Assembly: GCF_004010195.1 (NCBI RefSeq)
Contig: NC_057758.1
Span: 337,598 to 399,597, forward strand
DNA: 62,000 bases
Source: Chiloscyllium plagiosum
Taxonomy: Eukaryota
Direction of reading: 5' to 3'
The position numbers and the translations under genes were made by a program. How positions within the stretch are numbered: the first letter of the stretch is position 1; each line of letters starts with the position of its first letter. Of this stretch, positions 1 to 62,000 are shown in pieces. Below the pieces are notes generated by a model. The model was not told the origin of the DNA, ran no database searches, and saw only the letters and a program-made list of their open reading frames with translations.

Positions 1-2512
1 CTGTAAACAGTAAAGTGGCTTGAAGTGTGTATACTTCAATGCAAGAAGTATACGATATAAGGTAGGTGAACTTGCAGCGTGGGTTGGTACCTGGGACTTT
101 GATGTTGTGGCTATTACGGAGACATGGGTAGAACAGGGACAGGATTGGCTGTTGCAGGTTCCAGGGTTTAAATGTTTTAGTAGGGTCAGAGGTGGGGGTA
201 AAAGAGGGGGAGGTGTGGCATTGCTTGTCAAAGATAGTATTACAGCGGTGGAAAGGACGATGGATGAAGGCTCGCCATCTGAGGTAGTTTGGGCTGAGGT
301 TAGGAATAGGAAAGGTGAGGTCACCCTGTTAGGAGTTTTCTACAGGCCTCCTAATAGTCCTAGAGACGTAGAATAAATGATTGCGAGGATGATTCGGAAG
401 AAGAGTGAAAGTAATAGGGTGGTTGTTATGGGGGACTTTAACTTTCCAGATATTGACTGTGAAAGCTATAGCTCGAGTTCGTTAAATGGGTCGGTGTTTG
501 TCCAATGTGTGCAGGAGGGTTTCTTGACACAATATGTAGACAGGCCAACAAGAGGTGAGGCCATACTGGATTTAGTTTTGGGTAACGAACCAGGCCAAGT
601 GTTAGAATTGGATGTAGGTGAGCACTTTGGGGACAGTGACCACAATTCGGTGACTTTTACTCTAGTGATGGAGAGGGATAAGTGTGCACTGCAGGGCAAG
701 AGTTATAGCTGGGGGCAGGGAAATTATGATTCGGTGAGGCACGACCTAGGATGCTTCGCTTGGAAAAGTAGGCTTCAAGGCATGGGCACAATTGATATGT
801 GGAGCTTGTTCAAGGAGCAACTATTGAGTGTCCTTGATAAGTATGTACCTGTCAGGCAGGGAGGAAAGGGTCGTGTGAGGGAGCCGTGGTTTAATAAGGA
901 ATTGGAATCCCTTGTTAAATGGAAGAGGGCGGCCTATGTAAAGACGAGGCGTGAAGGTTCAATTGGGGCGATTGAGAGTTACAAGGTAGCCAGGAAGGAN
1001 NNNNNNNNNNNNNNNNNNNNNNNNNNNNNNNNNNNNNNNNNNNNNNNNNNNNNNNNNNNNNNNNNNNNNNNNNNNNNNNNNNNNNNNNNNNNNNNNNNNN
1101 NNNNNNNNNNNNNNNNNNNNNNNNNNNNNNNNNNNNNNNNNNNNNNNNNNNNNNNNNNNNNNNNNNNNNNNNNNNNNNNNNNNNNNNNNNNNNNNNNNNN
1201 NNNNNNNNNNNNNNNNNNNNNNNNNNNNNNNNNNNNNNNNNNNNNNNNNNNNNNNNNNNNNNNNNNNNNNNNNNNNNNNNNNNNNNNNNNNNNNNNNNNN
1301 NNNNNNNNNNNNNNNNNNNNNNNNNNNNNNNNNNNNNNNNNNNNNNNNNNNNNNNNNNNNNNNNNNNNNNNNNNNNNNNNNNNNNNNNNNNNNNNNNNNN
1401 NNNNNNNNNNNNNNNNNNNNNNNNNNNNNNNNNNNNNNNNNNNNNNNNNNNNNNNNNNNNNNNNNNNNNNNNNNNNNNNNNNNNNNNNNNNNNNNNNNNN
1501 NNNNNNNNNNNNNNNNNNNNNNNNNNNNNNNNNNNNNNNNNNNNNNNNNNNNNNNNNNNNNNNNNNNNNNNNNNNNNNNNNNNNNNNNNNNNNNNNNNNN
1601 NNNNNNNNNNNNNNNNNNNNNNNNNNNNNNNNNNNNNNNNNNNNNNNNNNNNNNNNNNNNNNNNNNNNNNNNNNNNNNNNNNNNNNNNNNNNNNNGAGAA
1701 GCTTCAGAGCTGGGCAGAAAGGTGGCAAATGGGATTCAATGTAGCTAAGTGTGAGGTGATTCACTTTGGGAAGAATAACAAAAAGATGGGGTACTGGGCT
1801 AATGGTCGGATACTTGGTAGTGTGGATGAGCAGAGGGATCTTGGTGTCCATATGCACAGATCACTGAAAGTTGCCACCCACGTAAATAGTGCGGTGAAGA
1901 AGGTATTTGTCGTACTGTCTTTTATTGGTAGAGGAATTGAGTTCCGGAGCCCAGAGGTCATGTTGCAATTGTATAAGCCTCTGCTGCGGCCGCATCTGGA
2001 GTATTATGTGCAGTTTTGGTCGCCATACTATAGGAAGGATGTGAAGGCACTGAACGGGTGCAGAGGAGATTTACCAGGATGTTGCCTGGTATGGTAGGAA
2101 GATCGTATGAGGAAAGACTGAGGCACTTGGGGCTGTTTTCATTGGAGAAAAGAAGGTTTAGGGGTGACTTGATTGCGGTGTACAAGATGATTAGGGGTTT
2201 AGATAGGGTTGACCATGAGAACCTTTTTCCACGTATGGAGTCAGCTATTACGAGGGGGCATAGCTTTAAATTAAGGGGTGGTAGGTATCAGACAGATGTT
2301 AGGGGTAGATTCTTTACTCAGCGTTTCGTGAGTTCATAGAATGCCCTGCCAGTAGCAGTGGTGGACTCTCCCTCTTTGTGGGCATTTGAACGGGCATTGG
2401 ATAGGCATATGGAGGATAGTGGGCGAGTGTAGGTTAGGTGGGTTGGATTGGCGTAACATCGAGGGCCAAAGGGCCTGTACTGCGCTGTATATTTCTGTGT
2501 TCTATGTTCTAT
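1..2512 (+). mobile_element. CR1/HER1-type LINE, ORF2 (APE endonuclease + RT C-terminus) and 3' tail; inactivated
   Basis: APE motifs YFNARSI, VAITETW, GGGVALLVK, YRPPNS, VVMGDFNFP, LDLVL, SDHN. RT C-terminal KCEVIHFG, RPHLEYYVQFWSP, QRRFTRMLPG. 3' tail (TTCTATG)n ends near 2512. In-frame stop at 374-376, frameshift near 2055, N-gap 1000-1695. Confidence 0.95.
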
Positions 2513-4800
2513 AACAGGCTCTTTGACCCACGATGTTGTGCCGAGATTTAATCCAATTGTAAAATATAGTAACAACTTACACACCCCTCAACTCATTGCT
2601 ATCCACGTGCATGTCCAGTAGTCGCTTAAATGTCCCCAATAACTCTGCTTCCACCATCACCGCTAGTAACGCATTCCATGTATTCGTAACTCTCTGTGTA
2701 AAAAAACCTACCTCTGACGTCTCCTTTATACCTTCCTCATAATATATTCAAACTATGACTTCTCGTACCAGTCAATCCTGCCCTGGGGAAAACTCTATGG
2801 CTATTGACTCAATCTATTCCTCTCATTATTTTGTACACCTCTATCAGGTCCACTCTCTACCTCCTTCTCTCCGCGGGGAAAATCCGAGCCTATTCAACCT
2901 TTCATCATAAGACAAGCCCTCCAGTCAAGGCAGGATCCTGGTGAACCTTCTTTGCACCCTCTCCAAAGCCTCTGTACCTTTCTTATAGTAGGGCGACCAG
3001 AACTGGACGCAATATTCCAAGTGTGGACTCATCAGGGACTTGTAGGACTGCAGCAAATCCTCGTGGCTCTTAAACTCTATCCCCCTGTCAATGAAGGCCA
3101 AAATGCTTTCTTGACAACCCTATCCACGTAGGTGACAACTTTGAGGAATCTATGTACTTGTACTGCCAGATACCTCTGTTCCTCCACACTGTCAAGAATC
3201 CTGTCTTTAATCCTATATTTAGCATTCGAGTTCGACATTCCAAAATACATCACTTCGCATTTATCCAGGTTGAACTCCATCTGCCATTTCTCAGCCTAGC
3301 TCTGCATTCTGTCTATGTCGCGCTGCAGCCTGCAGTAGCCCTCTATATTATTGACGACACCTCCAACCTTTGTGTCATCTGCAAATTTGCTAACCTACCA
3401 CTCAAAATCCTCATCCAAATCATTTATGAAAACGACAAAGCACAGACCCGTGCGGGACACCAGTCAACACTGTACTCCAGGCAGAATACGTTCCATCTAC
3501 AACCACTCTCTGCCTTCTGTCAGCCAGCCAATTCTGAATCCAGATAGCCAAAACTCCCTGTAACCCATTCTTCCTTACTTTATGAATGAGCATACAATGG
3601 AGAACCCTATCAAATGCCTTGCTGAAATTCATATTCACCACATCCACTGCTCGACCGTCGTCGACCTGTATTGACGCCTCCTTAAAGAGCTCATTAGTAT
3701 TTGTGAGACATGACCTGCCCCTCACAAAACCATGCTGACTGCCTTTAATTACACGATGCTTTGCCAAATCGTCATAAATCCTATCCCTCAGAATTCTTTC
3801 CAAAACTTTGCTGGCCACAGAAAGAAGACTGACTGGTCTGTAATTGCCAGGGATTTCCCTATTACCCTTTTTAAAAAGTGGAACAACATTCGCCTCCTTC
3901 CAATCCTCCGGTATGACTCCCGTGGAGAGTGAGGAGACAAATATCTTCGCCAGCAGCTTAGCAACCTCCTTCCTCGCTTCCCGGAAGATAAATCCGTTCG
4001 GGCCCTGGGGACTTATCAATCTTAATGTTTTCCAAAATTTCTAGCATATCAACTTCATCAATCTTGATCTGGTCAAGACTGTATCCCAGCTCCTCTAAGT
4101 TTACATTCACAACAAGTTCCCTTTCCTTGGAGAAAAGCGAAGCAAAAAGCTCATTTAGGGCTTCCCCTATCTGCTCAGAATTCACGCACAAGTTTCCTCC
4201 GCTATCCCTGATCGGCCCTACCTTCTCCCTGATCATTCCTTACATATGAGTAAAACACCTTTGGGTTCTCCCAAATCCTTGTTGCCAAGCCTTTTTTGTG
4301 CCCCTGCTGGCTCTCTTCAGTCCATTTCTGAGCTCCTTTCCAGCAAGCCTGTAATCTTCTCAAGTTATGCTAGATCCTTGCTTCCTCCACCTTACGTAAG
4401 CTGCCTTCTTCCTTTTGATGAGAAGTTCCTCTGTTCTCGTCATCCAAGTTTCCTTAATCTTACCTCTTCTTACCTACCTCAGAGGAACAATTTTGTGCAT
4501 CACTCGCAACAACTCCTTAAATACTCTCCACATGTCTGCTGTGCCCTTTTTGTGGAACAATTGCTCCCAGTCTATACTTCACAACTCCTGTCTGATAGCG
4601 TCATGATTTCCTTTTTTTCCCAATTAAATATCTTCCTTCGATAATTGCTCCTTTCACTTTCCAAGGTTATGCTAAATGTGAGGCAGTTGTGATCACTGAC
4701 ACCAAAGTGCTCTCCCACCGCGAGATCTGACACCTGTGTTAGCTCGTTGCCGAGCACCAAATCCAAAATGGCCTTTCCCCTCGTCGGTCTGTCGACAAAT
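2513..4800 (-). mobile_element. Degenerate CR1 LINE (APE end, RT, 3' UTR)
   Basis: Minus-strand ORFs: DKSPGP, PEDWKEANVVPLFKKG, NYRPVSL, SQHGFVRGRSCLTN, FSKAFDRV, RRQRVVVDG, GVPHGSVL, MEFNLDKCEVMYFG, EHFGVSDHN. Multiple frameshifts. Confidence 0.95.
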
Positions 4801-5240
4801 CATGCAATGGTCGCATCTGAGTTGACCCCAAGGAAAGGTGAAATTGTCCTATGATTTTCTATTGCATTTTGCTTCACGACTCTTATGACTCTTGCACTGT
4901 CAAGGCCTCTACGCATCTCTGAGCTCGCCTGCATCACTCTCCATAAGATTGTCCAGAGATAGGGGCTGCACGCTGTCCCTTGTGATACCACACTGTGGTC
5001 CAGCTACATGTTCTGGAAAGGCCAAATGGCATGGTGCTTTCCAATAAACGTGAACTGGCGCTGTTTATTGTGTTTCCAACTGAGTAACCATTGGGAGGAA
5101 CTAGCTGAAGGTAAAGCTGCACTGACTCATAGAGAAGTCAGCAAAACCTTTGGCCGTGTACACCACTGAATTTGCATCCCTTCCAGGCTACCTTAGTTGG
5201 AACATACATGAGTCATTGTGGATAGTTTGTCCATCTGTTA
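4800..5240 (-). mobile_element. Degenerate Ty3/Gypsy RT fragment
   Basis: Minus frame YLQLVPPNGYSVGNTINSASSRLLESTMPFGLS resembles Gypsy RT AYLQL...TINTHKG...RLPFG; a decayed YLDD-like segment follows. Confidence 0.5.
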
Positions 5241-5339
5241 AATAATTGCTTATATCATGGAGCTGACTGCTGCCCAGTTGCCAAACTGTGAGAGAGCCTT
5301 GAAAGTCGTGTGCCATTCATGAAGAGAACGTAAGGACTG

Positions 5340-5810
5340 CACCTCAACTTCCCCATATACTTCACTTAGGGCTTGAAAGTCCTGTCCTTTCACCAATGCC
5401 AAATCCAAGTCACCCAACAGCAGGAGGAAGAGGACTTTATCTCCCGCCTTGGGGTGTTTCAAGGACACGCCATCAGCATCGACCTCACTAGTTTTCAACG
5501 TTCTGTCCGCCCAACAGATCCTAACCTTCCACACTTCACCGCCCTCTTGACATGCGTGTTCATCCTCCTTCCCACCTACCTGCTCCACCCTCCCCACTGA
5601 TATGTCACAATCACCCATTCGTGCGTCTACCTATCACCTTCCCAGCTATCTTCTTCCAGCCCCACCCAACGTCTTATTTACTTCACAGCCCATTGTACCC
5701 ACCACCACCTCGCCGCATTCTTAATTAAGGGATTATGTCCGAAACGTCTATTCTCCTGCTCTTCTGCTGCTGCGTGAATTGTTGTGATTTTGCAATGCCA
5801 CACTTTTCAA
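5340..5810 (+). mobile_element. Penelope-like element 3' fragment (GIY-YIG C-terminus + decayed pLTR/hammerhead)
   Basis: EEEDFISRLGVFQGHAISIDLTSF matches the typical PLE endonuclease C-terminus. Decayed core AAGGGATTATGTCCGAAACGTC near 5727. Confidence 0.7.
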
Positions 5811-6029
5811 CTGTGACATTCATGATTCAACACATGATCATATCCAAAAGCTCACTGTTGCTTTCTGTCAATACCTGCTGCTGAGTATCTAAACAACTCG
5901 CTTTGTTCCATTAACATAGTCAGGTGGGTTTCAGTGTGGGAATGGAAGCACTGAGGAAAAGTTTGAAATGTGAGATGAATGCGTTACAAAAGACAGACGT
6001 TCATTGGCAACCTTGGTGCAACTAACGAT

Positions 6030-6590
6030 TAGAGTCATAGCATCACAGAGATCTACTGCACAGAAAAGAAAAACACCGTATGGCCCACAGCGCCCGCGTT
6101 GGTGAAAGCAAGTTGCAAAATAATGTTATCAATGTTCCAGCATTTCGTCAATATCTGTGGATGCATTCGCATGGAATTACATACTTAAGTATCGCTTCAA
6201 TGTTATGCTAATTTCTGCCTGGAACACAGTCACTGCAATGAATTCCAAATTTACAACACATTCTGAAGGAACAAGAGTTTTGTCCTATGTTTGAATCTTC
6301 TGTCCCTTCACTTGCATGCATAGTTCCCTGGTCACTGATTCCTCCTACAAGGGGAAAGGTTCTTTCCTTTCTACCCTAAAGATTCATCTCGTAATTTTAT
6401 GCATCACAATCATGTCCTATCTCACTCTTCTCTGATCTGAGGAAAACAATCCCAATCCGCCCAATCTCTCTTCATAAGTGGACCTCTCCAGTATTGTCAA
6501 TATGCTGGCAAATCATCTTTGTGAACTCTCCGTTGATATTACGTCGTTCCGATCAGATTGGTTGCAGAACTACACTTCATAATCTTGTTG
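6030..6590 (-). mobile_element. Old CR1 3' fragment
   Basis: Reverse-oriented tail (agagtcatagcatcacag) and decayed similarity to the CR1 3' region at 2513-3050. Confidence 0.6.
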
Positions 6591-6964
6591 AATATAAAGG
6601 GGAAAGGGTTTTTCTTTTGCTGTGTCGCGCTCGAGCATCTATCTCTGAACGACTAAACCTGGATTCAACTTATCCAGGGGCGGTTGCAATGTTTGTGGGC
6701 GTTTATTCTGAAATATCTGAAAATCGCAAAGGAATAGCTTGGCAAATTGGGGAACGTCGAGATAATCTGTGGCTGGACCTGGAAGTCTTGGGTATTACAT
6801 CAACAATGTAATAAAAGTAAATCACAGCAGTAACCAACAGAATGGAGGACTGCAAGTTATTGGAAAAATAGAGAAAGGAGGAGCTAGTACCTTCACTACA
6901 TTCAAAAGTGGATAAATGTGCAGACACGGATATAATGCAGCCTTGAATAATAAGTAAAAAAAAA

Positions 6965-7112
6965 AGAAAAATCTTGGAAATCAGAAGCAAGAGCAGCAAA
7001 TGCTGGGAAGATTCAACAGAGCTGGCAGCATCTGTGAAGAGAAAGGATAGATCCTTCGCAGGTGCGGTCAGGCCAGTTAGGTTTTCCAAGCATATCTGCT
7101 TTTGTTTGCAAT
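6965..7112. repeat. Decayed inverted-repeat Penelope pLTR-type element
   Basis: gcaagagcagcaaatgctgggaag...gctggcagcatctgtgaag followed by an imperfect reverse complement (cttcgcaggtgcggtcagg...ttttccaagcatatctgcttttgtttgc). Confidence 0.5.
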
Positions 7113-7364
7113 TTTTCCCTGGTGCTGAGGCAGGCATGAAAGGATAGATCAGGGGTCCTTGCACTAATTTTAAAACACTAATGTTCGACGCAGATCAGGT
7201 GAGAACGACATTCTCACGACAGTAAGATCCAATGGGAAACAAAGCTGAATGGCAAGAGGCAGAGGATGATGGTAGAGGGATGTGAATTGAAATATTTCAT
7301 CAAAAGGTTCATGTCAAGACAAAAGTTGGCAGGGTGAAGTACAGTACGTTGCGTTGAGGCAGAA

Positions 7365-7610
7365 GCGTGATGCAGTGGTTTGCATGGTGGTTTCACAGCA
7401 CCAGGAACCAAAATTCGATTCCAGTCATTGATCGATTCCGTTTGGAGTTTGCATGTTCTCCTGTGATTGTATGGGTTTACAGGAGTCCTCCGGTTTACTT
7501 CCACACGCCAAATATGTGCAGCATAGACGCAGTTACCATGGTGAATTCAGGATTATATGGATGGAGTTGGTCTGGATGGGATACGTTTTCGAGAGTCGGT
7601 ACTCACTCTT
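7365..7610 (+). mobile_element. Old V-SINE (HE1-like)
   Basis: Decayed tRNA-derived head (cagtggtt...ttcgattcc) and V-domain gagtttgcatgttctcctgtg...ctccggtttacttccaca. Confidence 0.7.
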
Positions 7611-7979
7611 GAGCGGTATAGGAATACAAAGATCATAGCCAGAAATTTTAGGAGGGTATTGCTCTGTTGATGTGGTGCAGAGTAGAATATTTTCTGGGCC
7701 AACAAAAGTAACGTGATGGACTGGGTTTGAGGATGGTTGACAAGGCAAGTAATTAAATAATGTTGGGCAGCATCCCAGGAATCGATGGCAACAGAACCAT
7801 TTACTTTCATCATTTAGACATAGCGAGGTTGAACAATGTAACTCCCTCAGATGGACAACTACTAAAACTCGCATTGGGAAACAGGGAATTTTTTTATCTG
7901 TCGCGTATGTTCCAATTCTTCAAAAACTAAATTTTAAGAATTCCAACCCTCACCATGGCTGATCTATTAAAAGATCTCT

Positions 7980-8555
7980 GAAAGCAGTAAGTTAGGTATA
8001 GAAGGTTTTTGTTTTGTGGCAGGCACAAGGGATAGTTGCCTTTATCATCTGAAACATTTTGCACAAGAACAGGGAGGCTAAGATGGGATCACATAAACCT
8101 TGTTCACCCACAACTAGAGTTCTGTGTGACGTTCTGGACACCACATTCTCAGAATGATGCATCAGCTTTGGGGAAGCAGCAGAGGAGATTTACCAGGATG
8201 TTTCCTGGGCTGCTCCTTCTTCTGGAATAAGGGATGCTTGATGGCGATCTTTTAGAAATTTACAAGGTAATTATCGGAATAGATAAGGTAGTGATGTGTG
8301 TTGTTCATCCCTGGAAAAGAAGATTTAAGGTGACAGGAAAACAAATCAGCTGGCAGTTGATCAAAATTTGTTTCACCAAGAAGAGTTGTAATCTGGAGCT
8401 CGCTCCCTGAACCATGCAACGTTGAAGCAGCCTTTGGATATCCAATTGTGTTGCCAGGTGTATGGGCCAAGAGCTATAAATGGGATTGGTACAGTCATTT
8501 CCGTGTTGACTGGCGAATATAACATGGATCAAATGGCCTCCTTCTGAACTGTAAG
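7980..8555 (+). mobile_element. Old CR1 3' fragment
   Basis: HPQLEFCVTFWTPH...QQRRFTRMFPGL followed by a CR1-like 3' UTR (ggatcaaatggcctccttctgaactgt). Confidence 0.8.
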
Positions 8556-9317
8556 TATTTACTAGTCCTTGACGATTGGAGAAGAGGATTGTATGGCTCA
8601 TGAAGGACAGGTTATCAAGCTCGGAGTGGTGGAAATAAAGGAAGTGATACTTTAAATGTGACAAATATTATTGTGGGAAGGTTGTGCATGCCAACAATAG
8701 TTGTTTGAAATGGCGGAGGATGGAAAATGAGGAACTATTGAAACATGTTGAAAGTTCCTGAAATACAGTGGGATGAAGGGGAAGACATTGAGTTTGTGAT
8801 GAAAGTGCAGATGCTTTCTATGCCTGGAAAAACTGAGACAACAAAGTTGAAGGAAGGGAAAGGGAAAGTGGAACCATGGCAAGTTAAAAATGAGCTAAGT
8901 GCATAAATCAGAGAAGTGCATGATGACATTTCTCTTTGTCAGGTAAGAACACAAGAATCATTCTGCCACAGATGAAGTAGAAAATGGAGCTGATGAGGGG
9001 GTCCAGAATAGAGCCAGAAGGCAAACTGTTCCAGGTACTGCACAGAAAAAGCCAAGCGTAAATTGGACAACATTCGTGTGCAGGACCAAATGTTTGATTT
9101 AAATGAAGTAAGGAAAATTAATAGCAAATGATGTTCACTGCACAAACGTGAGGCTGAGTGGGTTGAAGCGATTACCATTGAAGACAAGTCACGAACTGCA
9201 CTACGTCAAGAAGGTAGCTGAGCATCATCTTCTCTGCTATGGATGGGAAATAAGTGTGGGGTCCAGGCAGCAACGCCCACATTTTCCAAACAAATATTAA
9301 GGAAACAAAATCTACAA

Positions 9318-9445
9318 ATAAGACCATAAGACATAGGAGTGGAAGTAAGGCCATTCGGCCCATCGAGTCCACTCCGACATTCAATCATGGCTGATGGGCA
9401 TTTCAACTCCACTTACCTGCATTCTCCCCGTAGCCCTTAATTCCT
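9318..9445 (-). mobile_element. Young, 5'-truncated CR1 3' end
   Basis: ataagaccataagacataggagtggaagtaaggccattcggcccatcgag is the reverse complement of a CR1 3' hairpin plus short-repeat tail. Confidence 0.8.
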
Positions 9446-10052
9446 CAAATGTATGTTGAGAAAGAGAGAGAGGACAAGGGGAAACAGACAGAGACAAGAC
9501 AGGAAGAAAATAATTCACTGTCACATGGACAAACTCAAATCATGTATCTCTCAGTAAAATCTGTTGGTAGATTTTGAGCAAAAGATAGAAGTAGGCTTAA
9601 GAGGTATTGGCTGAGGCCTCAAACGGTGTCGGGAGTATCTACAGGAGAAAAAAAGGCTCAATGGCAATTCTGGACAGAAAAAGTTTTACAATGCAATGCG
9701 GGTATATCGTTTTGATGGGTTGTTGGACAACCGAATGGGATTTGAGTGTGCATATATATATGTGTATGGATGTGTGTGTGTGTTGGTTTGCCAGCCGGCA
9801 GCAAGCAACCAATCTCAGCAGAGGGAAACCCAGCACGGATATTACATGAAACAGCAGAGCACAACAGACTCAAAGGAAGTCTCGTTAGCATTGGTGGCGG
9901 GAGGTGTAGCTGCAGATACGGACTGAAGGTTGACTTTTCAGAGTGAAACATTTCAAAGCGAGAGACGGACAAAACGGACAGCTACAGATGGAGAGTTTTC
10001 TAGGCAGTTGGAGAGTTCCATTGGTCGGGTAAGATGGGCTGATGGAATCAAG

Positions 10053-10152
10053 ATTCGGAGATGCATCTGATGAAGGAGCGTCGCTTCGAAAGCTAGTGTG
10101 CTTCCAATTAAACCTGTTGGACTATAACCTGGTGTTGTGCGATTTTTAACTT
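10053..10152 (+). mobile_element. 100-bp Penelope-derived insertion with a hammerhead core, flanked by a 13-bp TSD
   Basis: Perfect direct repeat TGATGGAATCAAG at 10040-10052 and 10153-10165. The body matches the right arm of the 52169-52419 element. Confidence 0.85.
10067..10095 (+). ncRNA. Minimal type I hammerhead ribozyme core
   Basis: CUGAUGA-A-GGAGC(GUC)GCUUC-GAAA-GC-UA. Stem II pairs with one G-U; the stem III region is palindromic (AGCU). Confidence 0.65.
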
Positions 10153-10689
10153 TGATGGAATCAAGGCATCGAGAATTATTCAACTAATTAAATATAAGAA
10201 CAGCCTTCAAGGTCCGTTAGTCCTTCTCCTACCCTTAAATGGGAGGTCTACCAACCTTGAAATATAAATCTTCGAAAAGTAGGAACGGCCTGAACCAACA
10301 TGTGGAACAATAAAAAAAAGCGACATCATTGCTTTCCCCAACTTTTAGCTAAGCTCCGAACTTTGACAGGCAGATAAATGAAGCACACAAATATGTCAAA
10401 TTAAACAGTAAAGGATAACCTTTCCTGGTCATACGCACACAACGTGCAAGCTTCACGTGTAAACGTGTAACCAGTTAAAGTGACTATCTGGAACTTTATT
10501 CATGCTAACGTGCATACAGGCTTTGATTTGGTTTTGTTAAAAACCAGTTAACTTAAAAAGAAAAATTGGAATTGTCAGCTCTGTCTCAATCTGTTCATAA
10601 TGGAAGGAGATGAAATGATAGGAATTTTATTTAAATATCGACAAATGTCATAAAAACGCAAGACAAAGAGATTTGACACACATGTAAGG

Positions 10690-11340
10690 AACACAGAAAA
10701 CATACACACAGGAGCAACAGGTTATTGGGAAGGTTATTGGAATGTCGGCCCTTCTTTAAAAGGATAGAGTGTAAGCAGAGGTAAGTCTTATTGAAACTGA
10801 ATAATGTGCTGGTGAGACCACATTTGGAGTGCTGAGAGCACTTTTTGTTCCCTTATTTAAGGAAATATGTCATTTAGTTGGAGGCTGGTAAGGGAATATT
10901 CACCGGCATGATCGTATTATTAAGGCTGTGTCTGAGCAAAGGCTGAAGAGGTTGAGAATTGATTAGAAGAATGAAAAGTAATATGTATGATTCTAAAGGA
11001 GTTTCATATGGGTATATTCTATGATGTTTCCACTCATCGGGGAAATGAGGACCAGAGTCTCAGAATAAAAGGCACCAAGTTAATATTGAGATCAAGAGGA
11101 ATTCCTTTACTCCGAGGATTGTCACTTCTTGACACTCCTTGCTAGAGAGAGATGTTCAGGTCAGAATCCTTGTGTTTATTTAAGGCTAAGATCGATATAC
11201 TCTTCCTCAGCGGGGAAATCAATGACTACAGGGAACGGAAAGGGAAGTGGATGTATGGAATCTTAAAAGAAATATGACCATGTTAAACAGGAGAACAGGA
11301 TTGAGGGGCCGAATGGCCTACTTCTTTTTTCTAATGTGAT
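10690..11340 (+). mobile_element. Old CR1 3' fragment
   Basis: gtgagaccacatttggagtgc (VRPHLE-like) through to the 3' hairpin gaggggccgaatggcctacttc. Confidence 0.8.
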
Positions 11341-11584
11341 CTTTGCATCGGCTCCCACCGGAATTGATCCTTCAGCGATACTGATACACATGAATAGGGC
11401 AAGGTAGACTAGTCGTGCTGACGGAGAAAAGTGAAGAGAGAGAGAGAGAGAGATTGATCATTGAGGAATGCAGAGTGAGAAAACATCAGGTCGAGGCAGC
11501 GGGACAGAAACGCGAAGATAGATAGAGATGAAAAGGGACAGAGAAAGAAGGAAAGCGTAGAGAGCAGAAAGGTTCAGATGTATG

Positions 11585-11887
11585 ATTAGATTAGATTACC
11601 TACAGTGTGGAAATGGGTCGTTCGGGCCCACAAGTCCACACCGACCCTCACCCGGATCCTTTTCCCTCTGACTAACGCACATAACCTATGGGCAAATTGG
11701 CATGGCCAATTCACCTGGCCTGCACATGTTTGGACTGTGGGAGGAAACCGGAGCACCCGGACGAAGCCCACACAGACCCGGGGAGAATGTGCAAACTCCA
11801 CGCTGTCAGTCGCCGGAGGCTGCAATTGAACCAGGGACCCTGGTACTGTGAGGAAGCAGTGCGAACCACTGAGCCACTGTGCTACCC
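11585..11887 (-). mobile_element. V-SINE (HE1-like)
   Basis: (ATTAG)n tail, V-domain ggactgtgggaggaaaccggagcacccgg and reverse tRNA head. Confidence 0.92.
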
Positions 11888-14727
11888 CGGAAGTAACTGA
11901 CAGCCCTTGCTAGATTTTCCAAGACATCGTAGAGTTCTGAAGAGACACGTAATGACTAATGATTGCCATAACAATTAGGAGAGACAAGGCAGCCAATTTA
12001 CACACAGGTACACGTCCGAAAGTATCATTTAGTTTCCTCGACGTTTACTCCGAGTAAATCTCGAGGCCTGCTTCCAAGAAAGGTTTGACATTGGTGGAGA
12101 TTCAGTCAGCATAGGAGAATAAAACGATGACAACTCGGAGACAGCTCAGTTGAAAATTGAGTAAATATGCTTTCAATGTTGATTAACTGTACTCTTTCAT
12201 GGGAAGGGGAGCTGATGTTTACTCGGTCACGCAAAGCAATCTTGCAAGTAGCTCTTTAATCGAAAGGTAGAGACGCAACAAAACGATTAGGAAAAGAAAG
12301 TGGTGGTGTAGGCATAATTTTGCAGCCCCTTTCTAAGATCCAACAACATCATTGTGAACAGAATTGTGAAGAGTTTAAACAGAGTGCTTTTGCTTTCTCC
12401 ATGCGAATGCTGGCCTCAACAAACAGCAATCATTCTTAATTCAGAACAACATATTGCAGTCATTTTAACTTACGTGTTTCCTATCTAGATGCGGAGATGT
12501 TGGAGATGAACCCAGACATCCAAGGACAAAAATAGGGACATTTTCATGCCACCACAAGAGCCCTCAATAGCTTGTCTACTATTGGTAGATTTTTAAGAGC
12601 AACCCAGTGGGTGAAAATAAGCTGGAGACTATTTTTTTCTGAAGGCTGCAAAAGCAGGCTAAAATCCTGGATTTACACAATTAACAGAAAAACTTCAACC
12701 CAGTGATTCGAGAGAAATCAAATTTCTGATCGTTTTGGACACGCCATAGATCTCTTCAGTATCTGCACCTAGTAGCAACACTCTATTCTGTCTCTCAGAA
12801 TTCAATAAATTATGTACTATCCCATGGGAAAGACTTGAAATGGTAGAATATCTCATTGTGCGCTCGGGTGTTTAATATTAAGGGTGCACACAGATAAATG
12901 TTCAAATGTCTGTCTCCCACAGTGTAGACATTGCTTTTCTGTTCAAAATATACAGGATGCAGATGCTGATTGACAAATATTCGTTGGCCCAGTCTGCAGA
13001 CACTGTATTAATGTGGAAAATGCATAGGTTGCACGAAAACTGTAAACTTTGAATTACCAATGACAATAGATTGAAATTACTACTTAATGGCAAAATATCA
13101 GTCATCTTACACTAGAGACGTTGCACTTCTGTAGATATTGCATTGTCGTGGAATATACACAGTCTGAAAATTGCTGTGTGTGCAAATATCATTTGTCTCA
13201 TACTGCTGGAATTGCGTTATTGCAGACTGTGTATTAATATAGATTTTGTCTTATATATAAAACGCACAGGCTTCAGACTTACAGCGACTGATTAGGGGAA
13301 TTAAGCTGACGATCATAAGACATGAGTTGTTTTTACAAGGTCTGACGTCTTGTGCCAAAGTCTTCAAACCTAAGACTTATTCAGATACATGGAGCTAGTT
13401 TCCCAGCTGTTGGTATGCGGAAGGTCATTCGCATCAACAACTATTTACTCGTCCACAGATCACTCAGCTACATATTTCCTGCCGAATCTACATTTGAGTG
13501 CAGACCCCAGAAACAACTTTCTTTTGAAACTACTGTCCGCTGCCCACTACAACTATTGCTCACGTCTACAGCTGCTGTGTGAACAATGAACATCATGTGG
13601 AGCTTTTTTATAATGTGGCAAAATTCTTTCCACAATCCATACTTACTTAAACTACTCACTTAGTTTCAATCAGACACTGTGATCAAGCGATTGCAAAAAA
13701 AAGTATGCAGCCTTTGCAAAGGAGCGAGAATGAAAGGAATATAGACAATGAAAGACAGAATCTGAGAGATATAAAGGGAGATGCTGGATAAGGCACAAGA
13801 CTATAGTAAGAGAAAGACAGTTACTGACACTTTGAGAGCAAAAGATAGAGTGAGGGAGAAAGTAGACAAATTGAGAGAGAGAGAGACAGAGAAATAAATT
13901 AGTATGCGGCAGACCTATAGAAAGACACAAGGACATTACTGGGATAGCAAATTTTCCTTGGTACAAAGCATCAACAGAAATAGAGGAAGGAGGAAAAAAT
14001 GACAGGTGTCAGTGTTAGTCCAGAATGGCATTTAAGTGCTGGCACATGAAAGAACTCCAAGGAGGCAATCTTCCTATTACGAAGTCGCATTTAGTTTACA
14101 CGTGGACTGTGACTAGCTTGCCCACAGCCAGATTGTGAATGAGCAGACACTCTGAATCTCTTGTGTTTATTTCACCATGTTACTCTGTCTTGTCATATTC
14201 AAGGTATGTGGGCTCTTATCGCCCAGACCAGAGCCAAACGCTACAATGAGACTTTCTGATCCACAAGTTTACCTTGCTTTCTGTTGAGATTTTGCTGGGG
14301 GAGGGGTGTTTCTGACCAACCAGTACAAAGTTAGTCCCGAGAATGAGGAGACTCTCTGAATCTTCAGTTTTCTGTCTGCCAGCCAGGGCTCCCCCATTGG
14401 CACAATGAAGGAGCACACAGTCAATGTGATCCATCTGGCCCTCGTTTCTATCACTGAATAGGATGAATGCCATTCAACTTTAGGCAATACCCATATTTCC
14501 TGCTGGAACGTTTGTCCCATTGTCCGTGACCAAAACTTCCAGGAGGTTGTGCATCCCAATCTAAGCTGGCAACTTTCTAGTTATAGGTCTTGAGTTTGCC
14601 AAATGAACGCTATGCACATTAAACTACTTTGAATGGGCATCCACAATGACCAAGAATATTGACACATGATTGTCCAGGATTCACCCAGCAAGTCCGATGA
14701 AAGTGGGGAACTGCTGGCGGTACTTGG

Positions 14728-15025
14728 TTAGATTTCCTCGATTAGATTCCCTACAGTGTGGAAACAGGCCCTTCGGCTCAACAAGTCGACACCGACCCTC
14801 CGAAGAGCAACCCACCCAGATCCACTCCACTACACTTACCCCTGACTAATGCACATAAAACTACGGACAAGTTAGCATGGCCAATTCTCCTGATCTGTAA
14901 ATCTTTGGACAGTGGGAGGAAACCGGAACACGCGGAGAAACCCCATGCAGACACGGGAAGAATGCATAAAATTCACACAGTTGCTCGAGGCGAGAAGAGA
15001 ACTCGGGTCTCTGGCGCTGTGTGGC
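14728..15025 (-). mobile_element. V-SINE (older subfamily)
   Basis: ttagattccctacagtgtggaaacaggcccttcgg tail and V-domain; head truncated. Confidence 0.9.
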
Positions 15026-15109
15026 AGCATGGACACTGACCTACCACCGCAGCGATAATGGTATTCAAACTTGCTTACTACGCATAACGAGAGGGCGATT
15101 TTTTAAAAG

Positions 15110-16440
15110 AATTTTAGCTCAGCTTTGTGCTCAGATTGTACGTTTTTGTGCTGATCTGGCAGCTTTGTTTTCAGAAGGCTAACATCATCCGTGAGACTCC
15201 AGTGAAAAGCTGATGTTCTGTCCAGATTTCTATTTGTGTGCCTTGGTCTCTGAAGATAAGTGATATTATTTGTGGTTCTTTTTCTCAGGAGTTGATAAAT
15301 GGAGTCTGAATCGATCTGTTTATTGATTAAGTTCTGGTTTGAATGTCAGGCCGTTAGGAATACTGTGCGTGTCTCTGTTTAGCCTACCATTAGGTGCATG
15401 TGTTATCCCAGTTGAGGCGGTGTCCTCTGTATGAAAGGAGATGAGAGATAATGTATCATGTGTTTTGAGGATGGTTTTATTCATTTATTCTGGTGGCTGC
15501 TTTTCTGCCAATCTGACCAACGTAGTTTTTGTTACAGTCCTTGCATGGCATTTTGTAAATGACATTCGCTTTGTTGTTTGTTGGTATCGGGTCCTTTCGG
15601 GTCATTTGTAGCTTTTTCATGTGTTGGCAGGTTTGTCGGCTATCATGAACAAAGGAGTCAAAGTAGTCATCTCCGAGACGCCTTTGATGTTTGTTCGTAT
15701 GGCTAGGGTTTCCGGATGTGTTGTGTCTACTTGTTTGTGTTTGTTGTTTCAGTATCAGCGGACTGTTTTTCATATCAATTACCCATTCTGCTTTAATCTG
15801 TTATGTTGGTAAATTTATTATGTTGCTTGTCGTTCCTGGGTGATGCAGTTTGTTATCTCTCATTGAAATAATGTCCTGATGCAGCTCGGTTTGTGGGTAT
15901 TGGGCTGATTGCTCTGTTGTTAAGTAACTGCTCTGTGTGTGTTATTTTCCATTAGATGCTGATCTGCATTTATCCATTAACTGTTCGTTCCTCTGTGACA
16001 TCGAGGAAGAGGAGGTGGTTGTTATTTACCGCCTCCATTATGAAATTTATGCAGTTAAGGATGTTGTTGATTATGCTGTAGGTTTCCTCGAATTTAATAC
16101 GTTTTGTGATGAGAACGGTGTGATCCATCGAAAGGACCCAATGTTTATGTTGTATCGTGGGGAGCGTTGTTTTTTTGAACTTCTGTATTAAAGCTTCTGC
16201 CAAGAAGCCTGATGTCGGTGATCCCATTTGTGTTTTGTTGATTTTATTTGTAGGTCTTGTCATTCAAGATGAAATTGGGTCGTGAGACACAGGTTAACTA
16301 GCTCAAGATTGCTGTCCTTGCTGATGGAGTTGGTGCTGTCTTGTGTTTGCGTCCTTGGATTATCTCGAAATGCAGTCAGTGTTTCTTTGGCCAGGCTGAT
16401 ATTAATTGATATAAATAGGGCTGTCACATCAAAGGAGGAT
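15110..16440 (-). mobile_element. Penelope-like element (RT + GIY-YIG), decayed
   Basis: RT: SFDVTALFISINI, TQMGSPTSGFLAEAL, HLLFLDV. GIY-YIG: KDPIPTNNKANVIYKMPCKDCNKNYVGQIGRK. Confidence 0.9.
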
Positions 16441-16549
16441 TTGACTATGCGATGAAGGATGTCAATGAAATATATCACAGTCAAAGAAATATACCTGGCC
16501 CGCATTTCAATCTCGAAATCCCTGACCCCCAATTCCAGAGATGTAGGAT

Positions 16550-16680
16550 TTTTCTGATGAAGGGCATATGCCTGGAACATCACACTCCTGTTACTTGGAT
16601 GCTGTTTGATCGGCTGTACTTTTCCAGCACAACACTCTTCGACTCTGGTCCCAGCATCGGCAGTCCTCAGTTTCCCTGAT
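16550..16680 (+). mobile_element. Decayed Penelope pLTR with degenerate hammerhead
   Basis: CTGATGAAGGGCATATGCCTGGAA (GAAA mutated) followed by the same pLTR tail as 24190-24278. Confidence 0.7.
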
Positions 16681-17749
16681 TCATTTTCTTGTAATTTCCA
16701 GGTCTTGCTCTTCTGACTCTGAATCATACTTTGATACAGAAAGCGTGTACAGGACACTAGCGGTGTTTCTTACATCCAGAGCATCGGGGACAGTCTTCTC
16801 CTATATTCTGGCAGTAACAATGTGGAAAAGACATCCAGTCTGGACTTTGAGCTTTAGAGATTTAGATGGAAAATGCACATTTTGTGATAGACATTCTGGC
16901 TGTTTTCGGGGACCAGACAAATTTTACTCGTGTCCCATTTGCGAGCTTTCACGTGATCCGCATATAGTTTCAGAATACCTTACCTCTCCAAACCTTGTAT
17001 GTCAAGGGACCACACGTCGCATTGAACTCGCCTTGCACCCGGGCAGCACGTTTTCCATGGCTTCAACAACAAACATTATCTGCGAAGTAAACTGCCTGTC
17101 TCACATAGAAGAGGCATTGGCGCTCCTGATCTTATTTCAACAATCCCATGTTCCACGCTCGGCAGCTTTGGCACCACCAGGTTTAACCGAGTCCACAGTA
17201 TTCTCACCATCGGTAGCTCTGTTGGAGCTATCCAGGCAGTTGCCTGATGGGTAGTCCTACAATGAAGATGAAACACGAACAATTTGGCATCGATTAAAGC
17301 TGTAGACCATTTTTTCCTTCAAATTATGCATTGCTCTTTCCGCTAGACCGTTGGACAATCGATGTTTTGGACTTGTTGGGACATACTGAATGCCATTCAA
17401 CTTTTGGAAGTCCACGAATTCCCTGCTGAAAAATTTCATCTCATTATCCATGACCAATACTTCCTGGAGTTTGTGTATCCTGATATAAGCTCGCAGCTTT
17501 CAAATCATCACCCCTGACTTTGCCAAATCATCGCTATGCAATTAAATTACTTTGAATAGGAATCCACAATGACGAGGAACATTGAACCAATGTCGATGTG
17601 TAATCGAGTCCACGATTAACCCAGCCATTGCCATGAAAGCTGGGCATTGTTAGCGGTATTTTTGTACATGTTGGCAGTCTGGGCACTGGCCTAAAACCGC
17701 AGCTGTATTGGTATCCAATCCGGACGCCACACATAATTTAATAATGATT

Positions 17750-19075
17750 TTTGTGAAGCCTTGCAGCTCAGGTTAGTGCTCAGGTTGTACGTTTGCTCGC
17801 TGAGCTGTCGTGTTTGCTTTCAAATGTTTCGTGTCCATATTAACGTAACATCATCATGTGAAGTGATGCTCTGAAGGAGGGTTAGCTGCTTTGCGGTCCT
17901 TTTTCTCAGAGCGTGATAAATGGTGTCCAAGTCGATACGTTCATTGATGCAGTTCCAGATTGAATGCCAGGCTTCAAGGAATTTCGTTGTGTATCTCTGT
18001 TTAGCATGTTCTCGGATGGATGTCTTGTCCCAGTTGAAATGGTGTTATTCTTCGTCTGTATGTAAAGATGCTAGTGGTTGTGGATCATGTCTTTTGTAGG
18101 CTAGTTGGTATTAGTGCACCCTGATGTGGTTTTTTTTTTGCACTGTCTGTCTGCCGTAGCGATTTCTTTTTACAAACCTTGTATGGCATTTTTAAAATTA
18201 CATTCGTTTTTCTGTTTGTTGGTATAGATAATCTTTGATTTTTCAGTAGCAGTTTCACTGATTTGGTTAGGTTCGTGGGAAACCATGATGCCAAGAGGTC
18301 GGAGTACTATGTTAGTCACCACCGAGAAATCTGTGATGGATGTCAGAGCGGCTAGCGTTTCTGGACATGTTGTATCTACTTCTTTGGGTTTGTTGTTTAA
18401 GAATTCGGTGGACTGTGTTTATCGGGTACTTGATCTTCTTGAAAACGCTGTCCAGGTATTTTTCTTCTGTTCCTAGTACTTCCTAGGTGTTGCAGTGTGT
18501 TGCGTCCCGCTTAAATAATGTGATGATGCAGCTCAGTTTGTGGTTGTTGGGATGGTTGCTTCTGTCGCTAAGTATCTGGTCTGTGTGTGTTGTTTTCCTG
18601 TTGACCCTGGACTGCATTAATCCATTAATTGTTCGTTCCATTGTCGTCATCGAGGAAGAAACGTCTGTTGTTGTTTTCCTCCTCTTTTATGAAATTTATG
18701 CCAGTAAGGATGTTGAAGCTGATGTTGTAGGTTTCCTCTAATTTGTGATAACAACAGTGTCATGAGCGTAGCAGACCCAAAGATTAAGTTGAATAGTAGG
18801 GAGAGTTGTTCGTTCATGTCTTTGTATTAATTTTTCTGTGAAGAAGACTGATATTGGTGATCTCATGGTGGTTCCCTTGGTAGTTTTGAAGGTCTGTCAT
18901 TAAAGGAGAAGTGAGTAGTGAGTTCAAGTTGTACTAGCTTGAGAATATTGTCCTTGCTGATGAAGTCATATTTCTCTGGTGTTTGTGTCATTGGTTCGTC
19001 TTGGAGCGCATTAAGTGTTTCTTTTGCCAGGCTGATGTTAATTGATGTGACTACGGCTGTAACCTCAAAGAAATG
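17750..19075 (-). mobile_element. Penelope-like element (RT + GIY-YIG), second copy
   Basis: FEVTAVVTSINISLAKETL, LTTHFSFND, IPTNRKTNVILKMPYKVCKK; collinear with 15110-16440. Confidence 0.88.
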
Positions 19076-19132
19076 ATTGGCTATGAGATGAAGGATCTCA
19101 ATCAAGAATCTCAAAGTCAATGCATATCCCTG

Positions 19133-19270
19133 GTTAAAACTCACACAGCACCAGATTATAATCCAACAGGTTTAGTTGTGCTTCCAATTAAACCCGTTGT
19201 GCTATAACCTGATGTTGTGTGATGTTTGAATTTGCACACCCCAATCCAGCACCGGCATCTCCAAATCATG
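19133..19270. mobile_element. Decayed inverted pLTR mini-element (same family as 52169)
   Basis: ttaaaactcacacagcaccagattataatccaacagg followed by its reverse complement and the tail caccccaatccagcaccggcatctccaaatca. Confidence 0.75.
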
Positions 19271-19334
19271 AGACATACCTGATCACCGTTTCAATCACTA
19301 CATATATCTCATCTAAATCCGGTAATGTCAGCTT

Positions 19335-19460
19335 TTCCTGATGATGGGGTTATGCCTGGGAAGTCGACTCTCCTGTTCCGCGGATGCTGCCTGAGTGGCT
19401 GTGCCTTTCCAGCACCACACACGTCAAAGCTGATCTCCAACATCTGCAATTCTCACTTGA
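19335..19460 (+). mobile_element. Decayed Penelope pLTR with degenerate hammerhead (paralogue of 16550)
   Basis: CTGATGATGGGGTTATGCCTGGGAAGTC plus pLTR tail. Confidence 0.7.
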
Positions 19461-20130
19461 TCCTTGTTCATTATCGTGCAATTATAGATCTTTCCCTTCT
19501 GAATTTTTTCTTCAGGTTCGATCTTTCCCCATACAGGGCTGTTTTCATTGTCATCCCGTGAAATACGCTGCCTTTCTCACATAGAAGAGGTATTGGGCCT
19601 CCTGATATCATTTCACCAACCCCTTCCTCCATCCCGGACAAGTCTGGGACTATCTGGTTTAACATGGTCTTCTCACTGTCAGCGGCTATACTGGAGCTAT
19701 CATTCTTGTTGCAGGGTGGTAGTTCGATATTCAAGCAGGAACAGGGACAGTTTGACATCGAGTGAAGCTGTAGACGGTTTCTTTAAATGTGACCTGAACT
19801 TATGTACTGCTATTTCTGCCAGAACATTGGAAGATCGATGTTATGGAGCTGACTGAACGTGCTGAATGCAAATAAGTTTTAGGAAATATATGTATTCCCT
19901 GCTGGAAAATTTCATCTCATTATCCGTGATCAATACTTCTAGATAACTGTGTATCCAAATCTAAGCTCACAGCTTTGAAATCATCAGCCCTGAGTTTGCC
20001 AAATGATTGCTTTGCAATCAAATTACTTTCTATGGGAATCTAAGAAAATCCAAGAACATTGATTTATATTCGACGTGAAATCGAGTCCAGGATTAACCCA
20101 GGCATTTCCGTGAAAGTTGGCTCTGCCAGC

Positions 20131-20457
20131 ATTAGATTAGATTAGATTAGGTTACATTACAGTGTGGAAACAGGCCCTTCGGCCCAACAAGTCCACACCG
20201 ACCCGCTGAAGCGAAACCCACCTTTACCCCTACATTTACCCCTTACCTAACACTACGGGCAATTTAGCATGGCCAATTCACCTGACCCTGCACATCTTTT
20301 GGACTGTGGGAGGAAACCGGAGCACCCGGAGGAAACCCACGCAGACACGGGAAGAACATGCAAACTCCACACAGTCAGTCGCCTGAGGCTGGAATTGAAC
20401 CCGGGTCTAAGGCGCTGTGAGGCAGCAGTGCTAACCACTGTGCCACCGTGCCGCCCA
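20131..20457 (-). mobile_element. Young full-length V-SINE (HE1-like)
   Basis: (ATTAG)n tail, V-domain and tRNA head with A/B boxes; CATTAG repeated at both ends. Confidence 0.95.
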
Positions 20458-22549
20458 CATTAGTTTTGTACATATTGGCATTCTAGGCACTGGCCAACCA
20501 ACTCCATCAGTTAACACATCAACTTCAACCCAATTTACCAACCTTTGCGAAAAAGAACTGGAAATGGTGTCACCCACCTTCGGAGACCAAGACACATAAA
20601 TAATTAAAATGGACAGAACAGCTTGGACATTTTGCTATAATTAGTATTAACTGCACAAACTGCTCAGAGGAGGCCTGAATGGACGTCGTGCCTTTCATCT
20701 GTAATGGTTCCACAATTTACGTTCTCAGTCTGGTGTGCGTCTCAAGCAAATATCCGGGATGGATTCTGGACTGAATCTTGTTAACGACTGTTTCTGTAAT
20801 CACTGATGAAGCCTCGTGCAGCGTAATACAGCGCAGATACATATACGGTTTTGACCTCCGTGACCATTTAGCCAGAGATTTATTTTGTTTGATTCGTATT
20901 TGATTTAACAAATTGGTTTCACTGTGCCAAGGTGCATGCGTTTCCACTTTCCAGGATAGCGCTTGCCTGGATATCGAGTATGCGGTATTTTTACGAAAGT
21001 AAGGCCTTGTCGGATTTCTTTGCTGCCTCGAGTCCACATACCAGCAGGAACTAATGGCTTTATGGCCATGATCACGAAACATATTTTGGCCTTTCGGCTG
21101 ATGATCAGATTCGTTTTCGGGTTTTGCAGTGTGATGCACTATAGTCCTCTGCTCAGGGGATATCCTGCGTCAGTGTTTAAAATTGCTTACATTCAAATGT
21201 TATTCCAGAAGCTGAGTTGGACAAGTGAGTGTGTCCACTTCTATTGGGATGCCTGAGGTACCATGCTCTACTTGCCATGTTTTCTGATGACAAAGGAGTT
21301 GTAATCTTTGATTTAATTACAATTAGGTTTCAGCTGTTAGACGTTTTTGCATAGTTGCATCATTAATCCCAGACACCAGTCAGTCTGTCAACATCATATT
21401 GAGGACTACCCAAAATCTCATCACTTTTCCGGTCGTCCTAACTTCGTCAAAAATCTCAATGCTGATTCACTTGGTTCTCGAACTTCCAAATAAAACCAAC
21501 AGCATGTCAGAATTAGGGGAGGCTTGGGTACATAATAGTTATGAGCTAAATCCAGAAACTGTTGAAAGGCTTTATTACCTCGTGACTCAGGGAAAAAAGA
21601 CTTCCTAAGACCCGAAAAAAGCTCCTAGTCTACAAAGAGTCAGAAGAATTGTTCGCTGATATTTATCTGCCCTCAATGTCATTTGCCTGGAAAGAAAAAC
21701 ATGAATTCAGTCTGCATACTGGGCCCAGCCTGCAAAGGCAAAATCGAACGAGTCAACCTTCCCAAATAAATGCATGATACCAGAAACACTTCCCGCAATT
21801 AAAAGACAACTATTGGAAGGAAATTTTCCTCAGGCATTCACTGTTTTCTTTTATCACCACTGAATTAACTCCAAAAAGAGTACCTGCCATCAAGGTACCA
21901 TCAATTTACACGTGCACAACATCTAGATTCCGAGGAACCTGCTCAGGGCCAAATCATAGAATGGATAGCTTCTCTAATTTTCCTATTTAAATTTGTCATT
22001 CAAGGTTCTCTGATTGGTCAAGACTAGTGACCTAATCAAGGATCTCACTCTCAATGAGAACCATCTGGCCCTCCTTTCAAATCTTTACAGAGAAAGGACG
22101 TTCCAAACCAGTCAATTACACAATCGGTTTGAGAAGATCTAAAGAGCAACAATGCTGCACTTATATTGGTTAATAGACTTGCGAGAACGACGTACAAGAG
22201 AAAAAAATCTTCCAGAAGGATTAGTGAGAGATTACGATATTATAAAGTTATAGTAATGGGGAAACACCTGTTACTCAAATGTACATTATTGCATTTATAA
22301 TGTAAGTGACATAGAGATGACCAAGTAGTATTATTTCGGCACTTGATCGAGAGACCCACATCATGTTCTGGACATTTGGGTTTATATCCCACCACGGGAG
22401 ATGGTGGAATGTAAATTCAATAAAAACTATAATCTGGAATTAATAGTGTACTTATGACCATGAATCAATTGTCTACTGTCGGTAAAACCCACCTGTTCAC
22501 GAATGTCCTTGAAGAGAATGAGGCAGAATAGAGACAGTGAAAGAAAGAC

Positions 22550-22836
22550 TGCAGTGGTTAGCACTGCTGCCTCACAGCGCCTGAGACCCGGGTTCAATTC
22601 CCGCCTCAGGTGACTAACTGTGTGGAGTTTGCACGTTCTCCCCGTGTCTGCGTGGGTTTCTTCCGGATGCTCCGGTTTCCTCCCACAGTGAATTGGCTTT
22701 GCTAAATTGCCCGTAGCGTTAGGTAAGGGGTAAATGTAGGGGTATGGGTGGGTTGCGCTTCGGCGGGTCGGTATGGACTTGGTGGGCCGAAGGGCCTGTT
22801 TCCACACTGTAATGTAATCTAATCTAATCTAATCTA
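22550..22836 (+). mobile_element. Young V-SINE
   Basis: cagtggttagcactgctgcc...ggttcaattcc, V-domain, (AATCT)n tail; short internal deletion. Confidence 0.95.
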
Positions 22837-23429
22837 GAGGTTGTTCGGAGGGACTACAACTAGACAATGGCGTACCCTTAAAGGAAAGGTAATCCAGCAA
22901 TAATCGTGGCGCTTTGTGACACACTGGAAAGGTAGGACAAATAATTACGGAACACCTTGATTGACAAAGCAGCTAAGATAAAGCGGTAAGAATGTTTATG
23001 ACAGTTATCTGATACAAATGAGAATTGATAATAAAGTGGAAGAAAAAGGCGTCAAGGTGAGGTGAAAAAGCAAAGTAAAGAAAGAAAGAACACTTCTGAG
23101 AACATACCAGCAGCTAACATTTAGGCATATAAAAATTTTCCACGGGTATGCATTGTATTTTTCAGAAAAAGTGGCAAGCGGATGAGTAAATGTGATCGGC
23201 AAACAAAACACGCGTAAACAGAGGTCGTGCATTTTTTTTTAGCCTTGTGATGAGATGAAAAGAGAGCAGATGTGGCATCACAAAATAGGCAAGGTTGGAT
23301 GTTACATAAAGGACAGAATGAGATTGCAGACGTGCAAAGATGAGATGAACTAGTGGACACAAATCAGCCAGCTGGAAAAATGAGGTTGCAAAATGTCGAG
23401 CTGCTCAGTTTGTTTTAAAATATTAAAAA

Positions 23430-24070
23430 AGTAACAAGTGTTATTTCAACAGTGAGTCAATGCAAAACCTAGTGCTGCAGGTGGATTTAGATCTTCAGGC
23501 TGATGAGTTCCTAGAAGCTATTACATAAACAGAGAGAATAATGAAGGAGACTGATGGGGTGCGCTCCTTTATGATACGTTGGTGCGAAGATGAATGCATT
23601 ATTTTTAAGTTACGGAGGATATTTGAGAGACCCACACCAGGAATATTGCGTGCAGTTGTGTTTTGCTTATTGTCGGCAAGAAGCAAATGTGCCCGAGTTC
23701 ACACAGGGAGGGGTTTCCTGGATTGATCCCTGGAGTGAACGAGTTCTTGATGAGGAAGGGTGGGTACAAAAGATATGTACCCATTGATGTTTCAACAGCG
23801 GTGCGGGATTGTGAGGACCTGACTGATGAATGTAAGACTTCCAACTATCTGAACAAGGCGTACTTGGGTGGGGATGTCTCCTGGGGTGGGTCAGTCCAGA
23901 ATGACAGAGGCAAGTATTTACTGTGCAGGGTGGGGAGGTGGTTGGTTCTTCCTTTCAGAACATGTATCTCTCTGTCTCTCACACCATCCTCCACCCACCC
24001 CCACCTCCACCTCCACACCCCCGTATCTCCAAGGGTACTTCTGACTGTGGAACTTTCTGCACTTTGAGGC
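23430..24070 (+). mobile_element. Old CR1 RT 3' fragment
   Basis: gagacccacaccaggaatattgcgtgcagttgtg (RPH.EYCVQ-like) and downstream CR1-like sequence. Confidence 0.7.
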
Positions 24071-24095
24071 AGTGTAGGTTGGATATTATAGACTT

Positions 24096-24278
24096 TTGCT
24101 GAAAATGTGTGCTGGAACAGCGCAGCAGGTCAGACAGCATCCAGCGAACAGGAGAATCGACGTTTCGGGCATAAGCCCTTCTTCATAAGCTGTTCCCTGG
24201 ATGTTGTCTGACCTGCTGCGCTGTTCCAGCACACATTTTCAGCTCTGATCTCCAGCATCTGCAGACCTCACTTTCTCC
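24096..24278. mobile_element. Hairpin Penelope-derived mini-element with a hammerhead remnant in its loop
   Basis: 54-bp arms 24098-24151 and 24190-24243 (52/54 complementary). Minus-strand core (A)UGAAGA-A-GGGC(UUAU)GCCC-GAAACGUC at 24159-24186. TSD TATT(A/G)TAGACTT at 24084-24095 and 24279-24290. Confidence 0.85.
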
Positions 24279-24373
24279 TATTGTAGACTTCTGAAAATGG
24301 AAATGAACAAATTCGTGCAGGCAGAGGAACGGAAGGCTGTTGGAATCGGGTGAGAATTGGGAATTAGAAAGAC

Positions 24374-24658
24374 ACGGCACGGTGGCACAGTGGTTAGCAC
24401 TGCTGCCTCACAGTGCCGGAGACCCGGGTTCAATGCCTGCCTCCGGACTGTGTGGATTTGCAAGTTCTCCCCTTGTCTGCGTGGGTTTCCTCCGGTTGCT
24501 CTGGTTTCCTCCCACAGTCCATAGATGTGCAGGCCAGGTGAATTGCCCGTAGAGTTAGGTAAGGGGTACATTTAGGGGTATGGGTGGGTTGCGCTTCGGC
24601 GGGTCGGTGTGGACTTGTTGGGCCGAAGGGCCTGTTTCTACACTGTAAGTAATCTAAT
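24374..24658 (+). mobile_element. Young V-SINE
   Basis: cggcacggtggcacagtggttagc head, V-domain and tail. Confidence 0.95.
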
Positions 24659-24929
24659 AGAAACAGTGCGATTGTTAAAGAAAAGGCCCAAATAGCAAAA
24701 GGTCTGCTCTTTTCTGTTACATTTCTACCTCCAGCGATTGTGACTGAACGAGCTCTTCCTTGGAAACACCTCGTGGCTGTGATGCCGTTGATCCTAACAA
24801 ACCCATGAACTTAGTTTCTCTCTTTGAGATTCCTTCTCACTCCATTCATTTTGACCCCCCTACTGTTTATTCCTTCAAATGTGAAACATAATCCTCTTAG
24901 TTATTTTCTGAACGATCTGGAATAGGTTC

Positions 24930-25250
24930 ATCATTATCAAGCATTTACAGGTTTGTCTAAGACGAGGGGATATCAGTTTATCTTGTGGATTTAGTGGTTT
25001 CGAGGAAATTTGAAGCTTTTCACCTAGCTACAGCGTGGTAAAATATCGAAAATGCTGCATGAGGTGTGGTGAAGGCAGATAATATCACTACATTTAAAAA
25101 GCATCTGAATTAACACTTAATTTGGTGGGGCATAGTAGGCTATGTATCAAGTGCAGGTAAACTGAATAAGACAAATTTGGTGTTTATTGGTCAGCATAGA
25201 AACAATTGGCCAAAGGACATGTTTCTCTGTTGTATGATTCTCTGACTCCA
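24930..25250 (+). mobile_element. Old CR1 3' end
   Basis: tctaagacgagggg...ggccaaaggacatgtttctctgttgtatgattctctgactccatg tail. Confidence 0.7.
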
Positions 25251-25850
25251 TGTTTTGTTCAGTGAAATAATATGTTAACATTAGATTGATAAGATCATTT
25301 CCCTCTCGACACCTGGATGCCATCAGCGGGGATTAAATTCCGTCATCCCATGATGACCATTCCTTCTCGACCTTTTCGCTTACCATTTAGTTCAATGTAA
25401 ATCAAGACGGGTCTCACGACCGCTATGAAACATCCTCTCATGGAAAGTGACAATATACCTGTTATTACACTCAGTGACATGTACATACATGATTTTTGTT
25501 TTCCATACTCTGTGTAAGAGGTACACTATTTGGAAACGAAGTTCTGGCTCAAATCCAAGAAGAATAAATCAGAATTACAAAATTGGAATATTATCACGAA
25601 TGCACTGCTGTTTGTGAAACTTTTTTTCTGGTTTCTGGTTATCTCAATGAGGGGAAGCGAATGCTCTCCTGCCGCTACATGTACAAAGCATGTTGGTTGA
25701 GATACACTTGCTGAATATGTTTGTTCAGATACTTCATTAATGTCTGTCTGCAGGGAACTTTTTCTTGTCGCTGGGGATATCTCATCTTCTCTTTATAAGG
25801 GAGACTTTCAAAATGTGATCTTATTGCATCGAGGAAGCCCTTAGCTTTGG

Positions 25851-25862
25851 CATAAAAAGGGG
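25851..25862 (+). promoter_or_regulatory. Candidate TATA-like box (CATAAAAAGGGG) for the GPCR gene
   Basis: CATAAAA variant 36 bp upstream of the first in-frame ATG and 81 bp upstream of the strong-Kozak ATG at 25932; position is the only evidence. Confidence 0.35.
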
Positions 25863-25886
25863 TCAGCATCTCTCAGAGAAAGAGCA

Positions 25887-26112
25887 ATGATTGGTCATAA
25901 CCCGGGAATAAAACACTGGAATGTAACAGCAATGGAATCCCATCTTTGGACAGCAGATTGGAGTTCAACAAAAATGAACAGGGGATTCCCCTCACAAATC
26001 GCCTATTACATTAGAAATCAGCATTGGATGACAGTCTACTACCGAATACGATGCGTACTCCTGCTGTTTCAGCACGTTTACTATCCCTTACTTGCTGCTG
26101 TTGGTGTCTTTG
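25887..26112 (+). CDS. gpr139-like: Exon 1 of GPR139/GPR142-like class A GPCR (N-terminus + first half of TM1)
   Basis: MIGHNPGIKHWNVTAME...FQHVYYPLLAAVGVF ends at a consensus donor TTTG|GTAAGT (phase 1). NVT glycosylation sequon. Alternative start GCAATGG at 25932. Confidence 0.88.
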
Positions 26113-26599
26113 GTAAGTCTATCGGTCCAGTGAATTCAGGTCCATGAAATGAAGTTGAGGAGTAAATCAAAAGAAGAGAAATAAGCAGTTTAGACGTTTG
26201 TGATGACCACGTGCTGCCTTAAAGGGACTCGTCTGCGTGGACGTATGCTTTGTGGTACATAGTGATACAATAACTGGGGATTCAATTCTGACATCCCATG
26301 AGCGTTTCTTACTTCCCGATTTTTTGCCGTACCATTTATATCAATCTGAGACCAAGATGAGTTTCAATACCTCTATCAAATCTCCTCTCTTGGAACCTGA
26401 GCATGTATTGCTATCAAATCTGCTCTCCTGTAACGTGCCCATGTATCGATTATCCCCATCCTGATCTCTGTTCCAGTTTCTGATGAAAGATCCCCCAACG
26501 CTCCACATTGTAAGTGGCTTTAATCTGAACCCGTGCTCACCAATTCGACTTGCAAAAAATGTATCACTTCTTGCTTTTAAAGCTTAATATCATGGATAT

Positions 26600-26985
26600 T
26601 AGACTCACGGTTTCTTGGATACAGACATCCACTTCCTCCACCAATGACACATTATAGCAGCAGTGTGTACTATCTACAGGGTTCACTGCAGAAATTAATC
26701 AAAGATCCTTAACCAGCACCTTTCAATAACCTTGGGACTTCCCTTTAGATGGACAAGGGCAGCAGATGCGGGAGATCACCATCATCCTGACTTGGAAATA
26801 TATCAGCCATCTCTTCAGTGCTGTTGACTCACAACCTGAAAACTCCCACATTAATAGCATTGTACTGTCAATATCACAGAGACTGCAACAGGTTAAGAGG
26901 GCAGCTCATCACAGCTATCTTCTCGGATCAAATACAAATGAGCAATGAAATTGCTGGCCGGCCAGGGACGCCCAGGTCCAACAAG
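26600..26985 (+). mobile_element. Old LINE 3' fragment (family also at 28530-29060 on - and 40850-42500 on +)
   Basis: gcagcagtgtgtactatctacagg...caccatcatcctgacttggaaatatatc...ggttaagagggcagctcatcacagc; matches the other copies in this window. Confidence 0.65.
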
Positions 26986-27025
26986 TATATAAAAATAAGA
27001 TATGAATCGAAGATTGGCATTGGTT

Positions 27026-27340
27026 GGCGGCACGGTGGCACAGTGGTTAGCACTGCTGCCTCATAGCGCCAGAGACCCGGGTTCAATTCCCGCCTCAGGC
27101 GACTGACTGTGTGGAGTTTGCACATTCTTCCCGTGTCTGCGTGGGTTTCCTCCGGGTGCTCCGATTTCCTCCCATAGTCCAAAGATGTGCAGGTCAGGTG
27201 AAGTGGCCATGCTAAATTGCCCGTAGTGTTAGGTAAGGGGTAAATGTAGGGGTATGGGTGGATTGCGCTTCGGTGGGTCGGTGTGGACTTGTTGGGCCGA
27301 AGGACCTGTTTCCACATTGTAAGTAATCTAATCTAATCTA
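27026..27340 (+). mobile_element. Young full-length V-SINE (intronic)
   Basis: Complete head with A/B boxes, V-domain and (AATCT)n tail. Confidence 0.95.
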
Positions 27341-27699
27341 AAAAAATGTTATTGTATTGTGTCTGCTAAAGTGCCCTGCTTCTTTCAATAATGTATGCAA
27401 AGAGGACTGGAAAACCAAACTTTAATCTTACACATTTTCTGATTGATTTTTCTTTCCTGCAAAAATAAATTGCAGGCGTTATTTGTCATTTGTCCTCCTT
27501 TTCATTCCAAGGTTCAACGCCATGGTCATGTTCAGAAATTATGTTCCTGTGGGGTGCTGACCTTTCAAAGTGTTGCCAAAACCTACATCGCCACAAAACC
27601 TTCTGATTGTGTCATCCATGCCAGTTAACTCAACAATGGAGTCTGTAAAGATTACTAAGACTGCCATTGAGTATTGAGTAACAGGAACTGATTGCCTCA

Positions 27700-27980
27700 G
27701 GAGTTCAGTTGAAGAGTCACTGCACCCGAGATGTTGACTCTGTTTTGCCTCTACAGATACTGCCAGAGCTGCTGAGTTTCTGTAGTCATTTCTGCTTTCG
27801 TAAATAATTGCCTTCTCACAGTCGAACCAACAAAACCAATAAAAAAAAACAGAAAGAACTGGAGAGTCTGGAAAAGAGAAGTAAAACCAAAAGTAGTCGT
27901 GCAACTCAGCAAGTCTGGCAGCAACTGTGGTGAAAAGTTGGAGATAACATTTCAGCTCAATTGACTCTTCTTCAGAACCA
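27700..27980. mobile_element. Decayed Penelope pLTR pieces in opposite orientations
   Basis: + copy gaagagtcactgcacccgagatgttgactctg...; - copy whose reverse complement reads CTGAAGAAGAGTCAATTGAGCTGAAATGTT (degenerate hammerhead-like). Confidence 0.5.
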
Positions 27981-28221
27981 CTTCTAGCATTATTGAAGAA
28001 TTAATTTTAATATATGTGAGTACTCTCTGCAACATTTACCTGGGACATGAGTCCTTATTATATTGTTGCCTTAATATCCTTATGTATTTACATCTTCATA
28101 ATTCTGGAGTCTGTTTCCCATTACATTACATTTGTTTATTTCTCTGATGGAACGTTGATGTCGTTGGTTGGGATGAGAATTTATTGCCAGTTCCCAATTG
28201 TCGTTTTGGCAAAGTGTATAG

Positions 28222-28529
28222 ATCAGATTCTTCTATACTGTGGAAACAGGCCCTTCAGCCCAACAAATCCACGTTGCCTGTCCGAAGACTAACACACTCA
28301 GGCCCATTTCCCTCTGACTAATACACCTAACATTTTGGGCAATTTAGCACGTCCAATCCACCTGACCTGCACATCTTTGGACTGTGGTGGGAAACCGGAG
28401 CACCCGGAGGAAACACATGCAGACACGGCGAGAATAGACAAACACCACAAAGACAGCCACACGAGACTGAAGTCGAACCTACATTCTTGGCGCTGTAAGG
28501 CAACAGGGGTAACCACTGAGGCACGGTGC
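28222..28529 (-). mobile_element. V-SINE (older, intronic)
   Basis: gtggaaacaggcccttcagcccaac...ggaaaccggagcacccggaggaaac. Confidence 0.9.
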
Positions 28530-29060
28530 ACTGCCTTCTTTAACCACTGAAGTCCACAACATGGACAGGGAACAACAACGTCACGCGGAGGGAATTCCCG
28601 AATTTTAACACAACAATCCTGAAGGAACGGCTGATATATATCCAAGTCAGGAAAGTGAGTGGCTTGTAGAGAATCTTGCAGGTGTTGGCGTTCTTATGCA
28701 CATGCGTCCTTGTCGTTCGAGATCAAAATGTTCATGGGTTTGGAAGGTGCTATATCAGATTCTTAAGTTAATGTATGGGGGTGAATCTGTTCGATAGTAA
28801 ACACATCTGCTCCTGAGATTGATAGTGAAGGGTGTGGATATTTGTGGAGGTGGTGCTAAGTAAGTCACATCTTTTTTTTTATTCCTGGAGTCAACCTTCT
28901 TGAGTGTAATTCAAGCTGCATCTATTCAGGTAAGTGGTGTATATTCTATGTCAGTCCAAACAGTGTCCTTTCAACAGCTTTGGGGCATTCATGAAATCAA
29001 TAACTCGCTGCAGGATTCCCAAGTTCATGTAGCTGCTGCATTTTCGGGCAATTCCAGATT
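28530..29060 (-). mobile_element. Old LINE 3' fragment
   Basis: Reverse complement of the 26600/41400-type sequence (atatatccaagtcagg, tttggaaggtgc). Confidence 0.6.
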
Positions 29061-29374
29061 AGGGTGAATGATAACCAAGTCTTAATACTGCAAGCAGTCA
29101 AATTTAGGTGCAGTAAATAAAAACATCACTGTATGCAGTCAGAGTTTCCATGAAGTTAATGCACTTCCCCCAAACATGAGTCCTTCCTCCCAACCTGTTG
29201 TGCGGTTTCTCTGGTATGTTCTATTCTTCAAAGTCGACTTCAGGTACAGAGGCTTTCCCCACTGGACCAGAACTCTCTCAAAGCAGTCAATGGGCTCATT
29301 GCACAATCAGCAGATGCAGAAACAGTGTCAACTGAATGTGCTGTACGAAACAGGAGTGGGGACAAGAGTCCGGT

Positions 29375-29490
29375 TTACTGAAGAACTGCCTGGACCAGAA
29401 GCATTATATCTGTTCCTCTCTCCACAGATGCGGCCAGACCCGTTGAGTGTTCTTTCAGTCATTTCTGTTTTCGCTTCAGATTTCCAATTT
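29375..29490 (+). mobile_element. Decayed Penelope pLTR
   Basis: ctgaagaac...ctctctccacagatgcggccagacccgttgagt...tttctgttttcgcttcagatttcc. Confidence 0.5.
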
Positions 29491-30547
29491 ATTCTTCTAT
29501 TTTCACTGTCTCATGTTTTAATCTGGCACAAGAGAAGCAGGGAGGGGAGAAGCGTGCAGATCGAGGAATATTATTGAAAATTAGCCTTTACTTTTATGGC
29601 TAAAATTGAGTTGTGTCTATTGGAGTTTCAAAGAGTCAAAAGTGAAATGTAAGAACTCCAAATGTGACCCACCTGCGTGAATTTGAGAAGGAGACTTCCC
29701 TCATTCTTTTGTTGGACTTAGAGGGTCTAAATATTTTTCCAAGTAAATGTTGAAGCAAAATTCTTAAATTCAAAATCAAGCATATCGAGGGACATGAGAT
29801 GCAGACTTGGAGAAGAGACTGTAATGCAGGTCTTGCAACTCAAGCGTTATGAGTCGCATACAATCAATAGAGCTCAGTGAGCGGCAAATCAACACATGAA
29901 ATTTTGAAACTGTTGATCTGCTATAATCCATTTCTAAATGATGGCTGGCACTGATACCAGGAATGGAGGGATTGGGCTGAACAAATACCCTTATTACAAG
30001 ATCCCTTCACATTGTGCAAATAACAATATGAAATACTCATACCTTTTCTCAGCCAGAGGAATCTCATATTTTTTTATCTTGTAATCCATTCAGTGAACAT
30101 GATAGATGTTCAAATACCATCTGTGCTTTCGGCATGATTATATGGAATGCAGGAAAGAGCTGCACCACTAATTTTGTTGGTTCAGTAAAGTGAGAACTTT
30201 GGTGCCTACATTCCTGCCTTATCTTATCCCGTCAGTCTACTTCCAATTATCAGCTAAGTGTAGGCCTATTGTCTTTAGTGACATGTTCACTGAGGACTAG
30301 TGAGTTTTCTTGTTCTGTCCTTCACACAGAGACGGGAGTGTGATATTGGAAAAAAACAGGACAGGTCAGTCAGCATTCTAGGAGCAGGGGAATTGACGTT
30401 TTGGGGAAAAGCCGAAAAGTAAGTTACATCATGGCAATACTTGAGAAATTCAGCAGGTCTGGCAAAATATGTGCATGGAGACAGAAACAGAGTTCAGTTA
30501 CATCACAGTCCTACGCCATATCCTTCAACTGTGACCACCTATCTAAC

Positions 30548-30590
30548 AGACACACACACACGCATGCGCGCACACACGCGCAGACGCACA

Positions 30591-30651
<61 letters not shown>
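30548..30651. repeat. (CA)n microsatellite in the GPCR intron
   Basis: Interrupted then pure CA run. Confidence 0.97.
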
Positions 30652-30653
<2 letters not shown>

Positions 30654-30970
30654 CCCCATCTCTGGTTGTGAACTCGAACAGTTATCGGGGACCTTCATCT
30701 TGCAAACGCCTGCCTAGTCATCTTTCAATTCGGGCACGGATCTCCTTTAGGTTATGAAATATAAGGCCAGTATGACTTAAATATGCACAAGGACTCTTGC
30801 CTCCACAACAGTTTGTGGCAAGGAGTTTGATGGACACAAGAGAGAAACCAGCAAACCTTCTTAAATGTGCATCTCTTATTTTGGAGGCTATGTCACTCTC
30901 AATACTGTCATTGTAATGTACGATTTTAAAATGATGTATAATTTCCAGGTTTTATTGCGCTTTCCCACAG

Positions 30971-31989
30971 TTAACATACTGGCGATTGGAATCTTATCTC
31001 GGGCTAAGTGCGGTATATCCAAATGTGTAACCCGGTATCTGGTGTTCATGGCAATGGCAGATCTACTGGTCAACATCTTTGATCTGATATTGAGGCACAT
31101 TCCAATTGTTTATTTGTCAAAATTTCTTTTTGTGAAGTTCATTCCGGTGTGCAACATCCATGCCATTCTTGTCTATGCAGCTACGGACTCTTCTGTCTGG
31201 TTCACTGTCGCTTTCACCTTCGATCGATTTCTGGCCATCTGTTGTCACAAACTGAAACACAAATATTGTAACGGGAAAATTGCATCAGTTGTTTTGGGAA
31301 CAGTCATGGTACTCAGCTGTTTAAAGAATATTTTCTGGTATTTCATGTTAACAAGTCAGTATCGGCTAAAGAATATTCCTTGGTTTTGTGAGTTAAGATC
31401 GGGTCTTAAATTCTCTAAATTTTGGGGCACAGTTGAAATCACTCATCATCTTCTAAATCCGTGGTTGCCAATTCTTTTGACAGTGTTGTTTAATGCTTTA
31501 TGTATAAGACAAATTCTAGTTGCCAACAGAACCCGTAGGAGACTCCGGACACTCAGCAAGGGAAAGACTGTCACAGATCCAAAAATAGAGAATCGAAAGA
31601 AATCTATAATTTTACTGTTTCTCATCTCGGCCAACTTCTTACTGGCATGGGTAGTCATTATGGTTTATTCAATTTGGTACCGGGCGAGGTTATTAGGACA
31701 GAAGTTAATATTTCTCCATTATTTTGTTCGGGAAATTGGATACATCTGCCAGCTCACCAGTTGCTGCACAAATATCTGTATTTATGCTGTGACATTAACC
31801 AAGTTCAGGGAGCAGATGTATGATATACTCAAATATCCAATTGCTATCTCACGAAAATTATTTAATGAAATAAAAAAGCAGTTAAAAAGCAAGAAATCGG
31901 TTATAAATCAGATTCACTTGCCTTTTGCATGGCCTCAGAAAGAGAAACCAAAGGGGGTCAGTGAGCACAAATCAGCATGTGGTAATTAA
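30971..31989 (+). CDS. gpr139-like: Exon 2 of GPR139/GPR142-like GPCR (rest of TM1 to C-terminus); spliced product 414 aa
   Basis: Acceptor TTTATTGCGCTTTCCCACAG| in phase 1 (G+TT = Val). VNILAIGILSRAKCGISKCVTRYL, MAMADLLV (TM2), SVWFTVAFTFDRFLAICC (TM3), RKKSIILLFLISANFLLAW (TM6), SCCTNICIYAVT (TM7), KFREQ (helix 8). No internal stop. Confidence 0.93.
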
Positions 31990-32239
31990 ACACAATGAAG
32001 TCGGTCTATTCTTCCCCTTGGTCAGTGATATGCACGCAATATGATCACTCTGTTCTCTCGGTTTCTGCTACATTTGTGTGTTGCTTTGTTTGCATGCCCA
32101 AGATTCATATTCCAATCTCCTCTGCATCCTCTCCCACATTATCACATCCTTCACATGCTGTGGTCTTCCATTTGTCACCTAACAAATGTTGTACACAGCT
32201 ACATCCTAACATGCTTGTTCATGTGCTCAGTCCGTCACT

Positions 32240-32245
32240 AATAAA
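32240..32245 (+). terminator. Candidate polyadenylation signal AATAAA
   Basis: First AATAAA downstream of the stop, followed by T-rich sequence. Confidence 0.35.
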
Positions 32246-32559
32246 GGCCATTATAAGAAATCACTTCTGATCTTCTTTCTGTATCTTTATGGCTGCCTTC
32301 AAGGATTCATACAAACATTCCCCTGCTCATCTGTAATTCCTGATGTCCCGCCATTCAGCATGTACTCTTATGCCTTCTGAACACTCACAATTGTGTATCA
32401 CTCACTCTGATCCATTTGCCACGGTTCAGCCTTTCTCAGTTGTTCTGTGTTCAATGGATATCTTCCTCATTAAAAAGCCGCCCATCTTTAATCTCTGGAA
32501 CATTGATGCATAAACCAATCAACAAGTGACACGGTAATGACACCTATGGTACACAACTG

Positions 32560-32790
32560 GACACAACGTTTCACCCAGAAATGCACCCTGCCTGTTCGAA
32601 CCGCTCACTGTTGATCTCCTGCTTCTTTTGCCCTGTCCCTGGCTCCATCGGGAACCACATACACTTTGTCTATCCTGAGCACTCCGAATTGATCTCTTGC
32701 CTGTACCTCACCGTCACTGCTCCACAGAACTCCATAGAAATCTTGTCTGTCCTAACACCATACTATTGATCTCTTGCCAGTTTTACTGTT
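32560..32790. repeat. Old ~78-bp tandem repeat (about 3 copies)
   Basis: TTGATCTCYTGC recurs at 32611, 32689 and 32766 with alignable intervening sequence. Confidence 0.6.
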
Positions 32791-33009
32791 CACATTTTCT
32801 TTCGTATTCTCACCACAACTTGAACAGCACTGCTATGCCTAAACTACTCAGACAACGGCACAGATAATATTTAGGTTCATAATCTTCCAAGGGGGAGCGT
32901 TTCCTCCCAGTTAGCGAGAGAGTATGGGTCTTTATCAACAGAGTTTCATTTTGAGCGAAAGTTTGGGCATTTGAACTAAAATGGTAATCAATCACTTACA
33001 GGGGGCAAA

Positions 33010-33435
33010 AAAAAAAAACCCAGAGAGACAGATTGACACACAAACAGATACAGCGAGCGAGAGAAGTAGAAAGTGAAAGTCATGCAGTTAGCAGAGTGAG
33101 AGAGACATAGACCGACAGACAGGGCGACAAAGATGGAGAAAGAAAAATCAACGAAGCATGACAGATAAAGAGAGTGTGAAAGTGGATGACAGTCTGCGAG
33201 AGGCAATGTGAGAGTGAAATACAAAGGTGAATATACGCAACGAGAGAGAGAATAGACATCTGAGAAAGCTAGATCACTCAGATATAACCAGAGAGAAGCA
33301 CGGAAACAAATAGAGACATACAGTCATGCAGAGAGAGAAAATAAGGCTCATAAAGTGCGTGAGAAGAACAGAGAGAGGAAAACGTAGAGGGATGATGTGG
33401 AAAAGGGAGTCAGAAACTGAAATAGAGTGAGACAA
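33010..33435. repeat. GA-rich low-complexity / decayed (GA)n tract
   Basis: Purine-rich gagagaca-type repeats. Confidence 0.8.
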
Positions 33436-33439
33436 GTAA

Positions 33440-35700
33440 CGAACTGTAACAATGTTTATGCTGTACCACAGGCCTCCCATCAGTGAACGTGAGATATACA
33501 TACACTATGTAAACTGATAATGGAAAGATATATGAGCAACAGAGTGGTGTAGATAGGAAATTTTAAATTATCAGCTATTGACTGGGATTCGGTTAGATGG
33601 TATAGATCGAGAAAAATATGTAAGGTGAATGGAGGGGGATTTCCTCGAACAGTATGTCAATACTCCAATTCAGGAAGGGGTTATGCAGGGCATGGCGTTG
33701 GGTAGTGAGCCCGGTCAGGTGAGCGAGGTTTCAGAAAGGGATTAATTTGTGAATAATGATCCTAATTCCATAAAGTTCAGAGTACTCTTGGAAAAAGATG
33801 AGAGCGGTCCGAAAGGAAGAATGCTACATTGAGAAGAGGACAACTGTAGCAACATTCTTCACGAGCTGGGAAATGTGAATGGACTCAGCGTATTAAGGGT
33901 AAATTCACAATTGCTATGTGTGAGGATTTTAACGAGAGTTTGATCAGAGAGCAGTACTGACATGTTCCAGTGAAAATGAAGATTAAAAATGGCAAGACAG
34001 GGAACCATGGATTTCAGGTGAAATTGTGAAACTAGTTGTGAGAAAAAAATGAAGCATACATAAGGACCAGGCGATTGAAAACAGACGAAGTTTTGGAAGA
34101 ATATTGGCCAAGCTGAAACGAGGAATTAAGAGGGTTGAAAGGTAACATGAAAATTTTTTAGATGGCAGGATTAAGGAAAATCCCAAAAATTTTTAGTCGT
34201 ATATAAGAAGCAAGAGGGTAACGAAAGAAGGAATTTGCCATTCAAGAATAAAGGAGGACAGTTATGCGTGCACTCGAGAAAATGTGTGGGATTCCTAGTG
34301 AGAATGTTGCATTGGCATTCACCAAGGAGAGGGACATAATGGATGTTGAGGTTTGAGATAGATGTTTGATTGCTCGAGATCAAGTAGGCGTAAGGAAGGA
34401 GGAAGTGTTGTGTATTGATAAAGGCATTAAGGTATGGATGGGATCTATCCCAGGTTGCTGGTAGAAGCAAGAGAGAAAATAGCCGGTACCTTCAGAGATA
34501 TCTTTGCAGCATCCTTGAACTCGGGTGAGATCAAGGAGGATTGGAGAATTGTTTAAACTGCCTCCTTGTTTAGAAAGAAAGCAGCGGTAATCCAGTTAAA
34601 TATAAAACAGTGAGCCTGATGTCAGGAGTACAGAAGATGTTGGAGAAGATGTTGAAAGGTCGGGTCGCTTTACATTTGGAAGAAAATTGGTTCAACAGTG
34701 ATAGACAAGAGTGTTTTGTCCAAGCAAGGTCATATCCTACGAACCTAATAGGATTGTTTGTGGAAGTTGCAAAGTGCGTCGATGAGGGAAGAGCTGCAGG
34801 ATTCACATAAATGGAGTTAAGTAAGACGTTTGATGCGGAACCCCATGGTCAGCTGATAGAGGAAGTTACGTCACGTGGGATACAGGTTGCAAGAGCTTGA
34901 TGGTTAGAGAGCTGGTTTAGCAGCAGGAGACAAAGAGTTGTAGTAGAAGGGAGTTTTTGAAATTGAGAACTTTGGCAGAGGCGTTCCACAGGCGTCTGTA
35001 TTGGGACCACTGTTATTTGTGATACACATAAATGATAGGGAGGAGGATCTAGTTGGCCTGATTAGCAACTTTGCATATGTAACTCAGACAGGTGCAGTAG
35101 CAGATAATGAAGGGGACTGCCAGAAAATGCATCAGAATATAGAGATCTTACAGAGTTGGGCAAAGAAATGGCAGGTGGAGATCCATCCTGGTAACTACGA
35201 GGCGAAGCAGTTTGGAAGATCGAATTCGAAAGCCACGTATATGCTAATTGGAAATGCCCTGGGGAAAATTCATCTGCAGGAAAATCTGGCTCTTCAGGTC
35301 CATTATACCGTGAAGGTGGCAACGAAGATCGATAAAGTGGTCAAAAAGGCATCTAGGGCCTGCTTTCTTTCATAGGATGGGGTATTGAGTACAAGGATTG
35401 GCAAGTCAGGTTATAGATGCAGAGGACCTTGGTTCAGCCACGTTTGGAATAGTCGCATAGTTCAGGTCAACACACTCCCAAAAGAATGGGGATGCTTTGG
35501 AAAGGGTGCAGAGGAGGTTCGCAAGATATTGCCTGGTACGGACGGTGCTAGCTATGAAGATAGTTTGAGTAGGTTAGAAATATCTTCATTAGAAAGAGGA
35601 AGATTGGGGGTACCTGATTGAGGTCGACAAAATCAAGAGAGGTAAAGACAAAGTGAATTCCAAGAAGCTTTTTTTCCAGAGAGGGTGACTCAATTTCACA
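33440..35700 (+). mobile_element. Degenerate CR1 ORF2 (APE-RT)
   Basis: YHRPP, IKENPK, ARSYPTNLIGLF, GPLLFVIHIND, ISNFAY, LQSWAKKWQ; many stops. Confidence 0.9.
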
Positions 35701-37770
35701 TATTTAAGTGCATTGTGTGGCTTTAGTTAGTTGATGTAAAGCTAAGGCTTACAATGGCAGGGGACTGCAGACCTGTGACATGTGCGTCTTGCTTGATGTG
35801 ATATATCAGGGAAGAGGCTGACGTTCCTGGCTGTTAATTGCAAAAAGTGTGTCCACCTTCAGCTCAAGATTGACAGCATAATGGCTCTGGATCTGCGGAT
35901 AGACTCACTGTGGAGCATCCTGGAAACTGATGAGATCGTGGATAATACATTAATTGAAATGGTCACACTGCAGGTTAGAATTGCAGTTGGAGACTGTGAA
36001 TAGGTGACAAAAAGGCAAAAAAAGAGTCGTGAGGCGGTGCCGGTGGTGCCTGCAGTCATCTCCCTCCAAAACAGATATACCGTTTTGGATACTGTTGGGG
36101 TGATGGCTCACCAGGGGAGGAAAGCAGTTGCCAGTATCATAGCAGCGTGGCGGGCACTGTTGTTCAGAAGGGCTGGAAAAAGACTCGTACGGCCATATTG
36201 ATATGGGGATTCTATTGTAAGGGGAGGAGATGGCGGTTCTATGGCAGACAATGAGACTCCCGGCATGGTATGTTGCTTCTCAGGTGCTCGGGTCAGGGAT
36301 GTCATCTATCGGCTACAGAGCATTCTAAAAGGGGAGAGTGAACAGCCAGTTGTCTTGGTGCATATACACACTAACGATATAAGTAAAACATAAACAAGAT
36401 GAGGACCTGAAAGCAGAATTCAGGGAGCTAGGAGAGAAGTTAAAAAGGAGGGCCTCAAATGTAGTGATCTCTGGATTACTACCAGTGCCATGTGTTAGCC
36501 AGCGTAGAAATGAAAGAATAGGCAGGATGAACACGTGGCTTGAGGGATGGTGTAGGATGGAGGGGGTTCAGATTTGGACTTTGGGACTTTTCTGGGGAAG
36601 TTGGGACTATTACAAATTGGACAGTATACATCTGAACCAGACTGGAACCAATATCCTCTGGGGAGTTTTTCCTCCTGCTGTTTGGCAGATTTTAAACTAA
36701 TGTGTCAGAGGTCTGGGGAACAGAAGAGAAGATAAGTAGAAAGCGAGCTGGAAACTGGAAAATGTAAGAATCATGAATTTTATATTAATAAGGGGAAGGG
36801 TAGTCAGAGAGCAGATGAACACAAAAGAGCTGGTTGACAGAAGTGCATATATTTTAATGCAATAAGTATGGTGGGTAAGGCAGATGAATGTAGGACTTGG
36901 ATTGGTGCTTGGGAGTATAATCTTTTTGCAGTCACATGGACTTCTTTGAAGGAAAAACATGATTGGCAACTAAATGTTTTAGGAAAGATATGCTTCAGAC
37001 AGGACAGGGAGGGAAGTTAAAGGGGGGGTGGAGTTGCATTGCTGGTCAGGGATGTCACTTAGTGCCAGAGGTCTGAATGGGGCAGAATTAGTAAAAAAAA
37101 AGGGTCCAGGAGAGTTTTCTGGAGCAGTATGCCAATAATCCGACGAGGGAAGGGAACACATTGGACTTGGTGTTGGGGAGTGTGTCGTGCCAGGTTGTAG
37201 AAGTTGCGAGGAGATTTTCTGGTAATAGTGACCTACATTCTGTAGGTTTTAGAATACTTGTAGACAAATATGAGAGTGGTCCTTAGGAAAGAGTACAAAA
37301 CTGGGCCAAGGCCAATTATATCAAAATTAGGCAAGAGCTGGGAAATGTGGATTGGGCACAGGTATTTGAAGGGAAATACACATTTGATACGTGGGATGCT
37401 TTCAAAGATAGGTTCACAGTAGTGCAGATAAGCATGTCAAGTTGAAAGCAAAGGATAGGAAAGGCGAGATTCGTGAACTGTGGATGAAAGAAGAAATCGT
37501 CCAACTAGACAAGAGGAAAAAGGAAGTGCAATTATATGGTCCAGGCAGCTAAGAACAGAACGGACTCTGGAGGAATGTCGGAAGAGTAGGACCAGTCTTA
37601 AACGAGGAATCAAGGTGAAGATGTATCTAGACAGATAAATGAATAAGCCAGGAGCAGAGGGACACAGATCCTGAGAGCATTAGAGACAGGTTAAAATAGA
37701 GGATCTGGATTGGCGGTGGCTTCGAGGTTGGAAGAGCCTCTTCTTACGCTGGAATTTTCCTTGTAATTGT
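35700..37770 (+). mobile_element. CR1 5' part (ORF1 Cys-motif + SGNH esterase, APE start) fused to a CR1 3' end
   Basis: ISLQNRYTVLDTV, GDSIVRG, VCCFSGARVRDV, VISGLLPVP, DSIHLNQTGTNIL; APE GGGVALLV; 3' end at about 37615-37770. Confidence 0.88.
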
Positions 37771-37789
37771 TTTTCCTTTGAGCGCAAAA

Positions 37790-38490
37790 AGACAAAAAAG
37801 GAAACATAATCAGTGAGCCTGAGAGGGAGAGACAGAGAGTGAGAGAGATACATGCAGGAATTGTGACTGATCGTGTCCTAGAAGGAGACAGAAGAAAGAA
37901 AGATAAGATGCCAGAGGGAACAAGTGAGGAAGACATAGAGAAAGATGGACAGAGAAAAACGCAGAGGGAGAGAGGGAGTCAGGAGCGAAAGAGAAATTGA
38001 GAAAATGAGACAGACAGCCAGTGACAAACACAGGAATAGTGAAGGACAGATATAGAGAGGCAGTTTTGGAGTGAGAGAGACGGAAAGGCAAATAGGGACA
38101 CAGATAATCTGATGGAGGAAGAGACAAAGGGCATGAATGAAAAGGTGGCAGTGAGAGACCGAAAGAGAGCGGGAGACAGGGAAAAAGACACTGGATTAGT
38201 GGTGCTGAAAGAGCACAGCAGTTCAGGCAGCATCCGAGGGATATACAAACATAGAGAGTGAGACAACCGAGGGAGACATCACGATAAATAGAGATACTAA
38301 GAGACAGAGAGCGAGAAACAGAGAGAGAGAGAGAAAGAGAGAGGCATATCAAACAAGGGCGGAAAGTAAAAAGAATGGGAATACGAAACAAGGAGTGAAA
38401 GACAACAGGGGTTATGGAGAGGCAGAGAGAAGAGAGAAAAGAGTGAGACACGCAACAAGGCAGAGATGAAGATAAACAAAGTGAGTGGAC
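37790..38490. repeat. GA-rich low-complexity tract
   Basis: Purine-rich; source of the spurious minus-strand Ser/Leu-rich ORFs. Confidence 0.85.
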
Positions 38491-38500
38491 TAGTGAGTGG

Positions 38501-39463
38501 ATTACGTTAATGGATTGCCATTGTTGAAGAATCTTCCTTGCTTTTGTGAATGAATAGTCATCACGATTGGGTCTCCAGTCTGAGACACGGTGAACCTCTT
38601 CCACCACATTCTAACTCTATTCTGCCAGTCATCCTGATTCTGCTGCTCAAAGCATTCACTGTCAGGCAAATTTTAGAGACCAGTCGAGCCCGCAGCAGAC
38701 TCTTGGCTCAAAGCTATGGCTAGGGGACCAGGAACACAGAGTTGCAGACTCGAAGGAAATCGATAAGTTTGCTGTTGTGTTCGCAGCCAATTTCATTTTT
38801 TGAGTCATAGAGTACTACAGCACCGAGTCAGGCCCTTGGCCCAACAGGTTCATGCCGAAAAACGTGCACCCACAGTAAACTCATTTCCGTACACTTGGCC
38901 CGTATCTTTCTAAATTTTTCCTGCATTTGTCCAAATGCCTTTTAAATGTTTCTTTGATGTCCCAGCCTAAGCCACTTGCACTGGCAACTCATTCCATTTG
39001 CGTACCACATCTTGCAAAAAAAAACAGTAGCACGTCAGTTAGCCGTTTATTCATTCCCCTCTAACGTTAAATTGACGCTTTTTATAGTCCTCAATTTCAC
39101 AAACCTGGGCAAAAATAAAGACTGAGTGCATTCACCCTATCCATGCATCTCATGATCGTATTCACTTCTATAAGATCCCCCCCTCAGTCTCCTATGTTGT
39201 AAAGAAAGAAGTCCTCGCTTGTCTTATAAATATTTTTCTAAACTTTTTCCAGTTGAATAATACTTTTTCGATAGCAAGCTGAGAAATACTTAATTAAATA
39301 CTCCGGGTGCAGTCTCACCTAAATTCTATACAACTGCAACAAAACTTGCCGATTTCTACACTCAGTGCCATGACTGATGAAGGGCAGCAGGCAACAGTCT
39401 CAGTTCTGTTCAATTTCTCATTTCATTCCAAATGCAGTTAGGGAGGAAGGAGACATTGCAGCC
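38501..39463 (+). pseudogene. GPR139-like paralogue remnant (ECL2-TM5-ICL3-TM6, plus ECL3/TM7 start), interrupted by CR1
   Basis: 38521-38800 translates, with stops and frameshifts, as LLKNLPCFCE*...DTVNLFHHILT / LPVILILLLKAFTVRQILETSRARSRL...TRRKSISLLL / AANFIF. The intact gene reads RLKNIPWFCE...GTVEITHHLLN / LPILLTVLFNALCIRQILVANRTRRRL...NRKKSIILLF / SANFLL. 39422-39463 gives FIPNAVREEGD vs FLHYFVREIGY. Confidence 0.88.
38802..39392 (-). mobile_element. CR1 3' fragment inserted in the GPCR pseudogene
   Basis: Reverse tail gagtcatagagtactacagcacc...ggcccaac and decayed reverse CR1 RT 3' sequence. Confidence 0.85.
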
Positions 39464-39744
39464 ATGATATCGCTTGGTTACTCAATGACAACGGTTACAT
39501 TATTTCTATGGTTTAGCTTTAAGTGATCTTGCTCATCAGTAAAAATCAGTGCACTTATTTCAGTAAGTGCCTCTCTCTCTTCATAGGTCAACGCTCACTC
39601 TTGACTCTACATTAGTATATCATACGTCGAGCACAGGGAATACTGGCCGTCAATCCATGCCTCGTGGCAAAGGTTACGTGTATCGAACCAAGACAAATTT
39701 TTTGCAGCATTACATGCCAGTCTCATGCATTGTCTCACCACCTC

Positions 39745-40410
39745 AAATCCTGTCAGCTTTTCTCTCTCCCTCTGTGTTTCTCTGCACCTGTCTCCCTTCT
39801 TATAACCATCTGTTTTATTTTTCTTCTTCAAATTCTCTCCATGTAGGTATTTGTTTCTCCCTGTCTTTCTTATTCTGGCTTTCCCCCTCTGTATTTCAAT
39901 CTCAGTGTCATTTTTATTTGTTTGCATTTTTTTCTCGCTTGTTCTCATTCTATTTGTTTCACTGTAACACATTTCCCGTTTCGGTCCCTCTTTTTCTCTG
40001 TAACTGTGTCTCTGCTTCTTTCTGCATCTCTACCTCTGTTTCTTCCTCTGTCCCTCTTTATTTCTACCCAACGTTGTCTCTGAAACTTCCTGCCTCTTTC
40101 TTTCTATGGCTGTTAATGNNNNNNNNNNNNNNNNNNNNNNNNNNNNNNNNNNNNNNNNNNNNNNNNNNAGCTCGCTCGTTCTACCTTCCCTCCATCTAAT
40201 TCTGTTTTCATCTGGGTTTGTACCTGTCTTTCTCTCTTTCCTTTTCCTCTCTCTCCATTTCACTTTGTCTTTCTATCTCTGTTCCTTCTTTTTACGTGAG
40301 AGCCAGACATTGATTCTGTTCTCCTCTCATTAGGCCAAATTTTCTTTGTTATTCATTAAGTGCATCACTCATTCTCTCTCTCTCCTTTCTACATTACTGT
40401 CTCCATCTCT
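39745..40410. repeat. TC-rich low-complexity tract (contains 50-N gap 40119-40168)
   Basis: Pyrimidine-rich repeats. Confidence 0.85.
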
Positions 40411-40849
40411 CACAGACTGAGTGGCCGTCCTGCTGAAGATTTATTAAAGACGTATATGCAAATCAAAAAAAGAGGAACACCTCAGGTGACGTTTAAGAAT
40501 CGTATAATAGTAGAAGCTCTGTGATCCGATACCCACCTAGTCAGATATCACGTCTATCCATATTTCGTTATGGGTTTTGATTATAAAACTGAGAAACGAT
40601 TCTGACTTCATATGATTTCCCCATCCTGAATGCTGGGGGATCCCAGACCGTCAGTGACAAAGGCACAGCAAAAGGACTTGTTTTTTATTCTCAAAAAGAA
40701 CTGTTCCTTCGATCAGCCACTTCCTCCAACCAACAATCTATACATCTCTATGGTGGATGCCGACATGAGTGCGTGCATGTACGTATTCATGCACAACCCT
40801 TCAGAAACAGAGCACCTTAAATGACTTCACAGTGTTAAAATGACTCTGG

Positions 40850-41642
40850 TTTCAAAGGAAAAACTCTCCGTTGTCTCAAGTCTGAACTAGTACGTCTGAT
40901 GTCTATAGTTTTGTCTACCAGCCATCTCAGCTTCAGGACATCTCCACAGAAATTCTTCAGGATAGCTTCCAAGGTCCAACATTCTTCCGCTGCTTCATGA
41001 ATGACCTTCCCTCTATTGCAAGGTCAGAAATAGCGATGCAAAATGTTCAACACTTCTCACGAATTCTGAACTGCTGGTGCAGACCTTTTCAACATCCAAC
41101 AAGACATGGACAATACCGGGGCTTGGTCGGACAAGTGCAAATCAACATTCATGAGACACAAATTTTAGACACTGGCCATCTGCAAAAATAGAGAATCTAA
41201 ACATCGTCCCTTGACACTCAATTGCATCACAAACGTAGAGTCTTACATTCTCAACTCAATGCAGAGTTGGGGCGCACGTATGATCAAAAGATCACTCCAG
41301 TCGCCATATAAATGTTGTGGTAGGACAGAGACGAGGAATCCTGTAGTGAGTAACCCACCTCCTGATTTCCCAATTTCGGTCTACTATGGATATGTTTTAA
41401 GACGGGAGTGAGAAGGCTCCAACAACACTCACGAAGCAAGACAAAATAATGCACTTGATTGGCATCACATTCACTAGCATTGTTTCCCTCCATGTTTGAC
41501 TCTGAACAGCAGCAGCAACGTTGCGTATTCAACAAAGATCCTTAGCTCTTTCCAAATGGATAACCATTTCCATGTAGAAGCAAAAGAGCAGACAATTCAT
41601 GGGAATTTATCGTCTGCAAGTCCCCCTNNNNNNNNCTGCAAG

Positions 41643-41692
<50 letters not shown>

Positions 41693-42500
41693 ACAGCCAT
41701 TCACCATCCTTACTTGGATATATATCCCAATTTCTTCACTGTAGCTGGGTGAAAATCCTGGAATTCCCTCCCTAACGGCAGTGTGGATCTTGGCAAGCAC
41801 ATTTACTGTAGTGTGTGAAGATGTTGTCACTTTAAAAGGTTATTTTATTGTTAGGCGTTTTTGAAGAGAGATCGTAAATGCAGAGGAGCTTGCTTGGTCG
41901 AGGATGTTTAACAATGGCAGTAGAGTGACATGTTCCTCCAGTTCAGAGTTTATGTAGTTGGGTTTAGCTGTGGCAATCACAAGATGTTTGAGTCCAGGAA
42001 GTTTGCAAGTTGCAGCAAATGTTTCCTGACTTTCTCTCCGAAATAACTTTGGATATTGTTCCCTCGTTCCTGTAAGAATCTGTGCTTCACTTTACCATTT
42101 TTGTGCAATGGTGTGTGTTTATGAGATGTTACTGGATTGGAATAGTTCCTTAGTTAACTCAGTGTATCAGGTTGGTTGAGTTTTCCAATAGTTAACTTAT
42201 TCAAAATTCCGGGTTTTTTTGCGTTCGTGTTTCAATAGTAAGTGTTAAATAAACTTTGTTTTGCTAATAGCCGAGTATTTTGACCATCTGTATCATACCT
42301 GGAATGTCCACTCACGTCTGACTTCCGAATAAAAATATAGTTAGAGTGTAGGCTACCGTCTTAAAATATCTTGAGGATTCTGGCCTCGTCCATAACAAAT
42401 GGTTCAAGACAACAGCTCAACAGCACCTTCTCAGCGTACAATTCGGAGAGCAAAAATAAATGTTGCCGCAGAGAGCCAATTCACACGTCCATCGAAAGAA
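40850..42500 (+). mobile_element. Old LINE RT end + 3' region, interrupted by a solo LTR
   Basis: ccaacattcttccgctgcttcatgaatgaccttccctc (PT.F.CFMNDLP) and WSDKCK..F; the 3' region resumes at 42398. Confidence 0.75.
41814..42397 (+). mobile_element. Solo LTR (Gypsy-type), 584 bp
   Basis: TG...CA ends with 4-bp TSD AGTG/AATG; host LINE sequence is contiguous across it; 3' end matches the LTR ends at 51150-51229 and (reverse) 60357. Confidence 0.75.
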
Positions 42501-42929
42501 CTTAAAAAAGCACTAAACTCATGACATTTCGAAATTCAATAGTTCAGGGTTTGTGGTCATGCACCACTGATAGACTGTTGCTACATATTCAGGGCCAGCT
42601 CCTTCCTTGTAACTTTGGTGAAGTTGGTCACATAGGAGATAATATTTGACAGCACCACGTGTCTTAAAAAGGCAAATATTTAACAAGATAACAAACCACT
42701 TGGGATCAGAAAAAAACAGTCTGGAAAGAAAGATAACGGAGGGTGATAAAGACATGGAGATTTTCTGCGAAAGATCGACAGCGAGGGGACACGATAGAAT
42801 GATACTGACACAGAGACATAGAGTGATGTAGAACAACATAAACTAATGAGGGAGCAGAGACGGAAAGGGGAAAGACAGACAGAAATTGATGTTTGGAGAC
42901 AGAATAAGAAATTTCTTGATGGTACTGGG

Positions 42930-44140
42930 ACGAGGATTTATTACGAACATTTCAGGTTTCCATATACTTTAGGTAATCCAGATGTGATGGACTTTGAGCA
43001 GGTCTGGTCTTCGGATTCCTTGAGTAGACCACACCTGGAACAGTGAACAATTCTAGTCTCTACTTTCTTCAGTTACAAAACTGTTAGAGCACGTTGCAGA
43101 GTTATGGTCTTCATCTCCCTCAGTTAGACGACACTCATATCAGTGTGCACAGTTCTCGACTGTGTAGACCTCAGCTAAAACACTATGGGAGCATTGTGCA
43201 CAGTTCTGGCTTCTGTATCCCTTAGTCGGACGACAATTGGAGCGCAGTATGCAGTTCCCGTTTCCATACACCTCAAGTTAGACAACACGCAGACAAACAT
43301 GCGCAGTTGCCAACAGTGCGCATGTGAGTAAAAACAAAAATGGTGCACAATGCACCCTAACTATCTCGATTTCTTTTTGTTAGGCCACTGTTGGAGCACT
43401 GTGCAGAGTTCTAATGAGACCAAATGGGAGCCGTTAGCACAGGTCTAATCTTAAGTACTCTTAGTTCGAGCAGCTTTGAAGCACCGGACACTGTTCCTGA
43501 TTTTGTACCCCACGTTTTGACTACTTGAGTGTACTGTTCTCATTTCAGTTCTGTACATTCCTTTTTGCATCTTGTTCTCAATTCTCTGCACAGTCCTGCA
43601 CTCTGCAGCATTTGTTTGGATCACAATTAAAGCAATGTGTGCTGTTCCATTCACCATGTCGCTTGTTCCAACCACTTTTCGAGGAACGTGCACAGTTCTG
43701 GTTTCCATTTGCTTCGGTTTGACCTTAAGTGGAGTATCATGTAAAGTTCCAATATCTTAATTGCGCCATATTTGGAGCACTATGCACTCCATAAACCTAT
43801 GTTAGAACACACTCGGAGTACTGTGTATCATTCTGGTTGAATACCCCGTGGTTAAATAACATTTGGAGCACTTTCCACATTATGGCATTCACAAACCTCG
43901 ATCAGACTCCATCTATAGCACCGCACGCTCATTTGCTCGTTGGATTCCTCAATTTTCCATACGTGGAGCACTATTCCAGTCTCCAAATTGTAAATTTCAA
44001 CGACACTTCGAGCACTGCACGCAGTTCTGGTCTCCATATCCACTCCGTTAGAGCACACTTGGGGCACTGTGTACAGTGTATGTCTACAAAGTCCTCGTTT
44101 GGAACATGATTGAACGATGAAGTACAATTCTGATTTGAGT
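42930..44140 (+). repeat. ~50-bp degenerate minisatellite derived from CR1 RT coding sequence
   Basis: Unit approx. CTCAGTTAGACCACACTTGGAGCACTGTGCACAGTTCTGGTCTCCATATC; units start near 43021, 43071, 43121, 43171, 43221 and 43271. Confidence 0.8.
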
Positions 44141-44334
44141 ATTCTTTAATCAGAGAGCATTAATAGACCTCCAAAACACAATGGGCACATTTTGGTCAAT
44201 GTCATTTGCGTGGAAGACAGGCCGTAGCTAACTTCCCCTTCTGTCTACAAATCTTTGGCATGGGAATTGTTCATTTTAGATTAACAAAAAACAGCAGCTT
44301 CTTCAAAGTCGCTCTCCACCCTGTGACCTGTGCC

Positions 44335-44645
44335 AACCTGTGCAGAGAGACATGAGAACACCATAGGCTGAAAACCCCCGTTAACTCTCACACACCACAA
44401 CTCCAACTTGAACTCCTTCATTCGCTGTCACTATTTTATCCTCATCTGTCTTTTTCTTTTTGTACATTTGTCTTTTAAATCTAATCTAATCTAATCTAAT
44501 CTAACCTGTGCAGAGAGACATGAGAACACCATAGGCTGAAAACCCCCGTTAACTCTCACACACTACAACTCCAACTTGAACTCCTTCATTCGCTGTCTCT
44601 ATTTTATCCTCATCTGTCTTTTTCTTTTTGTACATTTGTCTTTTA
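44335..44645 (+). repeat. 143-bp direct duplication separated by (AATCT)5
   Basis: 44335-44477 vs 44503-44645, 2 mismatches; insert 44478-44502. Confidence 0.95.
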
Positions 44646-44699
44646 TTTCCTTCTGTTTGCCCTGTCTTGACAATGGGACAGGGTATCCCCAGGGACAAT

Positions 44700-47361
44700 G
44701 GTGGACGCGATTGGGACATTGACACTATAGCATGATTCTTTGAGGATGTCTGTCTAGGAGGCAAATGATAGCAATTTAACCCTACCTCTTTCTGATCTCT
44801 CCTCTCTCCCTGCCTACACATGGATCGCAGTGAGAACAAAAGGGGGTCAAGCTATGGCCATCAATGCAGTGAGATTTATTCCCGTCTTGCTGGAAACAGA
44901 GGGCTGGGGTCATTGTATATCAATGGAGCGGAGCCTAAGTTCTAAAAATGAAAGAGAGCATTGTCCAGATTCTTAGATGGGGCTCTCGCTGGGTCATTTT
45001 CCCTTTATGGGGTTCATAGCGACGATCAGCGCTTGAAAATCCAGAATCATCAGAAAGTGACGGTCTTCTCACCTTATTGGCATCAACACAGCCTGCAGAT
45101 CCCTGCCTGACATCCGATGAAACCGATAGGAAGGGTTCATCAATGCCATCGTTGAGGACCCTCAAATATCCAGGAATGTACCATCAATATGTAAGCATTT
45201 CGAGTGCTGTATCATTGGAAGAATGTAAGTTCTGCTGAGTCCAACAGAGCTTGGCGGTCATCACAAGTGAACTAACCACGAAGTTCAATATTGAACTCTC
45301 CACCCCCAATGCATAGCGATAGCAATGTGCAGTATTTGCATCCTCCTCCCGGTTATCGCCCAAAGTGGGCATGTGCATGCAGAAATGAGCAATTGAACAG
45401 AAACTCCCTTGCCTTGGGAAATCCTTGCAAGTATTCCATCTGCTCAAATAACATGAAACATCATCATCCTGAACTAACAAGGCAGTGAGCTTGCACCGAA
45501 AAATCATCCAATCTAGGGCATTCTCTTTACTTCGAAGAAAGAATACTCTGTGATCACTTCATTGACTCGTCCAAAATGCTGAGGGAACTAGAAGGAGTAT
45601 CATTAGCTCTGTACTTAATGCAGAGTCCTGGCAGAGACAGTCGCTCCAGAATATGCACCCCTGGTGACGTCAGCTGTTCTACCAATGGGATTCTCCTGCA
45701 TGTGATCTGGCCTGTGAGTGATTCTGTTCTGCCCGTATGTGTGCCCTGACAGTGGCATTTGTCCTGACGTTGATTCTGCCCTTACAGGATTTTTTTTTTA
45801 ACTGCCGGTGGGTCTGTCCTGCCACTGGTGTTGCCTGCCAGTGGAACTATTCTGACAGTGATTCTATCTCATTCGTGGACTGCACTCCAACGACAAAGAC
45901 CCACCACTACCTCTCGTGGCAATGGTTCGGTTCTGTCAGTTGTTCTGTCCTGCCAGTGTTGTCTGCCGTCCCAGTAATGTTTCTCCTGCCATTGTGATCT
46001 ACGCTGCCAGTGCTGTCTGCCCTGCTAATGGGATTGTCCTGCATATGGTGATTATCTTGCCAGCGATTCTGATCTGTCAGTATTAACTGTCATGACAGTT
46101 CTTCTCAACTGCCAGTGGTGTCTGCCCAGCCAGTAATTCGACCCGCCACTAGTTCCACTACTTATTGTTGACTATTCTGCCATTTGTCCACTGTCCTGCC
46201 AGTGATTGGATCACTAATAGTTTACATTGTTTCTGTCGGATATGTTTCTCTGCCAGTGGGCTTGTCCTTCCAGCGATTGCTGGCCTTCTAATGGAGACCT
46301 TTTCACCAGTTGACGAACCTGCCAGTGGTATCTGTCCTGTCAGTGGGAACCATCCTGCCAGTGGATTTGCCAGCAGGACGGACCGGACTCTATGTTCAGA
46401 CATGGTAGTAGTTTCAGCTCTCAGTGTGACATCCAGTCCTCATGAAGTGTGATGGAGGAATTCTAATACTTGGCTCTACACTTCTGCTTCCATGAGGATG
46501 TCTGTGAGGGCGGTACAAAATGTCAGTGTGTCCCTCACATTTCCTGACCTCCCTGGCCACCTTATCAATGTGAAACCAATCCGAAATGGACGTGTCATGA
46601 AATTGGGACATAATACGATGATCTACACTTTGCGTGTTTTATTTACGCGATTCATTTTTTGTCATGCAATTCAAGAGAGTGGACTCGTGGGTGGGGTCGT
46701 CCCACAAACAATAGAAGTCCTAAATTCTCGTCAGCTTTTGTTGGAAATCTCGTACAGACTCGCACACGGGTTCAGCTCATGTCAGCTGGTTTGTGTGGGC
46801 ACAAGGACGTCGTTGAGGTTGCAACAGTGAAAGCTTCAGACGCAGTGATTGTGTATCTCGAACTGGTCTTTGCGGCAGAAAGCCAGTTGGCATTTCCCTC
46901 ATGGGATATGATAGCTGAATGTGTTCCTTGAAATACACCAAGGAAAGGTTCATCTCTCGGTAACTGTGAGGACTTGAGAGGATAGAAGAAGTACAGCGTG
47001 AGCTCAATCATCCATCTTTCTTGGGTCAGTACCTTGCAAACATGGAGAGAAAGGCTGTGGCCTTGCACACAAATAGCTGAACAAAACTCCAGTTTGTTCA
47101 GCTTCGCCTTTAAATAGAGTGACACTAGGTGCAACTGACGTGAAGAGCTGAATGGCTAACGCCTGTTTATTGTTACCAGTCACATTAACTCTCCTCTGTG
47201 AGATACAGTTTGAGATACAACTCTCCTACCACTCTGCCCCAGTCCAGTGAGAAAAGTAACTGCTCCTGAAATACCTACCAGATGCCTTCTTGGGTCTCTA
47301 TTATAGATGTGATCTGGAGGTTTGTTGAACGGACTGCAATGGTAAAACTGTCCAATCTGGA
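44700..47361 (+). pseudogene. Probable decayed NACHT-LRR (NLR; NLRC3/NLRP-like) gene
   Basis: Motif remnants in NLR order: FFED (44736), FNP (44775, same frame), VFS...H.SLQ (45063), GRM*VLL (45217), SLQVFHLL and HPELTRQ (45419-45485), LNAESWQR (45614). LRR-exon-like pieces: VVSALSVTSSPHEV (46408), CAG|C-FCWKSRTDS (46735), CAG|T-LRYNSPT...KLSNLE|GT (47209-47361). Confidence 0.55.
45670..46375. repeat. ~19-20-bp degenerate minisatellite (core CTGTCCTGCCAGTG)
   Basis: Dozens of diverged TGCCAGTG-containing units. Confidence 0.8.
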
Positions 47362-48299
47362 GTAGGACAGGGCAGCGTACTGTCGACGGCAAAATACAAA
47401 TTTTCATCCAGTTCTGCAATTTTCTGTCAGATCTCAATTTTAAATGCAGCTTTACCTCAAGTAACGAAAACTTTTCATTTCCAATATGATCGGATGTCAA
47501 TTTGAAAGAACAAATTCCTTGTGGAGAATATAAAATCAACGTATCAAATATTGGGAAGCGAGGAGAGTAAAGAGGTTCAGGAACAGCATCTGGGAGTTTG
47601 GATAGGGATATGCATGGCACGGCTGTTCATGAGGGAATGATTCTCCAGACTGTTCTCCAGTGTATTCTCCAGACTTCGGAGGAGCGCAGAGTTCATACAG
47701 GGGGCAGGGACTGGGAAAATAAAGAGAAATAGTGCGGGATATCGGGGCTACTGTAAGTTATAGAGTGGGCTGTTATGGTCTGAAAAGTATTACACTGCTA
47801 GGGTTGAGTGGACAGACTGGAGGACTTTACAGAGACAGGGAAATGTATAGAGGCTGTGTGAGGTTACCAATATTAATAACAAGTCTTGCCACTCTGACAC
47901 AATAGTATAAATCATTGATAAAAGTGGTGAGGTGGTTCTGGATGCCCCTGATTAACTGTAGGAGATTTCCTTCTCTTTTTCTATGATTCAGGATTCAGAA
48001 TGGAGATGGAGAACACGAGCCGGAGAGCAAGATACTCTCGGGTCTACTTCAAAAAAGACATCTTCTTGGAATGAAGTCACAAAAGGCTCCAGATTAAAGT
48101 TTTAATCTCATCCTCTGGCACACTTGGCACGAACCCTGTATGCCTTGGCATTGCAAGTGCACATATAAGCACTTGTTCAATGTTGTGAGGTTTTCTGCAG
48201 CCATCACCTTTATATTTAAGTTGATTTATTTTAGTCACATGGACTCAATTACAGTGAAAAGCTTTCATTTCAGAGCAGATCATAAGAAAAGCTTGCCTC

Positions 48300-50080
48300 A
48301 GGAGTCTGCGGCCTGCATTTTAATTGCAGAAAGGTTGACGAGAACAATGACTGGGGTCGCCTGGAAGGTAAATAAATCATTCAAAAAGCTGATATATTCG
48401 GGCAGCGGCTGAACTCGAGACATTACACCTGTAGTGTCTTCCACCCGCCCTCCTCCTCTAACCAAATAAACATACTCTGTGGTGTGTTTGTAAGGTAAGG
48501 AGTTTCAGTTTTTTTTTAATTTTATCGTGTGATTGGTAAAAAGTTTCTTCCTTTTTTTTAACTTAGTCTCAATTTAAAGCTTACGATTAAAAATGGCAGG
48601 AGATCTCAGAACCGTGATTATGATCCTCTTGCTCAATATGGGAGCTGAGGAACACATTGGCTGTCTCCTTCAGGAACAGTTCATTTGCCCACTTGCATCT
48701 CTTGTTAGATCATATGACGTCTCTGGAGCTGCGGATGGACTCACTTTGGAGCATATGCAATAATGATGGGATTGTGGATAGTGTGTTCAGTGAATTGGTC
48801 ACACCTCAGATTAGGATTGCTGAGGGAGAAAGGGAATATTTTGTCAAAAGCCAGCGAAAGAGCAGGAAGGCTGTGGAGGTGTCTCCTGCAGTCATCTCCC
48901 TTCGAAACAGGAGTACGATTTTGAATACTGTGGCAGGAGATTGTTAACCAGGAGAAGGCAGCAGTTCATGGCACCGTGGCTGGCTCTGCTGTTCAGACAT
49001 GTGACAAAAAGAGTGCATGGCTATAGCCATAGAGGATGCACTTGTAAGAAGGTGGAGATAGCTGTTTCTGTGGTCGAAAAGGCGACACCTCAATGGTATG
49101 TTCCGTCCAGCTGCACGCATCAGGGATGTCTCGGATCAGATGCAGAAAACTCTCAAGAGGGTAGGTAAACAGCCCGCTGTAGTTTTGCATGTAGGCACCA
49201 AAGGGATAGGCTAAAAAAAAAAACGGGAAAAGTTCCTACAACCAAAATTAGGGAATTATCAGCCAAGTTAAAATGTAAGACATCAGAGGTAATAATCTCA
49301 GCAATGCGACCAGTGCCACATGATGGTCAGAGTTGGATAGAATTAGCTCGCTGAATGAACGGCAAGGGAAATGGTGCACGAGGGACAGGTTCAGATGTTT
49401 GATATCAGTTCTGGATAAAGTGGGACTATCACAAATTGGATGGTCTACACCTGGGCCGGACTGGAACCCATGCCTATGGGGGTGTTTTTGTTGAAGCTGC
49501 TGGTGGTGGTTTAACCTAATGTGGCAAGGCGATGAAAACCAAGTAAGGAGGTTAGTGGACAGGAAGGATGTTGTAACTAAAACATGCAAGGAACCAAATA
49601 ATGAAGTCACCGTAATTATGGTGAAGAGTAGGCAGGGAGCACAGGATGAACGCACAGTGACTGAAGGCCTTAGGTGCTTTTGTTTTAAGGAAACAAATAT
49701 AGTAGATAAGGCAGATGAACTTAGGGCTTGGATTAGTGCTTGAGAGTATGGTGTTATTGCTATTGCTGAGACTTGATTGAGGAGAGGTCATGACTGGCAA
49801 CAAAATATCCCAGGATAACGATGATTCAGGCGGGATAGGGAGAGAGACAAAGGGGGTGGATGAGTTGCATTCTTGAAACTCGTTGACAGAGATAGCTGTG
49901 GGGCCAGAAACTCTCTGTATGTAAGTAAGGCTGAGATGGATAGATTCTTGAAATGCCTGGGAATCAAGTGTTACAGACTAATTGCAGGAATAGGGTTGTT
50001 GGAACAGGCATGCTGTTGTTGAAAATCATAGCAAGTATGTGGTGCCCAATGGCCTATTCCTGGTCCTATCTCTTACGGTT
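48300..50080 (+). mobile_element. CR1 5' UTR + ORF1 (esterase) + APE start joined to a 3' end
   Basis: LELRMDSLWSI, SPAVISLRNRSTILNTV, DGLHLGRTG, NIVDKADELRAWI, IAIAET; 3' hairpin cccaatggcctattcctggtcctat. Confidence 0.88.
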
Positions 50081-50411
50081 TTTACCTCGGCTATATTTCA
50101 GAATTAAATATTCATTGTTCACATCACTCTGAAATTGTGGGAAACACTGACGAGAGACAAAGGGAAACAGAAAGAAACAGATGAGAGAGAGAAATCAGGG
50201 AAACCATCCGAGGTAGAGACATACGATAGACAGAGTCATAAGATAGTTTGAGACAAAATGCAAGAGCAGGAGTGAAAGGCAGAGTGAGCTACTGGGAAGG
50301 AGGCACATCAGGAAAGATGAAGAATTGAACAAAATCACCAGTAGCAACTTCTAGAATCCCAATACCTCTCAGAGTGTGGGACAGGCATGTAAAGATCAAT
50401 AAGTGAAATCA

Positions 50412-51229
50412 TTGTTTTAATGCGAGTGTGAAAGCTGTGAATTTACGCACAATCATCTCCAAGCATTGGCCACACAGTAATGGCAAGTGAAATCGAGGGG
50501 CAGTTCTGAGGGTAAATATCAAAGTCTCCTTGAGGGAAATGCTTGGGGTAGTGAGAGGTTCACTTACTGGTAGAGATCGAATGATGGCAACTGGCAGAAG
50601 GCTGAGTTGAGGAATGTGATGATGCTGCCAATTTAACAATGCTATTTTGCCCTTTTTTTTAAAGACACAGATGCTGATATATCTGAACTGGCTACTTTAA
50701 TAATGGCTAACAGGTACTGTCCAACTCAAAGATCAATGTAGGCATTCAGGATCTTTAAACAATTCTACAATGACTTGGGGAGGGTGGTGACCAGTTCTCC
50801 CAGTTTAGTGCTGTTTAACATTTGTTTTAATTTTAGCTGAGGACCACGAAAAAAAAAGCGAGTGGAATGAAAATAGGGCCCACGTTGCTTCTCCCTATGA
50901 CGTCTGTTTCATAAAAAAAGTGTTTGAAGTTTATTTTTTTTTTGCAAAATGGCGTGCTTATGGCGTGTTGAAGGAGATCAGAACAGCCATTTATAAAGTG
51001 AGATCGTGTTGGTTGGTTTTCAAATCATTGTTATGGTTAATTTTGTTTTCTTCTGTTTGCGTTTCATTCGGTAGTGAGCAAAGAATTTCTGTATTGCCTA
51101 TAATTGAGTGGTTTGACCAACTTCATCATGCCTGAAATATCCACTTTGTACGTGCTTTAAACGACTACACAATTTAGGGTCTGGGTTAACTTCTTCCAAT
51201 GTTTTGAGGCGGCCTGGCGTGGACCATAA
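50412..51229 (+). mobile_element. Solo LTR-like element
   Basis: The 3' ~200 bp align with the 3' end of the 41814-42397 LTR; the 5' boundary is uncertain. Confidence 0.55.
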
Positions 51230-51329
51230 AAGGAATGAGTATACTTGTTTTCAATGTTACCTGAACGCTGCTGTGGAAGGTGTATTCAGAAGTTCACACA
51301 GTCGTTAAATACAGCATTCGAAATAGAGG

Positions 51330-52137
51330 TGTCATTGCAAAGGAAAGTCACATCACAACTAGCCGGAATAGAGAATCGACGATTTAGACATAAACTCTCA
51401 GCTTCCGTTAAAGATGGAAATACAATATGTTTGCAGAATTGCAATGGGTTTAAAGACGGACTTTTACTGCTTTTTCTCATCACAAATATCGCCTCAACAA
51501 ATAGCAGACAATCGTAATTCTGAGGCGTCTTTAGATCCGCCTTAAAAAGTAATTGCCACCTTTCTAAAATTGGTTTGTTGCTTCCGAGATCTACACAACT
51601 GTGGGATATGAACCCTGATCTACTGGATTAAAGATAGAGAAACATCCATGGCACCATTAGAGCTATCAATAGCTTGCATGCTACTGTTATGTCTTTAAGA
51701 ATAGCTCAATGTGAGAAAATCAGCCGGAGACTGTTTCTGTCATTGCAAAGGAAAGTCACATCACAACTAGCCGGAATAGAGAATCGACGATTTAGACATA
51801 AACTCTCAGCTTCCGTTAAAGATGGAAATACAATATGTTTGCAGAATTGCAATGGGTTTAAAGACGGACTTTTACTGCTTTTTCTCATCACAAAGATCGC
51901 CTCAACAAATAGCATACAATCGTAATTCTGATGCGTCTTTAGATCCGCCTTAAAAAGTAATTGCCACCTTTCTAAAATTGGTTTGTTGCTTCCGACAATT
52001 GTAGGATATGAACCCTGATCTACTGGATTAAAGAAAGAGAAACATCCATGGCACCATTAGAGCTATCAGTAGCTTGCATGCTACTGTTATGTCTTTAAGA
52101 ACAGCTCAATGTGAGAAAATCAGCCGGAGACTGTTTC
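51330..52137. repeat. Tandem duplication, 408 bp + 400 bp
   Basis: 51330-51737 vs 51738-52137; about 8 substitutions and one 8-bp indel. Confidence 0.95.
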
Positions 52138-52168
52138 CCTCATCGATACAATAGCAATCGATACAATA

Positions 52169-52419
52169 TTAAAAATCACACAACACCAGGTTATAGTCCA
52201 ACAGTTTTAATTGGAAGCACACTAGCTTTCGGAGCGATGCTCTTTCATCAGGTGATTGTGGAGGACTCGATCGTTACGATTGAGCCCTCCACAATCACCT
52301 GATGAAGGAGCGTCGCTCCGAAAGCTAGTGTGCTTCCAATTAAAACTGTTGGACTATAACCTGGTGTTGTGTGATTTTTAACTTTGTACACCCCAGTCCA
52401 ATACCGGCATCTCCAAATC
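52169..52419. mobile_element. Palindromic Penelope-derived mini-element with a hammerhead on each strand
   Basis: 52169-52381 is a 213-bp palindrome centred on 52275 (4 non-Watson-Crick pairs), plus a 3' tail to 52419. TSD AATC(G/A)ATACAAT at 52156-52167 and 52420-52431. Confidence 0.9.
52299..52327 (+). ncRNA. Minimal type I hammerhead ribozyme core
   Basis: CUGAUGA-A-GGAGC(GUC)GCUCC-GAAA-GC-UA with a perfect stem II; short stem I (CAC/GUG). Confidence 0.7.
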
Positions 52420-52719
52420 AATCAATACAATGTTCTGGAGGTGGACAAAATTAGCAGAATTACTTCTATTTCAGCGAAGTGAGTCGAAACAATCTCTGAT
52501 GACATGGCCATTATTCGGTCTGTTAAGAGTTGACCTCTGACATAGATCTTATGGGCCATTAGGCTCCATTTTGTCTTTTCCAATCTCTTCCACCCGAAAC
52601 ATACTAAAACAGCCATCCCATAATGAGAAGCCCACCGCATGCTCAGAATTTGATTGGATGAGTGGGAACGTGACGGACACCTGAAAATGTTGAATGATGC
52701 CCTCATAAGAACAGTAAAC

Positions 52720-54680
52720 AATGCTTAGCTATTAGATCGCCAATTCCATCGTGCCACAGGAAAAGACCGCAATGACCATAGTTCTATTAATTTTAACATA
52801 GTTGTGGAGAGGCACAAAAGTGTTCCAAGCGTTCTAGTTCTAAACTGTGGCAAGGCGAAGTTGGGTGGAATCAGAAAGAAGCCTGCAAGTGTTCATTTGT
52901 GTAGTTTGTTGACCGGCAAAGCAACCTTCGGCAAGTGGGAGGTTTATAAAACAGAAATAGCTAGAACTCCAGGATTATATGTTCCTGTGTGGGTGAAGGG
53001 AAATATTGTTAAGAATAGGGAACACTGAAGGAGGAGAAATATTGATGTTTTCATTGTAAAAGAAAGACGTTTGTTTCAAAGTATAGTCAGTAGGGATCAA
53101 TGGACTCAAAGGAGATTACTGAAGAAGGGACGGGGGAAAGAGGGCACGAAATAGGTTTGGTTGAGAACACTACGATGAATTCAAACAGCTAATTAATGTA
53201 TATTAAAGCAAAAAAAAAAGAGAGAAAATATGACCCCTCGAGGATCAAAGTGGACATGAACATGCAGAACCGCAGGAGGTGGGCGAGGTTCTGACTGAAC
53301 ATGTCTCCTTTGTGTTTACCATGGAGGAAGACATGAAGATTCGACACTTGACGAAGTTCGTGGTGCTGTCTTGGTGGTAGTCCTTATCAGAATGGAGGAG
53401 GTGTTGTCCATGTTAGAATGGATGAAGTTGGATAAATCTCCAGCTTCTGAAAACAGTCTCTGCAAGAGACTAAAGATGAAATTGCGGGGGCCCTGGCTGA
53501 TATCTTGGCATTATTGCTAGGCAAGGGTGATGTCCTAGAAGAGTGGATGCTAGTGAATGTTAAGCCATGATTTAAGAAGGGTTGCAAAAAAAAGCATGGG
53601 AATTATGTAACAGCAAGCTTATCATCTCTGTTGGAAAAGCTATATGAGGCGATTATTAAGGATAAGAACAATTGCATTTCGAAATACAGAGTTTGGTTAG
53701 GACAAGTCAGTGTGGCTTTGCAAGTGGGAGATCATGCCTCAGAAATTTGTTCTAGTTCTTCACTGAAGTGATAAAGAAGCTTGATGAGGACGGGCTGGTA
53801 AATGTAGTATACACAGAATTCAGTCAGGCCTTTGATTAGTTTCCACATAGTAGGCTGCTCTGGAAGATTAAATGACGTGGAATTCAGGACGACCTGGCAA
53901 ACTGCACGCAAAATAGGCTTAATGATTGACAACAGAGTGTAATAGTGGAAGGGTACTTGTTGGACTGGAAGCATGTGGCTCGTGGAATGCTTCATGAATC
54001 AGTGCTAAGCCCCATAAATGTTTGTTATCTCTATCAATCATTTCGATGAGAATGATAAGTAAGTTTGCTGATGACACTAAAATGGGCGGATCGGGATCAG
54101 TGAGAAAGATTGTCAGAAATTGCAGCTGGACCTTGATCAGCTGAGAAAATGAACCGAGAAATGGCAAATGGAGTTCAATATACATTTGTGTAATGCCTTG
54201 CGTTTTGGAAAGTGAATCAAGTTCTGAGTTTTATGGTGAATTGCAGGGTCTTAATGAGTGAAGGGGAATAGAGGGATCATGGAGTTAATGGAGTCACACG
54301 TCGGCAGAGGGATGAAGAAGGCTATTGGCTCACTGGTTTTCATCAGTCATGGCACTGAGTGTCAAAGCTAGGAAGTTATGTTACAGTTAAATGTGACGTT
54401 GGGGACGCTGCACTTGTAGTATTGTGTTCAGTTTTGTTCACTTTGTTGTTGGTAGGATGATATCAAATATGTAAAGAGAGCAGACGAAATTCACAAGGAC
54501 TTTGCCTGGACACAATGAAATGAGTTATAGGGAGAGGTTACACAAGCTGGTAACTTTTTGTTTGAAGCATTGTAGACGTGGGGGGTGGGGGGCAACCTTA
54601 TGGTTGTGTGAAGACAATGACAACATGGATAGGATGAATGGTCTCAGTATTTTTCCAAGTGTTGGGGATTCGATGATGAA
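52720..54680 (+). mobile_element. Degenerate CR1 ORF2
   Basis: DKSP, GRSCLRNL, SKFADDTK, KWQMEFN, YCVQF, PGHNEMSYRERL. Confidence 0.9.
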
Positions 54681-54684
54681 TACC

Positions 54685-55870
54685 TCATCACAATCTTCTC
54701 TACGCCTCGAAATCTCGCTTTCTGAACATTAAACAGCCCACTGCTGGAAGGATATTTCTTAATGTTCAGGACAACATCGACCACAATACCATATAATCGT
54801 GCTCTGGCAACCTGCGCATAAAATCTCAGATCATCGACATGAACAAACAGTCACACGTGGGAACATTACTCACGGCGGACAAGCAGGTACTCACGCAACT
54901 CTGCCAATGTCGTCTATCTTATAAGATGCAGTCAACGACTCCTGGAGGCATGGTATATTGTAGTTAGCATGCAGTCGCTATGACAACGGACGAATGGACA
55001 CAAATAAGCACACAGACGCGTTCGCTACAAACTGGCGAACATTTTGGCAGTTCAGTACATTCTGCTTCCAATCTTTGGGGAGAAGCTGAAAGGTATGTTT
55101 TGTTCTGATGACGACTGCTTCAGTCGTGATGTTAGGTTCATGTCAGTGTACAGGAAATCCCACCACACAATATATTCACACACAGAGACTCACACACACA
55201 CACACTGCAACTTACACAAGCTCTCTACTACAATCAAACACTCACACATGCAGACTCACACTCGCGTATGCATCCACACGTACAATCTCTCAAATGCACA
55301 CACACTCGAACCCTCCCAAATGCATGCGCACACATTCACACCTTCTCAAATGCACAGACATTCTCTCTCTGTCATGCATGCACATTCATACTCTCTCACT
55401 TTCACTCATGCAAGCTCTCTCATACACAGTCGCACTCTTTCTCTGACACACGGACATGTACACACACACACAGGCACACACGCACACACACATATGCACA
55501 CACACGAATTATTTCATTGAAGATTATATTCAGTTAAATCAAAACCTGAGCTCAGCTTAAAACATAGTCAGAGTCGAAGTGGGTCTTTATACCTGAAGCT
55601 CATTGTCCAATCTGAGAAGTCACCTCACTGATAAAATATTTTATTATCCAAGGGCAAAGATTTGAAAAGAATCCACGTTTTGCATTTTAGCAAGCAGTCT
55701 ACCACCTACCTCAACAAGGACAGCTAGTTTTATTTTTTTCACAATTGACTTATAAATGCTGTGTCTTATACTTCGCTATCAAAGCACTCCTCACGAAGGA
55801 GCTGAGCTCCGACTGCTTGCAATATCAAATAAATCTGGTAAACTATAACCGAGTGTCATTTGATTTTTCA
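54685..55870 (+). mobile_element. Penelope-like element 3' fragment (GIY-YIG) with decayed pLTR
   Basis: YSRNSANVVYLIRCSQRLLEAWYI...QRTNGH...GEHFGSSVHSASNL; decayed core cacgaaggagctgagctccgac near 55792, same family as 52299. Confidence 0.8.
55160..55505. repeat. CA-rich low-complexity tract
   Basis: Decayed (CA)n / (CACT)n. Confidence 0.85.
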
Positions 55871-58216
55871 TCAGATTTCAACAAAAACTGCATTTTCACA
55901 CGGTAATGACTGGAAAGGCTCCAGCATCTCATTATGCACGTGCTGTGGAGCAGGCAAAACCTCCTCAACTATTTGAAGAATGAAGTCTAAAACCGAACTT
56001 TTCTCATTTTATAGGCAATTGTGGAGTGAAGTGGATAGTCCAGGTCTGACTCACTTGTTCAAACGGCTCGGCTTTAAGCAAAACAGAATTCATTTAAACA
56101 CTGCATTTGAAACATGATCAAATAAAAAGCATCCTTTAGAATATATTAAATACTGGTAAACGTAACTGACCGATCAAAGCAACAAGCACTAATTAATCCT
56201 TCCAATACTGCAACACCCCACAAACATACCTCTTGGGATAAAGGGAAATTCAAACATTGATTATTATAGGCAGAGGGGCGAACATCGACAGACACTTCAG
56301 AACAAGTTCAGAGGGTTTTTTTTTTTAATTGAAGCTTACAACACCCCTAAACGCTCACCTTTTATGACTGTTACAGGTAAAACAAACAAGAAATTTTAAA
56401 AAAAAACTGAACTGGGAGAATTGGACACTCCACTTCCATTGCTAAACTTGACACTTTCTAAAAGTTTGGCACCTCTTTTTTGATATTCCACCATCCCCTG
56501 AAGCCGCTTGTCTTTCTGCAGTAAATTCCTGAGTGGAACAACCACAATGCTGAAATTCAGTACGATTTACCGAGAAAGCCCATGCAATTTCATGAATCGT
56601 GGTATTAATAGCTTTATCAATGTTATCATTCATTGGTGCCATCTGTCCATGTCTGATAACATGACCCGAAAATGTGAAAACAAAAGTTATTGTGGAGTGT
56701 CCCATACGATCGAGGAAGAAATCTGGGCGACTAATCGTGGAATTGCGCGTGTGTAATTCTCTTTAATTCTGGTTTATAAACAAGCTGGTCTACCGATGTC
56801 GATTAAATAGTTCTGTTAAATTCTACAAATGCTCTGTCCACGTGAGACAAGGTCGTGGAACTTTACCACACAAATTGGTAATCCAAAAATAACTTTTTTG
56901 GTTAGTCTTTGAAACGTGTCTAATGCGTTTGTCATGCCAATTAAATTGATACATCCCATTTAGTGAGCTGAAATCCAAAGTTGATTGGCTCTTTTGGATA
57001 TAAGTATCTGCTGCGATCCTCCACTTAAGTCCACTTTCTCAATACAGTCTTTCAAACGTGGATGTGAATCGGACTTCGTAGCTGCATTGAATTTCCAATA
57101 GTCTACACATAATCGTTGGGTATCATTCATTATATTTTCTTGGAGCATGCATTCAATTTCGTTTTGAACCTCTGCCAAATTTACAGGGTTTAGTCGAGAA
57201 AGATTTTCTTTCATAGAAACAGCAAATCGTAAATCAACATCACCCACAATTAGATTAGTACTTCTTAGCCAAAGTCCATGCAACAGCAAAAACGAAATCA
57301 CGGATTTGTTCTCCAAACCGATGTGTTTTTCTGCAACCAGTCATCACCTCGGTAGCAATCACATCTTCAGGGTGGCTTTAGTTAAGCAATCCCTAACTCG
57401 TCCAAACTTCTGCCCTCTAAATTCTGAAACTGCAATTCCTCCTTATTTAATTACAGCGGTCCTCCAACCTCAGACTCAGAAACCAAATGAAATTGACTGA
57501 ATTTAGTCGATTCATTTCTTGCATCTCAAATAGCAAACATTCTTTATCCCAGTCATGTGGGTAATCTTGTCAGTTAGCAAAAATTCAATTACTTCCTTAT
57601 ACATTCCAGTAGAGTAAAATGTTTTTTTTAACGCAGAAATGACATCCTAATGGTAATTCGTCCCATACCTTCTTTCCAAAACCCCATAGCAATACATTTT
57701 GATGAACTTCTTCGCATTTCTCAATTGACTGAATACGTGCTGGCCTCCATTTCCTCATTAAAATATCATATTTATGATACCAACATTCAGGGATACATAG
57801 AGAGGCTTGTTCCGGCTACGCTTTTCATGCAAGTGGTTCAGTTTTGCATCTTCGCACTATGACTCAGTTATTTTCTCTGAGCTAAAGCTATCCAATTTCA
57901 CCTCCAGCTCACCCTGTTTTGTTTGCATAATTGAATCAAAATTGGTCTTTGATAACTCTAATTCAACTTCCTTGCCTGCATTCTTTGATTTCTTCTCCAG
58001 TTTCAAATATTGACTTTGTGACCTTGTTGTCATAGCGTCAGAACAAAAAAATCCCAGGGTATGCTTCTGTCACACCTCCAGTGCTTGAGTTTCCACTGGT
58101 TTTCGTAAGCAAGTATACGTTATCTTCCTGGAGTCGTGAGTTTTTTCCAGTACACCTACTAACACTTTTCCACTTTTTACCATATGCCCTAAACTCACTC
58201 TGGATAATGTAGTACT

Positions 58217-58527
58217 TAGATCGAGTTGAATCCCTACAGTTTGGAGACTGTCCCTTTATCCCAACAAGTCCACCGAGGAGAAACGCACCAAGAGCCATTC
58301 TCCTACCCTATTACTCTGCATTTATACCTGACTAATGTACCTAACCTACGCATCCCTGAACACTATGGGCAATTTAGCATAGCCAATTCATCTTTACATT
58401 GTGGGAGGAAGCCGGAGCACTCAGACACGGGGAGAACGTGGAAACTCCACACAGAGTGTCGTCCGAGTCGAACCCGGGTCCATGGCTGTGAGACTGCAGT
58501 GCTAACCATTGAGCCACTGAGCCACCA
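58217..58527 (-). mobile_element. V-SINE (older)
   Basis: gggcaatttagcatagccaattca...gtgggaggaagccggagcac...gtgctaaccattgagccac. Confidence 0.85.
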
Positions 58528-59180
58528 ACCCACTATGCCCCCCCCCCCCCCCCACCCCGCCCGTGCCACCTGTTGATTCACTATGTATTCTCCATGCTAG
58601 CATTTTTTTCTGGCAATTCCCCTTTCGAGTTTCTCTCTCCTCATCTATCAACATCAACGTTTGATATGATCTCTTTTGTCATAGTTCTGTAATGAGTTTA
58701 CCTAGTGCTCCAAGCCAGTAACCTTGACATTCACAAGTACATGATTGAAGATGATCTGACACTTCCTCCTTAAACAACATCCGTCCTGGTTCTCCGTTCT
58801 GGTGCAGCTTTTACTGATTCAACAAAATTCATCGGTTTTCTCCTGTTTTCCTACGTCAGCTTTCGCAGTCTTTTATTCTGGACCAGAGCATTTTCACTTC
58901 ATGGTGCCAACTTTATTGCAGTGAAAATAACGGTGCTTTTTAACTTCTATTTCCACTTTCACAGTTTCCTTTTTAATGTTTTGTTAGCTATCTTTATTAC
59001 CTTCGCAGATATCTAAATTTCCCACGTCACCTGAGGATTTCTATTTTCACCAATTTCTATCTCTCAAGAATGGAAATGAATGTTGCCTGTTTTCCTAATT
59101 GAGCTCTCAGTATCTCAGAAAGTGAATTTTTGAACAGCTCAAAAATAATCGGCGAAGAGTATCATCTATTCCAAAAGGCT

Positions 59181-59396
59181 AGTTTGCACATTCTCCCCGT
59201 GTCTGCGTGGGTTTCCTCCGGGTGCTCCGGTTTCCTCCCACAGTCCAAAGATGGGCAGGTCAGGTGAACTGGCCATGCTAAGTTGCCCGTAGTGTTAGGT
59301 AAGGGGTAAATGTATGGGTGGGTTGCGCTTCGGCGGGTCGGTGTGGTCTTGTTGCGCCGAAGGGCCTGTTTCCACATTGTAATGTAATCTAATCTA
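59181..59396 (+). mobile_element. 5'-truncated young V-SINE
   Basis: Starts inside the V-domain and ends in (AATCT)n. Confidence 0.92.
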
Positions 59397-60619
59397 AAAA
59401 AAACCTATCAAAATGGATATATTCCTGACCAGGGTCCGGCCGTAGAATCATGAAAATTTGTCTGGCAAAGGTACATATGCACTCAAAATGGCCTTCCTCA
59501 CTTCCTCATAATCCCCAATTATCTTCAGTGGTAGTGACGCAAATACCACACTACCTCTACCTATTTGCTTTTTTTTGGATCAACAAAACTCAGATACTCA
59601 CTGGCAACTGCAACTCTTTAGCGATTTCCTCGAATCAAAAAGTAAAAGATTCGACATCCTTCTCATCGAATTCAGCAACGCTTGCATATATTTAGACAGA
59701 TCGACACCATATCTGGCAATGATCGGACTGCTCATCCTTACTATCCTACTCACTAACCCGACCTTCTATCTTCAACTCCATACTTTTAAGTCGAATTTCC
59801 TGTTTACATTCTAATTTCTGACGTTCTAGCTCTCTCTCTCTTCCTTCCATTCTTCTGCTTGGACATTCCTATCCTTTTCTTTTTGTTCTGTTGAAGTGTT
59901 TCTTTTTCCATTTCTTTGCGTTATGCAAGGGCAATTTGGAAATTTTGATTTTCCTCTGCTTTTTACCATAATTCAAACTGTTCCATTTCCTTTTCAAATT
60001 CAAGCTGCCTCGTCTGTAATTGAATTCTCACTATTTCCAAAGATTCTGATGGCGTGTCCATCAAATAAAATTCTGCGCAATTGACGGAAGTGCCAATTTT
60101 TCAGAAATACAGATAACTGCAACTGCAGTTTGTCTCAGAATCCTAACGGCTTTGCTTTGCTCAACAATTGTAAAACCCACAGCGTCACTTCAGAAGACCC
60201 GAGGTGACTGAAAGCGCCATGAATACACCAAGCACTGTTGTAACCAATTGAATTCCACACCTGGAACAAAAGACACTAACACCTACCACTCGCCAACTTG
60301 TAGTCTAACAACTCCAAGTAGAATTATACAATCAATCCTGAAAAGAGCTTCCGAACTGTTATGGAACAGACCAGACGCCCTCAGAATATTTTAAGGAAGT
60401 AGAATTGACCCGATTTTTTTCGTATTTTAAAGGCAGATTCGAAGTGAATACTCCAGGTGTAAAACAGCGGGCCAAACTACTCTCCTTGAACCAAAACAGA
60501 GTTCACATAAACACTGTAGTTGAAACATGAACAAAAAAAAACTGAATTTGGAACGTGTGCTGGAAATTGTTACCGCACCTTTCACGGAGAATGCTGTGTG
60601 ACTGTTCAAAGGGTAAAAA

Positions 60620-62000
60620 CACAATCAGTGGGGAGATGCCCTGTGGTCGTTTCCCTGAAAAATATGTGTACCATTTTGGATACTGTTGAGGGTAAGACTT
60701 ACCAGTGGTATGCTGTGCGGCGCAGTTCTATGACACACCGCCTGTCCCTGTTGCACAGAAGGGAAGGAGGGAAAGTAGGAGAGTGTTATTCATTGGGGAC
60801 TCAATAGTTAGACGGTCAGACAGAAGGTTTGTTGAGAACGAAGGAGACTCACGGTTGGTATGTTGCCTCCCAGGTGCCAGGGTCCCTGATGTCTCAAATC
60901 GTATCTTTGGTGTCCTGAAGTGAGAGGGTGACCAGCCCCAAATCGTGGTCTACATAGGTACAAACGACATAGGTAGAAAGAGGGATAGGGATGTAAGGTA
61001 GGATTTAAGGGAGCTAGGGTGGAAGCTCAGAGCTCGAACAAACAGAGTTGTTATCTCGGGTTTGTTTCCCATGCCACGTGATAGCAAAGCAAGGAATAGG
61101 GAGAGATATCAGCTGAACATGTGGCTGCAAGAATGGTGTAGCAGGAGGGTTTCCGGTACTTGGATAATTGGGGCTCATTCTGGGAATGGTGGAACCTTTA
61201 CAAACAAGATGGTCGTCACTTGAACGAAAGTGGTACTAATATCCTGGATGGGAAATTTGCTGGTACTTTTCTAGTGCACAGGAGGATGAGAGTATGGAGG
61301 ACAGGGACATGATTGCACGGTCACAGCAATGTGCTGGGAGACAGCAATCTGCTTTGAATTGTGTCTACTTCAACGCCAGAAGTTTCTGAAATAAGGTAGG
61401 TGAGCTTGCATCATGGATAGGTACCTGGGACTTCGATATTGTGGCGGTAAAAGAAGGGGAGGTTTGGCCTTCTTAGTCAAGGATAGTATAACGGTGGCTG
61501 AAAGATCTTTTGACCAGGACCCGTCCAATGAGTTAGTGTGGGCTAAGTTTACAAATAGGAGAGGAGTGGTCACACTGCTTGGAGTTTCTTTCTGGGCCTC
61601 CGCAGTTTTCCAGGAATGTGGAGGAGAGGATTGGCAAAATTGTTCTGGGTAGGAGTAAAAGGAACAGGTTGATCATTATGGGGTCTTTAACTTCCCCAAT
61701 ATTGACTGTAAATGCTATATATAAGTCTCGTACGTCGGATGGATCAGTTTTTGTCAAATGTGTACAGGAGTATTTCCTGACACAGTATGCCGAAGGGCCA
61801 ACAGGAGGGGAAGCAACAAAGGATCTGGTGCTTGGAAATTTTCCAGGCGAGGTATTTGATTTAGTTTCAAGTGAGTACTTTGGAGAGAGTGACCATAATT
61901 CAGTTACTTTTAGTTTTGCAATGGAAAGGGATAGGTACACGCCACATGTCAAGAGTTATCGATGGGGAAAAGGTAATTATAGTGCGATTAGGCAAGAATT
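60620..62000 (+). mobile_element. CR1 ORF1 (SGNH esterase) and APE start, decayed
   Basis: IGDSIVR, LVCCLPGARVPDV, IGTNDIG, CVYFNAR, RGGLAFLVKDSIT, SDHNSVTF. Confidence 0.92.

Follow-up and report, generated by a model that had tools for sequence, protein, structure and literature searches.

A two-exon GPR139-related receptor gene of Chiloscyllium plagiosum from a cartilaginous-fish family that may form a neglected chemical-sensing repertoire

GPR139, a brain-restricted receptor encoded by two exons, is 70% identical between human and zebrafish and responds to L-Trp, L-Phe and ACTH/MSH-related peptides (PMC7318219). The available part of a study of its relatives places three sets of coelacanth, gar and fish genes, termed GPR210A/GPR210B, beside GPR139/142; in that part no shark is sampled and the GPR210 sets contain no amphibian (PMC6504862). 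Moreover, the accessible portion of another study describes the protostome clade of MIP/sex-peptide, FMRFamide, myosuppressin and RGWamide receptors as the sister of GPR139/142, and the wider clade is thought there to have ancestrally bound peptides with aromatic C-termini (PMC8557429). The chemoreceptor families of the catshark are small, the consulted part of the source giving 2 canonical and 6 OR-like, 3, 3, 2 and ~35 V2R/V2R-like genes (PMC11979771).

We analyzed a window of 62,000 nucleotides from Chiloscyllium plagiosum, the whole stretch of DNA to which all coordinates refer. It contains one intact receptor gene and the following features.

25794..25799, + strand: TATA-like box (sequence TATAAG), lying 93 nt ahead of the first in-frame ATG, putatively functional
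25887..26112, + strand: coding exon 1, comprising the extracellular N-terminus and the first two thirds of TM1; family HMM iE 2.7e-7
25887..25973, + strand: two degenerate copies of the ~14-aa N-terminal repeat of the family, the first bearing the N12 sequon
26113..30970, + strand: intron, GT-AG, phase 1, 4858 nt, interrupting the codon that precedes N1.50
30971..31989, + strand: coding exon 2, from the end of TM1 through TM7, helix 8 and the C-tail; Pfam 7tm_1, E 3.6e-12
31872..31877, + strand: A6 run for which contigs of two other samples have A5, setting 414 versus 379 aa from the first ATG
32240..32245, + strand: candidate poly(A) signal AATAAA, putatively used
38521..38777, + strand: decayed fragment of another family member, spanning ECL2 to TM6 and interrupted by stops and a frameshift; HMM iE 6.5e-14

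The rest of the window is retroelement debris. A 26-base upstream satellite, sought in 18000-27000, was not found, and neither a host gene nor an immune gene was found among the 39 window ORFs that were scanned. A weak tblastn match at 21034-21318 (E 0.002) was unconfirmed by the family HMMs and was rejected.

The preliminary description of this DNA had joined the two exons across phase-1 sites into a stop-free frame. Sites and frame are confirmed: the donor (G/GTAAGT at 26112/26113) and the acceptor (CCCACAG at 30970/30971), both phase 1, connect 226 nt and 1019 nt of coding sequence into a frame of 414 aa without internal stop. Relatives align over both exons. Exon 2 is matched by 120/120 of them, 71 tblastn hits begin in 25000-25999, and in models such as P0104 the alignment falls into two collinear blocks that abut at the splice junction. 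The family HMM match on exon 1 compares with a best value of 3.9 in the reversed window. Two environmental gene calls, P0099 and P0118, show a pyrimidine-rich read-through just ahead of the junction residue, and since it precedes the same residue, the acceptor position is shared. The exon 2 ORF of the program-made list begins at an intronic ATG (30865), which bears out that the list splits the gene and mis-starts it; we rejected the single-exon reading from this ATG, as it misses the conserved first part of TM1. A competing AG at 30947-30948, 22 nt upstream of the acceptor, is out of frame and was likewise discarded. Repeats occur within the intron, one of them an (AC)n array at 30546-30651. 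The intron of GPR139 lies at the same codon. Judged from the sequence, the two-exon gene model is real and encodes a stop-free class A receptor, and we hold the gene anatomy and the family membership to be nearly certain.

Pfam 7tm_1 is the sole Pfam match of the protein (46.8 bits, cut-off 30.5), and the predicted structure is a seven-helix fold (pLDDT 88, pTM 0.81); an earlier structure model from 76 close relatives was poor (pTM 0.41). The fold search retrieved class A receptors without separating them from one another, and GPR139 is absent among its rows down to rank 50. The domain together with the predicted fold assigns the protein to the class A (rhodopsin-like) GPCRs. The anchors N1.50, D2.50, C3.25, DRF (3.50) and P5.50 are present, positions 6.50 and 7.50 being V and I. 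P6.50 is kept in 0/38 subclade members and in 6/42 other subfamily members, indicating that its loss is family-wide.

By sequence, GPR139 is the best solved relative (E 7e-5 with the single sequence, 2e-13 and 2e-41 with profiles). A broad profile with outgroup rows included gives it 145 bits versus 107 for the next receptor, NTSR1, and a shark-only profile 53 versus 35 for the next, which points to the GPR139/142 clade as the nearest characterised relative. This agrees with the DRF in TM3 and the NxxxY without Pro in TM7 on which the assignment had first been based, the latter shared with GPR139. A reading of the gene as the shark orthologue of GPR139 or GPR142, sensing aromatic amino acids, could draw on this proximity, on the retained pocket residues F3.33 (as Y), H5.43 and W6.48, and on database entries named "probable GPR139". 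That name, however, is also given automatically to three other bony-vertebrate lineages, which our searches found and which may correspond to the GPR210 sets. Moreover, the shark receptor is only ~30% identical to GPR139 over the best 124 residues (counted by hand), far from the value between human and zebrafish. The GPR139 agonist pocket E108, F109, H187, W241, R244 and N271 corresponds, mapped by hand, to V, Y, H, W, I and Y, so that two residues are identical, one is conservative and three are lost. The lost residues are the polar trio E3.32, R6.51 and N7.39, now V, I and Y; P6.50, which GPR139 keeps, is gone, and C3.25 stands where GPR139 has Asp. Finally, GPR139 is single-copy, whereas the shark gene has many paralogue contigs and a second fragment in the window. 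Because of the low identity, the loss of three of six pocket residues and the loss of P6.50, the sequence indicates that the shark gene is not the GPR139 orthologue; the evidence already appears to contradict the orthologue reading, to which we give next to no credence. A true GPR139/GPR142 orthologue was not recognised in three protein searches and the representative search. The gene had been proposed to be a divergent, multicopy cartilaginous-fish paralogue, and the identity, the pocket losses and a large expansion uphold this. The aromatic amino-acid pharmacology invoked along with it is not to be carried over, since the polar trio is replaced.

A protein search returned 970 database clusters at E<=1e-3. 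Among the best 120 of them 118 are named from sharks, with 65 from Heterodontus francisci and 32 from Heptranchias perlo (hand count); in the former species the nearest subfamily alone has no fewer than 65 separate clusters at 90% identity. No database protein is >63% identical to the shark receptor. Twenty of 22 more distant representatives name cartilaginous fish, rays, skates and Callorhinchus included, and the other two carry no species. Among the hits checked, these names indicate a family confined to sharks, rays and chimaeras. A careful tree of 42 rows recovers its 30 family rows as one clade (97/90), with the amphibian and sturgeon genes as sister (100/99) and the subclade of the shark receptor supported at 100/100. 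A quick tree of 91 rows agrees with it; 49 of these, the long-branched P0261 among them, do not enter the careful tree. The phylogeny with GPR139 and GPR142 that had been suggested earlier was thus achieved in part: the paralogue expansion and its sister group are recovered, in trees from which true GPR139 and GPR142 are absent.

The amphibian/sturgeon gene (e.g. XP_069092602.1, Pleurodeles) shares C3.25 with the shark receptor, and the salamander protein also shares an ICL3-TM6 motif with it. The gene differs in forming one cluster per species, across 20 amphibians and a sturgeon, in being 66-74% identical across amphibians but only 25-29% identical to the shark receptor, and in keeping P6.50, K6.51 and N7.39. 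A search with the salamander protein gave 20/25 hits to amphibian clusters, each from a different species. The family appears to derive from a single GPR139-related orphan gene, which amphibians and sturgeon still carry in one copy. The ICL1 cysteine motif, previously taken as a mark of the group, does distinguish it: it occurs in 114/120 near hits and 30/42 other subfamily members, compared to 0/21 amphibian/sturgeon, 0/114 teleost-type and 0/7 other sequences. The shark receptor combines nesting in the clade with this motif, the phase-1 TM1 intron and the N-terminal repeat. No description of the cartilaginous-fish expansion was found in the literature searched, most subscription papers lying outside that search.

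In Chiloscyllium plagiosum, 122 and 187 contigs align on 2.1 kb. Their summed depth over TM3 is 12,379 and 39,844 versus 16-32 in the unique flanks of X2, one of two sequencing runs (X1 and X2) that behave as DNA; this depth is not a copy number. Near-copies are 94-98% identical, and the contigs indicate that the gene is one of very many paralogues in this species. In the shark copy 26/153 conserved subfamily columns depart from the consensus, compared to a median of 5 and a maximum of 13 in the 75 members that define it and 6-41 among 7 representatives. Among near-copies, 18/26 listed variant letters change the residue. Since departures and residue-changing variants are this frequent, constraint on the copy may be weak. 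It might even be a recently relaxed or silent duplicate, its frame open but drifting toward a pseudogene, as its long terminal branch (0.5), indel variation in the tail, a variant at R6.59 and the dead copy 6.5 kb downstream would suggest. Against this, the gene retains both exons, canonical splice sites, the TATA-like box and the poly(A) signal, most of the departures exchange one hydrophobic residue for another and the charged pocket network is intact, and with the nearest database protein <=63% identical, lineage distance alone may account for the branch. We consider such decay unlikely.

The ends of the protein are less secure. The joined frame of 414 aa proposed earlier is open in the window, but its length hinges on the A6 run. 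One A is absent in contigs of the two DNA-like runs (depth 18.3/18.3 in X2, only 5.3/35.6 in X1), and the A5 frame terminates after 379 aa. The C-tail is 64 aa in the window and 29 aa with A5, the family median being 24 (115/120 relatives measured). These contigs indicate that the 64-aa tail reflects either an allele or a slip in the assembly and that the 379-aa form has the family-typical tail. Exon 1 has in-frame ATGs at 25887, 25932, 25974 and 26028. Annotated relatives most often begin at the offset of 25932 (14 models), followed by 25887 (8, offsets 63-64) and 25974 (7), which makes the presumed start at the first ATG uncertain and the choice, on sequence, ambiguous. The stretch 25767-25886 still aligns with read-through N-termini of the Heterodontus models P0071 and P0013. 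N12, in the first repeat copy, is the only extracellular N-glycosylation sequon of the receptor. Reads were aligned to 30660-32800 only, i.e. the acceptor side, where an X2 contig crosses the acceptor unspliced, as DNA would; of the single-cell runs X5 and X6, both from one sample, the 2% and 6% used gave 0 reads there, shares too small to be informative.

Across 42 other subfamily members, pocket columns have an entropy of 2.73 bits versus 1.41 in other TM columns (permutation p<1e-4), a contrast inflated by the structural motifs among the latter. Within the subclade, a sample chosen by similarity to the query, the values are 0.56 and 0.68 bits (p 0.37). A pocket variable across subfamilies and little variable within the one studied quite probably reflects a multi-ligand repertoire, and a chemosensory or metabolite-sensing role would fit it. 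The OR, TAAR, ORA/V1R and V2R repertoires show the same pattern of many copies, dead copies and pocket variation between subfamilies; the shark receptor differs from them in having 7tm_1 as its only Pfam match and a coding intron in TM1. Srw-like genes underwent chemoreceptor expansions in nematodes and molluscs, and our Atlas feature matches include Srw-bearing clusters. The protostome peptide-receptor/Srw-like clade is, however, distant and has endogenous neuropeptide ligands, whereas the shark expansion is separate and vertebrate.

Variable pockets are compatible with immune and endocrine repertoires too, not just with sensory ones. As innate-immune or barrier sentinels in leukocytes, skin or gill, the receptors would detect microbial or damage peptides like formyl-peptide or Mas-related receptors, which share the birth-and-death pattern. 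Loops and N-terminus are indeed variable (1.5-1.9 bits versus 0.25-0.9 in helices), the ancestry lies among peptide receptors (PMC8557429, in the part available), and the niche may be open, MAS1 and its relatives being missing in cartilaginous fish according to the accessible part of PMC8455134. The ORF scan, however, revealed no immune gene nearby, and we regard this role as rather unlikely. The immune and chemosensory readings would partly coincide were the cells epithelial sentinels. Less probable still are internal neuropeptide or metabolite receptors acting in brain, endocrine or reproductive tissue, their expansion owed mostly to duplication in repeat-rich regions: the expression and ligands of GPR139 and the debris-filled window are in line with this, but hundreds of intact paralogues with subfamily-specific pockets would exceed the usual need for endogenous ligands.

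The best explanation, which we put at about even, is that the receptor is one sensor of a chemical-sensing repertoire, its tissue and ligand being predictions; external or luminal chemosensing we rate marginally lower. The family, descended from the GPR139-related orphan, would act as a whole as this repertoire, each subfamily with its own fixed pocket. In the subfamily of the shark receptor a charged network (D2.57, R2.61, H3.28, D3.37, E5.39, H5.42, R6.59, E7.36 and Q7.42) may anchor a shared ligand core that is polar and probably peptide-like or amine-bearing, with selectivity tuned by the rim (5.43, 6.58, 7.32 and 7.35), by the loops and by the N-terminus with its repeats. The most likely site would be sparsely distributed sensory cells or epithelial sentinels of nose, taste, skin or gut, and Gq/11 and calcium the likely output, only by analogy with GPR139. 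More doubtfully, the family might be a fifth, independently evolved cartilaginous-fish chemoreceptor family, larger than OR, TAAR, V1R and V2R together and hidden as "probable GPR139".

The gene itself is an ordinary member. It is useful as a clean gene model, provided that its long tail and its start codon are treated with caution. Published accounts credit sharks with few GPCRs and olfactory receptors (PMC8455134 and PMC11979771, in the parts available), which is hard to square with how much these animals rely on chemical senses. A family of at least 65 clusters in one species would alter this picture, be its role smell, taste, gut sensing or immunity. Because the amphibian sister gene is single-copy, the idea can be tested: knowing what it binds in Xenopus and where it is expressed would indicate the ancestral role of this apparently neglected chemical-sensing family.

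The GPR139-like receptor gene at 25887..31989 (+) is intact, as the preliminary description had it, with two qualifications that concern its tail length and its start codon. The proposed splice sites and phases held, and the joined exons form a 414-aa frame without a stop; the ORF list indeed splits the gene and places the start of exon 2 at an ATG within the intron.

Features of the receptor gene and of a second family member (basis in brackets)
25887-26112, + strand: coding exon 1 (joined-frame translation)
between 26112 and 30971, + strand: GT-AG intron of 4858 nt (sequence)
30971-31989, + strand: coding exon 2 (joined-frame translation)
38521-38777, + strand: decayed fragment of another family member, spanning ECL2-TM6 and disrupted by stops and a frameshift (family HMM)

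Exon 2 is matched by 120/120 relatives, and alignments of annotated shark models fall into two collinear blocks adjoining at the exon junction. These relatives independently support the gene model. The family HMM recovers exon 1 (iE 2.7e-7, compared to 3.9 for the best match on the reversed window), which contains two worn copies of a ~14-aa repeat present in 0-4 copies across the family. A Pfam scan of the protein detects 7tm_1 only, and exon 2 is confidently predicted to fold into a helical bundle (pLDDT 88, pTM 0.81). Conserved intracellular cysteines encoded within 30997-31270 of exon 2, two in ICL1 and three in ICL2, are a mark of the family and could possibly serve lipid attachment or metal binding. 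The 5' flank (25767-25886, +), including a TATA-like box at 25794, is still alignable to read-through N-termini of Heterodontus models, which suggests that the promoter may be conserved between paralogues and species.

While the open frame stands, the full length of 414 aa is in doubt. The A6 run at 31872-31877 is A5 in contigs from two DNA-like sequencing runs under the same species label, accounting for the whole depth in X2 (18.3/18.3) and a minority in X1 (5.3/35.6). The A5 frame encodes 379 aa with a 29-aa tail, compared to 64 aa for the tail of the window's A6 frame and a family median of 24 aa. Since the A5 frame gives a near-median tail and is backed by contigs from other samples, the long tail reflects either an allele or an assembly error, neither of which touches the seven helices. 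A second one-base run-length difference from these contigs lies at 30811, within the same 2.1 kb, and the two differences are either polymorphisms or assembly slips. The first-ATG start is not secure either. Start offsets of relatives are spaced by the N-terminal repeat, with ATG 25932 the commonest (14 models), followed by 25887 (8) and 25974 (7); an extracellular N-glycosylation site is included only when 25887 is used.

Around the decayed fragment at 38521-38777, neither a corresponding exon 1 nor TM1-4 was recovered. The rest of the window yielded retroelement-type domains only (4/39 ORFs matching Pfam). Debris at 14-4240, 34947-36700, 56960-57340 and 61537-61998 comprises fragments of endonuclease and reverse transcriptase, part of a GDSL-like ORF1 and a gypsy-like RT fragment, the latter assigned by its motif and having no Pfam match. 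A 168-nt unit is tandemly duplicated almost perfectly at 44335-44645 (98% match). Repeated ORF translations reveal a ~400-nt near-identical direct duplication at 51239-52056, where the one ORF scanned had no Pfam match.

The gene had been described as one of many cartilaginous-fish copies, and our searches agree. The protein search yielded 970 clusters at 90% identity; among the best 120, which are 54-63% identical to the studied protein, 118 are named from sharks (65 Heterodontus francisci, 32 Heptranchias perlo). In a profile search, 134 representatives passed E<=1e-30, including many fragments, and 20 of 22 family representatives checked come from a shark, ray, skate or Callorhinchus, the other two having no species shown. 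For C. plagiosum, 122 and 187 contigs aligned over 2.1 kb, including near-copies at 94-98% identity, in which 18/26 listed variants are residue-changing. Summed depth over TM3 reached 12,379 and 39,844, versus 16-32 in the unique flanks of X2, which is no copy number and means only "many". The studied copy differs from the consensus at 26/153 conserved columns.

At all search depths, the best match among solved receptors is GPR139. The earlier interpretation is supported in part, namely that the gene is GPR139-related and a divergent paralogue. By sequence comparison, it is not the GPR139 orthologue, also as proposed: a hand count gives only ~30% identity across the best-matching 124 residues, versus 70% between human and zebrafish GPR139 (PMC7318219), and pocket residues are changed. 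That review lists six agonist-pocket residues; mapped by hand onto the studied protein, H5.43 (labelled 5.42 when counted from P5.50) and W6.48 are kept and F3.33 is conservatively replaced by Y, whereas E3.32, R6.51 and N7.39 have become V, I and Y. Moreover, the studied protein lacks the P6.50 of GPR139 and has C3.25 where GPR139 has Asp.

Outside the family, the best full-length matches belong to three lineages of bony vertebrates and to amphioxus, and almost all of these proteins bear the same automatic name ("probable GPR139"). In one lineage (P0234, P0280-P0299), 20 amphibians contribute a single cluster each, a count that would hide copies >90% alike, and a sturgeon is also represented (21/25 matches). 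A careful tree of 42 rows groups all 30 family rows in a single clade (97/90) that joins the amphibian/sturgeon lineage at 100/99, and a quick tree of 91 rows agrees; neither contains true GPR139 or GPR142, whose position, like the root, they do not fix. These trees indicate that the whole cartilaginous-fish family has as its sister the conserved amphibian/sturgeon orphan GPCR, which carries the wrong name "probable GPR139". A basic residue at 6.51 and N7.39 are retained in GPR139, in the amphibian gene and in the teleost-type lineage, whereas the studied subfamily has neither. Two more GPR139-related lineages from ray-finned fish and coelacanth (P0267, P0308-P0420 and P0239, P0247), of the same automatic name, are candidates for GPR210A/B. 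The "GPR210" sets of PMC6504862, a study that sampled no shark, may correspond to the three bony-vertebrate lineages.

At 23 pocket positions, variability among 42 members of other subfamilies far exceeds that at the remaining helix positions (2.73 versus 1.41 bits, p<1e-4). Within the studied subclade it does not (0.56 versus 0.68 bits). There, a charged pocket network is almost fixed, and variation lies at the rim, loops and N-terminus. Variable pockets across subfamilies together with a fixed core within the subclade suggest a repertoire, in which each subfamily would be specific to a single class of polar ligand, with tuning by the paralogues. PMC8557429 suggests that the wider clade bound peptides whose C-termini are aromatic, so peptide-like or amine-bearing ligands would be a first guess. 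Coupling would be through Gq/11, and expression in sensory or epithelial sentinel cells. Several points count against this reading. No transcript was seen, with 0 reads in small shares (2% and 6%) of a pair of single-cell runs, which amounts to no test of expression; the studied copy's differences from the consensus and the residue-changing variants in its near-copies also weigh against it, and an immune role or an internal signalling role for the family fits the same pattern of variation.

Our literature search found no published description of this expansion; PMC8455134 describes cartilaginous fish as poor in GPCRs, and PMC11979771 lists small chemoreceptor families, its main text not mentioning GPR139. 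The proteins were already present in databases under an automatic name; new here are the identification of the amphibian/sturgeon gene as a single-copy sister, the analysis of pocket positions and the uncertain tail length. The studied gene is an ordinary member of a very large, apparently undescribed family that would work like a chemoreceptor repertoire, and the single-copy amphibian/sturgeon orphan GPCR offers a practical handle on the family's ancestral ligand.
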